Source: a virus
Lineage: Duplodnaviria > Caudoviricetes
Length of the DNA: 64,000 nt
Reading direction: 5' to 3' (one strand)
Virus record (IMG/VR): IMGVR_UViG_3300028284_000006
Span: 699 to 64,698 of that record
Below, piece after piece: positions 1-64,000 of the stretch. Each line of letters opens with the position of its first letter. The stretch's first letter is position 1. Position numbers and translations under genes: made by a program. The notes beneath the pieces are model-generated. The model worked only from the letters and a program-made list of their open reading frames with translations. It was not told where the DNA came from and ran no database searches.

Positions 1-158
1 GGTATATGTGTCTTCTCTGAGGACTCAGATGATAATGTATCCGGACTTATCCATGAGACACCATTAACCGTTGAGGACAGTACCTGTCCTGAAGCTCCTG
101 ATGAATCACTATTATCCTTGAGGCCCGCCTGGACCTCTATATCGCTCTTAAACTTCAT
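1..158 (-). CDS. Partial tail/tail-fibre protein (N-terminus; runs off left edge)
   Basis: ATG at 158, open to the edge: MKFKSDIEVQAGLKDNSDSSGASGQVLSSTVNGVSW. Resembles the LYDSTNSLGSNGEVLTKVSAGTEW motif in the fibre at 60093. Confidence 0.65.
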   Translation of the reverse strand, partial: MKFKSDIEVQAGLKDNSDSSGASGQVLSSTVNGVSWISPDTLSSESSEKTHI

Positions 159-173
159 ATACTGTTTTATTTA

Positions 174-1490
174 TTAAGAATATGTCACTGCACTATCTGA
201 AACGCTGTTTTTAGCATCTATTACAACAACCCTTATGTCATTAGTAGGTGTTTGTGCAAATATAATAGAAATCGCGTTATTGCTAGTGTGGTCCACATCC
301 GCAAAAACAACCTCACCTGTTGTCGCGTCATACATCTGAACAATTAAGTTCTTAGAGGTAAGTCCGTGAGTAAACGAAGCTGTAGTGTTGGTTCCCATTG
401 CACTTACATCAATCAATGCAGCTGCTGTTGCTAATTGATTATCTGAATTAACCACAGTTTCAGTAGCTGATGTAATCCCTGTAATGTGACCGTAAGTATC
501 AAGAGTAATATCCTGAATGTAAGTTCTTCCTGAATTATCTACAGAAGCTTGGGTTGATGTGTCAGCGTGATCAATAGTAACCTCAGTAGCTGAACCATTT
601 AAAGTAAAAGTACCTCCACCTGTTAAAGCATCTCCAGCTGTAATAGTAATTGTATCATCACTTATATCAGAAGTTAATGCAACCGTTCCTGTAGCGTCTG
701 GTAATGTAACTGTTTGGTCTGCTGTAAGCGTTCCTGCTAGTAATGTTAGTTCATTATTATCAGCAGCGTTACCTTCAAACACTACACCATTGCTTGTTGA
801 TACAGTCTCTACATTGTTTGTAGTTGTTGTACCTGTAACCTGTAAATCCCCAGGTATAATAACAGTAACATCCGAAGCATCACCTATTGTAACATTCTCT
901 GATATTTGACCTAACCTTGTTATTAAGTTTGCAACGTTAACATCTTCATCTACATTGTCTGATGCAGGTATAGTTATCGTAGAAACATCAATAGCCGTAA
1001 TGTGACCCTGTGCGTTTGTAGTTACACCTGTTACTGCCTCAAAAGTACCACCGTATGCAGGTGCATCTGTAGAGGTTGTGTCTGTTCTAGTTACATCAGC
1101 ATGGTCAATCGTAATTGTTTCGATAGTTGCTTGGTTTGTAGTGAAGTCACCACCTGTTACCAATCCTACTCCAGCTTCTATCGTAATCGTAGTATCATTT
1201 ACCAGCTCATCCAATGAACTCAAGTCTATAGTCAAGTCAGACAATGAACCTGTTCTTGTTAAGACAAGGTCTGTACCTGACAGGGAAGCACCGTCAACGT
1301 AGTCATTAGTGTTTGATGTTAACGAAATCCAAGCGGAACCGTTGTAATACTTTACAGTGTTTGATCCTGTATCGTAAATAATACCAGCTTCAGCATCTAC
1401 TGCTGCTCCTGCTGTTGTTTTGTGTAGTAGTGCATTCCTAAGCTCTGCACTGCTCTTTAAGTCTAAATGTTGTAAAAACGGTATCGCCAT
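174..1490 (-). CDS. Virion structural / tail-associated protein
   Basis: 438 aa, Thr/Asp-rich. Twice-repeated ITIxAGxxLxxGGxFTxN...TIDHAD...GHIT module and a C-terminal FTHGLTSKNLIVQMYD domain. Confidence 0.6.
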   Translation of the reverse strand: MAIPFLQHLDLKSSAELRNALLHKTTAGAAVDAEAGIIYDTGSNTVKYYNGSAWISLTSNTNDYVDGASLSGTDLVLTRTGSLSDLTIDLSSLDELVNDTTITIEAGVGLVTGGDFTTNQATIETITIDHADVTRTDTTSTDAPAYGGTFEAVTGVTTNAQGHITAIDVSTITIPASDNVDEDVNVANLITRLGQISENVTIGDASDVTVIIPGDLQVTGTTTTNNVETVSTSNGVVFEGNAADNNELTLLAGTLTADQTVTLPDATGTVALTSDISDDTITITAGDALTGGGTFTLNGSATEVTIDHADTSTQASVDNSGRTYIQDITLDTYGHITGITSATETVVNSDNQLATAAALIDVSAMGTNTTASFTHGLTSKNLIVQMYDATTGEVVFADVDHTSNNAISIIFAQTPTNDIRVVVIDAKNSVSDSAVTYS

Positions 1491-1494
1491 GTTT

Positions 1495-2208
1495 TTAGTT
1501 TAAGTATGCCTTACCACTCTGTGCAGAAAGCAATGTTATTGTTAATTCGTTGTTGTTTATATATTGAACATCTGCCAATCCCTGCTGTCCTGTAGACAAC
1601 ACAACCGAAACAGATGGATGTTTTCCTAAATTATGTGTTACACTCCACACGGCAGAAGCATTGTTCTGATTATGGGTGTAGTGCTTGTCTACGTCGTTGT
1701 TTAATTGAAGCAAAGATACGAAATAATACTCGTCCTCCACTATGCTGCCATTTCCTGATATGTATGTAAGGCTGCAGGTTTTAAAAACCTTATCTCCAAA
1801 AATATCTTCAAAACCATCTAAGGTAAAGTACCCAAAAATAGAAGGGTTCTTTGCGCTCTGTATAATAACAGTAGACCCAATCATAGATCTAATATAGGTA
1901 ACAAAGTCGCTACCACCAACTGTTCTATTATGGAATATAAGACTACTCAATGTAGAAATCGGAACAGTCGCTCCTACTTCAGTTGGAAATGAAAAACTTC
2001 CAGACTTTCTATCATCACCTACATCAACAGTGTCATACAAGAATTTTAATGAGTTTGTCTGGTCTATACCTTCACCTCTATTGTAAAAATCAGATAGACC
2101 TGATGCAGTAAAGTTTTTTGTTCTTCCACCTGTAGCACTGTCTGAACCTATCCACTTGTCCTGACCAGTTATCTCACTATCTATTATGTATTTTTTTATT
2201 TTTGTCAT
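1495..2208 (-). CDS. Virion structural protein
   Basis: 237 aa. C-terminal HNQNNASAVWSVTHNLGKHPSVSV domain typical of phage tail accessory proteins. Confidence 0.55.
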   Translation of the reverse strand: MTKIKKYIIDSEITGQDKWIGSDSATGGRTKNFTASGLSDFYNRGEGIDQTNSLKFLYDTVDVGDDRKSGSFSFPTEVGATVPISTLSSLIFHNRTVGGSDFVTYIRSMIGSTVIIQSAKNPSIFGYFTLDGFEDIFGDKVFKTCSLTYISGNGSIVEDEYYFVSLLQLNNDVDKHYTHNQNNASAVWSVTHNLGKHPSVSVVLSTGQQGLADVQYINNNELTITLLSAQSGKAYLN

Positions 2209-2651
2209 TATTTTATATATTTCCCAATAACTTTTCTAGCAAAACTTCTAAACCCTAAAACATCTATAATTATTGCAGCCAATACATACTTGTACCAGTC
2301 AGGCAAACAATCTAGGTTCTCATAAGCAATACCTATATCCTGCGCAAGGTTAGTAAAGTCAGAATCATTGTATGCTATTATAAATGGCGATGTTGTTGCT
2401 ATAAACACAGGAACTAAGAAAAGGTAAGTAACAACCTCATCCTTCAATGTATGTTTCTTGTCCTGTGCAGTTATAAGGTCTATCTGGTTGTCTGAGTCTG
2501 TATTAGAGAGCGTTCTATCAACCGCAGCCTTTGTTTGAGCCTCTAATATAGAATGCTCCTGTTCTTGCTTTAAACGTTTTAATTTTGCTTTATTTTCAAA
2601 GTAACCCTTACTAATCCCTAGTACAGATCCAAGTATTCCTAGTATGTTCAT
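2208..2651 (-). CDS. Holin-like membrane protein
   Basis: Hydrophobic N-terminus, two further TM segments, basic C-terminus, adjacent to the endolysin. Confidence 0.55.
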   Translation of the reverse strand: MNILGILGSVLGISKGYFENKAKLKRLKQEQEHSILEAQTKAAVDRTLSNTDSDNQIDLITAQDKKHTLKDEVVTYLFLVPVFIATTSPFIIAYNDSDFTNLAQDIGIAYENLDCLPDWYKYVLAAIIIDVLGFRSFARKVIGKYIK

Positions 2652-2652
2652 A

Positions 2653-3042
2653 TTATTTTTTATTTGTAAAGTTCCATCTAGCGTTAGAACCCCTTACATC
2701 TACGTGTGTAAATGTTGAGTAACGACCCACACCACCTTTTGTTATTAGCTCAGACTTCATAAGAGCTTCAACATGGTCTGCAACCTCCTTAGGTTCCATT
2801 CCATCTACCTGAAGGTCAGCAGCTTTACCCAAAATATGTTGTGATGTTTTTACACCACCTACCTTCTGATTATGCTCTTTACACCTGTAAGAATTAGTGA
2901 TTTTTATAGGTTTACCTATAGTATCCCTCAATACCTGTAAGTCCTTAGCTAATGTCTCTATATTTTTTTTAACAAAATCAGGTATTTTACAACCGCAGTT
3001 GCACTCAAATTCATTTAAGCTAAAATTGTTTGTTAATTTCAT
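2653..3042 (-). CDS. Endolysin, peptidase M15A family
   Basis: LTNNFSLNEFECNCGC, ITNSYRCKEHN, SQHILGKAAD and FTHVDVR Zn-ligand motifs. Confidence 0.9.
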   Translation of the reverse strand: MKLTNNFSLNEFECNCGCKIPDFVKKNIETLAKDLQVLRDTIGKPIKITNSYRCKEHNQKVGGVKTSQHILGKAADLQVDGMEPKEVADHVEALMKSELITKGGVGRYSTFTHVDVRGSNARWNFTNKK

Positions 3043-3353
3043 TTATTAGATTTTTTTATAACTCTTTGTATTTGCTCTGGAGATATACTTAATTTAAAAG
3101 TTATATCAGCAGCCCACTTACCAATAGGTTTACCGTTTTTGTACATAGTTACAAAGGGGACAGCTCTAACCTTATCTCTAACGCTTTTTGGCTGATCTTC
3201 TAAAAACACTTTTATGTGCTTCACGTTTTGTAGTTTAGGTACTTTTGCTGAGTTTCCTGAATTCCACTTAGAATTTATCTCCAGCAATACGTATTTTTGA
3301 GAATAAATATTAAAAGAAATTGTAAATAAAATTAAAAGTAGAATTTTTTTCAT
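3039..3353 (-). CDS. Secreted thioredoxin-fold-like protein lacking CXXC
   Basis: Likely start MKKILLLILFTISFNIYSQ (signal peptide). EINSKWN and VRAVPFVTMYKNGK resemble a Trx fold with cis-Pro. Confidence 0.5.
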   Translation of the reverse strand: MKKILLLILFTISFNIYSQKYVLLEINSKWNSGNSAKVPKLQNVKHIKVFLEDQPKSVRDKVRAVPFVTMYKNGKPIGKWAADITFKLSISPEQIQRVIKKSNK

Positions 3354-3357
3354 AATA

Positions 3358-3639
3358 TTATTTTTTTTCGATAATTTGATACAACTTCTCATCAATCTTA
3401 TCTAATTTTATACTATTATCTTCAACACGTTTTTGTGTATCTATTATAGTGTTTCTTATAAGTTGATCTTTTAAATCGTACTCAGTCCTGGTTACTTGTG
3501 GCTTTGGTAATTCTTTTGCTAACTCAATATCCTTCTGCAAAGCGAAATACATACCTACAAAAGAAACAGCAAATGAAATAATTATTATCAAAGTTTTGAC
3601 ATCAAGTGTTAACTCTGTATTTTCTGAAATCTTGTTCAT
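3358..3639 (-). CDS. Single-TM membrane protein with coiled-coil C-terminus (lysis-associated?)
   Basis: TLIIIISFAVSFVGMYFAL TM segment; position in the lysis cluster. Confidence 0.55.
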   Translation of the reverse strand: MNKISENTELTLDVKTLIIIISFAVSFVGMYFALQKDIELAKELPKPQVTRTEYDLKDQLIRNTIIDTQKRVEDNSIKLDKIDEKLYQIIEKK

Positions 3640-3655
3640 TTTTTTTTATTTTTAA

Positions 3656-3805
3656 CTATTTTTTATAAGGAAACAACTCATTCAACTGTTTTCTTCTAGC
3701 CTTACAGCCGCAATCTTTACCTGCAACCTTTTCAACAACAGCTTTTATGCCTGTCGCCTTCGTTACCTTGTGAATTGTGTCTCCTAATCCCTTACTTTTT
3801 GCCAT
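3656..3805 (-). CDS. Small basic protein (GLGDT...DCGC family)
   Basis: Read manually: MAKSKGLGDTIHKVTKATGIKAVVEKVAGKDCGCKARRKQLNELFPYKK, 49 aa. Confidence 0.75.
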   Translation of the reverse strand: MAKSKGLGDTIHKVTKATGIKAVVEKVAGKDCGCKARRKQLNELFPYKK

Positions 3806-3808
3806 AAT

Positions 3809-3922
3809 TTACTTTTTTACGCACCTATTTACCATCTTAGTCCTACCAGAACTAGTTTTTTTGTTACTTGGTGACTTTTTTTTACCTTTTGCCTCGTATC
3901 CCTTCCAACATTTTCTTTTCAT
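3809..3922 (-). CDS. Small basic protein with CWKGY...MVNRCV motif
   Basis: Read manually: MKRKCWKGYEAKGKKKSPSNKKTSSGRTKMVNRCVKK, 37 aa; packs tightly between its neighbours. Confidence 0.7.
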   Translation of the reverse strand: MKRKCWKGYEAKGKKKSPSNKKTSSGRTKMVNRCVKK

Positions 3923-3924
3923 AG

Positions 3925-4179
3925 CTATTTTCTTGATTTAGCGCCTGAACATTTCCAACGTTTTCTAGATAAGTTGTTAGGAGTGTTAGGATCGTTCCTT
4001 TTTTTAGCAGAAAGCCTCTTCTTTATACCCAAACTCCTCGCACAGTAGCTGTCGCCCTTAGAGGTACCTGGTTTTACCCTTGGTCCTCCACCTTTTGCCT
4101 TACCTGCCTGTCCATAACTAACCTTCTTACCCGATGCAGTTACCTTAACTTTCGCTTTCCCTTTCCTTGGTGTTGCCAT
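3925..4179 (-). CDS. Small basic phage protein (DUF6321-like)
   Basis: KVSYGQAG...SYCARS...NNLSRKRWKC motifs. Confidence 0.65.
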   Translation of the reverse strand: MATPRKGKAKVKVTASGKKVSYGQAGKAKGGGPRVKPGTSKGDSYCARSLGIKKRLSAKKRNDPNTPNNLSRKRWKCSGAKSRK

Positions 4180-4182
4180 GTT

Positions 4183-4269
4183 CTAGTATTTTTTCACAGA
4201 TGCAGGTTTCGCAGCTGCAACTTTCTTTTTCTTTACCTTGCATTTAGTTTTTGTGCCTGATTTCTTCAT
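4183..4269 (-). CDS. Tiny lysine-rich peptide
   Basis: MKKSGTKTKCKVKKKKVAAAKPASVKKY; fills the gap between 4179 and 4271. Confidence 0.55.
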   Translation of the reverse strand: MKKSGTKTKCKVKKKKVAAAKPASVKKY

Positions 4270-4270
4270 A

Positions 4271-4555
4271 TTATTTCTTTTTTTTGGTTCCTCTTGCTCT
4301 TTTGTCTCCAGAAGTGTTCTTTTTACTTCCTCTATTCTCTGATTGAGCTTCAAGGCGTGGTTTTTTACCAGAACGATGAGAAACATCTTTCTTATCTCCA
4401 TTTCCATAAGTACCGAAGAGCCTATTCAGACGATTCAGTTCACTCCTGCGCTTACTTTCACCCTTCTTCTTGTTGTACTTAGATTGATATTCGTTCTTCT
4501 TCGCTCTGGCTTCAGGATTGTCCCTGTAATATTTTGCTGATCTACTTAGACCCAT
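4271..4555 (-). CDS. Small basic HNH-like protein
   Basis: GDKKDVSH...SENRG resembles a minimal beta-beta-alpha-Me motif. Confidence 0.5.
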   Translation of the reverse strand: MGLSRSAKYYRDNPEARAKKNEYQSKYNKKKGESKRRSELNRLNRLFGTYGNGDKKDVSHRSGKKPRLEAQSENRGSKKNTSGDKRARGTKKKK

Positions 4556-4571
4556 TTTTTCTTGTTTTATG

Positions 4572-4592
4572 CAAAGATATGTATTATATTTG
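4572..4592. promoter_or_regulatory. Back-to-back Bacteroidota-type -7 promoter elements
   Basis: TATCTTTG on minus (4572-4579) and TATATTTG on plus (4585-4592). Both match TAnnTTTG and point at divergent genes. Confidence 0.7.
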
Positions 4593-4597
4593 TATCT

Positions 4598-5128
4598 ATG
4601 AAAAAGAGAAAGATGCGTAGAAAGTACGAGCGCAAGAATCCTAAGAAAAGTTATACGGGCGGTTTGAGGAAGAATTACAACAAAAAAGCACCAAGCTCAG
4701 ATTACCTTAAATTTTTTAGGGTTGTCAGGTACTGGGCTAAAAGGACCCACGGAGTGGGTCTCGCTGACCTCGAGATTTTACTTTTTTTATACAGCAAAGG
4801 GCTCTTTAAAAGAGCAGATTTTGATGAATTTAGCGAAATTTTCCCTTGGGATCAAGCTAGATTCGAGAAATTACGCAAGGATGGGTGGATTTCTGTTTGG
4901 AGGAAGTATGACGGATACAACGCAGCACTTTACGAACTATCATACAAAGGTAAAAGACTTTGCTTGTCAGTTTACAAGAAACTATCCGGTGAAGAAAAAA
5001 TATCAGAGTCACCAGGGGTGAACCCTATATTCAAAAAAAACCCGCCATACACCGATAAGGTATACAAGCGGGCTATCAAAAAAATGAATAGTTCTACAAA
5101 ACCACCACAACATCCCTCTCAAGAATAA
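4598..5128 (+). CDS. Winged-helix (MarR-like) DNA-binding protein
   Basis: LADLEILLFLY...FEKLRKDGWISVW...LYELSYKGKRL wHTH pattern; likely ATG at 4598. Confidence 0.6.
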   Translation: MKKRKMRRKYERKNPKKSYTGGLRKNYNKKAPSSDYLKFFRVVRYWAKRTHGVGLADLEILLFLYSKGLFKRADFDEFSEIFPWDQARFEKLRKDGWISVWRKYDGYNAALYELSYKGKRLCLSVYKKLSGEEKISESPGVNPIFKKNPPYTDKVYKRAIKKMNSSTKPPQHPSQE

Positions 5129-5351
5129 TAGAGTACTGATTCTCATCAATAATCATCTTATGTCCTGCTGACTTGTCGTAGTAGATAATATCTCCTTCCT
5201 TAATGAACTCAACATTAGTTCCTGGGTTGATAATTTTACCCTTCTTGTATCTGAAGTCCTTCGTGTCCTCACCCGTAAGTAATAGGCCAGAAGCTGTCTT
5301 CATCTCCTCTACAATCTCTTTTATTATAATGTACTTGTTTATTGCTTTCAT
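5094..5351 (-). CDS. groES: Co-chaperonin GroES
   Basis: KTASGLLL mobile loop, GKIINPG, IKEGDIIYY, IILERDVV; translationally coupled to groEL. Confidence 0.9.
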   Translation of the reverse strand: MKAINKYIIIKEIVEEMKTASGLLLTGEDTKDFRYKKGKIINPGTNVEFIKEGDIIYYDKSAGHKMIIDENQYSIILERDVVVVL

Positions 5352-6892
5352 TATCTCTTGTATGTTACAATTGCGTTAGTAGTTAGTATCGTTGTTGCAA
5401 CTGAGACCGCATTCTTAAGCGCATTCTTGGTTACTTTGGCAGGATCAATAACACCCATCTTGTACATGTTACCATACTCACCTGTCTTCACATTATACCC
5501 CTCGCCGAACTCGTTAATCTTCGCTGGGTATATTTTACCTGCGTTGTCAACAATCTGCTTGAATGGAGACATTAAGGCAAACCTCATAATCTTCTCGTCA
5601 AACGATTCACCATCAAGTGCATAAGACTCGAATAAAAGTGCAGCTCCACCACCAGGCAAGATACCATCCTCGATTGCAGACCTAACAGCACAAACAGCAT
5701 CCTCAACACGGTCGTGTTTCTCTTTCTGCTCAATGTCAGAGTCTCCACCAACAAAGACCACTCCTATACCACCAGATAAACTAGCAATTCTCTCCTTCAA
5801 GAAATCCTTCTCGCTTTTTTGGGTAGACCTGTTGTCCGCCTCCTTAAGCTCCTCAATCCTGTCAGATACAACATCTGTCCTTCCCTCGTCCCTTACAATA
5901 ACAGTCTTGTCAGTAGACACAACTATTTTCTGTGCATGACCAAGGTCCGCCATAGTAATCAAACTAAGGTCGTCACCCGTCGCGTCACTGAAGTACTTCG
6001 CGCCAACAGACATCGCAATGTCAGACATAAGCTCCTTGGTTTTATAACCAAACTGTGGAGGTACAATGTTACAAATCTTTAACCCATTCTTCACAACGTT
6101 CATACCAAGGGTGTTGATTACGTTGTCAGAACACTTCCCAATGATTAACAGCTTCTTGCCCTGTTGGATAATCGGCTTCAGTATGTTCTCAATACTAAGT
6201 ATGTTGCTAATATCTAAGTCCGTTGCCAATATATAAGCGTCGTCAAGGACGCACTCGTCGTTTTTTTGGTTGTTAATGAACAGCCTACTAGTGAAACCTC
6301 TGTCGATTTTTATTCCGTTCGTTACCTCGAAGTAAGTTCTGTCCGTTTGGCTGTTCTCGACAGTTACGACACCGTCTTTACCAACCTGTTTGTATACGTC
6401 AGCAATTAATAACCCTGTATCTCTATCGTTGTTGGCAGATATAGTTGCAACATCCTTCAATGTTCTACCTGTCACTTTCTTTGCTCTCTTAGACAATTTG
6501 TAAATTACCTGGTCAGCGATTTTATTCATATTACGAGTAAGCTCCGTCACATTAATTGATGGGTTCTCCTTAATTACACGCATACCCTCCAACACAATTG
6601 CCTCTGTTAGAACAATAGCCGTTGTTGTACCGTCACCAGCAGATGTTGCTGTTCGGTCAGCGGCTTCCTTCACCATTCTAACAGCGAGGTTCTCAACAGG
6701 ATCTTGTAAGTTGATAGACTTAGCTACCGTTACACCATCCTTGGTTACCGTTAATCCTTTTGTGTGTGTTTGTGATTCTAGAATTACTGTTTTACCTAGA
6801 GGACCTAGTGTACTTTTTACAGCTTTAGATATCTTAGTGATACCACTAATAAGTTTGTCTCGACCTTCTTGGTCAAAAAATAAGTCATTCAT
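5351..6892 (-). CDS. groEL: Chaperonin GroEL
   Basis: STLGPLG, VTKDGVTVAKSI, AGDGTTTA, GILPGGG, GVIDPAKVT. Likely start MNDLFF at 6892; no GGM tail. Confidence 0.97.
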   Translation of the reverse strand: MNDLFFDQEGRDKLISGITKISKAVKSTLGPLGKTVILESQTHTKGLTVTKDGVTVAKSINLQDPVENLAVRMVKEAADRTATSAGDGTTTAIVLTEAIVLEGMRVIKENPSINVTELTRNMNKIADQVIYKLSKRAKKVTGRTLKDVATISANNDRDTGLLIADVYKQVGKDGVVTVENSQTDRTYFEVTNGIKIDRGFTSRLFINNQKNDECVLDDAYILATDLDISNILSIENILKPIIQQGKKLLIIGKCSDNVINTLGMNVVKNGLKICNIVPPQFGYKTKELMSDIAMSVGAKYFSDATGDDLSLITMADLGHAQKIVVSTDKTVIVRDEGRTDVVSDRIEELKEADNRSTQKSEKDFLKERIASLSGGIGVVFVGGDSDIEQKEKHDRVEDAVCAVRSAIEDGILPGGGAALLFESYALDGESFDEKIMRFALMSPFKQIVDNAGKIYPAKINEFGEGYNVKTGEYGNMYKMGVIDPAKVTKNALKNAVSVATTILTTNAIVTYKR

Positions 6893-6915
6893 TTGATTAA
6901 ATTTTTTTGATGCCA

Positions 6916-6923
6916 CAAATATA
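6916..6923 (-). promoter_or_regulatory. Bacteroidota -7 promoter element for groEL-groES
   Basis: TATATTTG 24 nt upstream of the ATG at 6892. Confidence 0.6.
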
Positions 6924-6949
6924 AGAATAATATATTAAAGAAATGACCT

Positions 6950-7127
6950 GTGTCGACTTTTGAAAAATAAGGGGCAAACCCTATCTATATATAATACATT
7001 ATAATATATATTATTTTTTTTTCTGTAAATACAGAACAAAAGTCGACACCTCGACACATTCCCAATGATAGCAAGGGCTGAGGGCGTGTCGATACCGTGT
7101 CGACTTTTGATTTCCGTGTCGACTTTT
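6950..7127. repeat. TCGACAC/GTGTCGA box array L with AT-rich tract (candidate origin)
   Basis: Boxes at 6950, 7042, 7050, 7086, 7097 and 7116; AT-rich tract ~6982-7040 between inverted boxes. Confidence 0.85.
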
Positions 7128-7740
7128 AAGTATACTTGAAAGTAAGCTCTATAAATAACAGGTGAAACGTCAATTGTTTGTAGTTATATTCTTCATCCTT
7201 TGGAAAAAATGAAAAGCCGACACAAGGTCCGACATCGATTCTGTTTACTAGTTCTATAATCATACAGCAAAAGTAAACATATTTTTTTTATTCAGATATA
7301 TACAGCAAATGGGTTATATATACATATGACGCGATCGATCGGCCCAAGAAACCGTTTTTTTTTCGGCACAGGGGGTCTTTTTTTTTCATCATCACTCAGA
7401 ATTTTTGCCTTTTTTATAGGCTCGCGCGCGCGTGTACATCTATTACCACATCAATCTCATTTTACACATCTACACAATACACGTACAAAGGTACATACTC
7501 ACACACAATCCCAGGCAACCACACATTAACATATGTAAACACAAAAACAGAGCTCAAATTAACTTGTGATAAGATAAAATTGTGTACATACATACAAGGG
7601 AAGGATAGCCCTTTATATATTTATTGAAGGATCAAATTTTTCATGCAAAAAAGTTTATCTCTTAAAACTCTGGTTTCCAGCGATTTGATTGAAATATGGA
7701 TACGAAATGTGTATTTTTTTAAAAAAAGTTTACATTTTAT

Positions 7741-7771
7741 TTTGTCAAGTCGTTCAAATAGATTTACTTTG
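7741..7771 (+). promoter_or_regulatory. Putative early promoter
   Basis: TTTG (7741), 19-nt spacer, TTACTTTG (one mismatch to TAnnTTTG), upstream of the first early ORF. Confidence 0.45.
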
Positions 7772-7813
7772 CCTCGTCGGAGGGAATTAACCCACGCACT
7801 AAAACAATATAAT

Positions 7814-7927
7814 ATGAAAATTTCAGAAGAATCAAAGTTTTTTATAATGTTTGTTGTGATAACTGCTTTATTTTGGACACTAATAATTTGGGGATTGAAT
7901 ACATCTACTCCATACAATCCAATATAA
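7814..7927 (+). CDS. Small early membrane peptide
   Basis: MKISEESKFFIMFVVITALFWTLIIWGL..., one TM, A-rich leader. Confidence 0.6.
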   Translation: MKISEESKFFIMFVVITALFWTLIIWGLNTSTPYNPI

Positions 7928-7938
7928 AAAAAATAATC

Positions 7939-8145
7939 ATGAAACAATCAATCACAAAACGAGCGTACATCAAACTTATTGAAACGTATGTAATGAACTG
8001 TTATGACATCAGCGATATGTTAAATCCTACTTACAAAAATATCGATGCACAGAAATGTCTTGATATAGCTAACCAAATCAACGAAGAGGTTAACGGAGTT
8101 GAATATTGGGAGTATTCAGAAAAACTAACTCTTGAAAATTTATAG
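7939..8145 (+). CDS. Hypothetical early protein
   Basis: Start MKQSITKRAY after an A-rich leader. Confidence 0.6.
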   Translation: MKQSITKRAYIKLIETYVMNCYDISDMLNPTYKNIDAQKCLDIANQINEEVNGVEYWEYSEKLTLENL

Positions 8146-8147
8146 TC

Positions 8148-8246
8148 ATGAAAAAATCAACCAAGGAAACAATCACAAACATTTTATTTTTAACCGCGTT
8201 ATTCACAGCATTTTATCATGTGCTGTGGTTCGCCTCAAAATTTTAA
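8148..8246 (+). CDS. Small early membrane peptide
   Basis: Read manually: MKKSTKETITNILFLTALFTAFYHVLWFASKF. Confidence 0.55.
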   Translation: MKKSTKETITNILFLTALFTAFYHVLWFASKF

Positions 8247-8249
8247 ACC

Positions 8250-8366
8250 ATGAAAAAAATCATCATTATCATTATCATTTCAATAGGAATACAATCATGC
8301 GGTAGCACAGGATACTGCACAACAAAATCAACTAACCGTGGCGGAGGCTACTACGTAAATAGATAA
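8250..8366 (+). CDS. Small lipoprotein
   Basis: Read manually: MKKIIIIIIISIGIQS-CGSTGYCTTKSTNRGGGYYVNR, with a signal peptidase II-type lipobox. Confidence 0.65.
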   Translation: MKKIIIIIIISIGIQSCGSTGYCTTKSTNRGGGYYVNR

Positions 8367-8370
8367 AATT

Positions 8371-8511
8371 ATGTTTAAAAAAGAAACAATTGAGGACAAT
8401 AGCTTGTTAGTATTAGCGCTTGAAACATTGCTAGAGCAATTAAAAGATGGAGATGGCGAGCAAGTAAAGATTGATAGAGTAGAGTCTTTAATCTCAAAAA
8501 TAAATAGTTAA
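8371..8511 (+). CDS. Hypothetical early protein
   Basis: 46-aa ORF with AAAATTATG start context. Confidence 0.55.
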   Translation: MFKKETIEDNSLLVLALETLLEQLKDGDGEQVKIDRVESLISKINS

Positions 8512-8555
8512 CTGACGAAACGCCTAACGGCGTCTTAACTTAAAAATGTAAAATT

Positions 8556-8792
8556 ATGGCTTATAACGGATGGAGTAACTACGCAACATGGAAGGTAGCA
8601 TTAGAAGTATTTGATGGAACAGAGTTTGAAGAAACGGTTGAACCATCATTCTTAGAAGAGTTAGCAGAGGAAATAATCTTCGGAGATACAGACAGAAACA
8701 CATTTGTTTCAAACTACGCACAATCCTTCTTAGAAGGTGTTGACTACTTAGAAATTGCAGAGGTTATAAACAGAGAAATATTATCAAACTAA
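8556..8792 (+). CDS. Conserved acidic phage early protein (YNGWxNYxTW family)
   Basis: MAYNGWSNYATWKVAL motif; very acidic. Confidence 0.7.
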   Translation: MAYNGWSNYATWKVALEVFDGTEFEETVEPSFLEELAEEIIFGDTDRNTFVSNYAQSFLEGVDYLEIAEVINREILSN

Positions 8793-8796
8793 AATT

Positions 8797-8994
8797 ATGA
8801 AAGCATTTATACAAAAAGAAATTTCGTTGATAAATTCAAACGAGAATCACTACGGTAGTGACGAGTCAATAGACAACCAAAACACAGTGTTTGACTATTT
8901 CATAGACAACAATATTGTTGACCAAGATTGGTTCGATGACAGGCTAAGATTTAGCGATGTAGAAAGATTAACAGCATTAATGAACTTAATATGA
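8797..8994 (+). CDS. Hypothetical early protein
   Basis: ORF track; AAAATTATG start. Confidence 0.6.
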   Translation: MKAFIQKEISLINSNENHYGSDESIDNQNTVFDYFIDNNIVDQDWFDDRLRFSDVERLTALMNLI

Positions 8995-9131
8995 TGGAGA
9001 AAACAATATCATACAAGAATCAGTACGGAAACTACAAGGTAGTGACACGTACATTTAAGGACGAAAAACATTTCGACAATTGGTACTACTTTATGAGTGG
9101 TAGAGGGTACAAAATTATATCAGTAAACTAA
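8991..9131 (+). CDS. Hypothetical early protein
   Basis: Read manually: MMEKTISYKNQYGNYKVVTRTFKDEKHFDNWY...; ATGA overlap with the upstream gene. Confidence 0.55.
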   Translation: MMEKTISYKNQYGNYKVVTRTFKDEKHFDNWYYFMSGRGYKIISVN

Positions 9132-9144
9132 AAAAACAAAAATT

Positions 9145-9366
9145 ATGGCAAGATTTATATTAGATGTTATGACGGATGATTGGATTAGGGTTCTCGATGT
9201 TATTGAGAGAGACAAATTTCTTTCAAGCGAGGTCACATCAATAAGATGTATTGACGAAACAAACGACAGTCAGTTTTATTCATGGGATAAAGACACGACA
9301 CCAATGATGAACGCATTAAGTGAAAAGCAATTAGAAAACGACAGAGAAATTCTGTCAAAATATTAG
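9145..9366 (+). CDS. Hypothetical early protein
   Basis: ORF track; AAAATTATG start. Confidence 0.6.
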   Translation: MARFILDVMTDDWIRVLDVIERDKFLSSEVTSIRCIDETNDSQFYSWDKDTTPMMNALSEKQLENDREILSKY

Positions 9367-9372
9367 AACATT

Positions 9373-9603
9373 ATGGACAAAAAAATATTAGTAAACGACA
9401 ATAATTTTACAGAGTGCGTAAATGAAATTGCTACACAAATTACAGAAACGTATTTCGGATTAGAAACTTGGGAAATTGAAGATGGACATAGGTCATTTAC
9501 ATTTACAGATGAAGCACAGTCTTTTTACAATGACAGTTTTAGTGAAATTGAATCATTAATTAACAACACGTTAAACGTGTGGAACAAAAAATCAGAATTA
9601 TGA
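9373..9603 (+). CDS. Hypothetical acidic early protein
   Basis: ORF track; operon packing. Confidence 0.6.
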   Translation: MDKKILVNDNNFTECVNEIATQITETYFGLETWEIEDGHRSFTFTDEAQSFYNDSFSEIESLINNTLNVWNKKSEL

Positions 9604-9737
9604 AAGTAAAAAATGAAAGCCTAACAAATAATTTAAAATTTTGGAGGGAAAGCCTAAAGAAAGCAATGATTAAAGGCGATTTAAATTATGCAATGCATTG
9701 CGACACCATTATTAATAAATTAAAACAAGAATTATGA
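9600..9737 (+). CDS. Hypothetical early protein
   Basis: Read manually: MKVKNESLTNNLKFWRESLKKAMIKGDL...; ATGA overlaps on both sides. Confidence 0.6.
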   Translation: MKVKNESLTNNLKFWRESLKKAMIKGDLNYAMHCDTIINKLKQEL

Positions 9738-10103
9738 GACAAGAAGTAAAAGACTACATTGAGGAAGGTAACGCAGTTGAGGTTGCTAGAGGTATATATG
9801 CTACGCAAGATAGTATGTACAGAAATAGATTGACTGAAAAGGATTTGGAGCAGTACATGATAGACGAGTATGGGCTTAGTGAGATTCAAAATAATAAAAT
9901 ATCTGACGATAAGTTAATGAAGTTAATCCCAAAAATGCCTAAAGGCTATGTTGGTAAAAATACAGGAATTAAAAAGTATACAATCTCAACACCTGATGGT
10001 AAAGATATAATTCTAACACAGAGTAAAGATAAGAAAAATTGGTCTTATGAACCATCTAATGTTGCATTAAAATTTTGGAGGGAAAGCCTAAAGAAAGCAA
10101 TGA
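9633..10103 (+). repeat. Exact 37-bp direct repeat (9633-9669 and 10067-10103)
   Basis: TTAAAATTTTGGAGGGAAAGCCTAAAGAAAGCAATGA occurs twice. Confidence 0.95.
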
Positions 10104-10282
10104 GTAAAAATTATTCATGGAATGAAGAAACCATAAGCTACTTTCAATTCACAAGTTCTTACATATCGGATGAAGACCTTTATGAAAAAATAAAAGAGTT
10201 CGTAGAAAATGACTGTGCAATAGAAGAGGGCGAGACTGAAGAAGATTTAGTAAATGACCTTTACAAAAAAATAAAATTATGA
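9734..10282 (+). CDS. Hypothetical early protein, probably a mosaic fusion
   Basis: 182 aa; contains the second copy of the 37-bp repeat. Confidence 0.6.
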   Translation: MRQEVKDYIEEGNAVEVARGIYATQDSMYRNRLTEKDLEQYMIDEYGLSEIQNNKISDDKLMKLIPKMPKGYVGKNTGIKKYTISTPDGKDIILTQSKDKKNWSYEPSNVALKFWRESLKKAMSKNYSWNEETISYFQFTSSYISDEDLYEKIKEFVENDCAIEEGETEEDLVNDLYKKIKL

Positions 10283-10677
10283 GAAAAGAGTACAATAATA
10301 GATATGGTGATGTATATACCTTCACCGAATTAGAAAATGGTAATATTCAATGGAGTGGTAATTTTGAATACACTCGATTTGGTTGGCCAAACGATTACAC
10401 CAAAGCTTGGGAGAAGTTTCAAGAAGAATATGGTGGGTTAGATTACGAAGAATTTTTAGGTAGTATTCATACCTATGATGAAGAAACAAACCAATATGTA
10501 TTTGCAGACCTTCTACCATTGGTTACTTCAAAAACTAATGTAATCAATATGGTAGACCCAAGTGGTGGCCCATATATTACGGAAGGAACTGATATGAAAA
10601 ATTTTGGATTAAAAGGAATAGTGAAAGAGTTTAAATCGAATAAAGATGGATATGAGATATTGGTTCAAAAAAAGTGA
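10279..10677 (+). CDS. Conserved hypothetical phage protein
   Basis: NRYGDVYTF and MVDPSGGPYI motifs. Confidence 0.65.
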   Translation: MRKEYNNRYGDVYTFTELENGNIQWSGNFEYTRFGWPNDYTKAWEKFQEEYGGLDYEEFLGSIHTYDEETNQYVFADLLPLVTSKTNVINMVDPSGGPYITEGTDMKNFGLKGIVKEFKSNKDGYEILVQKK

Positions 10678-10721
10678 GGTAGAACTTAGAAGTAATTGTA
10701 AAATCTGAAACTGAATAAATT

Positions 10722-11003
10722 ATGAAAGTACAAATTAGTCAAAGATATGTTTACCACAAAGTAGGTACAATAGAAATAGAAATAAATAAGGATGATTATG
10801 AAAAGTATGATAGCTTAGATGAATATTTAACAGAAAATGAGTATTTATGGGAGGAAAAAATAGACGAAGCAACATCAAATTCAGACCTTGAATTCGGTTT
10901 TGGTTTAGGATATTACGCTAATGAATACTACTTTAATGAGGAAGAAAGGGAAACTGAAACGCGTTACGATTGCAAAGAGTTACAAACAGGTGGGCATCTT
11001 TAA
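10722..11003 (+). CDS. Acidic hypothetical protein
   Basis: ORF track; ends GGHL. Confidence 0.6.
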   Translation: MKVQISQRYVYHKVGTIEIEINKDDYEKYDSLDEYLTENEYLWEEKIDEATSNSDLEFGFGLGYYANEYYFNEEERETETRYDCKELQTGGHL

Positions 11004-11015
11004 AAAATAAAAAAT

Positions 11016-11300
11016 ATGAAATCAGAACATAGTAATTTTTGGGGTATAGATGAAGCATCTATTGATAATTTATTAAAAGATGGAGAATTAGATTTAGGCA
11101 AGTGGTATTTTTATTACAACGATACCATGAAAGAATGGGAGGCTACAATGAGCGGTACATATACTCATGTATTTAAAAATATAGATGACTTATTGCAAAG
11201 AAAGAATGAAGTTGATTTTTACGAACACAATCAAGAACTTAGCGACAATAGAGGAGAAGAAGTGATAACGAATTCTAAAGGTCAAAAAAGAATATATTAA
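11016..11300 (+). CDS. Hypothetical early protein
   Basis: ORF track; A-rich leader. Confidence 0.6.
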   Translation: MKSEHSNFWGIDEASIDNLLKDGELDLGKWYFYYNDTMKEWEATMSGTYTHVFKNIDDLLQRKNEVDFYEHNQELSDNRGEEVITNSKGQKRIY

Positions 11301-11314
11301 CTAAAAAAAAAGAT

Positions 11315-11989
11315 ATGAGAATATTAGTAGCGTGTGAGGAAAGTCAATCCATCACAAAAGAATTAAGAGAGTTGGGTCACGAAGCATTTAGTTGTGACCT
11401 ATTACCTTGTAGCGGTGGACACCCCGAGTGGCACTACCAACAAGATGTTTTTGAAGTAATAGACAAAGGTTGGGACATGATGATAGCACACCCTCCATGC
11501 ACATACTTAGCTGTAAGCGGTGCGAGGTGGATGTACCATCCCGATGACAAGGATTTACCTACAGACGAAAGGAGGCCACATCCAAAGCATTTAGATAGAA
11601 AAAAATTACAGGATGATGCTTTGGATTTTGTTCAAAGACTCATGGATGCACCTATAGATAGGATAGCGATAGAGAATCCTGTATCTGTGATTAGCAGTAG
11701 GATCAAAAAACCAAACCAAATTGTTCATCCGTATATGTTCGGAGATAAGGCAAGTAAGGGTACTTGTTTATGGCTAAAGAACTTGCCAAAATTAGTGCCT
11801 ACTGATTTAGTAGACAAGGGAGAGTTCTTTGAATTCACGAGCAAGAAAGGTGTGAAGAAGAGACAACCAATGTGGTATTACAAGGCTTTAAGTAAAGCAA
11901 AAACACCATCAGAAAGAAGAACATTAAGAAGTAAAACGTTCCAAGGTATGGCAAAAGCAATGGCTAATCAATGGACAAAAAATCAATAG
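11315..11989 (+). CDS. C5 cytosine DNA methyltransferase-like protein (short phage type)
   Basis: ILVACEESQ (variant motif I), AHPPCTYL (catalytic PC), IENPV, and C-terminal RSKTFQGMAKAMANQW. Confidence 0.8.
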   Translation: MRILVACEESQSITKELRELGHEAFSCDLLPCSGGHPEWHYQQDVFEVIDKGWDMMIAHPPCTYLAVSGARWMYHPDDKDLPTDERRPHPKHLDRKKLQDDALDFVQRLMDAPIDRIAIENPVSVISSRIKKPNQIVHPYMFGDKASKGTCLWLKNLPKLVPTDLVDKGEFFEFTSKKGVKKRQPMWYYKALSKAKTPSERRTLRSKTFQGMAKAMANQWTKNQ

Positions 11990-11991
11990 AA

Positions 11992-12264
11992 ATTATGGGA
12001 GCAACAAGTATTCATTACACGGCAAGTAAAAAACATTACAAGTCATCAAAAGAGGCTTATCAAGGCCTAAGACAAGAAGAACTATACGAGCATGGACATG
12101 ACCCATACAGCGGTACGATCGCAACGTGTACATTAGAGGGTAAAATATCAGAACCTAAGAATGAAGACGAGTATGAGGAAGCATTGGACAGAATACACAA
12201 AAGGGAGTGTAAGTATTACGAGACAGACAAGGAGTATGTGTTCATTGGATGGGCAAGTTGTTAG
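11992..12264 (+). CDS. Hypothetical early protein
   Basis: Likely start MGATS; HGHDPYSGTIAT and YVFIGWASC motifs. Confidence 0.6.
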   Translation: MMGATSIHYTASKKHYKSSKEAYQGLRQEELYEHGHDPYSGTIATCTLEGKISEPKNEDEYEEALDRIHKRECKYYETDKEYVFIGWASC

Positions 12265-12270
12265 ATAAAT

Positions 12271-12507
12271 ATGGAAATAAAACACGTAGCATTGACTTGG
12301 ACAACCGATGATGTCCGCAATGCATTAAAGCACAGAACAAGTAAGGAGATTTTAGAGTTTGAAAAAGAAACAGGATCTTCAGATAATGACTTAGCCAATT
12401 GGTTAGATTGTATGTTTGATGATAATCAAAATGAAATTTGTAGTTTTATTAATGAACTTATTGATGATGCAATTACAATCACTACTTACAAATGCAGACA
12501 AGTATAA
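12271..12507 (+). CDS. Hypothetical protein
   Basis: ORF track; WTTDDV motif resembles WSVDDI in the ORF at 13222. Confidence 0.55.
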   Translation: MEIKHVALTWTTDDVRNALKHRTSKEILEFEKETGSSDNDLANWLDCMFDDNQNEICSFINELIDDAITITTYKCRQV

Positions 12508-12523
12508 GAAAAACAAAAGAAAA

Positions 12524-13111
12524 ATGACAAAAAAAACAAAAACAACTAACAAACCAGCTTCAAATGAAGCCCAATCTCTAGGGGAAGCTCCAGCACCGGA
12601 CAACAGTTCAAAAATTAACCACCAACAAATGCTAAGTGATGCCTATTGGCAAATCATTGAAAGTCTCGAATGGGGGAAGGATGGAGATTACAAACGAACT
12701 CAAAATGAGTTTAGACGAATGAAAATATCTGGATTAGAAAAATCCATTATTGCAGACTTCGTTAGAGAAAAAGTAAGAGAATTAAATGTAGATTTTAAAC
12801 AACATTGGTTAGCAAATGACTTCGGATGGGTATCCGATGACAGTTGGTGGGATTTACGAGCAGAGGTTGTTGGTCGAGGAAAAGAATTTTACGAGAACAT
12901 CTCAGTTTATAAATTAGGTGAAATGGCAGCAAACCTAGACTACAGAGAAAACTTTCAGTATACATTCTCAGATTTTCAACCACTAAATCATTCTAATGGT
13001 TCGCGTGGTAAACTTACCGATGGTGTCTATTCCAAGCTGTACAATGGTAAAGTATCTAAGGTTGTAGCAGTAAACTACAATAACAAAACCTTTAACACCA
13101 AAAAGAGTTAG
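12524..13111 (+). CDS. DUF4240-like protein
   Basis: YWQIIE and SDDSWWDLRAEVVGRGKEFYE motifs; likely start MTKKTK. Confidence 0.6.
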   Translation: MTKKTKTTNKPASNEAQSLGEAPAPDNSSKINHQQMLSDAYWQIIESLEWGKDGDYKRTQNEFRRMKISGLEKSIIADFVREKVRELNVDFKQHWLANDFGWVSDDSWWDLRAEVVGRGKEFYENISVYKLGEMAANLDYRENFQYTFSDFQPLNHSNGSRGKLTDGVYSKLYNGKVSKVVAVNYNNKTFNTKKS

Positions 13112-13221
13112 TAAATTGCACTAAATTAAAATATAAATTATGAAAACAATATTATCAATAGTGCTGTGGATAGCTGTAGCGAGAGTATTCATGTGGTTAG
13201 GAACTAAAATATTTAAAGACA

Positions 13222-13440
13222 ATGACTAAGACAGAGCAAGCAAAGGTGTTACTACACCAAAACGGATATTACATCGACAACCTGTGGAGTGTTGATGACA
13301 TACAACAGAACTTTTACTGCACAGAACACGAGGCGTTCGAGGTATTGGAGGATGTTTTCAACAGCGACTACATCAACGAAGCGATTGCTGGAGAGTTAGT
13401 GAGAGTGGCAGAGGAACGTGATTTAAGACTTAGGGACTGA
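13222..13440 (+). CDS. Hypothetical protein
   Basis: GYYIDNLWSVDDI motif. Confidence 0.6.
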   Translation: MTKTEQAKVLLHQNGYYIDNLWSVDDIQQNFYCTEHEAFEVLEDVFNSDYINEAIAGELVRVAEERDLRLRD

Positions 13441-13459
13441 TGACAGACAAGGAGAAGGA

Positions 13460-13539
13460 ATGAACCGAAAGATGAACCGTAAAAATAGTTGTTTGTAAGG
13501 GTTTTCTATAAAAATGAACCGTAAAATGAACCGTAAAAA
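13460..13539 (+). repeat. Four ATGAACCG(T/A)AA repeats in two tandem pairs
   Basis: Copies at 13460, 13472, 13514 and 13526. Confidence 0.85.
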
Positions 13540-13543
13540 GAAT

Positions 13544-14203
13544 ATGAATATTTTAGAATTATTTAGTGGAAGCAGAAGCATAGGAAAGGTAGGGTCTGAT
13601 AGGAGTCATAATGTATTTTCATCAGACTTTCATGACTTTAAAGACACGGATTACGTTGTAGATATATTGGAGTTTGATATAAGTAAAGTTCCTTTTATAC
13701 CCGACATGATATGGGCAAGCCCACCTTGTGAGTCATTTAGTGTGGCCTCTATTGGTAGGCATTGGATAAAGGGAGAGGTGTTCAGTCCTAAGACAGAAAA
13801 CGCAAAGCAAGGTGTTAAGATCCTAATGAAGACAATGGAGATTATACAGAAATTCAAGGAAATTAATCCCAACCTTATATGGTACGTAGAAAACCCGAGA
13901 GGTAAGATGAGGAAGTCTCCTCACTGGGCCAATGTAGAGCATAAATTAAACACCGTAACGTATTGTCAGTATGGAGACGATAGAATGAAGCCAACAGATA
14001 TTTGGAACAACAACAGCAATTGGTCTTCAAGGGATATGTGTAAGAACGGAATGCCATGCCATATATCAGCGCCCAGGGGTTCATCAACAGGGACACAAGG
14101 TAGGTCATCTTACTATGACAGAAGTAAAATACCTCAACAATTATGTGAGGAAATCATTAAATCAACAGAGAAAAATTTTGGTCAGACCAATTATAATCAG
14201 TAA
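13544..14203 (+). CDS. C5 cytosine DNA methyltransferase-like protein
   Basis: ILELFSGSRS (motif I), WASPPCESFS (motif IV), YVENPRG (motif VI), YCQYGDDRMKPTDIW. Confidence 0.85.
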   Translation: MNILELFSGSRSIGKVGSDRSHNVFSSDFHDFKDTDYVVDILEFDISKVPFIPDMIWASPPCESFSVASIGRHWIKGEVFSPKTENAKQGVKILMKTMEIIQKFKEINPNLIWYVENPRGKMRKSPHWANVEHKLNTVTYCQYGDDRMKPTDIWNNNSNWSSRDMCKNGMPCHISAPRGSSTGTQGRSSYYDRSKIPQQLCEEIIKSTEKNFGQTNYNQ

Positions 14204-14216
14204 ATTTGTTAACGAT

Positions 14217-14441
14217 ATGGAAAACTACATTAAAGATTTTACGCAATGGTTGAGAAGTGTGAACGATGACTTTTTAGGTTGTTCACTCTCAACAAAGAAT
14301 GACATGACTGCCTTCATGAAGGAGGTAAATGAGATGGATGTTGATCCATTGGTGCTAGACAGGTTCTTGCATGATGGGTTTGACACTAATATGAAGACAT
14401 TTAAAATGTACTTAAAGATATACTATGCACAACAAAAGTAG
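14217..14441 (+). CDS. Hypothetical protein
   Basis: ATG at 14217, just after a TAAATTTG element at 14201. Confidence 0.55.
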   Translation: MENYIKDFTQWLRSVNDDFLGCSLSTKNDMTAFMKEVNEMDVDPLVLDRFLHDGFDTNMKTFKMYLKIYYAQQK

Positions 14442-14601
14442 GAACTACACGAAACAGACACCTTGGAAAAACAAGATAGGTGTATTTAAGGCTCATGGTG
14501 GATGGATTGTAAGGGTTTGGGAAGACGGATACATGAAGACAATAAGTAGGCACAGTACAGAGAAGGAGGCATTAATTAAATTTAACGAAAAGAATGGATA
14601 G
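14425..14601 (+). CDS. Hypothetical protein
   Basis: Read manually, 58 aa: ...IGVFKAHGGWIVRVWEDGYMKTISRHSTEKEAL, weakly AP2-like. Confidence 0.45.
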   Translation: MHNKSRNYTKQTPWKNKIGVFKAHGGWIVRVWEDGYMKTISRHSTEKEALIKFNEKNG

Positions 14602-14817
14602 GTGTAAGTATTTTTTAGACAACAAACTTAATTGTATAACAGGTTGGAAAAGTGAAAGGACTAACCCTAGACGAAAAAAGAACCAAGATAAAATATTATT
14701 AACAGAAGAAGACAATGAGTAGTAAGGAACACTTTAACGAGTGGATGAAACAAATTAAAAATATATACTACTCTGATCACCATCAGATGACAGAGGCGTA
14801 TAAAAAAATCCAAGAAA

Positions 14818-15246
14818 ATGATAAATCAGTTAGTAGAATTAAAAGTATTATTAGACAGAGAACCGAGAACCAACAGGAGAGATTGGAATAAGGTTGTAGG
14901 AAAAGAACTATCAGACCTTTTAGTTAAGGAAGGTTATGTAAAAAAGATTGGCATCACTAAGGGTGTAAAATGGTTCTGGAATGCTGAGAACCCATCCTAT
15001 GAAATGGTTAACACCTTAACTCAATCACTAACTCCTCAAGAAGAACCAAATTTTTTAGAAATATTCAATGACACAGATGAAACAACTTTCGTTGATGTTC
15101 TAAGATCTAGAAAAATAAGTTTAAGTATTGGCAACGGTGTTAAGATTTTTTTCGGTGACGACTCTATGATTGTAAGAAGGGGAGAGAAGGAGATGATTGT
15201 CAAAACTCCAGGAGAATTTAGTAATTTACTTAATTTTTTGACATAA
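14818..15246 (+). CDS. Hypothetical protein
   Basis: 142-aa ORF ending at the start of box array R. Confidence 0.6.
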   Translation: MINQLVELKVLLDREPRTNRRDWNKVVGKELSDLLVKEGYVKKIGITKGVKWFWNAENPSYEMVNTLTQSLTPQEEPNFLEIFNDTDETTFVDVLRSRKISLSIGNGVKIFFGDDSMIVRRGEKEMIVKTPGEFSNLLNFLT

Positions 15247-15331
15247 GTCGACACCAAAAGAAAAAGTCGACACGGTATCGACACGTATCTAGCCCTTACT
15301 ACTACTAGAATTGTGTCGAGGTGTCGACTTT
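15245..15331. repeat. TCGACAC/GTGTCGA box array R (inverted copy of 7039-7125)
   Basis: Boxes at 15247, 15266, 15277, 15313 and 15321; the reverse complement aligns without gaps to array L. Confidence 0.9.
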
Positions 15332-15366
15332 ATACCTTAATTTTAAGAAAAAATAAAATATATTAT

Positions 15367-15567
15367 ATGACAAAATATAAAGGAGTATATAAAGGAAGAA
15401 ACAGGAACGGTAAACGTTATTGGATAGGAAGGTTTACAAAAGATAAAGTAACACACAATTATGGTATGTACGAGACCGAAAGAGAGTGCGCTGTGGCTCA
15501 TGACATCTATGTGTTGAAGAAAGGAATTGACAGGCGAACTAATATTTTAAAGAAAAAACTTGTTTAG
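15367..15567 (+). CDS. Stand-alone AP2-domain DNA-binding protein
   Basis: KYKGVY...KRYWIGRF...YGMYETERECAVAHD matches the AP2 consensus YRGV..W.A.I..LG.F.T.EEAA.AYD. Confidence 0.75.
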   Translation: MTKYKGVYKGRNRNGKRYWIGRFTKDKVTHNYGMYETERECAVAHDIYVLKKGIDRRTNILKKKLV

Positions 15568-15582
15568 TAATAATAAATAACA

Positions 15583-15590
15583 TAGATTTG
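15583..15590 (+). promoter_or_regulatory. Bacteroidota -7 element of the replication operon
   Basis: TAGATTTG with TTG 20 nt upstream; ATG at 15595. Confidence 0.55.
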
Positions 15591-15594
15591 TACC

Positions 15595-15711
15595 ATGGGA
15601 AAAATGAAAGAAACACTAGAGAATAACTTAAACTATATTGATTATATAGATTTTATGATTAACTTTCAAGAACAATTGATGTATGCTAGAGATTTGGGAA
15701 CAAGCGAATAA
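15595..15711 (+). CDS. Small hypothetical protein
   Basis: Read manually: MGKMKETLENNLNYIDYIDF..., 38 aa. Confidence 0.5.
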   Translation: MGKMKETLENNLNYIDYIDFMINFQEQLMYARDLGTSE

Positions 15712-15712
15712 T

Positions 15713-16039
15713 ATGTTTAAGTCTGTAAAGATTGACAACGCAGTCATCTACAAAGGTGTTAAGGTTGTTAAAGATGATGATGGTATTAGAGTATACTCAA
15801 CAGAAACAGATTTCTACACAGACATGACTTATTCTTTTGTTATTGGAACATTTGAAGAAAGTTTGATTGCTTACCTAAAGAGGAAGTACATGAACAAGCT
15901 TTCGGTTATAGAAGATAGTATACAGAAGGAGATAAATGGTAAAAGGAATCACAAAAGATACAACTACCTAAAGAAATTAAGAGAAACCTACTTAAATAAA
16001 TACAATGAAATCAATACTAAAGAAATTACAGGAAGATAA
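15713..16039 (+). CDS. Hypothetical protein
   Basis: Likely start MFKSVK. Confidence 0.6.
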   Translation: MFKSVKIDNAVIYKGVKVVKDDDGIRVYSTETDFYTDMTYSFVIGTFEESLIAYLKRKYMNKLSVIEDSIQKEINGKRNHKRYNYLKKLRETYLNKYNEINTKEITGR

Positions 16040-16727
16040 GCACTACTACGGTGCCTACGGCAAGAAATATTTATCAAACTCGAACATTGGTGTGTTACTA
16101 ACCAATCCAAGAGACTTTGGTAAGCCAGGTAGAGAAACTTTACCAATGGTACAGGGTAGGTATTTCCATGTGTCTATGATTGAAGAGCATAAGAAGGATG
16201 ATTTCGAGATAGTTGACGCATCAACAAGGAACACAAAGTTTTACAAAGAACAAGCACAAGGAAAATTGTTATTGCTAAGGAAAGAAGCAGATCAATTGGA
16301 CAGAGCGATTAACGAGATGAAGAACAATGAAGAGTTTGCATCTGAGATATACGCTGAAGGGACTCAGTACGAGGTTCCTATGATTGGAGAGTTCTTCGGT
16401 GTTGAGTTCAAAGGTAAGGCTGACATTATAACTAAGGATAAGATTATAGACATCAAAACATCATCATCTATTGCTAAGTTTAGAACGAGTGCAAGGATGT
16501 ACAACTACGATAGTCAAGCATACATATACAGTTCAATGTTTAACCTACCATTTGAATTCTTTGTGATTGACAAGGAAAGTTTACAGATGAAGAGATTCAC
16601 GTGTAGTGATGAGTTCCTGGAAAGAGGTAGAGATAAAGTATTGAAAGCAGTACAAGTATACAAGAGATTTTTCACTGAAGCTTCTACGGAAGATGTGATG
16701 AATTATGTAGCAAACGAAATATTATAA
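16005..16727 (+). CDS. PD-(D/E)XK exonuclease (RecE/ExoVIII, DUF3799-like)
   Basis: YLSNS, GRYFH, YEVP, KGKADI, IIDIKTS, YDSQAYIY motifs. Confidence 0.85.
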   Translation: MKSILKKLQEDKHYYGAYGKKYLSNSNIGVLLTNPRDFGKPGRETLPMVQGRYFHVSMIEEHKKDDFEIVDASTRNTKFYKEQAQGKLLLLRKEADQLDRAINEMKNNEEFASEIYAEGTQYEVPMIGEFFGVEFKGKADIITKDKIIDIKTSSSIAKFRTSARMYNYDSQAYIYSSMFNLPFEFFVIDKESLQMKRFTCSDEFLERGRDKVLKAVQVYKRFFTEASTEDVMNYVANEIL

Positions 16728-16729
16728 TA

Positions 16730-16757
16730 GCCCAAGCGCTTCGGGCAAGAGAAGCGT
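16730..16757 (+). promoter_or_regulatory. Predicted H-type RNA pseudoknot in the SSB leader
   Basis: GCCC-AA-GCGCTTC-GGGC-AAGA-GAAGCGT: two interleaved stems. Confidence 0.65.
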
Positions 16758-16777
16758 AACTTAAATATTTTTTTATT

Positions 16778-17431
16778 ATGGCAAGAATTAGCCACCAACA
16801 AGAGTCGAACAAAAGTTCAAACCCAACCACTAAGTACTTAGAGTGGAAGTCAAATGACAAGTCATTCAGTTACTATGACAAGTCTAAAGGAGAAAACGTT
16901 AAGGTAGAGTTACCTTTCAAGTTTGTTTTCTTACAACACTACCATACCGTGAAAGGATGGAGCGATGCTTCAGGTAGTGGTATTTATTCTAATGAGGTTT
17001 ACTTCATTGGTAGTGAGCCAATGTCTGTTAAGTCATTCAAGGGAGGAGTTATTGCTGAGGGTCTTTACAAGGACATCAAGCCTACGATCACAAATGCCGG
17101 AGGTAAGTACCACCGTTCTGTTTATGTTATGTTAGAGGATGGTTCATTGGCAAACATCTCTTTCAAGGGAGCAGTAGTTCGTGAGTGGTCAATCTTTATG
17201 GAGAACAACGCTAATAACTGTGATGTAAATTGGGTAGAGGTTAATACTGCTGTTGAGCAGAAGAAAGGAAGTGTTAAGTACACTACACCTGACTTTACTT
17301 TAGGAGCAAGTATCTCTAAGGCTGATGCAGTTAAGGCTGATAAGGTTGCCGGAGAGTTTCAAGAATACATTTCTTCTTACTTAAAGAAGGATGAGGTTAT
17401 TGAATCAGAGCCTGTTGAAATAGACTTCTAG
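16778..17431 (+). CDS. Putative ssDNA-binding protein
   Basis: Follows the exonuclease; aromatic beta-rich core; acidic tail ending EVIESEPVEIDF. Confidence 0.65.
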   Translation: MARISHQQESNKSSNPTTKYLEWKSNDKSFSYYDKSKGENVKVELPFKFVFLQHYHTVKGWSDASGSGIYSNEVYFIGSEPMSVKSFKGGVIAEGLYKDIKPTITNAGGKYHRSVYVMLEDGSLANISFKGAVVREWSIFMENNANNCDVNWVEVNTAVEQKKGSVKYTTPDFTLGASISKADAVKADKVAGEFQEYISSYLKKDEVIESEPVEIDF

Positions 17432-17443
17432 ATTACACAAATC

Positions 17444-17468
17444 AAAGCCCCCTTAATTGGGGGTTTTT
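17444..17468 (+). terminator. Intrinsic terminator
   Basis: AAAGCCCCC-TTAATT-GGGGGTTTTT. Confidence 0.8.
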
Positions 17469-17486
17469 AACCTTAAAAACAACAAC

Positions 17487-17978
17487 ATGCAAAAATTAAA
17501 TGAAATACTAGATTCAATCTCAGCGCGAACAGGATTGGATATTAGAAAAAATACTAGGCAGATTGAGTATGTTATGGCTAGGAACATATACTACAAGATA
17601 GCTAAAGACGATTTAAGATTGGGTACTTTAAGCGCTGTTGGTAAACCATTAAAAAAAGACCACACTACAGTATTGCATGGATTAAAGAACTTCCATCAAA
17701 TTGAGAGCTACTACCCAAGAATGTACAATGATTACCTTTTTGTGAAGGATCTTTTTGATGAAAATGAGGACAAGGAATCTTCTTACGAGAAGTTAATAGC
17801 GGTTGATAATTCTTTAACAAAATTAAAGAAGGAACACAAAGAATTACAGGATAAATATTACAAGTTATTATTGGATAACGATTCAAGCTACATTGTAAAT
17901 AAGATGAATGAATTGAGTGTAGAGAATCAAGAAATTTTTATCATGAGAGTTAAGGCAATCTTAAACATGATGAAGTAA
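17487..17978 (+). CDS. DnaA domain IV-like HTH protein with coiled coil
   Basis: RQIEYVMARNIYY...LSAVGKPLKKDHTTVLHG matches the Bac_DnaA_C signature (RDHTTV). Confidence 0.75.
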   Translation: MQKLNEILDSISARTGLDIRKNTRQIEYVMARNIYYKIAKDDLRLGTLSAVGKPLKKDHTTVLHGLKNFHQIESYYPRMYNDYLFVKDLFDENEDKESSYEKLIAVDNSLTKLKKEHKELQDKYYKLLLDNDSSYIVNKMNELSVENQEIFIMRVKAILNMMK

Positions 17979-20404
17979 TGGTAACTATATTCAAAAACAT
18001 AAAGGAAACATCCACACCTTTCTACAGGAGTGTTGATGTTGTACTAGACAGAATAAAGGAAGGTGTTAATAAGGACTTGATACTAAAGATTCGTAGTGAG
18101 ACTGATAAGTCTAAAAGGAACATACTCAAGAAAGATTTACCGGCTATATGTTTCTCAGGGAAATTCCCTAAGAGATCTGACAATGCGTTGGAGGAGTATA
18201 GTTCTTTAATTTGTTTAGATTTCGATGGTTATTCTTCTAAGGAAGAAATGCTTGAGTGGAAGGATGCTATGGTGTCTGATGAGTACGTAATGTCTGTGTT
18301 CATTAGTCCAAGTGGTAATGGCCTTAAAGTTATTATAAAGGTTCCAAATGACTACATTAATCACAAGAGGTACTTTGATGCTCTAAAGGACTACTTCAAT
18401 GTAGAGTTCTTTGATGTGACATCTAAAAACATAAGTAGGGTTTGTTATGAGTCTTATGACCCTGATATCTATATTAACAATGACTCAAAGGTTTGGGATA
18501 CTTTATCCAACTTAGAGTACAAGCCTGTTGATAAGAGCGATACTAAGCTACTTATACCAATAACGGATGACAATAAAGTTATCGAGATACTTGTTAAGTG
18601 GTGGAAGAAGAAGTTCCCAATGGTTGAGGGGTACAGGAACAACAACGCATTCATACTTGCATCCGCTCTTAATGAGTACGGTATTAACAGGTCTTTAGCT
18701 GAGTATGTGTTGGGCCAGTACTCTGGAGAAGGATTTTCTATGGACGAGATAAAGACAACTGTTTCTTCTGCTTATAAAAATATTGTTGCTCATGGAACAA
18801 AGTATTACGAGGATGAGGTAAAGACATCTAAGATTCGTGTTAAGATAAACAAGGGAGAGTCTATTGAGGAAGATGTTAAAGGTATTGACCAAGAGGTAGT
18901 AGAAAGTGTTGTTAAGTCTATAGAGAATAATGGTAATGTCACAAAGTTTTGGCATGTATCTGAGAAGGGAAGTATAACCTTGATACACTATTTGTTTAAG
19001 GAGTTTTTAGAGTCCAAGGGTTTCTATAAATTCTCACAGCATGGTAGTTCTAAGTATGCCTTTGTTAAGGTAACCAATAACCTTATAAAGACAGCAAGTG
19101 AAGAGGAGATTAAGGACTATGTACTGAAATATCTTCAGGGTCTTTCAGACTTCTCTGTGTATAATTTTTTCGCGGACAAGACAAGGTTCTTCAAGGAAGA
19201 TTTTCTTTCTATGCTTGACACAGTTAACGTTCACTTCGTTCAGGACACCAAGCATTTTAGTTATATATACTTTAGGAACTGCGCCGTTAAGGTTTCTGCT
19301 GAGACCATTGAGAAAGTTGACTACATAGACTTAGATGGTTATGTGTGGAATGATCAGATAATTGACAGAGACTTTGAGTATTGTGATGTTACTAGTTGTG
19401 ACTTCAAGAAATTTATATCAAACATAGCGGGTGACAATCAAGGAAGGATTGACTCAATACACTCAACAATAGGGTTCTTACTAAATAGTTACAAGGATCC
19501 TGGCTTCTGTCCATCGGTGATACTTAATGATGAGATTATTACTGATAACCCTGAGGGAGGTACAGGTAAAGGTTTGTTTGTACAGGGGCTCAGTATGATG
19601 AAGAAGGTGTCTATGATTGATGGTAAGTCTTTCTCGTTTGATAGCCCATTCGCTTATCAGACAATAGATACAGACACACAGCTCGTTTCCTTTGATGATG
19701 TTAAGAAGAACTTTAATTTCGAGAGATTGTTCTCAGCTATTACTGAGGGACTTACTATCGAGAGAAAGAACAAGACAGCTATCAGAATACCTTTTAAGTT
19801 CAGTCCAAAGATTATCATAACAACAAACTACGCTATTAGAGGTAGAGGTAACTCGTTCGCAAGAAGGAAATGGGAGCTTGAGTTCAAGCAATTCTACAAT
19901 AAAGACTTCACCCCAGTTGATGAGTTTGGTAAGAGATTCTTTGATGAATGGAATGAAGATGAGTGGTGTTCTTTTGATAACTACATGGTTAACAATTTAA
20001 GCTCTTACTTCCGCACAGGTTTAGTATCTGCTGAATTTAAGAATGTTGAGATTAGAAGACTTGGACAAGAAACTTGTCACGAGTTCATTGAGTTCGTTGG
20101 GCTTGTTGAAGGTTCAGAGGCTTCCTCTAAGATTGTTTACAACAAGAGAATATTCATGGACGAGTTGTACATGGAGTTTATAGACTTGAATCAAGACTTT
20201 GCACCTAAAGCGAAGCACACTATATCTAGGGTTCAGTTTTATAAATGGCTAAAATCTTTCGGTGTTTACCAGGAATACAGAGGTACAATAAGAAACTTTG
20301 AGTCAAGTAGATCTAACCAAGGTCAATGGATAATGTATAACGATAAAACAAAAGAGGATGCCAAAGAAGAGAGTGCCCAAGAAATACCCGGACTTGAATT
20401 TTGA
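17978..20404 (+). CDS. Primase-helicase (BT4734/VirE-N AEP + PriCT + SF3/D5-like helicase)
   Basis: KKDLPAICFSG, ICLDFD, FISPSGNGLK, SRVCYESYDP; EGYRNN; Walker A EGGTGKG, Walker B VSFDD, IIITTN. Confidence 0.88.
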   Translation: MVTIFKNIKETSTPFYRSVDVVLDRIKEGVNKDLILKIRSETDKSKRNILKKDLPAICFSGKFPKRSDNALEEYSSLICLDFDGYSSKEEMLEWKDAMVSDEYVMSVFISPSGNGLKVIIKVPNDYINHKRYFDALKDYFNVEFFDVTSKNISRVCYESYDPDIYINNDSKVWDTLSNLEYKPVDKSDTKLLIPITDDNKVIEILVKWWKKKFPMVEGYRNNNAFILASALNEYGINRSLAEYVLGQYSGEGFSMDEIKTTVSSAYKNIVAHGTKYYEDEVKTSKIRVKINKGESIEEDVKGIDQEVVESVVKSIENNGNVTKFWHVSEKGSITLIHYLFKEFLESKGFYKFSQHGSSKYAFVKVTNNLIKTASEEEIKDYVLKYLQGLSDFSVYNFFADKTRFFKEDFLSMLDTVNVHFVQDTKHFSYIYFRNCAVKVSAETIEKVDYIDLDGYVWNDQIIDRDFEYCDVTSCDFKKFISNIAGDNQGRIDSIHSTIGFLLNSYKDPGFCPSVILNDEIITDNPEGGTGKGLFVQGLSMMKKVSMIDGKSFSFDSPFAYQTIDTDTQLVSFDDVKKNFNFERLFSAITEGLTIERKNKTAIRIPFKFSPKIIITTNYAIRGRGNSFARRKWELEFKQFYNKDFTPVDEFGKRFFDEWNEDEWCSFDNYMVNNLSSYFRTGLVSAEFKNVEIRRLGQETCHEFIEFVGLVEGSEASSKIVYNKRIFMDELYMEFIDLNQDFAPKAKHTISRVQFYKWLKSFGVYQEYRGTIRNFESSRSNQGQWIMYNDKTKEDAKEESAQEIPGLEF

Positions 20405-20723
20405 TGCATTCAGATGGTGTATCGATAATGATTTTCAAGTATATATAAGTCCACAGGGGACTTGGGAAGATGTAAAAAAAACAAGAGAGGTTGATGGTGT
20501 TATGGAGGAGTTTATTGAGAAGGAGTTTTTCATGAATGGTTTATATAAGATTGCTGTCCGTAGGGGCGGCATCTCCTCCAATGGTTATGATTCTTACTAT
20601 GATGAAAATGGTAAAAAAAATATATCTAAGGAAACATTGAGTGAAAAAACTTACAACAAGGAGTATGATGCTCTACTAGAGTTAAATTATGTTTACAAAC
20701 AATTAAAAAGAAAATATGGATAA
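20358..20723 (+). CDS. Hypothetical protein
   Basis: ORF track; overlaps neighbours. Confidence 0.6.
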   Translation: MPKKRVPKKYPDLNFDAFRWCIDNDFQVYISPQGTWEDVKKTREVDGVMEEFIEKEFFMNGLYKIAVRRGGISSNGYDSYYDENGKKNISKETLSEKTYNKEYDALLELNYVYKQLKRKYG

Positions 20724-20967
20724 CGATTTAGACACAGCATTAAATACTTATATGTTGATTGTTCTTGAGATGGATGCTGATGAAATATTTTACCAGAAGG
20801 GTTTTAATGGGATGTCATTTTTTATTGACCCTTACGACTATTTGTACTCAGATTCAGGTGTGATTGATGTTTTAAACTACTGTATTGGTGTTTTTATTGA
20901 GCATGAGCATTACGAGAAGTGTTCAGATATAAAGGAAAAAATAGAAGAGATTGGTTATGAAGTTTAG
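20716..20967 (+). CDS. Hypothetical protein with UVR-like C-terminus
   Basis: EHEHYEKCSDIK motif. Confidence 0.55.
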   Translation: MDNDLDTALNTYMLIVLEMDADEIFYQKGFNGMSFFIDPYDYLYSDSGVIDVLNYCIGVFIEHEHYEKCSDIKEKIEEIGYEV

Positions 20968-22177
20968 AGACTATCAAGAAGATATTATTGAGAGCGCTTA
21001 TGATATTATCAAAAAGCGAAACATGGTGTATCTAGCTATGGAGGTTCGTACAGGTAAGACACTTACTAGCTTAGGTCTTGCTCAGAGGCTGGGTGCTAAG
21101 AACGTTTTATTCCTTACAAAGAAGAAAGCTATATCTAGTATAACAGATGACTTCAAGATGTATGGGCCTGATTATGAGTTATTTGTAATAAATTACGAGA
21201 GCATTCATAAGATACCTAAAACTAAATGGGATCTTGTTATACTTGACGAGGCGCACACACTAGGAGCTTTTCCTAAGCCAAGCAAGAGGGCTAAACAAGT
21301 GAGTGAGATGATCAAGAAGCAGAGGCCGTATGTTTGTTATTTATCAGGCACACCTACTCCTGAATCTTATTGTCAGATATACCATCAAGTTTATGGTGTT
21401 CCAGGGAACCCTTTCTCTGGGTTCAGAAACTTCTACAGGTTCTGTGATGTTCATGTTAATGTTACTACTAGGATGATAAATGGATTCAACATAAAGGATT
21501 ACTCAGCGGGTAAACAATCTATAAATAACGCTATGAAGCCCTACATGATATCATACACTCAGAGACAGGCAGGTTTTGAGTCTTCGATAGAGGAAGAAAT
21601 CATAAGGGTTCCTATGAAGGATAGTACTTACAAGTTATGTAGTGATTTAAAAAGAGATTTAGTTGTTGAGCATAGTGATGAGGTGATACTTGCTGATACC
21701 GGTGTTAAACTGATGTCTAAGATGCATCAAATATATAGTGGTACTGTAAAGTATGAGAGTGGTAAGAGTATTATCCTAGACACAAGCAAGGCTGACTACA
21801 TTAAGTGGAGGTTCGCTGATAATAAGCTTGGGATATTCTATAAGTTTAAGGCTGAGTTAGATATACTAAAACAAGTTTTCGGAGATAAAATATGTACAGA
21901 TTTAGAGACTTTCAACTCTACAGATAAGCACATTGCTTTGCAGATTGTTAGTGGGAGGGAAGGTATCAGTTTAAGGAACGCTGATTATGTTTTGTTTTAT
22001 AATATAGACTTCAGTGCAACAAGTTACTGGCAAGCAAGGGATAGAATGACTACAAAGGAAAGAAAATACAACAAGGTATTTTGGATTTTTTCAGAAGGAG
22101 GTTTGGAATCTAAGATCTATAAATCTGTCATAGATAAAAAGGATTACACGCTTAGGCATTTCAGGAGAGACTGTTGA
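20957..22177 (+). CDS. SF2 (SNF2-like) helicase
   Basis: FRDYQ, EVRTGKT, ILDEAH, LSGTP, GREGISL, QARDR. Confidence 0.9.
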   Translation: MKFRDYQEDIIESAYDIIKKRNMVYLAMEVRTGKTLTSLGLAQRLGAKNVLFLTKKKAISSITDDFKMYGPDYELFVINYESIHKIPKTKWDLVILDEAHTLGAFPKPSKRAKQVSEMIKKQRPYVCYLSGTPTPESYCQIYHQVYGVPGNPFSGFRNFYRFCDVHVNVTTRMINGFNIKDYSAGKQSINNAMKPYMISYTQRQAGFESSIEEEIIRVPMKDSTYKLCSDLKRDLVVEHSDEVILADTGVKLMSKMHQIYSGTVKYESGKSIILDTSKADYIKWRFADNKLGIFYKFKAELDILKQVFGDKICTDLETFNSTDKHIALQIVSGREGISLRNADYVLFYNIDFSATSYWQARDRMTTKERKYNKVFWIFSEGGLESKIYKSVIDKKDYTLRHFRRDC

Positions 22178-22221
22178 TAACTTTTTATGGATAATTGATT
22201 ATTTTTTTATAGCTTTACATA

Positions 22222-22362
22222 ATGAAAGATTCAACACCAATAAAAGATAAATTGGATTTAGACAATGTTGTAAGTAAAAATATTATAGTTAACGGTCAAT
22301 TAGTTAAAGAACAAACAAAAATATGTTCTTGTGAATTGGATTTAGGGCAGTGCGGATGTTAA
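22222..22362 (+). CDS. Small Cys-tailed peptide
   Basis: Read manually, 46 aa, ending ICSCELDLGQCGC. Confidence 0.5.
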   Translation: MKDSTPIKDKLDLDNVVSKNIIVNGQLVKEQTKICSCELDLGQCGC

Positions 22363-22429
22363 TAGTATATTTTTGTTTAGCAATACTTATTTTAAGCATA
22401 CTATTTAGAAGAGATGATAGTCCATTTGA

Positions 22430-22672
22430 ATGAAAGAACAGCAAATACAAAAGAAACGCATAGATCAGTTGGAGAAGGAAGGTTACTACGTACTCAAGCT
22501 GATAAAAACAAATAAGAACGGAATACCTGACGTGTTAGCAATACCACCTAATACACCTGTTATTTTTTCCGAGATAAAAACACCTAAAGGTAAGTTGTCA
22601 AAGATACAAGAGTACAGGTTAAGAGAATTGGATAAGTTAGGATTCATAACAGAAGTATACAATGGAATATAA
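22430..22672 (+). CDS. VRR-NUC domain nuclease
   Basis: EQQIQ, GIPDV, FSEIKTPKGKLSKIQ. Confidence 0.9.
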   Translation: MKEQQIQKKRIDQLEKEGYYVLKLIKTNKNGIPDVLAIPPNTPVIFSEIKTPKGKLSKIQEYRLRELDKLGFITEVYNGI

Positions 22673-22895
22673 GTACGAAGATGTAGAGAAGGTTTTAGGT
22701 TTTTCAACCTGGAGTGACGAAAAGAAAATAGATGAGCTGTTTAGAATAGATAGTTATATGTATACAAATCTAGGTACGGATTCTACTAAGAAAGAGAGAG
22801 AAGATGTTAGGAGAAAATCGAGGTATATATACAAGTCAATACAGAAGATAAATCCTAAGATGGGTAAAGAGTTAATATACCAACTAAACAGTTAG
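22662..22895 (+). CDS. Hypothetical protein
   Basis: ORF track; YTNLGTDST motif. Confidence 0.6.
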   Translation: MEYKYEDVEKVLGFSTWSDEKKIDELFRIDSYMYTNLGTDSTKKEREDVRRKSRYIYKSIQKINPKMGKELIYQLNS

Positions 22896-22897
22896 AA

Positions 22898-23083
22898 ATG
22901 AGTATCACTGCGGAAGAACAAAGGTTAAACTTCATAAACATAGCTATGGATCAGCTAAACAATCTTTGTGACTCATTGTATGAATCTTTAGTTGATGACG
23001 AAAGGAGTGAGTCGACTGAGATAATTTATGAAATAAACCAGCTACTTGTAGAGATAAACCAAACTTTCACAGATGAAATCTAA
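22898..23083 (+). CDS. Hypothetical protein
   Basis: ORF track; operon packing. Confidence 0.55.
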   Translation: MSITAEEQRLNFINIAMDQLNNLCDSLYESLVDDERSESTEIIYEINQLLVEINQTFTDEI

Positions 23084-23726
23084 TAAAATTTTAGTAATAG
23101 GAGACCTTCATGAACCATTTTGTCTTGATGGTTATTTGCAGTTTTGTAAAGATACTTTTAAAAAATACAATTGTTCGCATGTTGTTTTTATCGGTGATGT
23201 GATTGATAATCATTTCGCTTCTTATCATGAGACTGACGCAAACGGGATGGGCGGAGGCCAGGAGTTAGACCTCGCTATATCTAAACTCGCTGATTGGTAT
23301 AAAGCCTTTCCCGTAGCTGATGTCACTATAGGTAATCACGACAGGTTGATAATGAGAAAAGCTCAGTCATCAGCAATACCAAGTAAATGGATAAGAGACT
23401 ACAAGGATGTCTTAGGGGTTCCTAATTGGAACTTTGTTGATAAGGTAGTTTATGATAATGTTCAGTACATTCATGGTGAGGGAGGTACAGCAAAGACTAA
23501 GTGTAGAGCAGATATGATGTCTACAGTTCAGGGTCACTTGCACACACAATGTTACACAGAGTGGTTTGTGGGACAGAACTTCAAGGTCTTTGGAACACAG
23601 GTTGGATGTGGTATAGATCACGACAGTTACGCTATGGCGTATGCTAAGAGAGGTAAGAAACCTGCTATTGGGTGTGCTGTTGTTATTGATGGCAACACTG
23701 TTATTAATGAACTAATGCATTTATAG
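23073..23726 (+). CDS. Calcineurin-like metallophosphoesterase
   Basis: GDLH, GDVID, GNHD, HG and GHLH motifs. Confidence 0.92.
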   Translation: MKSNKILVIGDLHEPFCLDGYLQFCKDTFKKYNCSHVVFIGDVIDNHFASYHETDANGMGGGQELDLAISKLADWYKAFPVADVTIGNHDRLIMRKAQSSAIPSKWIRDYKDVLGVPNWNFVDKVVYDNVQYIHGEGGTAKTKCRADMMSTVQGHLHTQCYTEWFVGQNFKVFGTQVGCGIDHDSYAMAYAKRGKKPAIGCAVVIDGNTVINELMHL

Positions 23727-23728
23727 TT

Positions 23729-24109
23729 ATGAATGATTACACTACAGACTCAACTTTCTTAAATAGAATAAGAAGAACTTCTTTAGCATCTGTTGAGAGT
23801 GAATCAAGAAAAGGTCAGCCTGTATACACAGGTGTTATTAAATATTTTCCAGACGCGTTAAAGTATGTTAGTAAAGTTAGTAAGGCGGGTAATGATCAGC
23901 ATCATCCTGACAAGCCATTGCATTGGGATAAGAATAAAAGCACTGATAACGAAGATGCGTTATTAAGGCATTTAATAGACCACTCACAGGATCCTGTTGA
24001 TGAAGATGGGTTACTTCACTTAGGTAAGGTAGCTTGGAGAGCTTTAGCAGCCCTACAAATACACTTAGATAATGATAAAAGAGATACTAAGGGAGAAGTT
24101 AAAGGATAG
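23729..24109 (+). CDS. dATP/dGTP diphosphohydrolase-like protein (DUF5664)
   Basis: YFPDAL, GNDQH, DALLRH, DGLLHLGKVAWRALA. Confidence 0.7.
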   Translation: MNDYTTDSTFLNRIRRTSLASVESESRKGQPVYTGVIKYFPDALKYVSKVSKAGNDQHHPDKPLHWDKNKSTDNEDALLRHLIDHSQDPVDEDGLLHLGKVAWRALAALQIHLDNDKRDTKGEVKG

Positions 24110-24150
24110 ACCTGACTTCAAAAAGATTAGGAAATTACAACAACAATTTG

Positions 24151-24486
24151 ATGAGAAGCTGCAACGTTTGCTTAAAAGAAAAGAAGGACGATAAATTCAA
24201 GAACCTTAAAAAAAAGACTTGTCAAAAGTGTGAGTATAGGTTCAAGCAAAGAATCTTAAGGTTCTTAGTTGGTAATAGAAAACTTTCTTTAGAGGAGAAG
24301 CTAGCTTCAAGAATAGGTTACATGGGTAGTGGTTTGTTAATAGCTGCTCAGTGGACTATAGAGCCTGTTCTATACGTTTTAGGTTTTATATGTATAATAG
24401 TACAAGTTGTTTACAGGAAGCAATGGAATTTAGTAGCACTTAACATAAATGGATTAATAGCATGGATAAAGCATCTGATAATGTAG
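24151..24486 (+). CDS. Zn-finger plus 3-TM (PnuC/SemiSWEET-like) membrane protein
   Basis: CNVC...CQKC followed by three hydrophobic segments and RKQWNLVALN. Confidence 0.5.
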   Translation: MRSCNVCLKEKKDDKFKNLKKKTCQKCEYRFKQRILRFLVGNRKLSLEEKLASRIGYMGSGLLIAAQWTIEPVLYVLGFICIIVQVVYRKQWNLVALNINGLIAWIKHLIM

Positions 24487-24818
24487 CAGTAGTAAGAACA
24501 GGAATGGAGTTAGTATTTACACTTCAACTTGCTCTTGAAATAATGGATGAGTACAAGTTAAAAGGTTTACTTAAGAAGCATGGTAATATGTTTAAAAAAA
24601 CCTTAGAAGCAGACATTGGTCGAGCTTATGATAGAGTCTTTGATATAGATCAAGAGATGGCTATAAATGCCATGAACATAAAGCATAGAATGATATCACA
24701 GATAGCTTCACTACCGGAGCCCGAGGCAATTGTGTTCTCAGAGTACGTTAATAAGTTCTTCGACAACAAGGATGAAGCTATAAAAACTACAGAGGTTATG
24801 TTGACTAAGATAGACTAG
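24462..24818 (+). CDS. Hypothetical protein
   Basis: Last gene of the plus-strand block. Confidence 0.6.
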   Translation: MDKASDNVAVVRTGMELVFTLQLALEIMDEYKLKGLLKKHGNMFKKTLEADIGRAYDRVFDIDQEMAINAMNIKHRMISQIASLPEPEAIVFSEYVNKFFDNKDEAIKTTEVMLTKID

Positions 24819-24835
24819 AGGGCCTAGACCCTCTA
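24816..24835. terminator. Hairpin at the convergence of the two transcription blocks
   Basis: TAGAGGG-CCTAGA-CCCTCTA; each arm starts with one gene's TAG stop codon. Confidence 0.55.
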
Positions 24836-27800
24836 TTTACCTTCCATTTCTCTTATCTTTTTCTTATAGTAATGCATTCCTTTTTTTGACCACTTTCTGT
24901 TTGTTGCCTTAAATACTTTTGACAACTCTATTTTTTCCTTGTCGTCTAGGTCAGCTCCAAATTTTCTGTAAAGCTTAAGTCCTTGTACCTGAGGGTTTTG
25001 CTCATAAATTATATCTAATATAGAGTAATCAATATCCCTTGTTCTAGCATATGTAGTAAACTTCTTCCAGTATCTCTTGTGGTCAATAGGGTCAAAGTTT
25101 TCAATTATTAAGTCCTTTAATTGTCTTTGAGTTAGGTCGTTGTTTTTTATAGCGTTCTTTATTTTTTTCTCTTTTCTATAAATTTCTGTCTCAATACCTT
25201 TCTCCTCTATCTCAGCAAAATCATTTTCAGCATAAGTTATAAGTTTCTTGTTGGTGGTTCTTAAAACTTTTCTCTTAGAACTCTTTAGAACACTATTCAT
25301 AACACCATCTAACTCTTTACCTAGCTCAGTATCTTCCTTAAACATCTTGTCATAACCAGAGTAAAACAAACCTACTAATGGGTTAGTGTTTTCGCTTGTT
25401 ATAATTTTCTCTACAGAGGCTTGAGATATCTTAGGAGAGACGTTAAGCAAGTTACCTAAGTCTTTGTATATAGTAGCTACCCTGTCATCATAAGCTCCTT
25501 TAGCTCTATCTTCTAACTTCACGTTTTTTGGATTTCTAAATACTTCTTGATCATAAAACAAATCGTAGTTAGTGACCCCTGTTATTAAAGCTGAAACAGC
25601 AGGATTCCTTGAAAGTAAGTTCTTTGGAGTTGGAACAAATGGTAAAGCGTTTTCAATACTGCTTTCAAGAAGTTCTGTATCCATATCGTAATCGATACCT
25701 CTACTGCTCATCAATGTCTTTATTGTTAGTTGTTCTGCCATTGTTGCAGCAACAGAAAGTAATGGGAGCTTCTTTACTCTGATGTAATCAAACTCTCCGT
25801 CTTCAGTCCTTTTTCCGGTAAAGAAGATATGATAATTTGATTTTTCATATTGGCTTATACTCTTAAATACATCATTGACATCATCTTCATCATCTAATGC
25901 TTTAAACAACATAAGCATTGAAGCTGCAGCAAGCCCTCCGGAGAAAATCATAAACTGTAATACATTTGAAGCAAACTGTTTAGGATTATCATTAGCGAAG
26001 TCAACACCTTTTCTGAAACCTTGGGTAGCAGCATTTAAGTATGGAAAAACTTGGTCAAACTGTTTAACTACCGAACCTCCTTGATTAAAATCTATCGTTT
26101 CTCTAGACTCTCTTGCAGAGGAGAACATTATGTCTTGTAGTTCTTTTTCTGTAGGCTTCCTATTATTCTCTTTTTCAAACTTCTTTATATTATTATTTTT
26201 AGCTTTCTCATACACAGCTAATCTAAAGGAAAGTTCAGATGTCTCACCAAGATAACTTAGTACACCACCTATTCTTTTCATTGTAGATGTAGCAGCATTA
26301 ACTACAAAGTTTTCTGACTTTATTCCTTGTATAGCTTTCAATCCATCCGAAGATAAAAAGTCCATACTACCACCATGCTCTATGAACTCCTTGTAGATTT
26401 CTTTGTACTCTTTTGTTCCGAAACCTTTTCTTAGTGAGTTCTTTATGAAGTCATAAGCGAGTTCAGGAGCAGCTACAAATTTATTGTTTGAGTAAGTATT
26501 TGAAAGTAATAGTATGTTAGTAAAATCGACAGCCGTGTTACCTACAATAAACAGAGGGTTACCTGATGTTGCCATAAATCTTAAGACATTCACACCTGAA
26601 TATTTCTTAAGTTTTTTAGCTAAATCACCTTGGTCTTTCTTTATGTCAAGTAATCGGTTTAAGTAACCTTGATCCATTACGAGGCTAGTTTTTACTCCGT
26701 TCTTTACGAATTCTAATTTACCATAACCTCTAGGCAAAGGTGTTCTGTCATACAACAATATAGGTTTGCCTGCTTTAGTGCTACCTACAATAGGGTTTTC
26801 CTTAATTATGTTACTGAATGAATATTTCTCTTCTATGACTAACTCATTGTATGCGTCAAAGAAAGAGTTAAATAACCTGTTCTCAAATATCCTAGACTCA
26901 ATCATTGATATGTTACCTTGTAGCAACCATCTAGAGTCAAGTATTATTTCGTTCTTATTTTCGTCACTTAAAGTCTTTATAACATTTGGAGACAATCCTG
27001 TTATGCCACTTATTCTACTTGCTTCAGTGTCATCAATGTTATCAGGGATTAAGTACTTAATAGTTTTTATAGGAGAGTACTCCTCATCCTTTAGCTTATT
27101 GTATACATCCTTTGAAATTAATTGAGCATCATACATTCTCTTCAGACTTTCGTTGAAGACATCGAAGTATGCGTCTGCTCTTTCTTTTAGTATAGTAAAC
27201 TTTTCAGAACCCACTTGAGATTTTATGACGTTTAGCATGTTACCAGCCTTAGTGGAGTCAATCCCTTTATAACCAACATATGGAGGTCTTTTGTTTTTTG
27301 CTCTGTTGCTGTTTATAGAAATAATCCTTTTAAGGTATATAACCTCATTAAGGTCTACAATGTCAGTCTTTGATAAACCACTGTATATTTTCTCTTCAGC
27401 CTCTTTATACCTTAAGTTTGCGTTACCTGAAGCTCCTGCTTTTGTTACTAGTAAGTCGTGTGCTCTTTGAGATTCTTTAGAGCCCATATCTTTTAAGAGG
27501 TCTTTTACTCTTGTTTGTCTATCAAGGACTTTCTCTCTTAGGATTCTTGAAGCTTTTGCCTTATTCTTTTGGCTTGCCTTATCTTCAAGAGCTTTGTTAA
27601 CATCATCAGTTAAGAACGTTTGTTTCCTAGAACGACCTTCTGTAGATTTTGTACCTGAAAACTGACCAGACATAACAGATACTTGTGTAACTTGATAAGG
27701 GGCCCCTTTTTTTGTTAGAAATATATCAGAGCCATTATCTCTTTGTTTAGGTAAATGTAAAATAGGTTTCCCTGATTTTGTTCTTACATGATATGGATAA

Positions 27801-30800
27801 CTTGGGTGAGAGTCTTCAACAACTTCTACCTCATCATTCACCTCTATAGCAGCATATATATCTCCAGGAGAAAGTCCTTTTGTTAGTTTTTCAGAGGCAA
27901 CTCCTGCAACTAAATCAATCAATGCTTGTGACTTAGGTGTCTTTCCAACACCTAACCCTTTGTTTGTATCGCCTCCTAGAAACTCAATTATTTTTTGTTT
28001 GTTTTCAACAGGGACTCTTTTAGCTATACTAGCTATAATATTTCTAAGAACATCTCCCCTCATAACAAAGGTTGACGATTTTGGATTCTCGAAGTATTCG
28101 TTAATTTCTTTGATAAACAAAGAAGCGCTCCCATTAGGTGTTAGAGAAATACTATCTGAGAATTCAGCATCAATATAACCCTGTACTTCTTGTTCTGTTG
28201 CTTTTTGTTTTGGCAGTTTACTCTTTTCCTTTTTAGTCAACTTCCTGCCTTTACTCTCCTCAACTTTGGCAATTTGTTCCTTTTGTTTTAATGTTATTAC
28301 AGCTTTTTTAGATGTATCGTTTTTAAATTTATCTATACCTTCTAAAGTAGATTCTCTGAAAATATCAGGACTCAATAACCCATTTTTTAGCATAGATTCT
28401 AACACAGCTAAACTAGAGTTAACTCCAGATGCGCTACTTACTAATTTAGAATCACTACCTTTAGCTAAGACTAAGTATCCTTTTCCACCGTTTTCTTTTA
28501 ATGATTCATTTATTGCTCTAGTCAATGTATTTGCTGTACCTAAATTACCCGAAGCCCATACGTCTCCATACTTAGTTACAAAGAATACACCACCACCACC
28601 TTCAAAAATTTGCTTACCATTTATAGATATAGTCCCTGCAAGCATATCATCAGGTGATGTTATAGCAGCTTTGTTTCCAGCAAACACATTTAAGTTTTCT
28701 TGTTCAACAATGAGTCCTTCTTTTATTAGCTCTTCTCTTCTTTTGTCTTCTGTATACTGAACATCAAAAACTCCTACTTGTTTTCTACTTATAGCAGATA
28801 TTGGGCTAGATATATTCTTTCCTTGAATAATTTCTACATCTTCGCTTTTTATTTCTTGACCTCTAGCAACCTTTCTTGATAATACGTTTAATAAGTCTAC
28901 AACTTCTGCGTCAGTAAACTCTTTAAGCTTAAACGCTTTGGCTAGTTTGTCTAAAAATCTTTTAATAAAGTTTTGGTCAGGATTGCTTAGAGTCTTGTAT
29001 TCTGACGCCATTATACCAAACAATTCTGCTATACTCTCTTCGCTTTGTAGTGATTTTTTATACCCTTTAGAGAAGTCAGTTATTTTCTTTTTTAACTCTT
29101 TGGATGTGACCTTAGATATAGATTTAACCATAGCGTCAGCAATCTTTTGTGCCTTAACGTCACTTATACCTTTAGATAATAATACAGCATGGAATACTTC
29201 GTGTGCGACAGTTGTGGCTGTAGCGTTGCTCAGGTTTATGCTTATTTGTTTTTTATCTATACTGTATTCACCCGAACTAGTATTACCAACTACTTCTCCT
29301 GTGGCGTCAGCATACTCTTGTTCACTCTCATAAAACTTGAATGTAACATCACCAAACAGACCTGATAAAGCTTTCTTTGCTTCAATTGCTTGATTTACGA
29401 CATCAGGGTTTGCTTTCTTTATAGCTTCTATAGATTTATCTACAGTTTCCTTGTTATCTTCATATAGCTTTGATTCAGATTCAGACAAACTATCTGGGTT
29501 TATTATAACTTTGTTAGATAATTCAGAAAGTTCTTGCTGTTTTTTTTGTTCTTTCTTTTCAGTTACAACATTATCAACTAAGTCTTTGTTTTCTGTGTAA
29601 AAATTCAACTCTTCATCTGTTAGTGAGTCAGGGTTTTCGTCCATCCTTTTCGCAAAATCTACAGCCTCTTTTACTTTAAGGTATTCCTTTACAGACTCCT
29701 TATTTATATCATCCTTAATGATTTCATAAACTTTAGTATACTTTTCTTTTGGAGAAAGTTTTTCATCCAATTCTTCAGCTATCTCCTTACCTTTTTCACC
29801 AAATACTTCCTCTATGGCTGTTTCGTAGTTTAGGTCACCTAGTATTTCGTTCCTCTTATCGTTTATGTACTTTAGGTTGTCTTTATACTTTTGACCATCC
29901 TCTTTGTCTAAGGAGTCTACGTGTGCCTTTATTTTTGCTTGTTTTATTTGCTCACTATCGTAAGGTTTTATTCCAGCTTTTGCATTTAAAGACCTTTCAA
30001 CATCCGACATAACCAACAACTCTTTTATGTTGTCAGCTCCAACTAATAAAGCATCAGCCTCCATTTCAACAGCTACATTAGCTATTTTAGATATTTCTTT
30101 AGTTATATTGCTGTGTATGCTTTTTCTATTAGAATCTTTTAGTTCTGGATTGTTTAGAAGCTTCTTTAGCTCTTTTATAGTTTTGAGATTTGATTCTATC
30201 TTAGAGTTGTACTTCTTATTATTTATGTTGGTAATTATACTTGAATAAGCTGTACCTGGAACATTCATGGCTCCAGATGTTATTACAGATGTAACAAGAA
30301 CATCATCTAAGTTAGAGAAGTCAACCTTATCTCCTAGTAACGCAAAGTCACTGTATTGACCAAGTATCTCTATGCTTTCTTCCTCTACTATTTCACCACC
30401 TGTAGCTTTAGCTACTTTACCACCAGCTGTTCCTAGCTTGTTTAAGACAGATTTTTTATTAGCCATTAATATATCGTCTAAAAACTTTCCTGGGTTCTTA
30501 AAACTCTTTATAACGCTAACAGAGTTAGGTACAGTACCAATATATCTTGAGATACCAAATTCAATAACTCCGGTAGCTAATACAGCTCCTGTTTTTTGCA
30601 ATGAAGTAATATTACCATCCTCAATAGCTCTCTCTAGTTCATATTTCTGTCCTAGGTATTCTTGTGTACTTACATTGTCTTTTATTAACTCTAGCTCTTT
30701 TAAACCTTTCTTAGCTGTTTTCGCATAGTTCTGTCTAGTTGTTAGTTCATCATACTTTGCTCCTGCAGATGTAATACCAAACTGTGTAGATACTAATGTT

Positions 30801-32668
30801 GATACTGCAGCTCTAGAAAGACCTAATGAAGTTCCTACACCAGATGTACCGAGAGCCAAAGCAATGTTGGGAGTTTGAGTAGCAAGTTCTCTTAATGCGA
30901 ATACTCCAATGTCTCCAAGCCCATCTACCTCGTCGTATGTTTTCTTGGTCTCATAGAAGTTCTCTACTTTATCTCTGTCTTCTTTTTTTCCTTGACTTAT
31001 TGCTTGTCTTGCCGCAACACCAATCCCCGAAAATCCTACTGAATCTAAACCTAGCGAACCGATAGTTATTGCATCTCCTACCATCCCTGAAGCTGCGTTC
31101 TTTAAATCTGTGTACGCAAGATCTATATTATTATAATTCCTCTTGGAAGCATCTATGAAAGAGTCTCTATTTTCTTTGTTTGAATTAATCTCACCTAAAT
31201 CTAGTTCAGATTTCTTTATCAAGTTTGCGAAGTCCTTTACTCTCTTGTTAAGTTGATTCTCTAATAATTCAAGTTCTTTGTTTTTCTCTGAAGATGAAAT
31301 CGAAACTGAATGACTTGAGTCATCGTAGTGCAACTTTACATTTAATTCAGGATTATTTTTTACTATAGAAGCTATTTTTTCTTTTCCGTATGCAAACATA
31401 CCTAGGTAGTCTGACTTAGCTAGTTCAAGCCTAGTAAGTACATCGGCTTCATCGGATTCTATTTCTTTGTTTTTCTGTATTACAAGTTGTCTTACACCCT
31501 CACTGTTAGGGAGGTTGTCATAGTACTGCTCTATTTTTAACTTGGTAGCTCTTTTGATTTTTTCATCAAGTACAGAACTTCTACTGTACCCTTCGAATTC
31601 ACTTATTACTTTTAATGCTTCAGTATTGTCAGAGAAGTATTTGCTGATACCTTCCTTTATATCTTTCTCATTAAAGTCTTTAGTAGAAATTCTTTTGCTT
31701 CTAGTATCTACCTCTTTCTTTACACCTGCTTCTAGTTCGGCTTTTGCTTCCGGACTAATCTCGATACCAGATGCTTCTAGCCTTGTAAATAATTTCTTAA
31801 AATAATCTTTATCGTAAACACCTTCTGATACGGATTCATCAGATATATCAACCTTACTCTTTATAGCTTCAATATCTTTTATGGTTTTGGCGTAAGTTTT
31901 AGCAGATTTATTTTTATATATCTCTGACGCTTCTTCGTCATCTATATTGTCAAATATAAACTTGTTTATTTTAGAAAACTTATCAGTAGCGGTAGCACCC
32001 GCTCCTTGACCTACAAAAAAGTCAAAGGTTTCAGTTGAATCTCCTTTAGAAATTTTAACTCCTTCAGGGGTGCGTTCAAAAGCAAACTGAGGGAAGTCAC
32101 TTTGTAATTTATCTAGGTAAGTGTTTTTGTTATCTACAAATCCAGAAAGCGTGTTATCAGATAACGCTCTTCTTTTTAATGTGTTCTTAGAGTTTACTAA
32201 GGCTAGTAATTTGTTAGTTTCTTCTTCTTTGCTGTTACCAAACAAATCGAAAGGCTGTAAGTCTATCTCAGTCTCTTCACCTGTTATATTGTCTACAATC
32301 TTTAAAGCATCTCCTATTCCTGTTTCTTGTACTGAAAAACCTTTTCCAGCAAGTAATGAGTTTACTTCAGATATAGCAACTTCCTCATCTTTTTCTATTA
32401 TTTTTGAAGCATCCGAAAAGGTAGTTTCCGTAGGTGAAACCATATCTTCCTCTTGAGAAATAGGCTGTAAATTTTCTTTTTTTTTTAAGCCAACCAATAC
32501 TTTAAATGTTTCAATATTATTAGTATACCCATCTTTTTGAGCTAACTGATACATTGTGTTTACAGCCCCAATATTTTCAGACATTAAAGACTTGAAATCT
32601 TCAAACGTATTAGCGTATCCATCTTGTTGCGATAATGTATATAGTTGTTTTAATGCTTCTTCGTTCAT
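24833..32668 (-). CDS. Giant internal virion (ejection) / large polyvalent protein
   Basis: 2611 aa at the end of the virion block. Zincin motif AHEVFH...EESIAE; LPD38-like helical C-terminus (TIDFNQGG, FPYLNAATQG). Confidence 0.75.
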   Translation of the reverse strand: MNEEALKQLYTLSQQDGYANTFEDFKSLMSENIGAVNTMYQLAQKDGYTNNIETFKVLVGLKKKENLQPISQEEDMVSPTETTFSDASKIIEKDEEVAISEVNSLLAGKGFSVQETGIGDALKIVDNITGEETEIDLQPFDLFGNSKEEETNKLLALVNSKNTLKRRALSDNTLSGFVDNKNTYLDKLQSDFPQFAFERTPEGVKISKGDSTETFDFFVGQGAGATATDKFSKINKFIFDNIDDEEASEIYKNKSAKTYAKTIKDIEAIKSKVDISDESVSEGVYDKDYFKKLFTRLEASGIEISPEAKAELEAGVKKEVDTRSKRISTKDFNEKDIKEGISKYFSDNTEALKVISEFEGYSRSSVLDEKIKRATKLKIEQYYDNLPNSEGVRQLVIQKNKEIESDEADVLTRLELAKSDYLGMFAYGKEKIASIVKNNPELNVKLHYDDSSHSVSISSSEKNKELELLENQLNKRVKDFANLIKKSELDLGEINSNKENRDSFIDASKRNYNNIDLAYTDLKNAASGMVGDAITIGSLGLDSVGFSGIGVAARQAISQGKKEDRDKVENFYETKKTYDEVDGLGDIGVFALRELATQTPNIALALGTSGVGTSLGLSRAAVSTLVSTQFGITSAGAKYDELTTRQNYAKTAKKGLKELELIKDNVSTQEYLGQKYELERAIEDGNITSLQKTGAVLATGVIEFGISRYIGTVPNSVSVIKSFKNPGKFLDDILMANKKSVLNKLGTAGGKVAKATGGEIVEEESIEILGQYSDFALLGDKVDFSNLDDVLVTSVITSGAMNVPGTAYSSIITNINNKKYNSKIESNLKTIKELKKLLNNPELKDSNRKSIHSNITKEISKIANVAVEMEADALLVGADNIKELLVMSDVERSLNAKAGIKPYDSEQIKQAKIKAHVDSLDKEDGQKYKDNLKYINDKRNEILGDLNYETAIEEVFGEKGKEIAEELDEKLSPKEKYTKVYEIIKDDINKESVKEYLKVKEAVDFAKRMDENPDSLTDEELNFYTENKDLVDNVVTEKKEQKKQQELSELSNKVIINPDSLSESESKLYEDNKETVDKSIEAIKKANPDVVNQAIEAKKALSGLFGDVTFKFYESEQEYADATGEVVGNTSSGEYSIDKKQISINLSNATATTVAHEVFHAVLLSKGISDVKAQKIADAMVKSISKVTSKELKKKITDFSKGYKKSLQSEESIAELFGIMASEYKTLSNPDQNFIKRFLDKLAKAFKLKEFTDAEVVDLLNVLSRKVARGQEIKSEDVEIIQGKNISSPISAISRKQVGVFDVQYTEDKRREELIKEGLIVEQENLNVFAGNKAAITSPDDMLAGTISINGKQIFEGGGGVFFVTKYGDVWASGNLGTANTLTRAINESLKENGGKGYLVLAKGSDSKLVSSASGVNSSLAVLESMLKNGLLSPDIFRESTLEGIDKFKNDTSKKAVITLKQKEQIAKVEESKGRKLTKKEKSKLPKQKATEQEVQGYIDAEFSDSISLTPNGSASLFIKEINEYFENPKSSTFVMRGDVLRNIIASIAKRVPVENKQKIIEFLGGDTNKGLGVGKTPKSQALIDLVAGVASEKLTKGLSPGDIYAAIEVNDEVEVVEDSHPSYPYHVRTKSGKPILHLPKQRDNGSDIFLTKKGAPYQVTQVSVMSGQFSGTKSTEGRSRKQTFLTDDVNKALEDKASQKNKAKASRILREKVLDRQTRVKDLLKDMGSKESQRAHDLLVTKAGASGNANLRYKEAEEKIYSGLSKTDIVDLNEVIYLKRIISINSNRAKNKRPPYVGYKGIDSTKAGNMLNVIKSQVGSEKFTILKERADAYFDVFNESLKRMYDAQLISKDVYNKLKDEEYSPIKTIKYLIPDNIDDTEASRISGITGLSPNVIKTLSDENKNEIILDSRWLLQGNISMIESRIFENRLFNSFFDAYNELVIEEKYSFSNIIKENPIVGSTKAGKPILLYDRTPLPRGYGKLEFVKNGVKTSLVMDQGYLNRLLDIKKDQGDLAKKLKKYSGVNVLRFMATSGNPLFIVGNTAVDFTNILLLSNTYSNNKFVAAPELAYDFIKNSLRKGFGTKEYKEIYKEFIEHGGSMDFLSSDGLKAIQGIKSENFVVNAATSTMKRIGGVLSYLGETSELSFRLAVYEKAKNNNIKKFEKENNRKPTEKELQDIMFSSARESRETIDFNQGGSVVKQFDQVFPYLNAATQGFRKGVDFANDNPKQFASNVLQFMIFSGGLAAASMLMLFKALDDEDDVNDVFKSISQYEKSNYHIFFTGKRTEDGEFDYIRVKKLPLLSVAATMAEQLTIKTLMSSRGIDYDMDTELLESSIENALPFVPTPKNLLSRNPAVSALITGVTNYDLFYDQEVFRNPKNVKLEDRAKGAYDDRVATIYKDLGNLLNVSPKISQASVEKIITSENTNPLVGLFYSGYDKMFKEDTELGKELDGVMNSVLKSSKRKVLRTTNKKLITYAENDFAEIEEKGIETEIYRKEKKIKNAIKNNDLTQRQLKDLIIENFDPIDHKRYWKKFTTYARTRDIDYSILDIIYEQNPQVQGLKLYRKFGADLDDKEKIELSKVFKATNRKWSKKGMHYYKKKIREMEGK

Positions 32669-32682
32669 TATTATCCTTTATT

Positions 32683-34380
32683 TTAATTAAATGCAGACAT
32701 CCCACCCTTACTTCTAATTGGTGTTGACATATTTTCTAAGTTTTCTAATATTTGGTTAGGGCTATCTACCCCCACTGTACCGACTACTCTACCTGTCTCT
32801 ACTAGATTGTCTGATTCAGAATATCTTATAACAAACGAACCGTCTTCTTTAACAACTGTTATTCTACTACTAGGTATACCTAAAGCACTAGATGCTTTTG
32901 TTACAGCTTGCTTAATATTTATTTCTGTGGCTGCAACAGGGGTGTCGAAGTTGTCTACAGTCGGGCTTAATAATCTTACAAATTCTTTCTCTTGAGTAGG
33001 GCTTAACGAGTATCTTTGTGTAAATGAAGAAGATTTAGTAGTAAGAACATTAGTATTTAAAACATCTTCAACACCTTTTCTTCCTTTATATTCACCTCCA
33101 ATTTTCAAGAAACCTGCTAACTGTTCTCCTACTTTTGTAGCTGACCTGCCTTTTGTCTTTAATTCATCGTATGTACCATCAGATTTATTTAGCTGTATTA
33201 CACCGTTTAAATCCGGCTTTGTTACACTAATATATGGTGAGTTCTTAACAGTTGTTAACGCGCTTTGTAGGGCATCGGTATCTCCATCGTATACATACTT
33301 GTTTATTAATTTTACGGAATTTATTATCGCTTTTTCTCCAGGAGTTTGTTTTGATGACCTTGGGTCATAACTGTTATTGGTAGTTACTCTTGATAACTGA
33401 CCCATTACAGCATTCTTATAACCTGCTTTGATTACTTTTCTTTGATCCTCAGTTAACTCAGCTTTCCCTGTACTTGAATTAAATTTTATTGGACCTACTT
33501 TTACAGTTTCAGGTTCCTCTATAGGTGTACCATCACTTTTAAAACCTGTTATCTTGTTATAAGTAATAGTAGTGTCTCCACCTTTTTCTCCATCAATAGC
33601 ATACTCCATATTAAGGTAATCTAAACCTACTGACACCATTCTCTCATCATCTGAAAGTTTTGAGTCAACAGAGTTGTCTAAGTACTCTTGATAAGCAGTG
33701 CTCTGAAGAGCGTCGGTAACACTAGTGATACCACTCTTAGCTAACTGTATCTTAGGTGCATTCTTAGCTAAGGCAGCAGTTTCTGCCACTACATCAACAT
33801 AAACTTTACTTTGGTTCTGAACAGCGTTAATGGCTTGCACAGGTTTTGCTGTGTCCATATCAACCTCCCCTGTTTTTTTGTTTATATCAACGTAAAAACC
33901 TTGTCCATTTTCTGGGTCGTATACTATTTTCTTATCGTTTAAGTCAGCATTTAAACCCATAATCTTTAGCAAAGCTTCATTACCTTTACCTTTAGCGTCA
34001 CCAAGTCTTTTAGCATTATCTTGAAAGGTCTTACTCGCAACACTTACGTTATCCCAGGTATCCATTACACTCTGCTTAACTCTCTTTGCTTGGTCGACAG
34101 AAATAACACCATCCTTCATTTGCTTGTGTATCGAAGATAAAAAGTCACGAGTGGATTGAGACTGAGTCATCACAAACGTATTCATTGTCGTATCTACCCC
34201 AGTAGTGTAGTCACTAACCTTTTTTAATTGCTCCATTTGAGTGTCCTCAAGAGCACTCCTCTGTTTATCTCTATCAGCCTTTACCGACAGTATATCATCA
34301 GATATCTTCTTAGTAATGCTTGACCAGTCTATTATAGACTTGTCTATGTTTTTTTCTCTCTGAAATCCGTAATATGCCAT
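32683..34380 (-). CDS. Internal virion (ejection) protein
   Basis: 565 aa; position between the pilot protein and the giant protein. Confidence 0.55.
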   Translation of the reverse strand: MAYYGFQREKNIDKSIIDWSSITKKISDDILSVKADRDKQRSALEDTQMEQLKKVSDYTTGVDTTMNTFVMTQSQSTRDFLSSIHKQMKDGVISVDQAKRVKQSVMDTWDNVSVASKTFQDNAKRLGDAKGKGNEALLKIMGLNADLNDKKIVYDPENGQGFYVDINKKTGEVDMDTAKPVQAINAVQNQSKVYVDVVAETAALAKNAPKIQLAKSGITSVTDALQSTAYQEYLDNSVDSKLSDDERMVSVGLDYLNMEYAIDGEKGGDTTITYNKITGFKSDGTPIEEPETVKVGPIKFNSSTGKAELTEDQRKVIKAGYKNAVMGQLSRVTTNNSYDPRSSKQTPGEKAIINSVKLINKYVYDGDTDALQSALTTVKNSPYISVTKPDLNGVIQLNKSDGTYDELKTKGRSATKVGEQLAGFLKIGGEYKGRKGVEDVLNTNVLTTKSSSFTQRYSLSPTQEKEFVRLLSPTVDNFDTPVAATEINIKQAVTKASSALGIPSSRITVVKEDGSFVIRYSESDNLVETGRVVGTVGVDSPNQILENLENMSTPIRSKGGMSAFN

Positions 34381-34391
34381 TATTCTAGTAT

Positions 34392-35084
34392 TTATATCTC
34401 ACCTAGTTTTTCAATACTCTCTTTTTGATACCATTGTGGAGTAGTGTCCCCAAACCCCGAATCAAAACTCTCTGCAGTGGGGGGTAAGATATTTTTCTTA
34501 TCTTTCTTATCTTTCTTATCTTTCTTACCTTTCTGATATAACGCCATTGCTTCGTATATATTCTCACCTACAGCTCCTAAACCTGATGCTGCACTACTCA
34601 TTTGCATTGCTGCTATTTGTTGATTCTGTTGTGATGCTGCCATAGCTCCTGTGGCTTCTCCTAACGATATGTTTGCTAAACTCTGGTCTATTCTAGCGTC
34701 CTCTTGAGCTATAAGTAACTCCCTGTCGGCAAGTGCTTTGTCCATTTGCAACCTTTGTTTCTCTACTATATCTCCAGATACAGCTTGAGCCCTTCCAAGC
34801 CCAGCAGCTAATGCTCTCTGTCCGGATTCCCTTAAACCCTCAACAGTTTGCATTTGTTGTGCAGTAACCGCTCTCATAGCTTGAGTATATGCTTCAATAG
34901 GAACTTGAACACCCTCTAATCTATTAACTGACAATTCTTTTTTAGCTCTAGATAAAGCTTGGTCAGCTGCTCTCTCAGATTCTCTTTGAGTTCTTTTAGC
35001 ATTTATGCTTTCTAATATAGACATACCTGATCCCGCAAGACCTAATCCTGCTGATATACCTGCTGCTAATGTTAACGCTGCCAT
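34392..35084 (-). CDS. Ejection/pilot protein
   Basis: Gly/Ala hydrophobic N-terminus, Ala/Gln-rich helical body. Confidence 0.6.
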   Translation of the reverse strand: MAALTLAAGISAGLGLAGSGMSILESINAKRTQRESERAADQALSRAKKELSVNRLEGVQVPIEAYTQAMRAVTAQQMQTVEGLRESGQRALAAGLGRAQAVSGDIVEKQRLQMDKALADRELLIAQEDARIDQSLANISLGEATGAMAASQQNQQIAAMQMSSAASGLGAVGENIYEAMALYQKGKKDKKDKKDKKNILPPTAESFDSGFGDTTPQWYQKESIEKLGEI

Positions 35085-35144
35085 ATTATATTTTTTTTAT
35101 CATTTCTAAATAATTTACTTGCCTCTACCTGCATGTATATATTG

Positions 35145-35152
35145 CAAATATA
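35145..35152 (-). promoter_or_regulatory. Bacteroidota -7 element upstream of the ejection genes
   Basis: Intergenic TATATTTG. Confidence 0.6.
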
Positions 35153-35158
35153 CGGTTT

Positions 35159-35887
35159 TTATGAATAACTCTTGAATAGGCTTGTTCCAATACTGAATAC
35201 ACTACTTGGTACTTGTGATGTAGTTGATAATGTGTACTTCATGTAATAACCTTTCAAACCATAGCTTTCTATGGATGCTGGTTTACTAAATAACACAAAG
35301 TTCCCTACCTCAACAGCACTATTAATATTGTACCTATAAACCTCCATTGTATTACCAGAGACGCTAGTTACAGTACCTACTCTATTTTCTTCTCCAGTTC
35401 CTTCGTCGTACGCAATAATAAGGTCTCCTATTGAAATCATCTTATTTATATCGTTATTAAAAGTAATGGTAAACGTACCTCCTTCTCTAGATCTAAAAGA
35501 ACAAAAACCTATACCTTGAGTTCCTCTATTGTCTGTATTGGCATAGTTTGATAATGTAGTTGTTTTTATATTAGAGAAATACTCTCCCTCTTTTTTTACG
35601 AAGTCAGAAGCTTCACCCTTCTCTAAATCTGTTTCAAAGATAAAAGACCATGCCTGCTCACTCTCTGTAGATATTGTTTTAAAGTGTTTAACGTCGTGAG
35701 GGCTTTCATTAAATACACCTGTTAATGTTGATGTACCTATGTATGATCCTGGGTAATTGTGCACATACATTTCACCCTTATAAAATGAATAAAACTTGTT
35801 ATTCATACTAACCATTCTCTCTGGATAGTAGGTGTAGAATGAAGGCCATCCTTTTACTTTCTGACTATATGTTAATGTTTTTGCCAT
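35159..35887 (-). CDS. C-terminal part of the tail nozzle/stabilization protein, encoded separately
   Basis: TLTYSQKVKGWPSFYTYYPE...FYSFYKGEMYVHN, KHFKTI, FVKKEGEYF. Confidence 0.6.
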   Translation of the reverse strand: MAKTLTYSQKVKGWPSFYTYYPERMVSMNNKFYSFYKGEMYVHNYPGSYIGTSTLTGVFNESPHDVKHFKTISTESEQAWSFIFETDLEKGEASDFVKKEGEYFSNIKTTTLSNYANTDNRGTQGIGFCSFRSREGGTFTITFNNDINKMISIGDLIIAYDEGTGEENRVGTVTSVSGNTMEVYRYNINSAVEVGNFVLFSKPASIESYGLKGYYMKYTLSTTSQVPSSVFSIGTSLFKSYS

Positions 35888-35896
35888 ATTTATTTT

Positions 35897-38800
35897 TTAA
35901 AGACTGCATTCAAAATTGTTGGTACAATTACCACTTGTTGTTATTGTTACACCTGAAGGTAAAGCATTAGCAGCACCTCCACCGTACCCAATTTGAGGGA
36001 CTGTTGAACTACATAAATGATAAGTAGTACCATCCAATTCTTCTGTGGCTAGAGTTTGGTCTATATCGATAGAAACAATTACTCCTCCTTGAGTGTAGTA
36101 AAATACATCCTCACTAGGGTCTATACTTGAAGTATCCGGAACATAAATGTTTCTACACTTATCAGAGTTGTTAGCTGCTTGAGCAACTACCACAGACCTT
36201 GTTACTTCATCAGCTGCGTTACCTGCATCATCACTAGCGTTGTATGTTACCGAGTAAGTACCTGCAACGGAAGTGTTGACAGCACTATCATCTATAACTA
36301 AATTGTCAGAAACATCTCCTTCCTCAGTGTCTATAACCGTTGCTCCATATTCATTGTATGGGTCATTCGTAACAATATTGTAAGGGTTGGGTCCCAATAA
36401 AGTTATTACTGGAGGTAAGTCTTGAGCTTCTCCTGAATCAATATACTCCCACACTAAGTAAAGGTACTGATGGTTGCTAGTATTATTGTATGTAAAAGAA
36501 GACTCATAAACCCCTGTACTAGGGTTTGCTACAGCACCACTGTTTTGTAGTAATGGATATAAGTCATTAATTTGGTAACGGTAAAAAAGTGTATCAGAAA
36601 TCAAATACTTAAACCTGTCAGATTTAAATACTAAAGAATCTCCAGATTGTTTTATAGACCTCATAGTAACTGTAGATCCCTCAATAGGTATAGGCCCAAA
36701 GGACTCTTCTCCTGTTATTGAGTTATAAGAAGATACGGGTCCTTCATTTATAGATATAAAACTTTCTTGAGTAGTTCCTCGAGATGAAGCGTCGTTCCAA
36801 GTAAATTCATGATGAATTGTTCTACCATCTCTACTTACATGATTCTTAGTTATACTTACAATTGTTAGTGACTGACCCTGTACGCACCCTACTAAGAATG
36901 AATAATCCGCTGCTACAGCTGTAATACTAATTTCAAGATCGTTAACATTAATCTGGTCTTTACTTAAACTGAAGGTACCACTACTAGTAAACGTTTCATT
37001 CTTAACCTCGACATTATTATAGGTCGCAACAATAGTTATTGATCCTGATGTCACTGTATAATCTACATCATAAGTACCAACTATATTATTTAATTTAACG
37101 GTGTATTTAGTTGTATCAATGGCTTCTATCTTTGTTATTTCAGTACCACATTCAATCTCATGCACAGGTTCCTCAATTTCAGTATCTGTTATAGATAGTA
37201 CATACTCTTTTGTGTAAGCATCAAAAGCACCTAACTTTATTTTATCTTTACTAGTAATAAACTCATCCCTAAACCAAGACCCCATACCAGCATCTGATAT
37301 TACATTCAATTGGTCTCCTCTAAGATTTATTACAGCACCTCTTTTTGTATCTGTAAAGAACACGTCATAACCAAATGAGGCAAAGCTCTCGGGATTATTA
37401 CTGATACCATACTCCTCAACCCTAGGGATTTGTTGTCCTAAGACATCAGGTGTACTTATAATAGCTCCTCCTGCAGACGCGTCAGAGAATAGGTTCTTAC
37501 CGTTAGCTAAAACTGTAGATATCTTATCCTCTTGAAACACAAGTATATCAGATGTTCTAGCGTGCATTTTTTCTATTGAACCAAAAGACTTTTCTAGTAC
37601 ACTGAAGTTTGATAATGCTAAGTTAAACTCGTTAAGTTTATTTATATTAGTATCTTCATTGTATATACCACTGTAAGTAATATCTGCATACCTATGAGCT
37701 TCCTTATAATCTTCTTCAGAAACGGAGGTAACCCTTGCTCCCATAAGGAATCCTGGAGTGGCTAGTTCATCATTTATTCTAAAACTCTCAACACCATTAC
37801 CAAAAGAAAAACAGTTGTACATATTAACATCAACTATAGCGCTTTGACTACTAGTTTGATTCTGAACATTTCCTTCATGTAAACCATTCTCATCTATAGA
37901 GTAACTTGTGTTACTTTCGTAATATAACTCATTATCAGACTCTATTGGAGTAGTTTCTAAAACCAAAAGCCCTCCTGATTTCACTACTTCTATATCTACA
38001 TTCATGTAAGCATTCCTAGGATTACTTGAAATAAGGAACGTGTTGTCGTAGTAAAAAGATTGAGGGTTACTGAAACCTAAACAAGCTTCACCCGTTACGC
38101 TGTTTCTGTAGTACCTAACTTGTAACCTAGAGTTTAAGTTTACAGGGTCTGTGATGTTTAAATTTTGATGCTCAAAACCTGTTGTCTCTCCATCAAAGTC
38201 AGAGTATGTTCCAATAGTGTTTATCCATACAGCTTCCACTTCTCTACCTTGAGAAGACTCTGTTCCAGGGTCATTCGTTGGAAGGTTGAAATCAATGTTC
38301 TCTCCAATAATGAAGTCATACATGTTATCATAGTCGCTAAGAGCAACAAACGATCTTTCAAACTCAAACCTACTATAATTGTCTCCGTATTGATATGTTA
38401 TTATTTCAAACCTAACAATAGAACCTGCGGGTATTTTATACTCTTTATACTGCAATTCAGAACCACCTACAGTGTATTCGGGATTCTCTTCGGATGTAGA
38501 GTATACGATATCTCTGTTCTTAACATCTTTTCCAGAAGTTCCATAACTTATTATAGGGTTATCTATTGATGATAAAGAAAAACCTCTCGGCTTTATCTTC
38601 ATGTACACACCTGTAGGTTCTTCATTATTTAAGAAGTCTACTTCTTTAACTTCAAGGTCTAGTATTTTTGTTTTTATCAACTTATCTGCTGGACCTGAAG
38701 CAGATGACTTAAGTATTAATGAATCACCTTTCTTAGCTTTTGTTTGGTTGTCTCCTTCTAACTTACACCACCATGCATTTTCACTTGAGTCATAGAAGAA

Positions 38801-40645
38801 CAAGTTACTGTATATGGTCTCATAAGGACCTTTGCTTGATTTTAAAGCAAACCTATATCTCTTTGCCCATGAAGGAGCCACGTTCTCTATTGTTGTTCTT
38901 ATGCTATTCAATGAAGTACTTGATCCGGCCGGAACATTTACTGTGTTGTTCTGAGATGTCAAAACTGTACTCGCCCTGTTGTACTCATCCAAGTAAACAA
39001 TACCTAATTCATAATCTCTATTACTGTGAAGACTTTTTAATTTAGAAACCTTATACACATCAACTTCAGAAGAACTGTAAAGGAAATATTCGTAAGCATA
39101 TACCGTTGGGTTTGCAGTCTCCCTAAACTTTAATGAAGGAACCTGTATAGTCAAACTATTACCAGTATAAGATACTAAGAAATTCTCATCATCTGCTGCA
39201 ACACCAGCTCCTACTAATTCCCATCCAGTTTTAGGTGTTATAGAACTATAAAACAAATCCTTCAAACTATTTCCTTCACTAGCTTGGCTTATTGGAAGTG
39301 ATGAATTTATTTTGCTTATAAACTGAGTGTCTTCAGCTAACTCTTGAGCAGAGTAATAATCTCTTTGAAATACAAAATCAAAATTACCTCTAAAAGTATT
39401 CTCTGGAGCTACTGGATAAGATGAACTTCCTCCAAAACTAGAGTGGTCTAAACCTACTGATATACTAATTGCACCATCCTTCTTCATCTCAATACCAGAC
39501 AAATCTACAACTAAAGTAGAATTAGCAACTGTAGTAGATGTATCTAACGTGTAAGAGTCCCCATCACCATTACTTTTATCAGGTGTTTGTAATCCTATGT
39601 CATCGCTTTTTAATTCTGCTGTGTAATCTATTTTAACATCCACATCGTGACCGTCAACGTAGTTACCATACATTATCCTGTTACCTATGCTTGTTTGAGA
39701 CTTTGCTTTCTTAGGAACATTGTCATACAATCGCAACAACTCACTCTCTGGTAAAGTTGTGTATATTTTTTGATTATTGAAAACTAGTGTTACGTCGTCA
39801 TTGTCTGTCCATCCTTCATCGGATTTAGTGTACTTTTCTACAACATTAACTATATTTGAGTTAGATAATTTAAAACAAACATCCACACCAACAACTCTTT
39901 TGCTTCCTGTATTTATTGTTAAGTTAACAGAATTATAATCGTTCTGCATACCTTTCATATTGTAGTTTCTGTAATCAACTTCAAAACCCCTTGGGTCAAA
40001 AGCTATATCAGAGAACTCAGAAAGAGCTGAATACTCACCATTCTTATACTTGTATCTGTAAGCAAACCTTATAAATTTATCTTCTATGTAGTTGTCTTTT
40101 TTCGTTGTCTTTATTAACTCTAATTGTGGTGATTTTATTGGTGGCTTTACTATGACTGATATATCATCCTCAACTATATTATCTACACCCGTGCTTAACT
40201 CATACGTTTGTTTTACATTTATTCTCCTTGGTGGGTTATAGTTGTCCGTAAAGAATAGCAGGTCATCAATTAAAGTAATGTCATTAACAGGATAAGACTC
40301 ATTAAAGTTTAGTAAATTTAAAGTCCTTAAATGTGTTCTTTGAGACCCTGTCCTTGTGTTGTATGAAACTACGTAATCTATTTTTGTTCCTGAAGTTGTG
40401 GTTACAAACCAATAAATAGTGTCCCTTTGTTCATCGGCAAAAACACCTATACATTTGTGAAAGATACCAAAACCAAAATCTGTAATCTCATTCCTACCCA
40501 ATGCTGTGGTTATAACCCCTGCTTCACCTGTCTCATCAGAATTTATTCTTATATTCTCTGCGTGAAGGTATTCTCCTTTAGGTATAAATCTTTCGTCAAG
40601 ACTTTTATTCATCTTGCCGCCAATAAAAATTTTATTTATATCCAT
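35897..40645 (-). CDS. Tail nozzle/muzzle (stabilization) protein with C-terminal Ig-like extension
   Basis: MNKSLDERFIPKGEYLHAENI, LFFTDNYNPPRRIN, RFAYRYKY, GNRIMYGNY, YGISNNPESF, FFTDTKRGAV. Confidence 0.75.
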   Translation of the reverse strand: MDINKIFIGGKMNKSLDERFIPKGEYLHAENIRINSDETGEAGVITTALGRNEITDFGFGIFHKCIGVFADEQRDTIYWFVTTTSGTKIDYVVSYNTRTGSQRTHLRTLNLLNFNESYPVNDITLIDDLLFFTDNYNPPRRINVKQTYELSTGVDNIVEDDISVIVKPPIKSPQLELIKTTKKDNYIEDKFIRFAYRYKYKNGEYSALSEFSDIAFDPRGFEVDYRNYNMKGMQNDYNSVNLTINTGSKRVVGVDVCFKLSNSNIVNVVEKYTKSDEGWTDNDDVTLVFNNQKIYTTLPESELLRLYDNVPKKAKSQTSIGNRIMYGNYVDGHDVDVKIDYTAELKSDDIGLQTPDKSNGDGDSYTLDTSTTVANSTLVVDLSGIEMKKDGAISISVGLDHSSFGGSSSYPVAPENTFRGNFDFVFQRDYYSAQELAEDTQFISKINSSLPISQASEGNSLKDLFYSSITPKTGWELVGAGVAADDENFLVSYTGNSLTIQVPSLKFRETANPTVYAYEYFLYSSSEVDVYKVSKLKSLHSNRDYELGIVYLDEYNRASTVLTSQNNTVNVPAGSSTSLNSIRTTIENVAPSWAKRYRFALKSSKGPYETIYSNLFFYDSSENAWWCKLEGDNQTKAKKGDSLILKSSASGPADKLIKTKILDLEVKEVDFLNNEEPTGVYMKIKPRGFSLSSIDNPIISYGTSGKDVKNRDIVYSTSEENPEYTVGGSELQYKEYKIPAGSIVRFEIITYQYGDNYSRFEFERSFVALSDYDNMYDFIIGENIDFNLPTNDPGTESSQGREVEAVWINTIGTYSDFDGETTGFEHQNLNITDPVNLNSRLQVRYYRNSVTGEACLGFSNPQSFYYDNTFLISSNPRNAYMNVDIEVVKSGGLLVLETTPIESDNELYYESNTSYSIDENGLHEGNVQNQTSSQSAIVDVNMYNCFSFGNGVESFRINDELATPGFLMGARVTSVSEEDYKEAHRYADITYSGIYNEDTNINKLNEFNLALSNFSVLEKSFGSIEKMHARTSDILVFQEDKISTVLANGKNLFSDASAGGAIISTPDVLGQQIPRVEEYGISNNPESFASFGYDVFFTDTKRGAVINLRGDQLNVISDAGMGSWFRDEFITSKDKIKLGAFDAYTKEYVLSITDTEIEEPVHEIECGTEITKIEAIDTTKYTVKLNNIVGTYDVDYTVTSGSITIVATYNNVEVKNETFTSSGTFSLSKDQINVNDLEISITAVAADYSFLVGCVQGQSLTIVSITKNHVSRDGRTIHHEFTWNDASSRGTTQESFISINEGPVSSYNSITGEESFGPIPIEGSTVTMRSIKQSGDSLVFKSDRFKYLISDTLFYRYQINDLYPLLQNSGAVANPSTGVYESSFTYNNTSNHQYLYLVWEYIDSGEAQDLPPVITLLGPNPYNIVTNDPYNEYGATVIDTEEGDVSDNLVIDDSAVNTSVAGTYSVTYNASDDAGNAADEVTRSVVVAQAANNSDKCRNIYVPDTSSIDPSEDVFYYTQGGVIVSIDIDQTLATEELDGTTYHLCSSTVPQIGYGGGAANALPSGVTITTSGNCTNNFECSL

Positions 40646-40646
40646 A

Positions 40647-41564
40647 TTACTTTAACCATTTGTTTTGACTTCTCAAGTTCATGAGTAATCTTCCTGGGTG
40701 TATATTGCTTATTCTTATTCTAGCATTCCTTAGTAATGCTGACTTAGCTTTTTGAGCTCTTCTAATAACATAATCTTGTACGTTAAACTTAGATGATAGT
40801 ATTGCATACTTAACATATGCATATATATATTCCTCAAACATCTTGTTCACACTCACGCTTACATCGCTACCAGACTCCATACCATCTGAAACATACTCAA
40901 TAACGACTGTTTGGTCTGCCATTTGTGAGTCAAAGTTTATAACACCTGATTTTTTATCTATCTTGAATGTAGGGTTTACATTTGCTGTCTCTGTGTTTAA
41001 ACCAAATCTAGCGCCTACAGAATAATCAAACACCCACTTACCATCGATATTGTATCCTAGGTTTCCGTTCATCCTTCCTGAACCTACATAAGGTGTTTTA
41101 GAAAGGCCATCTAACCTGTCAGAATCTAATAAAGAAGTACCTGTTAGTATATCTCCCTCATCATCAAAAAGAACTCTACAGTCATTATCCTGTAGGTAAC
41201 TCTTAGCGTAGTTTGTTTGAATGTTCTCTGTTAAAGGCATCAATGTTCCGTCCTTGTATAAAGATATTCTAACCCAATTAACGAAATCTGAAGGAAGAAC
41301 TATTCTTAAGTTATCGCAAACTGTTAGTTCTACTATTTTAGTTTCCTTCATTGCATCATAGTTAAGCTCTTGGATAGCTCTCTTAGCATGAAATATTACG
41401 TTGTATCTCTCTACATTATTTACTAACTTATCATTACCAACGTACATCAGCATAAAGTTATTTACAATGTCTTCTAGTGTTATGTATTGGTAAGACCCCC
41501 AATTAGCGTCTTCTTGTCCAGCTCCTTCATTCTCGTAGTACTGATAACCTGTTAAATATGCCAT
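40647..41564 (-). CDS. Tail ring / head-tail connector protein
   Basis: VIFHAKRAIQELNYD, LPSDFVNWVRI; position in the block. Confidence 0.6.
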   Translation of the reverse strand: MAYLTGYQYYENEGAGQEDANWGSYQYITLEDIVNNFMLMYVGNDKLVNNVERYNVIFHAKRAIQELNYDAMKETKIVELTVCDNLRIVLPSDFVNWVRISLYKDGTLMPLTENIQTNYAKSYLQDNDCRVLFDDEGDILTGTSLLDSDRLDGLSKTPYVGSGRMNGNLGYNIDGKWVFDYSVGARFGLNTETANVNPTFKIDKKSGVINFDSQMADQTVVIEYVSDGMESGSDVSVSVNKMFEEYIYAYVKYAILSSKFNVQDYVIRRAQKAKSALLRNARIRISNIHPGRLLMNLRSQNKWLK

Positions 41565-41567
41565 GTC

Positions 41568-42500
41568 TTATCCTTGTTTTTGTTTTTCTTGTATTTCTGA
41601 CTCTTGAGCAGATTTGTAAACATCCACTTCCCTTATGGATATACCAACATACTTCAATATCTTAGATATAATTAATGGCTCATCTGTTAAAGGTATCTCT
41701 AAGTCTTGGTGATTAGCATCACCGACATTGTATAGAGGGCTTCCACCCACTATTTGATACGTCCAGTTAGGATCTTTTGGTTTCCTAATGTACTGTGCTT
41801 TTATTTGACCCACGTTTGTTAAGGTAACAGGAAACACGCTCACTGTATTTCCACCCTGCGTATATGCAGGAAAAGTAAGGTTTGGTGCTGTAATGTTTGA
41901 TGCGTTTAACATTGTAGCCTTTGTATGAGAAAGTCTCTCAGACTCTTTAAAAGTGTTACTCTTATATACAGCGAAAACAAGATTAGATGAATTATTATTC
42001 CATGAATGCGTACTGTCTGTTCTTATGCTTTCTTCAGTTATAACTGTAATATTAGCCACATAAAGAACTGAATCATCTATAACACATACCTGATCCCCAA
42101 CAACCACACCATCAGTAACAAAAGTTGCTCCTGTTTGTATTAAGGATACAGCTGTAGTACTTGTTGTTGTACCACTAGCTAGTACTTTTGTTTTTACTAG
42201 TAGTTTGTTTATAAGGTAGTAATCATTAGGAAGTGTGTACTTGTTATTTACATTGTTTAATTCCTTCTCTTCAGAGAAATTGTCTATAACCTCTTCTAGG
42301 TTCTTCAATATGTCAGCATAACCTGAACCTGATGCTCTTTGGTTTTGTCTAACTATCCATTGATTGTATCTATAGAAGTAATCCTCAAATATATCTAACT
42401 GTGCTTGCTTTGCATACAAATTAAAGTCAGCTGGTGTGATATACCCTTGCTGATGTTTGTTTGCTATAGCTAAGACTGATTGTCTTACGCTGTTTATCAT
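41568..42500 (-). CDS. Tail ring / adaptor protein
   Basis: NKHQQGYITPADFNLYAKQAQ, LPNDYY, YIRKPKDPNW. Confidence 0.65.
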   Translation of the reverse strand: MINSVRQSVLAIANKHQQGYITPADFNLYAKQAQLDIFEDYFYRYNQWIVRQNQRASGSGYADILKNLEEVIDNFSEEKELNNVNNKYTLPNDYYLINKLLVKTKVLASGTTTSTTAVSLIQTGATFVTDGVVVGDQVCVIDDSVLYVANITVITEESIRTDSTHSWNNNSSNLVFAVYKSNTFKESERLSHTKATMLNASNITAPNLTFPAYTQGGNTVSVFPVTLTNVGQIKAQYIRKPKDPNWTYQIVGGSPLYNVGDANHQDLEIPLTDEPLIISKILKYVGISIREVDVYKSAQESEIQEKQKQG

Positions 42501-42516
42501 TTTGCTTTATTTTATG

Positions 42517-42524
42517 CAAAGATA
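42517..42524 (-). promoter_or_regulatory. Bacteroidota -7 element
   Basis: TATCTTTG directly after the terminator, 17 nt upstream of the ATG at 42500. Confidence 0.6.
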
Positions 42525-42527
42525 ATC

Positions 42528-42563
42528 AAAAAAAATAACCCACCCCTTTGACAGGATGGGTTA
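42528..42563 (-). terminator. Intrinsic terminator
   Basis: Minus strand TAACCCATCCT-GTCAA-AGGGGTGGGTTA followed by T8. Confidence 0.8.
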
Positions 42564-42585
42564 CATACTATATAGTTATTTATAG

Positions 42586-43329
42586 TTAGTTATCTAACTT
42601 ATTCTCTAACATGGTCATTACTTCTAATCCATCGTTTGTCTGGAAGAACGAAGAAATAGTGTACACTGGAGATTCTCCAAATGGTATACTTAATAATTTT
42701 TTCTTATTTCCAGCAATGTTGAAGTATATATCCTTGCCGTTATTCTTTAAAACCAACATTCCTTCAGCTAATAATTTAGATGATAGGTTTTGTAGTTTTA
42801 ACATTGGGTCATTTAAGGTCTCTAAGAACTCGTTTGGACTATTCTTAGCAAACAACCTTACATCTCTTTTTAGTTCAGCTGTAGACATCTTGTCTACGTT
42901 CATAGACATAACAACCCTACCGATTGTTTCTAACATTTCTAATGTTAAGTCTCTTGCTGCTAACTGAGCTTCTAATTGGTAATCTAGTACCTCAACATCT
43001 TCTGTTGCATCCTTCTCATTATCAACCTCGGTAAAAACTGATCCGTTACCTGGGTGTAAAGATAAGAATTCTTGTAAAACAGGATTTGTCTTACTAACAA
43101 ATAACATTCCTTTATCGAAAATGATTGGCTCTAATATAGCGTTATCATCCTGTTCTTCTTGGAATGGAGATTTTTGATTTACTGAATACCTTAATGCTTT
43201 GTTTGATTTACCATCGAAGTGTAGTAATGGCTTTCTTCTAGAGTTTCTAGAATTTAACATATAACTTAATGGTGTGCTTCTACTTTTGAGTACATACACC
43301 CTATCCTTTAGGACTACTTGTTTTTTCAT
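42586..43329 (-). CDS. Conserved capsid-cluster protein
   Basis: 247 aa immediately downstream of the major capsid gene. Confidence 0.65.
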   Translation of the reverse strand: MKKQVVLKDRVYVLKSRSTPLSYMLNSRNSRRKPLLHFDGKSNKALRYSVNQKSPFQEEQDDNAILEPIIFDKGMLFVSKTNPVLQEFLSLHPGNGSVFTEVDNEKDATEDVEVLDYQLEAQLAARDLTLEMLETIGRVVMSMNVDKMSTAELKRDVRLFAKNSPNEFLETLNDPMLKLQNLSSKLLAEGMLVLKNNGKDIYFNIAGNKKKLLSIPFGESPVYTISSFFQTNDGLEVMTMLENKLDN

Positions 43330-43349
43330 TTGATTTTAATTTAATTTTA

Positions 43350-43387
43350 TAAAAAAGAAGGGGACCACTTTAATGTGGCCCCTCCTC
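43350..43387 (-). terminator. Intrinsic terminator after the major capsid gene
   Basis: Minus strand GAGGAGGGGCCAC-ATTAAA-GTGGTCCCCTTC followed by a T-tract. Confidence 0.8.
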
Positions 43388-43397
43388 ATATTTAATA

Positions 43398-44792
43398 CTA
43401 CTTCAATAAGAAGAAGTTGTTTGCACCTAAAGTACAAAGAGCTCTTTCTGATAAGAAGTGAACTTGCATAGCGTCTAAGTCGCTTGTTGAAGCACCTCCA
43501 GCAGAACCAACTACCCAAGACTTCATCTTTCTGTCTTCAGTTTCAGAAGCTTTGTAACGTACGTGTAAGAATGGTCTCTTAGCGTTTTTACCCATAACCT
43601 CATCATAAACTGTAGTAGAACCTGCTGGTACGATAATACCATCAATCCCTCCACCTACAATACCTCCACGCATAGTAGCGTCGTTCAAGTATTTCCAGTC
43701 AGACTTATAGAAATCATAACCTCTACGGAATCCAGAGAATCCTAAGTTCAATGCCATATCTTTCTCATTGTCAAACAATCCGAAAGAAGCTCCTGAAGAA
43801 CCAAAGTTGTTCTGAGCAGCTAACATGTTGTCAATCTCAAAAGATGTACCTCTGTTTACGAACATTACGTTCTCTTCGATAGCACCTTGCTTATCTAACT
43901 GAGCAACTACTTTATCAATCTCTGCTAAGTCATTTAAAGCTCCTGCAGCGATGTTTCCTCTTTCTTCTAAAGCATGTAAAAGACCTTCAGATCCTTTGTA
44001 TCCTAAAGCAAAAGCTTCACTTGTCTGTCCTGTTACATCTTTAGCTGGTACAGCCTCAATCATAGCAGTCTCTAAGTAGTCTTCAAAACGTAATCTTGTT
44101 TCGTGCTCAGACTTTAAGTACCATAAGTACCCAACTCCGTTATCTCCTTCTACTTCAATCCATCCAATTTGAGCCATGTCAGAACCAGCAACTTCGTACT
44201 TGTCTTTAATGATGATTGGGTTGTTGTCAAAGATATCGTTATCAGCCTCTAAAGCTTTCTCCATCCCAGTTGTTCCTTTCTTGAACTCAGAACCATAGAT
44301 AAATACATCTACATCTGTTCCACTGTTGTCAGCTCCACCTAAAGAAGTGAATGCTGGTACACCTGCTGCATCAAATAATGCTACTGCTACTTCTGTTGCA
44401 GATACACTTGTTACAATACCTTTTGCAGATACAGCAGCTGATGTTCCGTCAGAAATCATAATTGTTTGACCTTTTCTGATTGCAGAGTTGTCGATTAATA
44501 AAGTCAAAGCTCCGTCCGCAGAAGCAACTCCGTCCTTGATAACTACAGCCTCATACTTGATGTGTAATCTTCCTTGCTCAGACCATTTGATTAAGTCTGA
44601 AGAACATGGTAATTCAGCTCCTACTAAACGTAAGAAAGAACTAACTGATCTGTTCCCGTATCTTTCAAATTCTTTCTCATAAGTATCTGGTAAATACTGG
44701 TTCAAGAAATTGAAATCTGTAATGTATGACCCTGGTAAAGCCACTTTTGTTTGTGAAGGTGTAATGTTCACGTTTCCTGTAATAATTGCCAT
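43398..44792 (-). CDS. Major capsid protein
   Basis: 464 aa after portal and scaffold, followed by a terminator; QYLPD...WSEQGRLH, IIKDKYEVAGSD, FLSER motifs. Confidence 0.8.
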   Translation of the reverse strand: MAIITGNVNITPSQTKVALPGSYITDFNFLNQYLPDTYEKEFERYGNRSVSSFLRLVGAELPCSSDLIKWSEQGRLHIKYEAVVIKDGVASADGALTLLIDNSAIRKGQTIMISDGTSAAVSAKGIVTSVSATEVAVALFDAAGVPAFTSLGGADNSGTDVDVFIYGSEFKKGTTGMEKALEADNDIFDNNPIIIKDKYEVAGSDMAQIGWIEVEGDNGVGYLWYLKSEHETRLRFEDYLETAMIEAVPAKDVTGQTSEAFALGYKGSEGLLHALEERGNIAAGALNDLAEIDKVVAQLDKQGAIEENVMFVNRGTSFEIDNMLAAQNNFGSSGASFGLFDNEKDMALNLGFSGFRRGYDFYKSDWKYLNDATMRGGIVGGGIDGIIVPAGSTTVYDEVMGKNAKRPFLHVRYKASETEDRKMKSWVVGSAGGASTSDLDAMQVHFLSERALCTLGANNFFLLK

Positions 44793-44805
44793 TTTTTTTT
44801 AGTTT

Positions 44806-45897
44806 TTAGCGTTTTTTAATTTTTAGACCACGCCCGCTATCGCTTTCGACTGCTCTAACCTTGAATCCTGATGTAGATACTTGTTGAGGTGTTGTCCTAA
44901 CATCCATGTTTACATTCTTGGACTGTCTAGATAAATCACCTACACTATCGGCTTTTCCTTTCTCGTAGAAAAAATTAGCCATCTTCTCAGGGTTCATTGC
45001 AGCAGACAAAGCACGATGGTATCCCTTAGGGTCTTTTATTAATCCTTTCTCATCTATGTACTTAGATATGAAATTATTAACGTCAGATTGCGCGCTTTTA
45101 ACGTCACTTACTTCTCCAGGGCTAAACAAAATAGATTGCTCTCCGACATTAAACTCAAAACCTTTGAATTCATCGTTAAACACCTCTTCTGTCTTCTTCA
45201 TGAAAAACTCAGTCTTCTTCTGATTCTCCTCTTGAACACTTTGCGATTGTGATACATATTCCTTGTAAGCATTGTAAGTCTCTAACTCATCATCGTTAAC
45301 TAACCCCTTAGCCGACTCGACTGGAATTTTATATGTCTCCTTTAACTCATTAAAATACTTCTTTGCTTTAGCAAGCTCTCTTTTTACTGCAATCTTCTTA
45401 GCCTTTATATCAGAGTCGTCATCCACATCCTCATCGTACCCAAACTTCTCTTGTATTAGGTATGATATATCCTCAGAATCCAAATCCTCCTCTGTAGAAG
45501 AATAAAAATCTTGCAATAATTTATTGTCATCTACCTGATCATAATCCACTTGAAGCTTCATAAAATCTTTAATATCCCTACCTGTTTCCTTCTTATACTT
45601 TAGGAACGCAGATACGTCTTCTGGTAGTTCTTCTTGTTGCTTCTCAGCAAACAAGTCATCAATATTTTCTATCTCTCTGTTATATCTATTCTTGATATAA
45701 TCTCTTAACTCATCTTCACCATACTCGGTGCTTGTTTCAACAGGTGTATCCTCTACACTCGTTTCTTGAACAGGTGTATCCTCTATACTCGTTTCTTCAA
45801 CAGGTGCGTCTTCTTGAACCTGTTCCATTAAGGTTTCCTCAACCTCTTGTAGTGATTTCTCACCTGGGCCTGGGACCGCTCTTACTTTAATTTCCAT
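44806..45897 (-). CDS. Capsid scaffolding protein
   Basis: Acidic and helical; basic C-terminus GLKIKKR; between portal and capsid; N-terminal 10-aa tandem repeat (PVEETSIEDT). Confidence 0.7.
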   Translation of the reverse strand: MEIKVRAVPGPGEKSLQEVEETLMEQVQEDAPVEETSIEDTPVQETSVEDTPVETSTEYGEDELRDYIKNRYNREIENIDDLFAEKQQEELPEDVSAFLKYKKETGRDIKDFMKLQVDYDQVDDNKLLQDFYSSTEEDLDSEDISYLIQEKFGYDEDVDDDSDIKAKKIAVKRELAKAKKYFNELKETYKIPVESAKGLVNDDELETYNAYKEYVSQSQSVQEENQKKTEFFMKKTEEVFNDEFKGFEFNVGEQSILFSPGEVSDVKSAQSDVNNFISKYIDEKGLIKDPKGYHRALSAAMNPEKMANFFYEKGKADSVGDLSRQSKNVNMDVRTTPQQVSTSGFKVRAVESDSGRGLKIKKR

Positions 45898-45913
45898 ATT
45901 TGATTTAATTTAA

Positions 45914-48334
45914 TTATCTAGGGTCGAACTCAGCTAAGTCAAAGCCATCCAACGTGTCTTCATTTGACTCAAAATTTACAGGAGGTAAGTCTTTCTTACG
46001 CTGCTCTATAAGTTTTGATTGTTGTGTGTTTTGTTTACTTATTCTGTCGTCCTTTGCCTTTTCTTTTGCTTCCTCTCTTTTAGAAAGATTGTCAGTGTCA
46101 ACTCCTTTTAAGCTCATCTGTAGATCAAACTCTAACTGCATTAACTCCGCTTTTATCGAAGCCTCTCCTCTCATTCTTTCTATATCGAAACCTGCCTTGG
46201 CTTGTGCTACTTGCATTTCTGCCTCAGCATCTAGTTGCACTTTTTGTGCTGCCATTTGACCTGCTAGCTGTTGAGATTGAATCTGACTTTGTTGTTGAGC
46301 TGCCATCTTTTGCATCTCATACTTTTGACGTTCCTTCTCTCTTCTCTTCTTCTTAACTTTCAATAATTGATTAGCTAGCTTAACGCTTCTAATCTCTCTA
46401 ATATCAATGGCATCGTCCAAGTCAATAGATTGCTTAGATAGTGCTACTTGAATATTTTGTTCTAATTGTTGTTTCTGTTCCTCGTCCGGAGCAAGTTCTA
46501 TAAATATACCAAAATCATGTATATGTAAGTCCTTAATATCATTAAGAAGACCTACGTTATACTTACCAATCTGCATTACAAACTCCTCTTTGTATGATGA
46601 GTACTCTAGTGCATCTGATATTCTACAAGATAAAGCTGTTGCTAAATCTCTAGAGATATCCATAAGACCTTCCATTACGTGCCTTGTAGCTGTGTTACTG
46701 TTTAGCGCTGCTAGTTTCTGTAAACCAACTAATGAGTTAGGATCTGGCATTGATCCGTCTCTAGCTTCATTAAGACCTGTAACATCTCTTAACATTTGTA
46801 AGTAGTGATTGTAACTACCAATAAGACTTGAAATCTTACCTTGGCTACCACTCTTAGAAAGTTCTTGAATAGGTATTCTTGCATTGTTGAACTCACCATC
46901 TTGAGTAAAACTTCTTCCTATTACAGAACCTGTTTGGAAGTAAAGTTTCAAAGCATCTTCAGGGTTGTAAGCAGAACCATTCCCTAGGTCTACTTCACTT
47001 AGTCCGTCTGCATCTATAAATACACCATCTGGCACTACCTTCTGTATTACTTGCTGTAATTTTAAGTGTGTCATTTGTATAAGGTCAGCAAATGGAATCA
47101 TTCTTCTTAATATAGATTCTATAGAGCCTTTGTACATTCTAGGTGCACAAGCAACGTAATTAGATGTCGCATTCTGTGATGCTGACTTAGGTCTAACCAT
47201 GTTCTCTGACATATTCCACTTAAGTACAATGTTAGTTCCCATGACCATAACGCCCTCGTACCAAACATCAATAACTTTCTCTATCCTTTCAAAACCTCTC
47301 TCCTCCATCATCTCTTGAGGTGGATTAAAGGTGTCTTCTTTGGATATTACTTTTTCTCCTTTTTTCTTGTAAACAAATTTCTTTGTTGTTTTATAATTGT
47401 AGTATAATAAAGTAACACTGTCTCCACTAAAAACAGAAGTATCGTAGTACTGACTGTTCCTGTAAGAGTTTGTCCAATCTTTATTTATCTCTCCTATCTC
47501 TTTTAATTCTTCTGTTGTTACTGTTGGGTCAATCTTCAAAACCTCTCCAATTGGAACTGTCTTAACTTCTCCCCAGTAATAACAATCATTAAAGTTAGGG
47601 TCTTCTGTGTAACTGTAAACAACGTTTGCTGGGTCTACATACTTAGCGACAACTCCATCTCCTGGAACAAATTCGTGCTTTGCTATACCTACACCAAGTG
47701 TTGTAAGGTCATAAAGCATTCTTTTTCTTGTGTCCTCGTATCTGTTCTCAGCAAGAACTGTATTTATAGCAGCCTCTTCAGCTAACTCTATAGATGCCTT
47801 GTAATTAAGCTGCATGTGCAACTCTAATTCATCATCAGTTTCTGGTAAATTCTCAGGATCAGTATTAAATGCGTCAACACCAAAATCATCTCTAATCTTC
47901 ATTAACACATCCTTAGAGACCATATCAGCCTCTATTGAATCTTGGTACTGATTGCGTTTCTCAGCAGACATTGAATCTTGAGCATACGCTTTTATGTCAA
48001 ACAATCTGTCTGACATTCCATTAACTACTATATCTATAAATTTAGGTATAATAGGCACTGGTGTCCAATCTAAGTTCATGTAAGACAAGTCCCCATCGAC
48101 AGCTATCTCATTCTTATACTTTGATACAGATTGCTCTGCTCTAGCATACAAACGTAACTTATGGAATGAATCCCACTGATTAAAAAACTTAGAACTACCA
48201 CCATCCCTTTTAAACCATTCATGCTGAATAGATTGACCAATTTTTAAACCAAACTCTTTTGTATTTTTTTGAGATTCGGGTACAAATTGACTAGGGAATG
48301 TAGATGGATTTATAGCTTTCTTTATTTCTCTCAT
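45914..48334 (-). CDS. Portal protein
   Basis: 806 aa after terminase; PIIPKFIDIVVNG, VTGLNEARDG; Q-rich coiled-coil barrel. Confidence 0.85.
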   Translation of the reverse strand: MREIKKAINPSTFPSQFVPESQKNTKEFGLKIGQSIQHEWFKRDGGSSKFFNQWDSFHKLRLYARAEQSVSKYKNEIAVDGDLSYMNLDWTPVPIIPKFIDIVVNGMSDRLFDIKAYAQDSMSAEKRNQYQDSIEADMVSKDVLMKIRDDFGVDAFNTDPENLPETDDELELHMQLNYKASIELAEEAAINTVLAENRYEDTRKRMLYDLTTLGVGIAKHEFVPGDGVVAKYVDPANVVYSYTEDPNFNDCYYWGEVKTVPIGEVLKIDPTVTTEELKEIGEINKDWTNSYRNSQYYDTSVFSGDSVTLLYYNYKTTKKFVYKKKGEKVISKEDTFNPPQEMMEERGFERIEKVIDVWYEGVMVMGTNIVLKWNMSENMVRPKSASQNATSNYVACAPRMYKGSIESILRRMIPFADLIQMTHLKLQQVIQKVVPDGVFIDADGLSEVDLGNGSAYNPEDALKLYFQTGSVIGRSFTQDGEFNNARIPIQELSKSGSQGKISSLIGSYNHYLQMLRDVTGLNEARDGSMPDPNSLVGLQKLAALNSNTATRHVMEGLMDISRDLATALSCRISDALEYSSYKEEFVMQIGKYNVGLLNDIKDLHIHDFGIFIELAPDEEQKQQLEQNIQVALSKQSIDLDDAIDIREIRSVKLANQLLKVKKKRREKERQKYEMQKMAAQQQSQIQSQQLAGQMAAQKVQLDAEAEMQVAQAKAGFDIERMRGEASIKAELMQLEFDLQMSLKGVDTDNLSKREEAKEKAKDDRISKQNTQQSKLIEQRKKDLPPVNFESNEDTLDGFDLAEFDPR

Positions 48335-50577
48335 TTGATTATTTCGCTAAACCTTCCTTTGTTATTATATCTTGCAAAGTTAAGACTAATTTTAGACTCT
48401 TTTTTAACTGTTTGATATAGGTGTTTTTGTATAGCCATAATAGCTAATCCTGAACTTATAGATGCATCAAACTTTGTTCTATTGTTTATATCAAAACGAG
48501 CCCAGTCATTTAATGTTTTTGAAAACATCATTGAACCCATCTCATCAGGAGACCTATAAACTCCTTCTGTGTCAATACCTACATACTTCTCTATGTATGT
48601 TTCTATAGATGCTGCGTGTGCTTGTTTTACTGCCTCAGATGAGTTTGGTATACCACCCAACTCTCTTTCGGTACCTGACAACTTGCTAGCAGATTTGTCC
48701 GGCCTGTTCATTGAATAACGTCTGTAACCCCTGTTTTTAAAGTGATACAACAGTCTTGGTTTATTATTCTCCGCTAGTATAGGCATACCATAAAACACAC
48801 AAGCCATAAGAACATCTTCAAAAAATATCTCAGCAGTTTGTGGTCTAGCCACATACTCTAAGAAGAATTCATTTGACGGTGCGTCCTCCATATGAAACTT
48901 AGTGATACCATGCAAAGCTCCGTTAGAACCTCCACCTCCTACTGTTCCAGATATATCGTAACTGTCACAACCAAAAGCACCCATATGCTCGTTACCAGGG
49001 AATTTAGAACCATTCCTTACATCAACCCTGTTCTGCAAAGTACTGTTAGGTATCCATGATACTAAGAACCTTCCTCTGTCGTTTGGTGTCCATATAACCT
49101 CAGAATCAACTTTTCCATCTCTCCAATGAAATGATCCTTTTGTTAATACTCTATCTTTTATTAAGTTATCGTTGTAATCCATCTGTTGATAGATTTTAGT
49201 CAAGTTAAATATAGATGACTTGCTTTCATCTCTGAATGCGTGTGATTCTGTTCTAGGAAATTGTCTGTAGAATTCATTTAAAGCATCAGGATCGTTTTTA
49301 AGAGACTTTACTTCATTATTCCAGTAATCAACAGCTCCTTGCTTTATTTGTTCGTTATTAACGCCTAAAATAGGCTTATCAGGACTATCAAAGACAGGCA
49401 TACCATATCTATCGATAAATCCTTCCATATTCCATTCCATAGGGATGAAAAGTGAATATAACCCGCTTTTAGTTTGACTATTTGCATTCCTTGTTCCAGG
49501 ATCAGAGTCATAATACAAGTCCTTGAAGTTATTACCACCCTTCTCTAATGCGTTGGATGTTGACCCCATCAAACACTTACCAATAATCCTACTACCCAAC
49601 CTTAAACAAGTTTTTGTTACACGCCAGTTATTTAGTATGTTGTTTGGTTTAATCCATTTACCACTCTCATCATGCACAAGTAGTAGTAGTTTCTCCCCAT
49701 CATAACTGTTATCGTCAGTATTCTTCCAGTCAATTGTTGTGTCTAACCCTGCGATTTCATCTTCATCAGAGTCATACATATTCTTTTTAGTAATCTTAGA
49801 TGCTGGAACCCTGTATGCTAATTCTGTTTTTGGTCTGTCCATACCATCCTGCACTGGCCTGAAGAAGAATGGGTAGTTACTAGATATAGGAACCACCTTG
49901 TCTGTAAACATTTTCTTTGCATCAGAACCTGTCTTTGATAACATTCCAACCCTTGAATCCTTAGCCAACGTAGCTGTGTTTACACACTCTGCTGAAGACA
50001 TAAAAGAAAAACCAGAACGTCTTATTTTTAAGTAAACCATACCAAAACATCTGTTGTCAGCCTTACACGCTTCCCAATATAAAAAGAATATCCTGTTAGC
50101 TTCCCTGAAGTCAGGGTGCCCAACATCAATCTTGGTCCATTGTAAGTACATGTAATGCGTCCCTGTTATGTATGTAGGTATTCCGTTATTGTAGAACCAA
50201 TAACCATCATCTCTCTTGTCGAACTCATACTCTATATAGTCAACCCACCTAGACTTAAAGTCTTTAGGAGCTTCGTTCCACTGAAAAATAGATTTAATTT
50301 TTTGTAATTGTTTAGGGTAGTCATGCGCTTCCCAGTACTGTTCAGATTTCTTAGAGTCTCTTCTGTAAACCTCCTTAGGGACTTGTGGTAAACCTATATT
50401 TATTCCATTGATATTTATAATATCACCCACCGTACCGTCCTTAGATATTACGACAACATCATACTTCTCATCATAACCATACTTGAACGTCTTGGCTTTG
50501 TTCTTTACCTTGAGCGCTTGGTTTGGTATAATAGATACTTTTTTATATAAATCTCTATTTTGCTCTTCTTTCTGCAA
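48331..50577 (-). CDS. terL: Terminase large subunit
   Basis: LKIRRSGFS (Walker A variant), VHDESGKW (Walker B), GSTSN, nuclease motifs GCDSYD, AENNK, KFDASISSG. Confidence 0.9.
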   Translation of the reverse strand: MQKEEQNRDLYKKVSIIPNQALKVKNKAKTFKYGYDEKYDVVVISKDGTVGDIININGINIGLPQVPKEVYRRDSKKSEQYWEAHDYPKQLQKIKSIFQWNEAPKDFKSRWVDYIEYEFDKRDDGYWFYNNGIPTYITGTHYMYLQWTKIDVGHPDFREANRIFFLYWEACKADNRCFGMVYLKIRRSGFSFMSSAECVNTATLAKDSRVGMLSKTGSDAKKMFTDKVVPISSNYPFFFRPVQDGMDRPKTELAYRVPASKITKKNMYDSDEDEIAGLDTTIDWKNTDDNSYDGEKLLLLVHDESGKWIKPNNILNNWRVTKTCLRLGSRIIGKCLMGSTSNALEKGGNNFKDLYYDSDPGTRNANSQTKSGLYSLFIPMEWNMEGFIDRYGMPVFDSPDKPILGVNNEQIKQGAVDYWNNEVKSLKNDPDALNEFYRQFPRTESHAFRDESKSSIFNLTKIYQQMDYNDNLIKDRVLTKGSFHWRDGKVDSEVIWTPNDRGRFLVSWIPNSTLQNRVDVRNGSKFPGNEHMGAFGCDSYDISGTVGGGGSNGALHGITKFHMEDAPSNEFFLEYVARPQTAEIFFEDVLMACVFYGMPILAENNKPRLLYHFKNRGYRRYSMNRPDKSASKLSGTERELGGIPNSSEAVKQAHAASIETYIEKYVGIDTEGVYRSPDEMGSMMFSKTLNDWARFDINNRTKFDASISSGLAIMAIQKHLYQTVKKESKISLNFARYNNKGRFSEIIK

Positions 50578-50836
50578 AGCTGTTCATGTCTTTTGTATTA
50601 GAACCTTCTTCTTCTATTAAAGACCTCTCTGACTCTATTCTGGATAGTATTTCGAAGGCATCAAATATAGCTAACTTCTTAGAAGCAGCAGCATTCTTTA
50701 ACCTATCAGCAGCTATTTCAGGAGACAAGTCATCAAGATTCTTCTTGATTATATCCTCCTTAGCAACCTTAATAAGTTCCTTCACAGCCTTCTCAGCTGC
50801 TCTTATAATCTCTATCTTTATTTCTTTTGAGTTCAT
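50555..50836 (-). CDS. Putative terminase small subunit
   Basis: Small helical protein overlapping the terL start. Confidence 0.45.
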   Translation of the reverse strand: MNSKEIKIEIIRAAEKAVKELIKVAKEDIIKKNLDDLSPEIAADRLKNAAASKKLAIFDAFEILSRIESERSLIEEEGSNTKDMNSFAERRAK

Positions 50837-51399
50837 TAAAGCTTTATTGTTATCATCTTAGTAAACACTCGGTAAAGTTTCTCACCATCGATATCGAATT
50901 CATATTCACTATCTGGTTTAAAGGACACTAAGTCACCATTACCAACACCCATACTAAGTAATTTGTTGTTAGTGTATCTTACAGTACCTACTAGCGGTTG
51001 TTCTGTTCCACTGTAGTCTAAGTAATACTCTTCTTTAGGAATTGGCTTAACAAAACAAAATTCATCTTTAGCCATCCATTCTCCATTATGTTTGTACAAA
51101 AAATACTGGTAGTCATCTACTAGAAATAAGTCATCTTTTAAGTAGCTTTTACCACTCCTTTGCTTACCCTTCATGTCGTAGAAGTACTTAAAAACATTAT
51201 GATGCACAATCAACGTGTCTCCTGGAGTTATATCTCCATCATAATCAATAGGTGTAGCCACAACTTCAGCATACCTGTTAGATACTGTATGATCTTCTTG
51301 AGAAGCGCTAGTTATAAAATCTATATCACCTATCTTCTTAATATTGTCGTAACGCCTCCCATCCTTTGGTTTTACTATAAAGTTAAATGGTGACCTCAT
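50836..51399 (-). CDS. GroES-like protein with duplicated fold
   Basis: Two repeats: FIVKP...AEVVATP...ITPGDTLIVHH and CFVKP...GTVRY...VGNGDLVSF...EFDIDGEKLYRV. Confidence 0.6.
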   Translation of the reverse strand: MRSPFNFIVKPKDGRRYDNIKKIGDIDFITSASQEDHTVSNRYAEVVATPIDYDGDITPGDTLIVHHNVFKYFYDMKGKQRSGKSYLKDDLFLVDDYQYFLYKHNGEWMAKDEFCFVKPIPKEEYYLDYSGTEQPLVGTVRYTNNKLLSMGVGNGDLVSFKPDSEYEFDIDGEKLYRVFTKMITIKL

Positions 51400-51400
51400 A

Positions 51401-51625
51401 TTAAAAATTTATGTTGTACTCAATAGATATCGGCATGTTTTCATTGAATTCTTTCCATAAGAGTATCTCCCCATTACCTTGAATCCATATCTTATATGAC
51501 TTACTCCCAACAACCTCTTGAATGAGATATATGACGTATAAACCATTAAGTACAGACTGGTTATGGACATAATGCATAGAGCCCGACTTGTAATCAGGCC
51601 CTATGGATATCTTTCTTATTTCCAA
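51401..51625 (-). CDS. Conserved hypothetical protein
   Basis: IRKISIGPDYK...WKEFNENMPISIEYN. Confidence 0.65.
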   Translation of the reverse strand: MEIRKISIGPDYKSGSMHYVHNQSVLNGLYVIYLIQEVVGSKSYKIWIQGNGEILLWKEFNENMPISIEYNINF

Positions 51626-51628
51626 AGT

Positions 51629-51865
51629 CTAAGCTTTTTCTTCTTCGATTTCTTTAATCGAGCCGTCTTCAATGCTAATGCTTACCTGACCGTACTCTTC
51701 TTCCAAAGTTTTCTGGAAGTCAGTTAGTTTAGCTTGAACCTCTTTGATTTGGTGATGCAAGTCGTGCTTCTGTAGTTCTAAGCCACCAATCTGTGACTGT
51801 CCTTGTTGGATTGCTCCTACTAATCCCTGTAACTCTTTTAACTGCTCTTCTGTAATTTTACTCAT
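51629..51865 (-). CDS. Small coiled-coil protein
   Basis: KITEEQL...LEEEYGQVSISIEDG. Confidence 0.65.
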   Translation of the reverse strand: MSKITEEQLKELQGLVGAIQQGQSQIGGLELQKHDLHHQIKEVQAKLTDFQKTLEEEYGQVSISIEDGSIKEIEEEKA

Positions 51866-51885
51866 AATATTTGATTTAATTTAGT

Positions 51886-52260
51886 TTATTCTTCTGTAGA
51901 CTCTTCTTCCTCAACAACAGCATCAACGATTTGCTTAGTAACTGTTGTAGGTGTAATCTTAGATTCTACTTGAGAGTCTAGTGAATCTGTAATAGAGTCC
52001 ACTTGTTCTGTTCCCATTGCAGCCTTAGTCCATGCGATAACATCGTCATGAGTTAGGTCAGCGAATGCAGTGAAGTCTGTGATGTCTTCAGTACTTAATG
52101 TTTGTGTTCCGATAATAGTACAAGAAACTGCATTACCTGCAGAGTCTAATGTATCAGATACAGCTGTAACTTGGTAGTGTACATTGTACACCACATCTGT
52201 GTTGTCTCCAACAGTCGGGTATGTGTCTACCGTTCTGCAATTCCAATTGTAAGTATTCAT
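51886..52260 (-). CDS. Tail-fibre-associated protein, paralog A
   Basis: TYNWN...DVVYNVHY...FADLTHDDVIAW. Confidence 0.6.
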   Translation of the reverse strand: MNTYNWNCRTVDTYPTVGDNTDVVYNVHYQVTAVSDTLDSAGNAVSCTIIGTQTLSTEDITDFTAFADLTHDDVIAWTKAAMGTEQVDSITDSLDSQVESKITPTTVTKQIVDAVVEEEESTEE

Positions 52261-52265
52261 ACGAT

Positions 52266-52640
52266 TTATTCTTCAGTTGTTTCTTCAGTTGCTGGGGCTG
52301 GTGTTTCCTCTGCTTGTAACCATTCTAGTTCAGTTACATCTTCTTGTGTAGGAGTAACTTTACCTTGGATACCTTTTAAGATAACCTCATCCATATGGTT
52401 TGTAGGATGGTTTGCTTGAGCCCACTCGATAACAGTAGCTTCTGTTAATGTTTCAATAGCTGAAAATGTTTCAGCATCTGGAGCAGGTACAGGGCAAGCT
52501 CCACTAAAAGTGTGAGACTCTCCTGATTCTGAGTCTGTTCCTGTGTAATCAAATCTAATGTGTGTAACTACATTAGACAGTCCGTCTAGTGTTGGTGCTT
52601 TTTTTAAAGCCGTAATTGTCCAATCGTAAGTAATATTCAT
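52266..52640 (-). CDS. Tail-fibre-associated protein, paralog B
   Basis: TYDWT...NVVTHIRF...IETLTEATVIEW; ATG at 52640. Confidence 0.6.
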   Translation of the reverse strand: MNITYDWTITALKKAPTLDGLSNVVTHIRFDYTGTDSESGESHTFSGACPVPAPDAETFSAIETLTEATVIEWAQANHPTNHMDEVILKGIQGKVTPTQEDVTELEWLQAEETPAPATEETTEE

Positions 52641-52661
52641 TTTTAGTGTTTTATTTAGTTG

Positions 52662-52669
52662 CAAATATA
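52662..52669 (-). promoter_or_regulatory. Bacteroidota -7 element
   Basis: Intergenic TATATTTG. Confidence 0.6.
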
Positions 52670-52681
52670 CAAAATATATAT

Positions 52682-53047
52682 TTAGTTTTTTGGGTTAGCA
52701 TCTTTCACTTCTTTGAGTGAAGTATAAAACGCTCCGCTTTTATCTAGTGTGCCATTATCGATGTCATGAAACAACTTATCAAGCTGTTCTGATAAATTAG
52801 GGTACGCTAACATTCTAGGCTCTACGTGAGCAGTCTCTAGTAAATGATTCTCGAAATCAGCTATCTCTTGATCCGACATAACAATTTCATTTCCTTTTAC
52901 AACAGCTCCATTCTCGTATGAATAAAAGTACGATGAATCGTAATCCGCTACCTCTACTTTTATAAAATCATCATTGTCTTTGTAGAATCTATTTGCTTTT
53001 TTCTGGGCTAAGACAAAATCACCACTTGTGTTAAATATTAATACCAT
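52682..53047 (-). CDS. Tail-fibre assembly/chaperone-like protein
   Basis: RMLAYPNLSEQLDKLFHD...KEVKDANPK; directly downstream of a fibre gene. Confidence 0.55.
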   Translation of the reverse strand: MVLIFNTSGDFVLAQKKANRFYKDNDDFIKVEVADYDSSYFYSYENGAVVKGNEIVMSDQEIADFENHLLETAHVEPRMLAYPNLSEQLDKLFHDIDNGTLDKSGAFYTSLKEVKDANPKN

Positions 53048-53056
53048 ATTATTTAT

Positions 53057-55999
53057 TTATAAATGAGTTACTCTTATATATCCATGTCCGCTACTAGTAT
53101 GTGATCCAGCATTCTTTGTTATTCTAATAGTGTTGGCATCTACATAGCTAACACTCCAGAAACCAGCATTTAAAGAACTTTGATTTATAAGGGTTTGAAC
53201 TAAAGTTATATTTGACTGTATTGTACTTCTTTGAAAATACGCTGCTTTAAACATGCACCCATAACTTGTTGAGTAATGCGTCCACCCTGCAAAAACTTCA
53301 AAGGGTTGACCTGATGCACCTATACTCTTTATATCAACGTCAAATGTTAAAGTGGAGTTTCCGTTAGCGGTAAAGCTCTCTCTGTATTCTTTTACACCGT
53401 CTATCTGCACCCTACCAGTTGTTTGTAAATCACCATCAGTAAATACATTGTTTTCTGCATAAACACCTCCTAGGATATCTAAATCTGAGTTGTGGAAAGT
53501 TGCTAGCGATCCATCATCGTCAATCTCTAAATAAGCACCGTTGTTGTCATCTGTATAATCACCTAGCTTATATACAAGGTCGTTAGGGTCTAAAAGTAAT
53601 GATTCTGAGTTGTTTGCTGACAATATCAAAGGAACACTACCTTGAGCCGCTATAGAAACATCTATCTCACTACCTGAAAGAATACCTGCTGTTCCTACAC
53701 CTTCCCATTTTATACTACCTCCTACATGCAACTTATTAGTCGGATCAGTTTCCCCTATACCTACATTACCATTAGTATTAATGGTCATTCGTACTGCAGT
53801 AGTGTCATTATTGTAAAATCTAAGTTTGTTGTCAGCTGAACTAAATTTTATAGCAGCAGCTTGCCCGTATCCAGCTTGCAAATCTCTAAATATTATACCT
53901 GACTCTGTTTCCGTATCATCAGATATAAATATATAAGGAGCACTACCTTGTACTTCTAGTTTCGCTTGAGGACTAGTCGTCCCGATACCTACGTTACCAC
54001 TAGAGATACGCATTCTTTCAGAACCTCCTTCAGTGAACAGCATATCACCTCCTAATGAATCTACACCAATTTCAAAAGTAAGGTCATTATTTTGTCTTAT
54101 CCAAGCATAATCGCTTCCAGCTATATCTCCGTTTGAAGCATCAAACCATATCCCAGCGCTTCCGCTACCAGTGCTTCTTAACGCTATTTGATGTGCTCCA
54201 GAGCTACTATCATAAATGTCAAGTTTATAGCTTGGACTAGTCGTTCCGATACCTACACTACCATTAAAAGCAGCAGAAATTAAACCCGCTGGGTTAACGT
54301 AATAATTAGTATCACCTATATCGTAGAACGCGTGAGATCTTATATCAGCTACATTTATTGTACTATTACCATTTACAATAAGTGGTTTATTGAAATAAAA
54401 ATTAGGTGTATCTGTGTATATATGAGCATAACTACTATTAGCTGGACCAAACTCTATATATCCACTTGGTGTTGTGTGCTTTAATCCACCCCATCCGTTA
54501 ACAGAACCACCTGATATATTATCCCAAGTATGTGAGTGTGCTGCAGTAGCGTATATACCTGCATGGTCACCCCAATCGTATGCCGTATTCCATTCTGTTG
54601 ATGTTCCACCAGTTGCATTTATTACGTTAAAGTTAGAAGTAGCAGATGGATCTGAGTAGTAAGACGTGTTATTGCTATCGTAAGTTATAGGTGTATATGA
54701 GCTACCAGCGACTGATAAATCTTTAACAACGTGAAACTTACCTAGATGATCATAATAATGAGGCTCTCTTCTACCTGAAGGATAACCTCCCCATATCTCC
54801 ATACCATACAAGTTAATAGATCTCCATGCGTGATCCCCAGTAGACCACGTAGGAGTAAATTCTATTCTTACAGTTTTATGGTGACCTGTAGAAGTTGTAA
54901 TGGTCTCATGCCAAGGTATAGTGTCAAAAGGAAGGTACAAGTGACCAGGCCACGAACTAACTGTAGCGCTAGAGCTAGTATGTTGATGCCACGAGGCGTT
55001 AGATTGATTATACTTCCATACATGAACCTGCGTATTATGACTATTACTAGACCAATAAGCATACATAGCGTTAGCATAATGATAATTGTTTCCAACAAAC
55101 TCTACTCTAAATTTATAAGCCCCGCTAGGTATTACAACGTTTGAGTTTTTTGTTCTTAAAAATCTACGTTTATCGTCATCAGAGTACGTGGTTATTTCTA
55201 CCCAAGCGCTACTGCTCGTATCTTGCTTCCAAAAAGTTAAATCAGATAAATCATCGTAGTTGTTAGCTAAAGTGGTCTTAGGTACAAACTGATTATCAAA
55301 CAAAGCCATTTCACTGACAGTAGGTGAACCTAGGTTGTTTCTAGGTATTCCTGAAGCTGCTTGAGTAAATGTGTTTCCTTGAATGTCTGCGTTTACGTCT
55401 AGATTACCTGAAAGAACACCACCTGTTAAAGGTAGGTAATTGTGTCCATGTGAAGCTAAAGCAAAAGCAGAAGCATGGTTACCGTCAACAGTATCAGCGT
55501 CTAGTCCAGAACCTGAACCGTCAGTTTCAGCTGTCCATACTTTATGACCTTTCCAATAAAGAACTCGGTCTGTTCTCATTTCTAAAAACCCTCCGTAATT
55601 ACCACTAATATGAAACGCAATACCTGTTGTCGTGTTATTATAAGACTCAGTCCACAATGCAGCAGTAGTATAATTACCGTTGGTTTGTGATCTTCTGAAT
55701 CTACCTTTAGTTGCTATAAGCTCGTTTAAGTTAGAAGTGCTTGCTCCGTCTATATAATAATTAGTATCATTAATATCATAATATATAGGCGCTTTTATGT
55801 TTACAGCATTCTGTATACTGTTATAAAAATAAAAGTTTTCTCTATCGGTCTCCATATGAAGATGCGAGCTATTCGCTGCACCTATTCTAAACCACCCATG
55901 CTGATTTTGACCTACAAATCTTTCGTTGTCACTTGCGTATAACACAGGGTAATTTTGATGCCCTGAATGTAATTTTAATTTATCTATTCTAAATCCCAT
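53057..55999 (-). CDS. Modular tail fibre (hybrid FYD and GNVGIG repeats)
   Basis: 980 aa; 3 YD..T.YY repeats, 3 VGIG repeats, DGSGSGLDAD motif. Confidence 0.8.
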   Translation of the reverse strand: MGFRIDKLKLHSGHQNYPVLYASDNERFVGQNQHGWFRIGAANSSHLHMETDRENFYFYNSIQNAVNIKAPIYYDINDTNYYIDGASTSNLNELIATKGRFRRSQTNGNYTTAALWTESYNNTTTGIAFHISGNYGGFLEMRTDRVLYWKGHKVWTAETDGSGSGLDADTVDGNHASAFALASHGHNYLPLTGGVLSGNLDVNADIQGNTFTQAASGIPRNNLGSPTVSEMALFDNQFVPKTTLANNYDDLSDLTFWKQDTSSSAWVEITTYSDDDKRRFLRTKNSNVVIPSGAYKFRVEFVGNNYHYANAMYAYWSSNSHNTQVHVWKYNQSNASWHQHTSSSATVSSWPGHLYLPFDTIPWHETITTSTGHHKTVRIEFTPTWSTGDHAWRSINLYGMEIWGGYPSGRREPHYYDHLGKFHVVKDLSVAGSSYTPITYDSNNTSYYSDPSATSNFNVINATGGTSTEWNTAYDWGDHAGIYATAAHSHTWDNISGGSVNGWGGLKHTTPSGYIEFGPANSSYAHIYTDTPNFYFNKPLIVNGNSTINVADIRSHAFYDIGDTNYYVNPAGLISAAFNGSVGIGTTSPSYKLDIYDSSSGAHQIALRSTGSGSAGIWFDASNGDIAGSDYAWIRQNNDLTFEIGVDSLGGDMLFTEGGSERMRISSGNVGIGTTSPQAKLEVQGSAPYIFISDDTETESGIIFRDLQAGYGQAAAIKFSSADNKLRFYNNDTTAVRMTINTNGNVGIGETDPTNKLHVGGSIKWEGVGTAGILSGSEIDVSIAAQGSVPLILSANNSESLLLDPNDLVYKLGDYTDDNNGAYLEIDDDGSLATFHNSDLDILGGVYAENNVFTDGDLQTTGRVQIDGVKEYRESFTANGNSTLTFDVDIKSIGASGQPFEVFAGWTHYSTSYGCMFKAAYFQRSTIQSNITLVQTLINQSSLNAGFWSVSYVDANTIRITKNAGSHTSSGHGYIRVTHL

Positions 56000-56000
56000 A

Positions 56001-59000
56001 TTATATAAGTCTTCTAAATTTAAAAGTGTATGTTGCCGCTGTAGATTCTATAGCGCTTGATTTTATCTGAAATTTTAAGTGAGTCCCCACTGAACTAGGT
56101 TGATGCAAAGTCCTAAAAGAAAATTCTTGATTTGGAGCATGTCCTGCCCTGTGCATGTGTATCTCATCCGCACTTGTATCATTCGTGCTACCGCTACCGA
56201 ACCAAGACATCATGCCTGAGTATCTAACATCATAGCTACCATGAGTAGAGTTGTTTATATGGCACTGAACAGAATAAGTACCATTTGCTAAGTCATTATA
56301 GTTTATCCCAGTATCCATCCAGTCTGTTGTTGTAGGTGTAAGGCTTAAAGCAAAAGTTTTAACCTGGTCAACATCAGTACCTTCTGTCATTGTTAAACCT
56401 TGATGTTCAACATTGCCAGATACTGTTACACTAGAGGCTGTTACTAAGTTTAAGTTTGAAGTACTCGATGGGTTTACGAAATAACTAGTATCGTCACTAT
56501 CGTAGAATATGGGTGCTCTAGAAGATCCTGGGGATAATGTATAAGAGTTATAAACATAAAACTCAGGATTATTGTCGCAGCGAAATTCTATCGGACTTGT
56601 GCCCGTTTGAGTTCTAACCGCCCACATACCATCACTGTCTAATAAACCGAATCCGCCGCCATCTGCATACAAGAAACCTTTCTGAGTGCCAGCTGCATTC
56701 CTAATTCTAATACCACCTGCGTTGGAGTCTCCGTATTTAAAGTTTAAATAGCTATCGTTACCATCATCGTAAAACCTAACGTTATCGTGGAAGTGTAATT
56801 GAGATACGTAATCAATTGTAGCATTGTTCATATCGATCGAGCCACCCATTTTAAGTCTATAACCACCTGATGTGTTAGCAGCTGTACCTATACCCAAATA
56901 GCTAATTTGAGAAGTGTTGTATATTGAGTTAGCTGTTGGATTTACATAATAATTGGTATCATTAGAATCGTAGAATATAGGTGCTCTTAATGATGTTGTA
57001 GCTTGAACATTACCACCTGTATCAACCGTTAATCTAGTGTTGTTATTTGTTATGAACTCCAAGTTATGGTTGGATTCCATACCAAACTTAGCAGAGTTTT
57101 GACCTGTATGAGCGTACCAAACACTTAACATATCGTCGGCATCTTGCCCAACTGTTATCTTGGCATGAACGTTATCTACTACATTTAACCTTGCTCCCCA
57201 ATTCCCAGAATTAGGTTTATATTGCGAGCTATCACCTATTGTAACGTGTTGTCTAAATACACCAGAATAATCCGTGGCTGCTGGATTAACATAATAATTG
57301 GTGTTATCTGAGTCGTAAAAAATAGTTGCTCTAACTTGATTAGCATAAAGTATACCTGAGCTAGTCATATTAGCGTTATAAGTACCTGCTCCGTTACCAA
57401 ACTTTACACCACCTGTACCTGCATAGAAGTTTAAATATATAGAACTTGTACTATCAGCAGCGTCTAAATGCAAGTTACCATCAGTTGTAACAACACTTGC
57501 CATCTCTGTACCGGTTGCTGTGTGCCCATTTCCACCGATTCTTAATGAAGACCCCCATGTAGTGTTTGGTCCAAAAGTAATGTGGTTACCGGCTCCTGTT
57601 GTTAAATTACCTGTAAAAGAATCATTAGCGTCACTTCTTAAAAACTGAGTGCTGTTTAAACCATCTAGCAGGTTTGCATTGCTTGAGTTAGCGTTAGACG
57701 TAACCCATGCTTGTGTAGCTACTGTGTCCCAGCTAGTTTGCCAGGTACCGCTTTGCTTGCTACGTATATATAACTTGTTGTTATGAAAATCATGAAAGTT
57801 TTGTGTAGCCCAATTACTTGAGTCCCAGTAGTTCGTTGTTAATAGTCCATCAGAAGCACCTGGAGGATCATCTGTCGCTCCGCTGACATCCCAAATAGTC
57901 ACACTTGTTTCGTTAACTGTATCTGCGTTTGCGTTTAACCTTGAGAATTTTTTGACGTTACCACTAGTTGTTCCTGTTATAGTTGACTGAACCGTTAATC
58001 CGTTTAAGTTAGAAGTACTCGCAGGGTTTACGTAATAGCCAGTATTATTACTGTCGTAGAATATAGGCGCTCTAAAATCAGTAGCACTTTGCCCTGTTCC
58101 AGCTTGCCATGTTTTACCTGTGCCACCGTGGACCGTCCATTTAGTACTGTCACTACCAACAAAAACAAATTCATTAGGATTCGTACTATTACTCCATATA
58201 TTTCCAGGTCCTCCAACTCCGTTTGTTCCGTATCTTGCGCCGCTATTACCAGCCCAAAAAAGACCCCAAGTGTTGCCAGCAGCAGTTACCATATAAGAAT
58301 TATAATCCGAGCCTAGTTTAAAAGGAGTGTTGTTCTGTCCATCTCCTGACGTTGAAATTGTACCACTAAATATGGAAGAATTAACTACGTTAAAGTTTGA
58401 AGTACTAGAAGGGTTTACATAATAACCAGTGTTGTCTCTATCGTAAAAACTAGGAGCACGCATATCATTAGCTGCTTGTAAACTAGTATTAGAGTACATG
58501 TAGTTGCCTGTTTCATGGAAATGTACTCCTGCGTCATAGAACAGCCCTGTTCCATTCGCTGGGTGAATCCAGTTATTTACGTATAGATAACCATTACCAG
58601 CTGTTCTAAGCACTACGTTGGCTCCATTTTGGCCTGAGTTAAAACCGTCTAGCTTATCAGCGTCTAAGCCAGAACCTGATCCATCAACTGTTTTAATTGC
58701 TGTTAAAAGTTCTGTTGGTGTTGAATAAACGTTTGCTTCAGCATTAGAAGGAGCGTGCGCTGCTTGTGAATGTGTGTATGCTGTATTCCATTCTGTTGAT
58801 GTTCCACCAGTTGCTGTTAAAACACCCGCAACATTTAATCCAGAATTTTCTAAAGTCATCTTGATGGTATGATTACCATCTGTCGCTGATTGACCCCATT
58901 TAAAAATAGGAACACTACTACCTATTAGATTGTATTGTTGATTCGCTGCTCCAAACAATCTATGCTCTTGAGAACCTGCTTGACCAAATAAGAAGTTGCT

Positions 59001-60092
59001 ATTCATACCCCCATCTCCTTCATCTACTCGTAATTGGTATAATTTAGAGATACCTGCTGGATTAACATAATAATTGGTGTTATCTGAGTCGTAAAACCAA
59101 CTCGCTCTAGCTTGGTTAGCGTAAAGTATACCCAAACTATTTATTTCTGCGTTAGTACCTGTTGCTCCATTACCGAACTTTACACCTCCTGTTCCTGTGT
59201 AGAAGTTTATGTAAGTAGCATAATTTCCAGCCGCTGCGTCTAAATGCAGGTTACCATCAGTAGTCATTATTTTAGACGTCTTATTAGCTGTGTAACCGTG
59301 AATCAAAAGTGTTCCTTGATCCGTTGTGTTACTTACACCAAGTTCTAACGCCTTAAATCTACTTGTATTTGCTGGGTTCACATAATAAACAGTGTTGTTG
59401 CTGTCGTAGAATAAAGTCGCTCTAGCGTCTCCATTTACTTCGAAATACCCACCGTAAGTTCTTGTTCTCCAAGTAGTACCGATTCTAACTTCATGCCTAT
59501 CAGAATAGCCTAGTATAGAAGAAACAGGTGTTCCGCTAACCCCATTTGCCGCAAAAGCAATTACAGATACATTATTAGCTGGATTAAATAATCTTATGTT
59601 TTCATTGTAACCATTGTAGTTAGTACCATCGTTTATCCAAACAGAACCATTAGATATAGTACCTGTTGAGATTATATTATCAGCTTTCAAATCACCGTCA
59701 ACTACATCGCTTCCAGAGTACTTTACTATTCTAACTCCTTTGTAGCTACCTTCAGCTCCATTAGAGTTTCTTTGCCCAAGCTCCATATACTGAGCATTGT
59801 CAGTTGTTCTTACAGGTAAATGGTAAGTAAAAGACTTAGTCCAATCATCACCGTCATTTCCTGATTGGAAAGTCCATTGCCCTACAGCGTTTCTTAACCA
59901 AGTATGGCCACTGTGCTCTACTACGTCAATGCTGTTTGTAGAATTGTGATATAGTATATCGTGGTTATGCGACGGTAGGGTCGTAATGTAGCTTGTACTA
60001 TCAGTCACTACAGTATTCAAACTAGTCATCATTGAAGCATCGAGCATATGCCCACCTACTTCTATTTCATCTGTTGTATATTTTTTACCCAT
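56001..60092 (-). CDS. Modular tail fibre (RAPIFYDSNNTGYYVNP repeats)
   Basis: 1363 aa; 7 FYD repeats; DGSGSGLDADKLDG and LDGLNSTQFLRSD motifs. Confidence 0.8.
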   Translation of the reverse strand: MGKKYTTDEIEVGGHMLDASMMTSLNTVVTDSTSYITTLPSHNHDILYHNSTNSIDVVEHSGHTWLRNAVGQWTFQSGNDGDDWTKSFTYHLPVRTTDNAQYMELGQRNSNGAEGSYKGVRIVKYSGSDVVDGDLKADNIISTGTISNGSVWINDGTNYNGYNENIRLFNPANNVSVIAFAANGVSGTPVSSILGYSDRHEVRIGTTWRTRTYGGYFEVNGDARATLFYDSNNTVYYVNPANTSRFKALELGVSNTTDQGTLLIHGYTANKTSKIMTTDGNLHLDAAAGNYATYINFYTGTGGVKFGNGATGTNAEINSLGILYANQARASWFYDSDNTNYYVNPAGISKLYQLRVDEGDGGMNSNFLFGQAGSQEHRLFGAANQQYNLIGSSVPIFKWGQSATDGNHTIKMTLENSGLNVAGVLTATGGTSTEWNTAYTHSQAAHAPSNAEANVYSTPTELLTAIKTVDGSGSGLDADKLDGFNSGQNGANVVLRTAGNGYLYVNNWIHPANGTGLFYDAGVHFHETGNYMYSNTSLQAANDMRAPSFYDRDNTGYYVNPSSTSNFNVVNSSIFSGTISTSGDGQNNTPFKLGSDYNSYMVTAAGNTWGLFWAGNSGARYGTNGVGGPGNIWSNSTNPNEFVFVGSDSTKWTVHGGTGKTWQAGTGQSATDFRAPIFYDSNNTGYYVNPASTSNLNGLTVQSTITGTTSGNVKKFSRLNANADTVNETSVTIWDVSGATDDPPGASDGLLTTNYWDSSNWATQNFHDFHNNKLYIRSKQSGTWQTSWDTVATQAWVTSNANSSNANLLDGLNSTQFLRSDANDSFTGNLTTGAGNHITFGPNTTWGSSLRIGGNGHTATGTEMASVVTTDGNLHLDAADSTSSIYLNFYAGTGGVKFGNGAGTYNANMTSSGILYANQVRATIFYDSDNTNYYVNPAATDYSGVFRQHVTIGDSSQYKPNSGNWGARLNVVDNVHAKITVGQDADDMLSVWYAHTGQNSAKFGMESNHNLEFITNNNTRLTVDTGGNVQATTSLRAPIFYDSNDTNYYVNPTANSIYNTSQISYLGIGTAANTSGGYRLKMGGSIDMNNATIDYVSQLHFHDNVRFYDDGNDSYLNFKYGDSNAGGIRIRNAAGTQKGFLYADGGGFGLLDSDGMWAVRTQTGTSPIEFRCDNNPEFYVYNSYTLSPGSSRAPIFYDSDDTSYFVNPSSTSNLNLVTASSVTVSGNVEHQGLTMTEGTDVDQVKTFALSLTPTTTDWMDTGINYNDLANGTYSVQCHINNSTHGSYDVRYSGMMSWFGSGSTNDTSADEIHMHRAGHAPNQEFSFRTLHQPSSVGTHLKFQIKSSAIESTAATYTFKFRRLI

Positions 60093-63000
60093 TTACCAAA
60101 AATTTGAAACTATATTAACCCACGTGTATGTTGTAGCACCTGTCTGCATACTCATATCTACGAAGCTTGTGTTTGATGTTGATCTATATCTAATTGTGCC
60201 TACATTTGCAGCGGAAGCAGGAGCTGTGTTGTTTGGCATCTGTGCATTAACCGCTGGAACTTTCCACTCTGTACCTGCAGAAACCTTTGTCAGTACTTCT
60301 CCATTAGAACCTAATGAATTTGTTGAATCATATAACTGATTCTGTAACCTCATGTTACCAGCTACGTGGAGTAGTTGAGATGGAGCAGTAGTTCCGATCC
60401 CGACTTTACCGTTAGGCACAGTAACATTACCAGATGCCTTAACGTTTAAAGATAGGCTGTTAGCAGTCGCTGCATTACCTACAGCTGTATCAGTGTTAGA
60501 AGCGTTTGTGATAGTTGTAACAAGGTGCCCATTATTATTGGTGTCTCTTAAAGTGTTAGATATTACTCTTGTTGCTTTAACATTACCGTTCACTTCTAAC
60601 TTCTCACTAGGACTAGTCGTCCCAATCCCGACGTTGCCCATGCCGGAACCAGTTACACCTACAATTCGCATAGCTACATTAGCACCGTTATTAACAGTAA
60701 AATCTATTCCATTATAACCAAGTAATTCTACACCATCTCTATTAGCCGTTCCTATAGCTTTTGCTCTAATACCTGTATTTGTCGGGCCAAATCCATTCCT
60801 GAAACTGATCCCTGCATTGTTAGCAAAACCATCAACTGTTAATTTATTAAAAAAGTAGCCTGTTCCAGCGACACTTAATTTATATGTTCCAGTACTAGTC
60901 GTCCCTATACCGACGTTACCATCAGCGCTAATACGCATTCTTTCTGTAGGGGTATAATTAGCATCAGCAGTTACACCGCTTTGCGCGTAAAATCTAATAA
61001 CACCTTGATCAAGTCTAATTGTTGTAGGAGCAGTAACATCTGACCTCCAACTACCACTGTTGTAATATCTACCTGTACCTATACCAGAGTTTTGACCTTC
61101 TATATTTTGAACATACAAGCCCATAGAAGAATTATAGTCTTCTATTTTTATACCTGGGAAATATGCGTCTGTTTTTGTTTTTACCGTTAATGGTTCTCCA
61201 GGACTAGTTGTCCCAATACCGACGTTGCCACTATCAACCAAAGACATCACGGTTTTTGAAGCGTCAGAATCATCAACTGCTTTTTCTGTTGTTTTAAAAT
61301 CTACTCTAGTTCTGGGAAGATTACTTCCTGGATCTGCATAGTAAGATAATCCTACGGCAAAAGTAGAGCCTTTATTATCACTAGTAACAGCTCTGTGAAG
61401 TCTTAACATGTCCACACTTGCGTCATCAGTTCTTGAGGTCGCTGCTATGCCATATATATCTAAAGTCGAGTTATTGCTTAACGTACCGCTTGTAGCTTTA
61501 GGACCATCAGCTACAACTAATTTAACGCCAGGACTAGTCGTACCTATACCTACTTTACCGCCTTCTTTTATAGTTACATTTGTGCTGTTATTAGTTCCAA
61601 ATATTAAACTCTCCGCTGCGTCAGCCTTTATCCAGTTTTTGTTATTTCCTGCGTTATCAAAAAATAAAGAAGCTGTACCTGTAGTTGCTTTGTTTAAAGT
61701 TAAACTAGGAGAACCTGTACCATCTCCAATTTCTAGCTCAGTTCCAGGGTTAGTCGTCCCGATACCTACGTTACCTGAAAAACTTGCGTCAAAATTAATT
61801 CTTATAGGGGTTGATTCTGAAGACGTGTTTCTATATAAATCAATTAAAGAATTATCCGCAATATTGATTCCATCAAAAAAAGATCTAAATGATAAAACAT
61901 TGTTGTTTGAATCAAATCTAATACCTGCTCCATACCTATAAGTAAGTGGCCCAGAACTCGAATCGCCAAATATTATTTCAGAAGATTTAGCTAAAGAATT
62001 AGCGCCATATAACAAAATTCTCTGTGTACCAGCACCATTACCTACTTGTAATTGAGCTTCAGGACTAGTCGTACCTATACCTACTTTACCTCCAGATGTA
62101 ATACGCATGTACTCAATAGCTGAATCATTACCGCTAAAAACTATAGGAGCACCGCTAGTGCTATGTTGAGCATCTATACGTAAATAATTTCCTGTGCTAT
62201 CCCAAGATATGTTAGCGCTTGAATTATGCCAATCTCCAATTAATATAGTTGGATTAGATCCTTCTCCACCAGATATATTAACGCCATAGTATTCTCCAGT
62301 TCCTGCATTTACAGCAAAGTTGCCTACTACGTGAAGTTTCCTTAAAGGATCTGTAGCGTTAATACCTACATTCCCGTTTCCTAGAATAGTTACTTTACTA
62401 TCGGATAAAGTAGCGTCTGCATTAGTAGTAGTGTTATTATTTAGAATATGAAGTTTTCCGGTTCCGTAGCTAGTTACTCTCTCTAATACAATACCTGCTT
62501 TTACAGCTCCATTTTGTGCAATATAACCTGATAGGCCTATACCTGTAAAATTACCTATTGCATTTGCTTTACCTGCTACTATTGGAAATTCATCTGTACC
62601 GTTTCCTTCTGCTGTAGTTGAGTAACTTGTTAACTTGTAGCTTGGACTAATCGTCCCGATCCCGACGTTGCCACTTCCATCTATATTTATGTTAGCAGTA
62701 GAAACACCTTGTGTTCTACCAAAAGACCCCTTACCACCTTCTGCTGAAATGTAAACACCAGTGTCATTATCAGCTACAAGTAAGCTTGCTCTATTGACTC
62801 TGGCTTTTACGTATAAACCAACTTCTGCTCCACCTTCTTGAAAAATAGATGTTGTACCTGTTAGTCCTGATGTGTTTTCCCCTACCTGCAACTTAGCACC
62901 AGGAGTAGTCGTACCAATACCGACGTTACCGTTATTGTTTGCATAATATACCGTATCTAATACATTGTTTTGCCAATGCATTGCTTGTCCTGAAAATATC

Positions 63001-64000
63001 TGTTTAAACACAGCATTACCAGTTCTTGTGTATGATATTGTAAAGTCATCACCTGAATCTGAAGCAAATTGAAAATCTCCTCCTTGAGGCTGTGAGTTAG
63101 CGCCTAGTCTGAAGTCAATTGTGCTTGGAGATTGTATTTCTGTTTTACTACCTGTGTATCTTATGTAATGGTCGTTATCACCATTTTTATACAAATATTG
63201 ATTTAATCCAATATTACCGTCTACATCTAACTTATGATCAGGAGTAGTCGTACCGATACCTACGTTACCTCCGTTGAACCAAGAATTACCTTCTGTATTA
63301 AAGAATATTTTGTCAACACCCCCAGCTAACATAATCATCTTACTAGCATTCGTAGTGCTGCTAGAATACATGTTAACCATATTTGAGCTACCTTGGTTCC
63401 ATAGGAAACCATTGTTGGCGGTTTGATTTTCTGTAGTTATTTTTATTCCATCTCCGTTGCTAGAATTTTGTAGGCTTAAAGCAAATTCTCCAGCAGAACC
63501 CACTACGTGCAATTTAGTACCAGGACTAGTTGTCCCGATACCTACTTTACCGTCTCTGGTTATTCTTAGTAAGGAAGTAGTGAACCTTGTAAAATCATAA
63601 GCAGGCTTATTTGCTGTAGTTCCAAAATCAGAATTATTATCTTCTCTTACGCTAAAGGTCATTCCAGGGGCTGTAGAAGTATCAGGTTGTCCTGTAATAA
63701 ATTGGAGTGGAGCTTGTCCTGTGCCTGTTGTTCTTGAGCCAATTGTTGGTGCTTTGCCGAATGATGTATTATTACCTAGTGCTATTTGACCATTAGCTAA
63801 ACCGGCTAGATTAAATGAAGTCTCACTAGGTTGAACTACAAATGTAGCACTAGGACTAGTTGTCCCGATACCTACGTTCTTAGATGTATCTATAAAAATA
63901 GCATTACCTCCGTTTTGCATGATCTGCATAGAGGTGTTATTATAAGTACCTATATAGCCAGTTGCTCCACCTGCCACCATTCTTATATCACCGCCTCCAG
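60093..64000 (-). CDS. Modular tail fibre (GNVGIGTTSP repeats), 5'-partial
   Basis: Frame stays open past the right edge; 13 G(N/K)VGIG-type repeats in the visible part. Confidence 0.8.
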   Translation of the reverse strand, partial: GGGDIRMVAGGATGYIGTYNNTSMQIMQNGGNAIFIDTSKNVGIGTTSPSATFVVQPSETSFNLAGLANGQIALGNNTSFGKAPTIGSRTTGTGQAPLQFITGQPDTSTAPGMTFSVREDNNSDFGTTANKPAYDFTRFTTSLLRITRDGKVGIGTTSPGTKLHVVGSAGEFALSLQNSSNGDGIKITTENQTANNGFLWNQGSSNMVNMYSSSTTNASKMIMLAGGVDKIFFNTEGNSWFNGGNVGIGTTTPDHKLDVDGNIGLNQYLYKNGDNDHYIRYTGSKTEIQSPSTIDFRLGANSQPQGGDFQFASDSGDDFTISYTRTGNAVFKQIFSGQAMHWQNNVLDTVYYANNNGNVGIGTTTPGAKLQVGENTSGLTGTTSIFQEGGAEVGLYVKARVNRASLLVADNDTGVYISAEGGKGSFGRTQGVSTANINIDGSGNVGIGTISPSYKLTSYSTTAEGNGTDEFPIVAGKANAIGNFTGIGLSGYIAQNGAVKAGIVLERVTSYGTGKLHILNNNTTTNADATLSDSKVTILGNGNVGINATDPLRKLHVVGNFAVNAGTGEYYGVNISGGEGSNPTILIGDWHNSSANISWDSTGNYLRIDAQHSTSGAPIVFSGNDSAIEYMRITSGGKVGIGTTSPEAQLQVGNGAGTQRILLYGANSLAKSSEIIFGDSSSGPLTYRYGAGIRFDSNNNVLSFRSFFDGINIADNSLIDLYRNTSSESTPIRINFDASFSGNVGIGTTNPGTELEIGDGTGSPSLTLNKATTGTASLFFDNAGNNKNWIKADAAESLIFGTNNSTNVTIKEGGKVGIGTTSPGVKLVVADGPKATSGTLSNNSTLDIYGIAATSRTDDASVDMLRLHRAVTSDNKGSTFAVGLSYYADPGSNLPRTRVDFKTTEKAVDDSDASKTVMSLVDSGNVGIGTTSPGEPLTVKTKTDAYFPGIKIEDYNSSMGLYVQNIEGQNSGIGTGRYYNSGSWRSDVTAPTTIRLDQGVIRFYAQSGVTADANYTPTERMRISADGNVGIGTTSTGTYKLSVAGTGYFFNKLTVDGFANNAGISFRNGFGPTNTGIRAKAIGTANRDGVELLGYNGIDFTVNNGANVAMRIVGVTGSGMGNVGIGTTSPSEKLEVNGNVKATRVISNTLRDTNNNGHLVTTITNASNTDTAVGNAATANSLSLNVKASGNVTVPNGKVGIGTTAPSQLLHVAGNMRLQNQLYDSTNSLGSNGEVLTKVSAGTEWKVPAVNAQMPNNTAPASAANVGTIRYRSTSNTSFVDMSMQTGATTYTWVNIVSNFW

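What the first reader, a model, noticed from the sequence alone, without database searches (positions are those of the whole stretch)
6950..15366. Two inverted, identically spaced TCGACAC box arrays bracket the early region: candidate bipartite origin or DNA-looping system
Seen: 7039-7125 and the reverse complement of 15245-15331 align without gaps. Each has five boxes in the order GTCGACAC, CTCGACAC, a 28-bp spacer, GTGTCGAT, GTGTCGAC, then another GTGTCGAC starting 19 bp after the previous one. Box variants and spacings are conserved, while the spacer has drifted except for TAGYAAGGGCT, which points to selection for protein binding. Both arrays have AT-rich outer flanks, and the left has an extra box (6950) enclosing an AT-rich tract. 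I noticed GTCGAC only about twice elsewhere. Known: phage P4 replication needs two separated, orientation-dependent octamer-iteron sites (ori1 and crr) bound by a primase-helicase, and SaPI origins have inverted iterons around an AT-rich tract. Inference: this is a bipartite origin for the primase-helicase at 17978. Alternatives are a regulatory loop over the early genes or the ends of an invertible 8.1-kb segment.
Basis: partly seen in the sequence, partly recalled or inferred. Interest (0 to 1): 0.9.

Follow-up and report, generated by a model that had tools for sequence, protein, structure and literature searches.

The report
Paired protein-binding box modules in phage
Two inverted copies of a conserved array of short DNA boxes bracket the early genes of an uncultured marine phage; they are real protein-binding sites, most likely a replication origin with a helper copy or a gene-timing switch, but which of these is not settled.

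Summary
Eleven of the 12 TCGACAC in the window lie at 6950, 7039-7125 and 15245-15331 (3.1 expected; 0 of 100 shuffles reach 12). Arms 7014-7125 and 15245-15356 are the window's longest inverted repeat.

The arrays are cores of a larger conserved module: 3-4 distal boxes, a 27- or 38-bp spacer, an inverted proximal pair, a T-run, an A-run, an AT-rich microsatellite, then further box(es).
- Module L precedes groEL in 9 of 10 relatives.
- Module R precedes a stand-alone AP2 gene in 44 of 45 loci with upstream sequence.
- Boxes change in concert between lineages and are helically phased, so they are protein-binding sites.

Function is unresolved. I favour an iteron-type origin with a truncated auxiliary copy (about 0.4) over a transcription switch or boundary (about 0.35).

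No support was found for inversion, but only contigs were available.

The binder is unknown. AP2 shows no co-variation with box type and is absent from MW202828, which keeps both modules. A DnaA-domain-IV-like protein and the primase-helicase occur in every relative searched.

This scan holds no look-alike on other DNA.

The parts
7086..7123 (-). Module L, three distal boxes (A-run + GTCGACAC on the minus strand). Start-to-start spacings are 19 and 11 bp.
7058..7085 (.). Module L spacer, 28 bp. Its core is shared with module R and with L013.
7042..7057 (-). Module L proximal inverted box pair (GTGTCGAg GTGTCGAC read towards groEL), followed by a T-run.
6957..7041 (.). A-run and TA-rich tract between the proximal pair and the extra box. 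6982-7021 is the least stable 40 bp of the window.
6949..6956 (+). Extra box, opposite in orientation to the proximal pair, just upstream of the groEL promoter-like -7 element (6916-6923, minus strand).
5351..6916 (-). groEL-like chaperonin gene downstream of module L. The true start is probably near 6890. groES lies at 5094-5351.
7129..7266 (-). Conserved ~45-aa ORF whose stop abuts module L. It contains the variant boxes GCCGACAC and TCCGACAT at 7214-7235.
15247..15284 (+). Module R, three distal boxes, with the same 19- and 11-bp spacings. They begin right after the stop codon of ORF 14818-15246.
15285..15312 (.). Module R spacer, 28 bp.
15313..15328 (+). Module R proximal inverted box pair, identical to that of module L.
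15329..15366 (.). T/A-rich tract with an A-run running up to the AP2 start codon. It is the third least stable 40 bp of the window. It has no microsatellite and no downstream box, so this is a truncated form of the module.
15367..15567 (+). Stand-alone AP2-domain protein, 66 aa.
14818..15246 (+). 142-aa protein with a winged-helix-like N-terminus, encoded just upstream of module R. It is absent from G001 and MW202828, so it is not the general binder.
17457..17978 (+). DnaA-domain-IV-like protein (HTH with a DHTTV signature). A candidate box binder or initiator.
17978..20404 (+). Primase-helicase (BT4734_N, PriCT_1, DUF5906) with a winged-helix-like C-terminus at about residues 690-800.

Best explanation
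Each array is the core of a conserved nucleoprotein-assembly module. One phage-encoded sequence-specific protein binds the boxes (consensus A-run + TCGACAY) on one face of the helix. Module L is the complete form. It has three distal boxes, a spacer, an inverted proximal pair, an A-run, the most easily melted AT-rich tract of the genome, and then a box in the opposite orientation. I read module L as an iteron-type replication origin, at which the DnaA-domain-IV-like protein and/or the winged-helix C-terminus of the SF3-type primase-helicase assemble and open the AT tract. The phage has no DNA polymerase gene among those I annotated, so it would then recruit the host replisome. Module R is a truncated paralogue at the head of the replication gene block. 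It would act as an auxiliary site, comparable to P4 crr or to control iterons, and would at the same time gate expression of the AP2 gene and the replication genes behind it. Shown here: the arrays are real; they are conserved and paired in relatives; the boxes are helically phased and change in concert; the AT tract is the least stable DNA in the window; and the replication proteins with DNA-binding domains are present. Inferred, not shown: which protein binds; that DNA synthesis starts here; and any pairing of the two copies. An origin role and a transcriptional role are not mutually exclusive.
For: - Real, selected sites: enrichment statistics. These are the only 7-mers with at least 4 copies within 200 bp in the window, apart from one unrelated ATGAACC cluster.
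- Conservation: module L is found in 9 of 10 groEL relatives with upstream sequence and in MW202828. Module R is found in 44 of 47 AP2 loci, 2 of the other 3 having no upstream sequence.
- Concerted change: L013 (module L) and L050/L051 (module R) have T(C/T)AACAC in place of TCGACAC in distal and proximal boxes alike. Among near-identical phages all boxes are either ...ACAT or ...ACAC, in 7 against 3 loci, including a box inside an upstream ORF.
- Phasing: in 36 distinct modules, 39 of 78 box spacings are 10-12 bp and 35 of 78 are 18-21 bp. Spacers are 26-28 bp in 17 modules and 37-40 bp in 17, one helical turn apart.
- Unwinding element: 6982-7021 ranks 1st and 15328-15367 ranks 3rd for lowest duplex stability in 64 kb. 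In module L the tract is flanked by boxes of opposite orientation.
- Within-genome copies resemble each other more than copies in other genomes in 3 of the 4 genomes compared: window 74%, G001 75%, MW202828 66%. In the fourth, G002, the two copies share 65%, below the 67% its first copy shares with G001's second.
- Replication proteins: the DnaA_C-like protein scores 32.6 bits in Pfam against a cut-off of 31.5. It occurs in 5 of 5 relatives' records searched, including MW202828.
- The primase-helicase C-terminus models as winged-helix-like at pLDDT 87, with best Z 6.8 and ORC/Cdc6/Cdt1 winged-helix rows at Z 5-6.3.
- In MW202828 the second module abuts the primase-helicase start codon and faces no gene, which argues against a pure promoter role.
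Against: - No experiment and no read-depth profile is available. All 24 runs are kept as contigs and none is RNA.
- The GC-skew minimum coincides with the strand switch.
- Both modules have the same polarity towards a downstream gene (groEL, AP2), and both are met distal side first by outward early transcription. This fits a transcriptional role as well or better.
- In several lineages only 26-28 bp separate the proximal pair from the AP2 start codon, leaving little room for an unwinding element.
- In relatives, 1-4 boxes lie directly upstream of a canonical Bacteroidota-type -33/-7 promoter of groEL, a classical regulator position (read).
- More distant primase-helicase relatives (L008-L011, 39% identity) have no such arrays within the DNA held.
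- No binder could be tied to the boxes. AP2 has no column separating the box types. For the DnaA_C-like protein the HTH is identical between a T-type (L066) and a C-type (L084) phage; its six separating columns lie outside the HTH and rest on one T-type lineage.
- All winged-helix matches are below Z 8.
Confidence: 0.4

Rival explanations
1. Temporal transcription switch or boundary. The modules are operator and roadblock or activator arrays that mark the two outer edges of the early region. A phage protein (AP2, or another early protein) binds the boxes. It stops or gates read-through of early transcripts, and it controls the groEL/late promoter and the AP2/replication block. The two copies might also pair and loop out the early region.
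For: - Both modules start directly after the stop codon of the last early gene on their side and are followed by the first gene of the next block.
- They have the same polarity relative to the downstream gene in the window, G001, G002 and L016.
- Module R is linked to AP2 in 44 of 45 loci with upstream sequence.
- Promoter-proximal boxes abut the -33/-7 elements of groEL in relatives; in L018 four boxes sit next to the -33 TTTG.
- The inner distal boxes and the proximal pair form a hairpin followed by a T-run (dG -19.7 and -19.4 kcal/mol, z -3.9 and -4.4), which looks like a terminator.
- AP2 is a transcription-factor fold. Plant AP2 domains bind TACCGACAT (passage in PMC5983730) and CAACA (passage in PMC4340050), which resemble the two box variants.
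- MW202828 carries a related 16-bp palindrome before about 15 early and middle genes.
Against: - Module R has no canonical -33/-7 promoter, and the genome-wide count of the -7 motif is no higher than in shuffles.
- In MW202828 module 2 faces a terminator hairpin and no gene, AP2 is absent, and yet module 1 has perfect boxes.
- In MW202828 and L019 all boxes point the same way, so the hairpin is not conserved.
- No AP2 column separates C-type from T-type boxes.
- The linkage counts reflect shared descent, not independent events.
- No RNA data are available.
Confidence: 0.35
2. Site for DNA packaging, stepwise genome entry (an injection-stop signal) or partition. On this reading the arrays are bound by a terminase small subunit, an entry-control protein or a centromere-binding protein.
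For: - The arrays combine direct and inverted short boxes with an A-tract, as in some pac/cos and centromere sites (recalled, not tested).
MW202828 has a comparable CG/CA-rich repeat tract at L012:3240-3450.
Against: - No partition ATPase was found among the 40 proteins scanned.
- Two inverted pac sites would be odd.
- The terminase gene is 40 kb away.
- No read ends could be examined, because the runs are contigs only.
Confidence: 0.07
3. Plain intrinsic terminators. On this reading the inverted boxes matter only as an RNA hairpin followed by a U-run that ends early transcripts.
For: A hairpin plus T-run is predicted in both copies. Both copies are positioned right after stop codons.
Against: - The loop would be 28-38 nt.
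- The third distal box and the box(es) beyond the AT tract take no part in the hairpin.
- MW202828 and L019 have all boxes in direct orientation.
- Spacer lengths differ by one helical turn, a DNA-level constraint.
- No Rfam family matches at a meaningful score.
Confidence: 0.05
4. Ends of an invertible 8.1-kb segment, or other site-specific recombination sites.
For: It is the longest inverted repeat in the window, 112 nt.
Against: - Contigs of run X1 bridge both arrays in the reference arrangement with 0 differences, and none of the 9 listed joints changes strand. Contigs do drop rare variants.
- No recombinase family was hit among the 40 proteins scanned. Many small early ORFs were not scanned.
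- In MW202828 the two copies are direct, not inverted.
- The same orientation of the early region relative to groEL and AP2 is found in the window, G001, G002 and L016.
Confidence: 0.03

Closest known systems
Phage P4 ori / crr bipartite origin bound by the alpha primase-helicase
   Same: Two separated sites carry the same short iteron. The phage encodes a primase-helicase of the D5/P4-alpha kind with a winged-helix-like C-terminus and no polymerase of its own among the genes I annotated.
   Different: Binding and a need for both sites are untested. The match to the P4 origin-binding domain (1ka8) is only Foldseek rank 24, E 0.15. Here each site has a fixed 3 + 2 inverted layout with a phased spacer and lies directly before a gene.
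Iteron origins with an AT-rich tract flanked by repeats (lambda ori, SaPI ori, SPP1 oriL/oriR; recalled)
   Same: Phased repeats lie next to the least stable DNA of the genome, with boxes of opposite orientation on either side in module L. There are two copies in one genome, as in SPP1.
   Different: The AT tract is a variable microsatellite: (TA)n, (CT)n, (TAG)n, (TAC)n or (GA)n in different relatives. Module R often lacks it. No initiation data exist.
pSC101-type plasmid replicons: three direct iterons followed by inverted repeats at the rep promoter (recalled)
   Same: Module R has the same order: three direct repeats, then an inverted pair, then a small DNA-binding protein gene.
   Different: AP2 is 66 aa and unrelated to Rep proteins. 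It is missing from MW202828 while the modules persist there.
Regulatory box arrays at early/late switches (phi29 p4 sites; omega-protein heptad arrays of pSM19035; recalled)
   Same: Heptamer-size boxes occur in direct and inverted orientation at more than one promoter region, with A-tracts. The position is at the boundaries between temporal gene classes.
   Different: The boxes are spaced 11 and 19 bp apart rather than being contiguous. The regulator is unknown and there are no transcript data.
Plant DREB/RAV AP2 domains and their DRE (TACCGACAT) and CAACA sites (passages in PMC5983730 and PMC4340050)
   Same: The phage boxes (T/C)CGACA(C/T) and the variant TCAACAC contain these cores. A gene for an AP2-fold protein lies next to module R.
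   Different: This is a resemblance only. No AP2 residue separates the box types, AP2 sequences vary widely among phages with identical boxes, and MW202828 has boxes but no AP2.

Membership tests
Iteron-type replication origin | Several phased copies of one short motif | tested here: met
   5 + 1 boxes in module L and 5 in module R. Spacings of 10-12 and 18-21 bp account for 74 of 78 intervals in 36 distinct modules.
Iteron-type replication origin | Adjacent easily melted AT-rich tract | tested here: met
   6982-7021 ranks 1st and 15328-15367 ranks 3rd for lowest 40-bp stability in the window. Module R's tract is short and runs into the AP2 start codon.
Iteron-type replication origin | Iterons bound by the element's initiator protein | not testable with these tools
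The co-variation tests were negative or underpowered.
Iteron-type replication origin | DNA synthesis starts there, or the site supports autonomous replication | not testable with these tools
   Only contigs are available, with no depth profile. The GC skew is confounded by gene strand.
P4 ori/crr-type bipartite origin | Two separated sites with the same iteron, conserved as a pair | tested here: met
   Pairs are present in the window, G001, G002/L015, L016 and MW202828.
P4 ori/crr-type bipartite origin | Primase-helicase with a C-terminal origin-binding winged helix homologous to that of P4 alpha | tested here: inconclusive
   The model has mean pLDDT 87 and its C-terminal half (model residues 100-211) aligns with winged-helix domains. 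The best match is Z 6.8 (rmsd 2.5, 69 aligned) to the PurR winged helix. 1ka8 appears only at Foldseek rank 24, E 0.15.
P4 ori/crr-type bipartite origin | Both sites required, with orientation dependence | not testable with these tools
   The orientation is inverted in 4 genomes but direct in MW202828.
Operator / promoter-control array | Sites overlap or abut a promoter | tested here: inconclusive
   Boxes abut a -33/-7 promoter-like pair before groEL in relatives (read by eye). No such promoter is seen in module R, and the -7 motif is not enriched over shuffles.
Operator / promoter-control array | A cognate regulator gene that co-occurs with the sites | tested here: inconclusive
   AP2 is adjacent in 44 of 45 loci, but it is absent from MW202828, which keeps the modules.
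Invertible DNA segment | A site-specific recombinase gene | tested here: not met
   No recombinase family was hit among the 40 window proteins scanned. Many small early ORFs were not scanned.
Invertible DNA segment | Both orientations present in sequence data | tested here: inconclusive
   Contigs show only the reference orientation. Contigs drop rare variants.
AP2/ERF DNA-binding domain (protein 15367-15567) | Profile match to AP2 domains | tested here: met
   The profile of 8 homologues hits the WRI1 AP2 domain at 4.1e-10 and the TEM1 AP2 domain at 1.8e-3. Pfam AP2 matches 3 of 8 members, best 1.4e-8, though the window's own protein is below threshold.
DnaA domain IV (protein 17457-17978) | Pfam Bac_DnaA_C above its gathering score | tested here: met
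   32.6 bits against a cut-off of 31.5, residues 28-77. A DHTTV-type signature is seen in the window and in relatives; that this motif is the DnaA signature is recalled.

The most novel reading that the evidence does not exclude
One phage protein binds both modules and pairs them, in the manner of P4 ori-crr pairing or iteron handcuffing. This closes the 5-11-kb early region into a loop that shuts off early transcription and licenses replication at the same moment. In this reading the stand-alone AP2 protein reads the DRE-like (T/C)CGACA(C/T) boxes. That would make it a free-living viral counterpart of plant DREB factors, working with a DnaA-domain-IV-like initiator and an SF3 primase-helicase.
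Probability: 0.12. Interest if true: 0.8.

Novelty: new variant of a known kind. Interest (0 to 1): 0.5.

Why it matters
Almost nothing is known about how phages of marine Bacteroidota start replication or time their genes. This module is the only clustered repeat in the genome. It recurs as 36 distinct versions in marine metagenomes. It also has features that make it directly testable: fixed box phasing, spacers that differ by one helical turn, box changes in concert, and two candidate DNA-binding proteins encoded close by.

If module L is the origin, it gives a handle for building replicons and genetic tools for Flavobacteriia phages. If it is a switch, it defines the early to middle and late boundary of a widespread phage group. 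Either way, the natural box variants (G to A in the core, C/T at the end) are ready-made specificity mutants for binding studies.

Tried and rejected
- Megablast of 6800-15500 against the phage collection found no match.
- The search for related loci with the DnaA_C-like protein in viral contigs found no relative. I found it instead with the genome search and local tblastn.
- An exact 18-nt pattern from L013's proximal pair, searched in viral contigs, returned 3 further hits, all inside a coding region and not arrays. The L013-type module R was later found as L050/L051. That contig ends before the DnaA_C-like gene, so co-variation for the G-to-A box variant could not be tested.
- The cultured Flavobacterium phage elemoF (NC_055853.1) and the 39%-identity primase relatives L008 and L011 have no clustered 7-mers of this kind.
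- Co-variation: in AP2 no column separates the 7 T-type from the 3 C-type loci. In the DnaA_C-like protein six columns do, but they rest on one T-type lineage and lie outside the HTH.
- p142, although winged-helix-like, is absent from G001 and MW202828. The 80-aa conserved protein is a VRR-NUC nuclease. The 188-aa protein shared by all three complete genomes has no family, no PDB relative and only unnamed viral look-alikes.
- PDB sequence searches found nothing for the DnaA_C-like protein or for p142.
- Foldseek on the primase C-terminus gave no match at E <= 0.001.
- Complex prediction for primase-helicase with the DnaA_C-like protein gave no answer (score 0.00), which counts neither for nor against binding.
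- Rfam gave two matches far below their gathering scores.
- The -7 promoter motif is no more frequent than in shuffles.
- Two skip joints ending at 15338 and 15342 have only 22 letters on one side and lie in low-complexity A/T sequence, so I disregarded them. Parts of the stretch without cover in runs X2-X4 are no evidence.
- Literature: searches for bacteriophage + AP2 domain + iterons and for Cellulophaga phage + replication origin + promoter + Bacteroidetes listed nothing on such a module. I saw the listings only. Supplements were not consulted.
- Earlier notes of this scan: nothing turned up by sequence or by words.
- I also noted from memory that the box core differs at one of the five fixed bases of the recalled DnaA-box core T-N-C-A-C-A. 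I give this little weight.

Full report
**What the window is.** The window is bases 699-64698 of a 64,698-bp IMG/VR virus record rated 100% complete.

Gene content:
- primase-helicase, DnaA_C-like protein, PDDEXK exonuclease, SNF2 helicase and VRR-NUC nuclease;
- two DNA methyltransferases;
- groEL/groES and an M15 peptidase;
- portal, large terminase, a crAss-type muzzle domain and a 2,611-aa virion-type protein.

The nearest relatives are an uncultured freshwater-spring phage, MW202828.1, and phages of Flavobacteriia. This marks the window as a podophage of Bacteroidota. The runs that hold it are marine or seawater metagenomes.

Genes run leftward from about 7266 and rightward from 7326 to about 24.8 kb. 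The remainder (24.8-64 kb) is leftward.

**The observation.** It holds in every detail. The figures are in the observation check. TCGA is 2.4-fold depleted genome-wide, and the box is the only 7-mer family with four or more copies within 200 bp, apart from an unrelated ATGAACC cluster at 13460-13527.

**Anatomy.** Reading each array towards its neighbouring gene gives one common layout:
- three distal boxes, each an A-run followed by (G/T)TCGACAC, with start-to-start spacings of 19 and 11 bp;
- a 28-bp spacer;
- two proximal boxes in the opposite orientation, 8 bp apart;
- a T-run, then about 15 bp, then an A-run and AT-rich DNA.

Module L continues with a TA-rich tract and an eighth-position box at 6949-6956 in the orientation opposite to the proximal pair. 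A TAnnTTTG element (6916-6923, minus strand) and groEL then follow. Module R runs straight into the start codon of a 66-aa AP2-domain gene at 15367.

Each module begins right after a stop codon. For module L that is the stop of a conserved ~45-aa ORF (7129-7266, minus strand). For module R it is the stop of the 142-aa ORF 14818-15246. Early transcription running outward from the strand switch therefore meets both modules distal side first. This explains why the two copies are inverted.

**Relatives.**
- Of 11 groEL-linked IMG/VR loci, one starts inside groEL. Of the other ten, nine carry module L and one (L021) does not. L015 and L016 are near-identical, and L020 has a reduced form.
- MW202828 also carries module L.
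- Of 47 AP2-linked metagenome loci, two lack upstream sequence. Of the remaining 45, 44 carry module R, and one distant AP2 (L090) does not.
- Both modules were seen in one genome in the window, G001, G002/L015, L016 and MW202828. They are inverted in the first four and direct in MW202828.
- The distance between the two copies is 8.1 kb in the window, 4.8 kb in L015 and 10.9 kb in MW202828. It is about 7.4 kb in G001 if that record is circularly permuted.
- In G001, 7 of the 8 TCGACAC lie in the two modules.

**Evidence that the boxes are protein sites.**
1. Concerted change. L013 (module L) and L050/L051 (module R) have TCAACAC or TTAACAC and the matching inverted forms throughout. Among phages whose AP2 proteins are 87-100% identical, all array boxes plus a box inside an upstream ORF end either in T (7 loci) or in C (3 loci). 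In that ORF the switch causes a His/Arg change.
2. Helical phasing. In 36 distinct modules the box spacings cluster at 10-12 bp (39 of 78) and 18-21 bp (35 of 78). Spacers are 26-28 bp in 17 modules and 37-40 bp in 17, one helical turn apart.
3. Orientation can flip. In MW202828 and L019 all boxes point the same way while the layout is kept. An RNA or cruciform hairpin is therefore not the conserved feature, even though the window's copies can fold.
4. The two copies in one genome are each other's best match in the window (74%), G001 (75%) and MW202828 (66%).

**Who binds?**
- *AP2 protein.* It is a true AP2 fold by profile: WRI1 at 4e-10, and Pfam AP2 in 3 of 8 homologues. The boxes resemble the plant DRE TACCGACAT (passage in PMC5983730), and the variant boxes resemble the CAACA site of the RAV1 AP2 domain (passage in PMC4340050). 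Against it: AP2 sequences differ widely among phages with identical boxes; no AP2 column separates C-type from T-type arrays; and the complete genome MW202828 has no AP2 at E <= 10 yet has seven good boxes in module L.
- *DnaA-domain-IV-like protein (17457-17978).* It is present in all five relatives' records searched and in 18 further loci, and it keeps a DHTTV-type signature. Its HTH is identical in a T-type phage (L066) and a C-type phage (L084).
- *Primase-helicase.* It has a confidently modelled C-terminus that looks like a winged helix, with Z up to 6.8. The ORC, Cdc6 and Cdt1 winged-helix domains are among the rows, and P4's domain appears only weakly.
- *p142.* It is winged-helix-like but is missing from G001 and MW202828.

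AP2 and the DnaA_C-like gene behave as fast-evolving cassettes between highly conserved neighbours. The binder remains open.

**Function.**
For an origin:
- the iteron-like layout, next to the least stable DNA of the genome;
- boxes of opposite orientation on both sides of the AT tract in module L;
- a replication gene set that needs an origin-recognising protein;
- module 2 of MW202828, which abuts the primase-helicase gene and faces no gene.

For a transcriptional switch or boundary:
- the polarity of both modules towards downstream genes and towards incoming early transcription;
- boxes next to the groEL promoter elements in relatives;
- the tight AP2 linkage;
- very short distances between the proximal pair and the AP2 start codon in some lineages.

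The linkage counts reflect common descent. MW202828 is the only independent rearrangement, and there the polarity towards a gene was not kept. I therefore rank the origin reading first (about 0.4), with module R as an auxiliary and gene-gating copy. The pure transcriptional reading comes second (about 0.35). The two readings can both be true.

Inversion, packaging or entry signals, and plain terminators are minor rivals.

**Sequencing runs.** All 24 runs are held as contigs and none is RNA. In run X1, which may be the source sample, a 7,288-nt contig covers 6000-7902 and an 8,044-nt contig covers 14186-16500, both without a single difference. None of the nine listed joints changes strand.

**Novelty.** I found no description of this module. 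Two literature searches gave listings only, and earlier notes of this scan held nothing by sequence or by words. It is a new variant of known kinds (iteron origins or operator arrays), not a new category. Its fixed 3 + 2 phased design, its variable microsatellite and its paired placement around the early region are its distinctive features.

Noticed in passing
L012 (MW202828.1) 3997-15454: A perfect 16-bp palindrome, GTGTCGTTAACGACAC, occurs at least 15 times. Most copies lie right after a stop codon and 10-25 nt before the next start codon of early and middle genes. Its half-site resembles the window's box. It could be an operator or an RNA processing or stability hairpin.
   Followed up: partly
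window 7129-7266 (minus strand): An unannotated, conserved ~45-aa ORF whose stop abuts array L. It is conserved at the amino-acid level in L013, L014, L015 and L023. It contains the variant boxes at 7214-7235.
   Followed up: partly
window 13460-13527: ATGAACC(G) occurs four times around the start of the methyltransferase-like ORF 13514-14203. This is the only other clustered 7-mer in the window.
   Followed up: no
window, genome-wide: The 8-mer TAGATATA and its complement occur 20 times, the most frequent non-trivial 8-mer. It is possibly a promoter element.
   Followed up: no
window 15367-15567 and 17457-17978; L044, L050: The AP2 and DnaA_C-like genes are hypervariable cassettes. In L044 the exonuclease, p217 and the primase N-terminus are 92-94% identical to the window, but AP2 is 61% and DnaA_C-like 51%. 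In L050 the exonuclease and p217 are 94-95%, but AP2 is 47%, p118 62% and p142 44%.
   Followed up: partly
L066:3044-3388 and homologues: A 115-aa ORF lies between the p142 homologue and module R in one lineage and holds a box inside its coding sequence. The first base of this box switches A/G together with all array boxes, in 7 against 3 loci, and changes His to Arg.
   Followed up: partly
module L in relatives (L013-L020, L023; L012:2900-2960): The tract between the A-run and the promoter-proximal box is a different microsatellite in different phages: (TA)n, (CT)n, (TAG)n, (TAC)n or (GA)n.
   Followed up: no
L032, L077, L086 module R: ACTATAGGGAGA lies directly after the proximal pair. From recall it matches the initiation part of T7-type promoters. 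No single-subunit RNA polymerase was found among the 40 proteins scanned in the window.
   Followed up: no
window 9633-9674 and 10067-10108: A 42-nt direct repeat at 98% identity, 434 bp apart, in the early region.
   Followed up: no
L012 3240-3450; window 7300-7620: An odd repetitive non-coding tract (CG- and CA-rich repeats) lies at the strand switch in MW202828.
   Followed up: no
window 4562-5128 (+): A 188-aa gene on the opposite strand inside the leftward block next to groES. It is conserved in G001 (69%) and MW202828 (43%), where the depositors call it a repressor. It has no family, no PDB relative and only unnamed viral look-alikes.
   Followed up: partly
window 53700-63900: Many copies of 30-85-nt repeat units lie inside the large tail-fibre-like genes (families D1-D6). 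Earlier notes of this scan had already recorded them.
   Followed up: no
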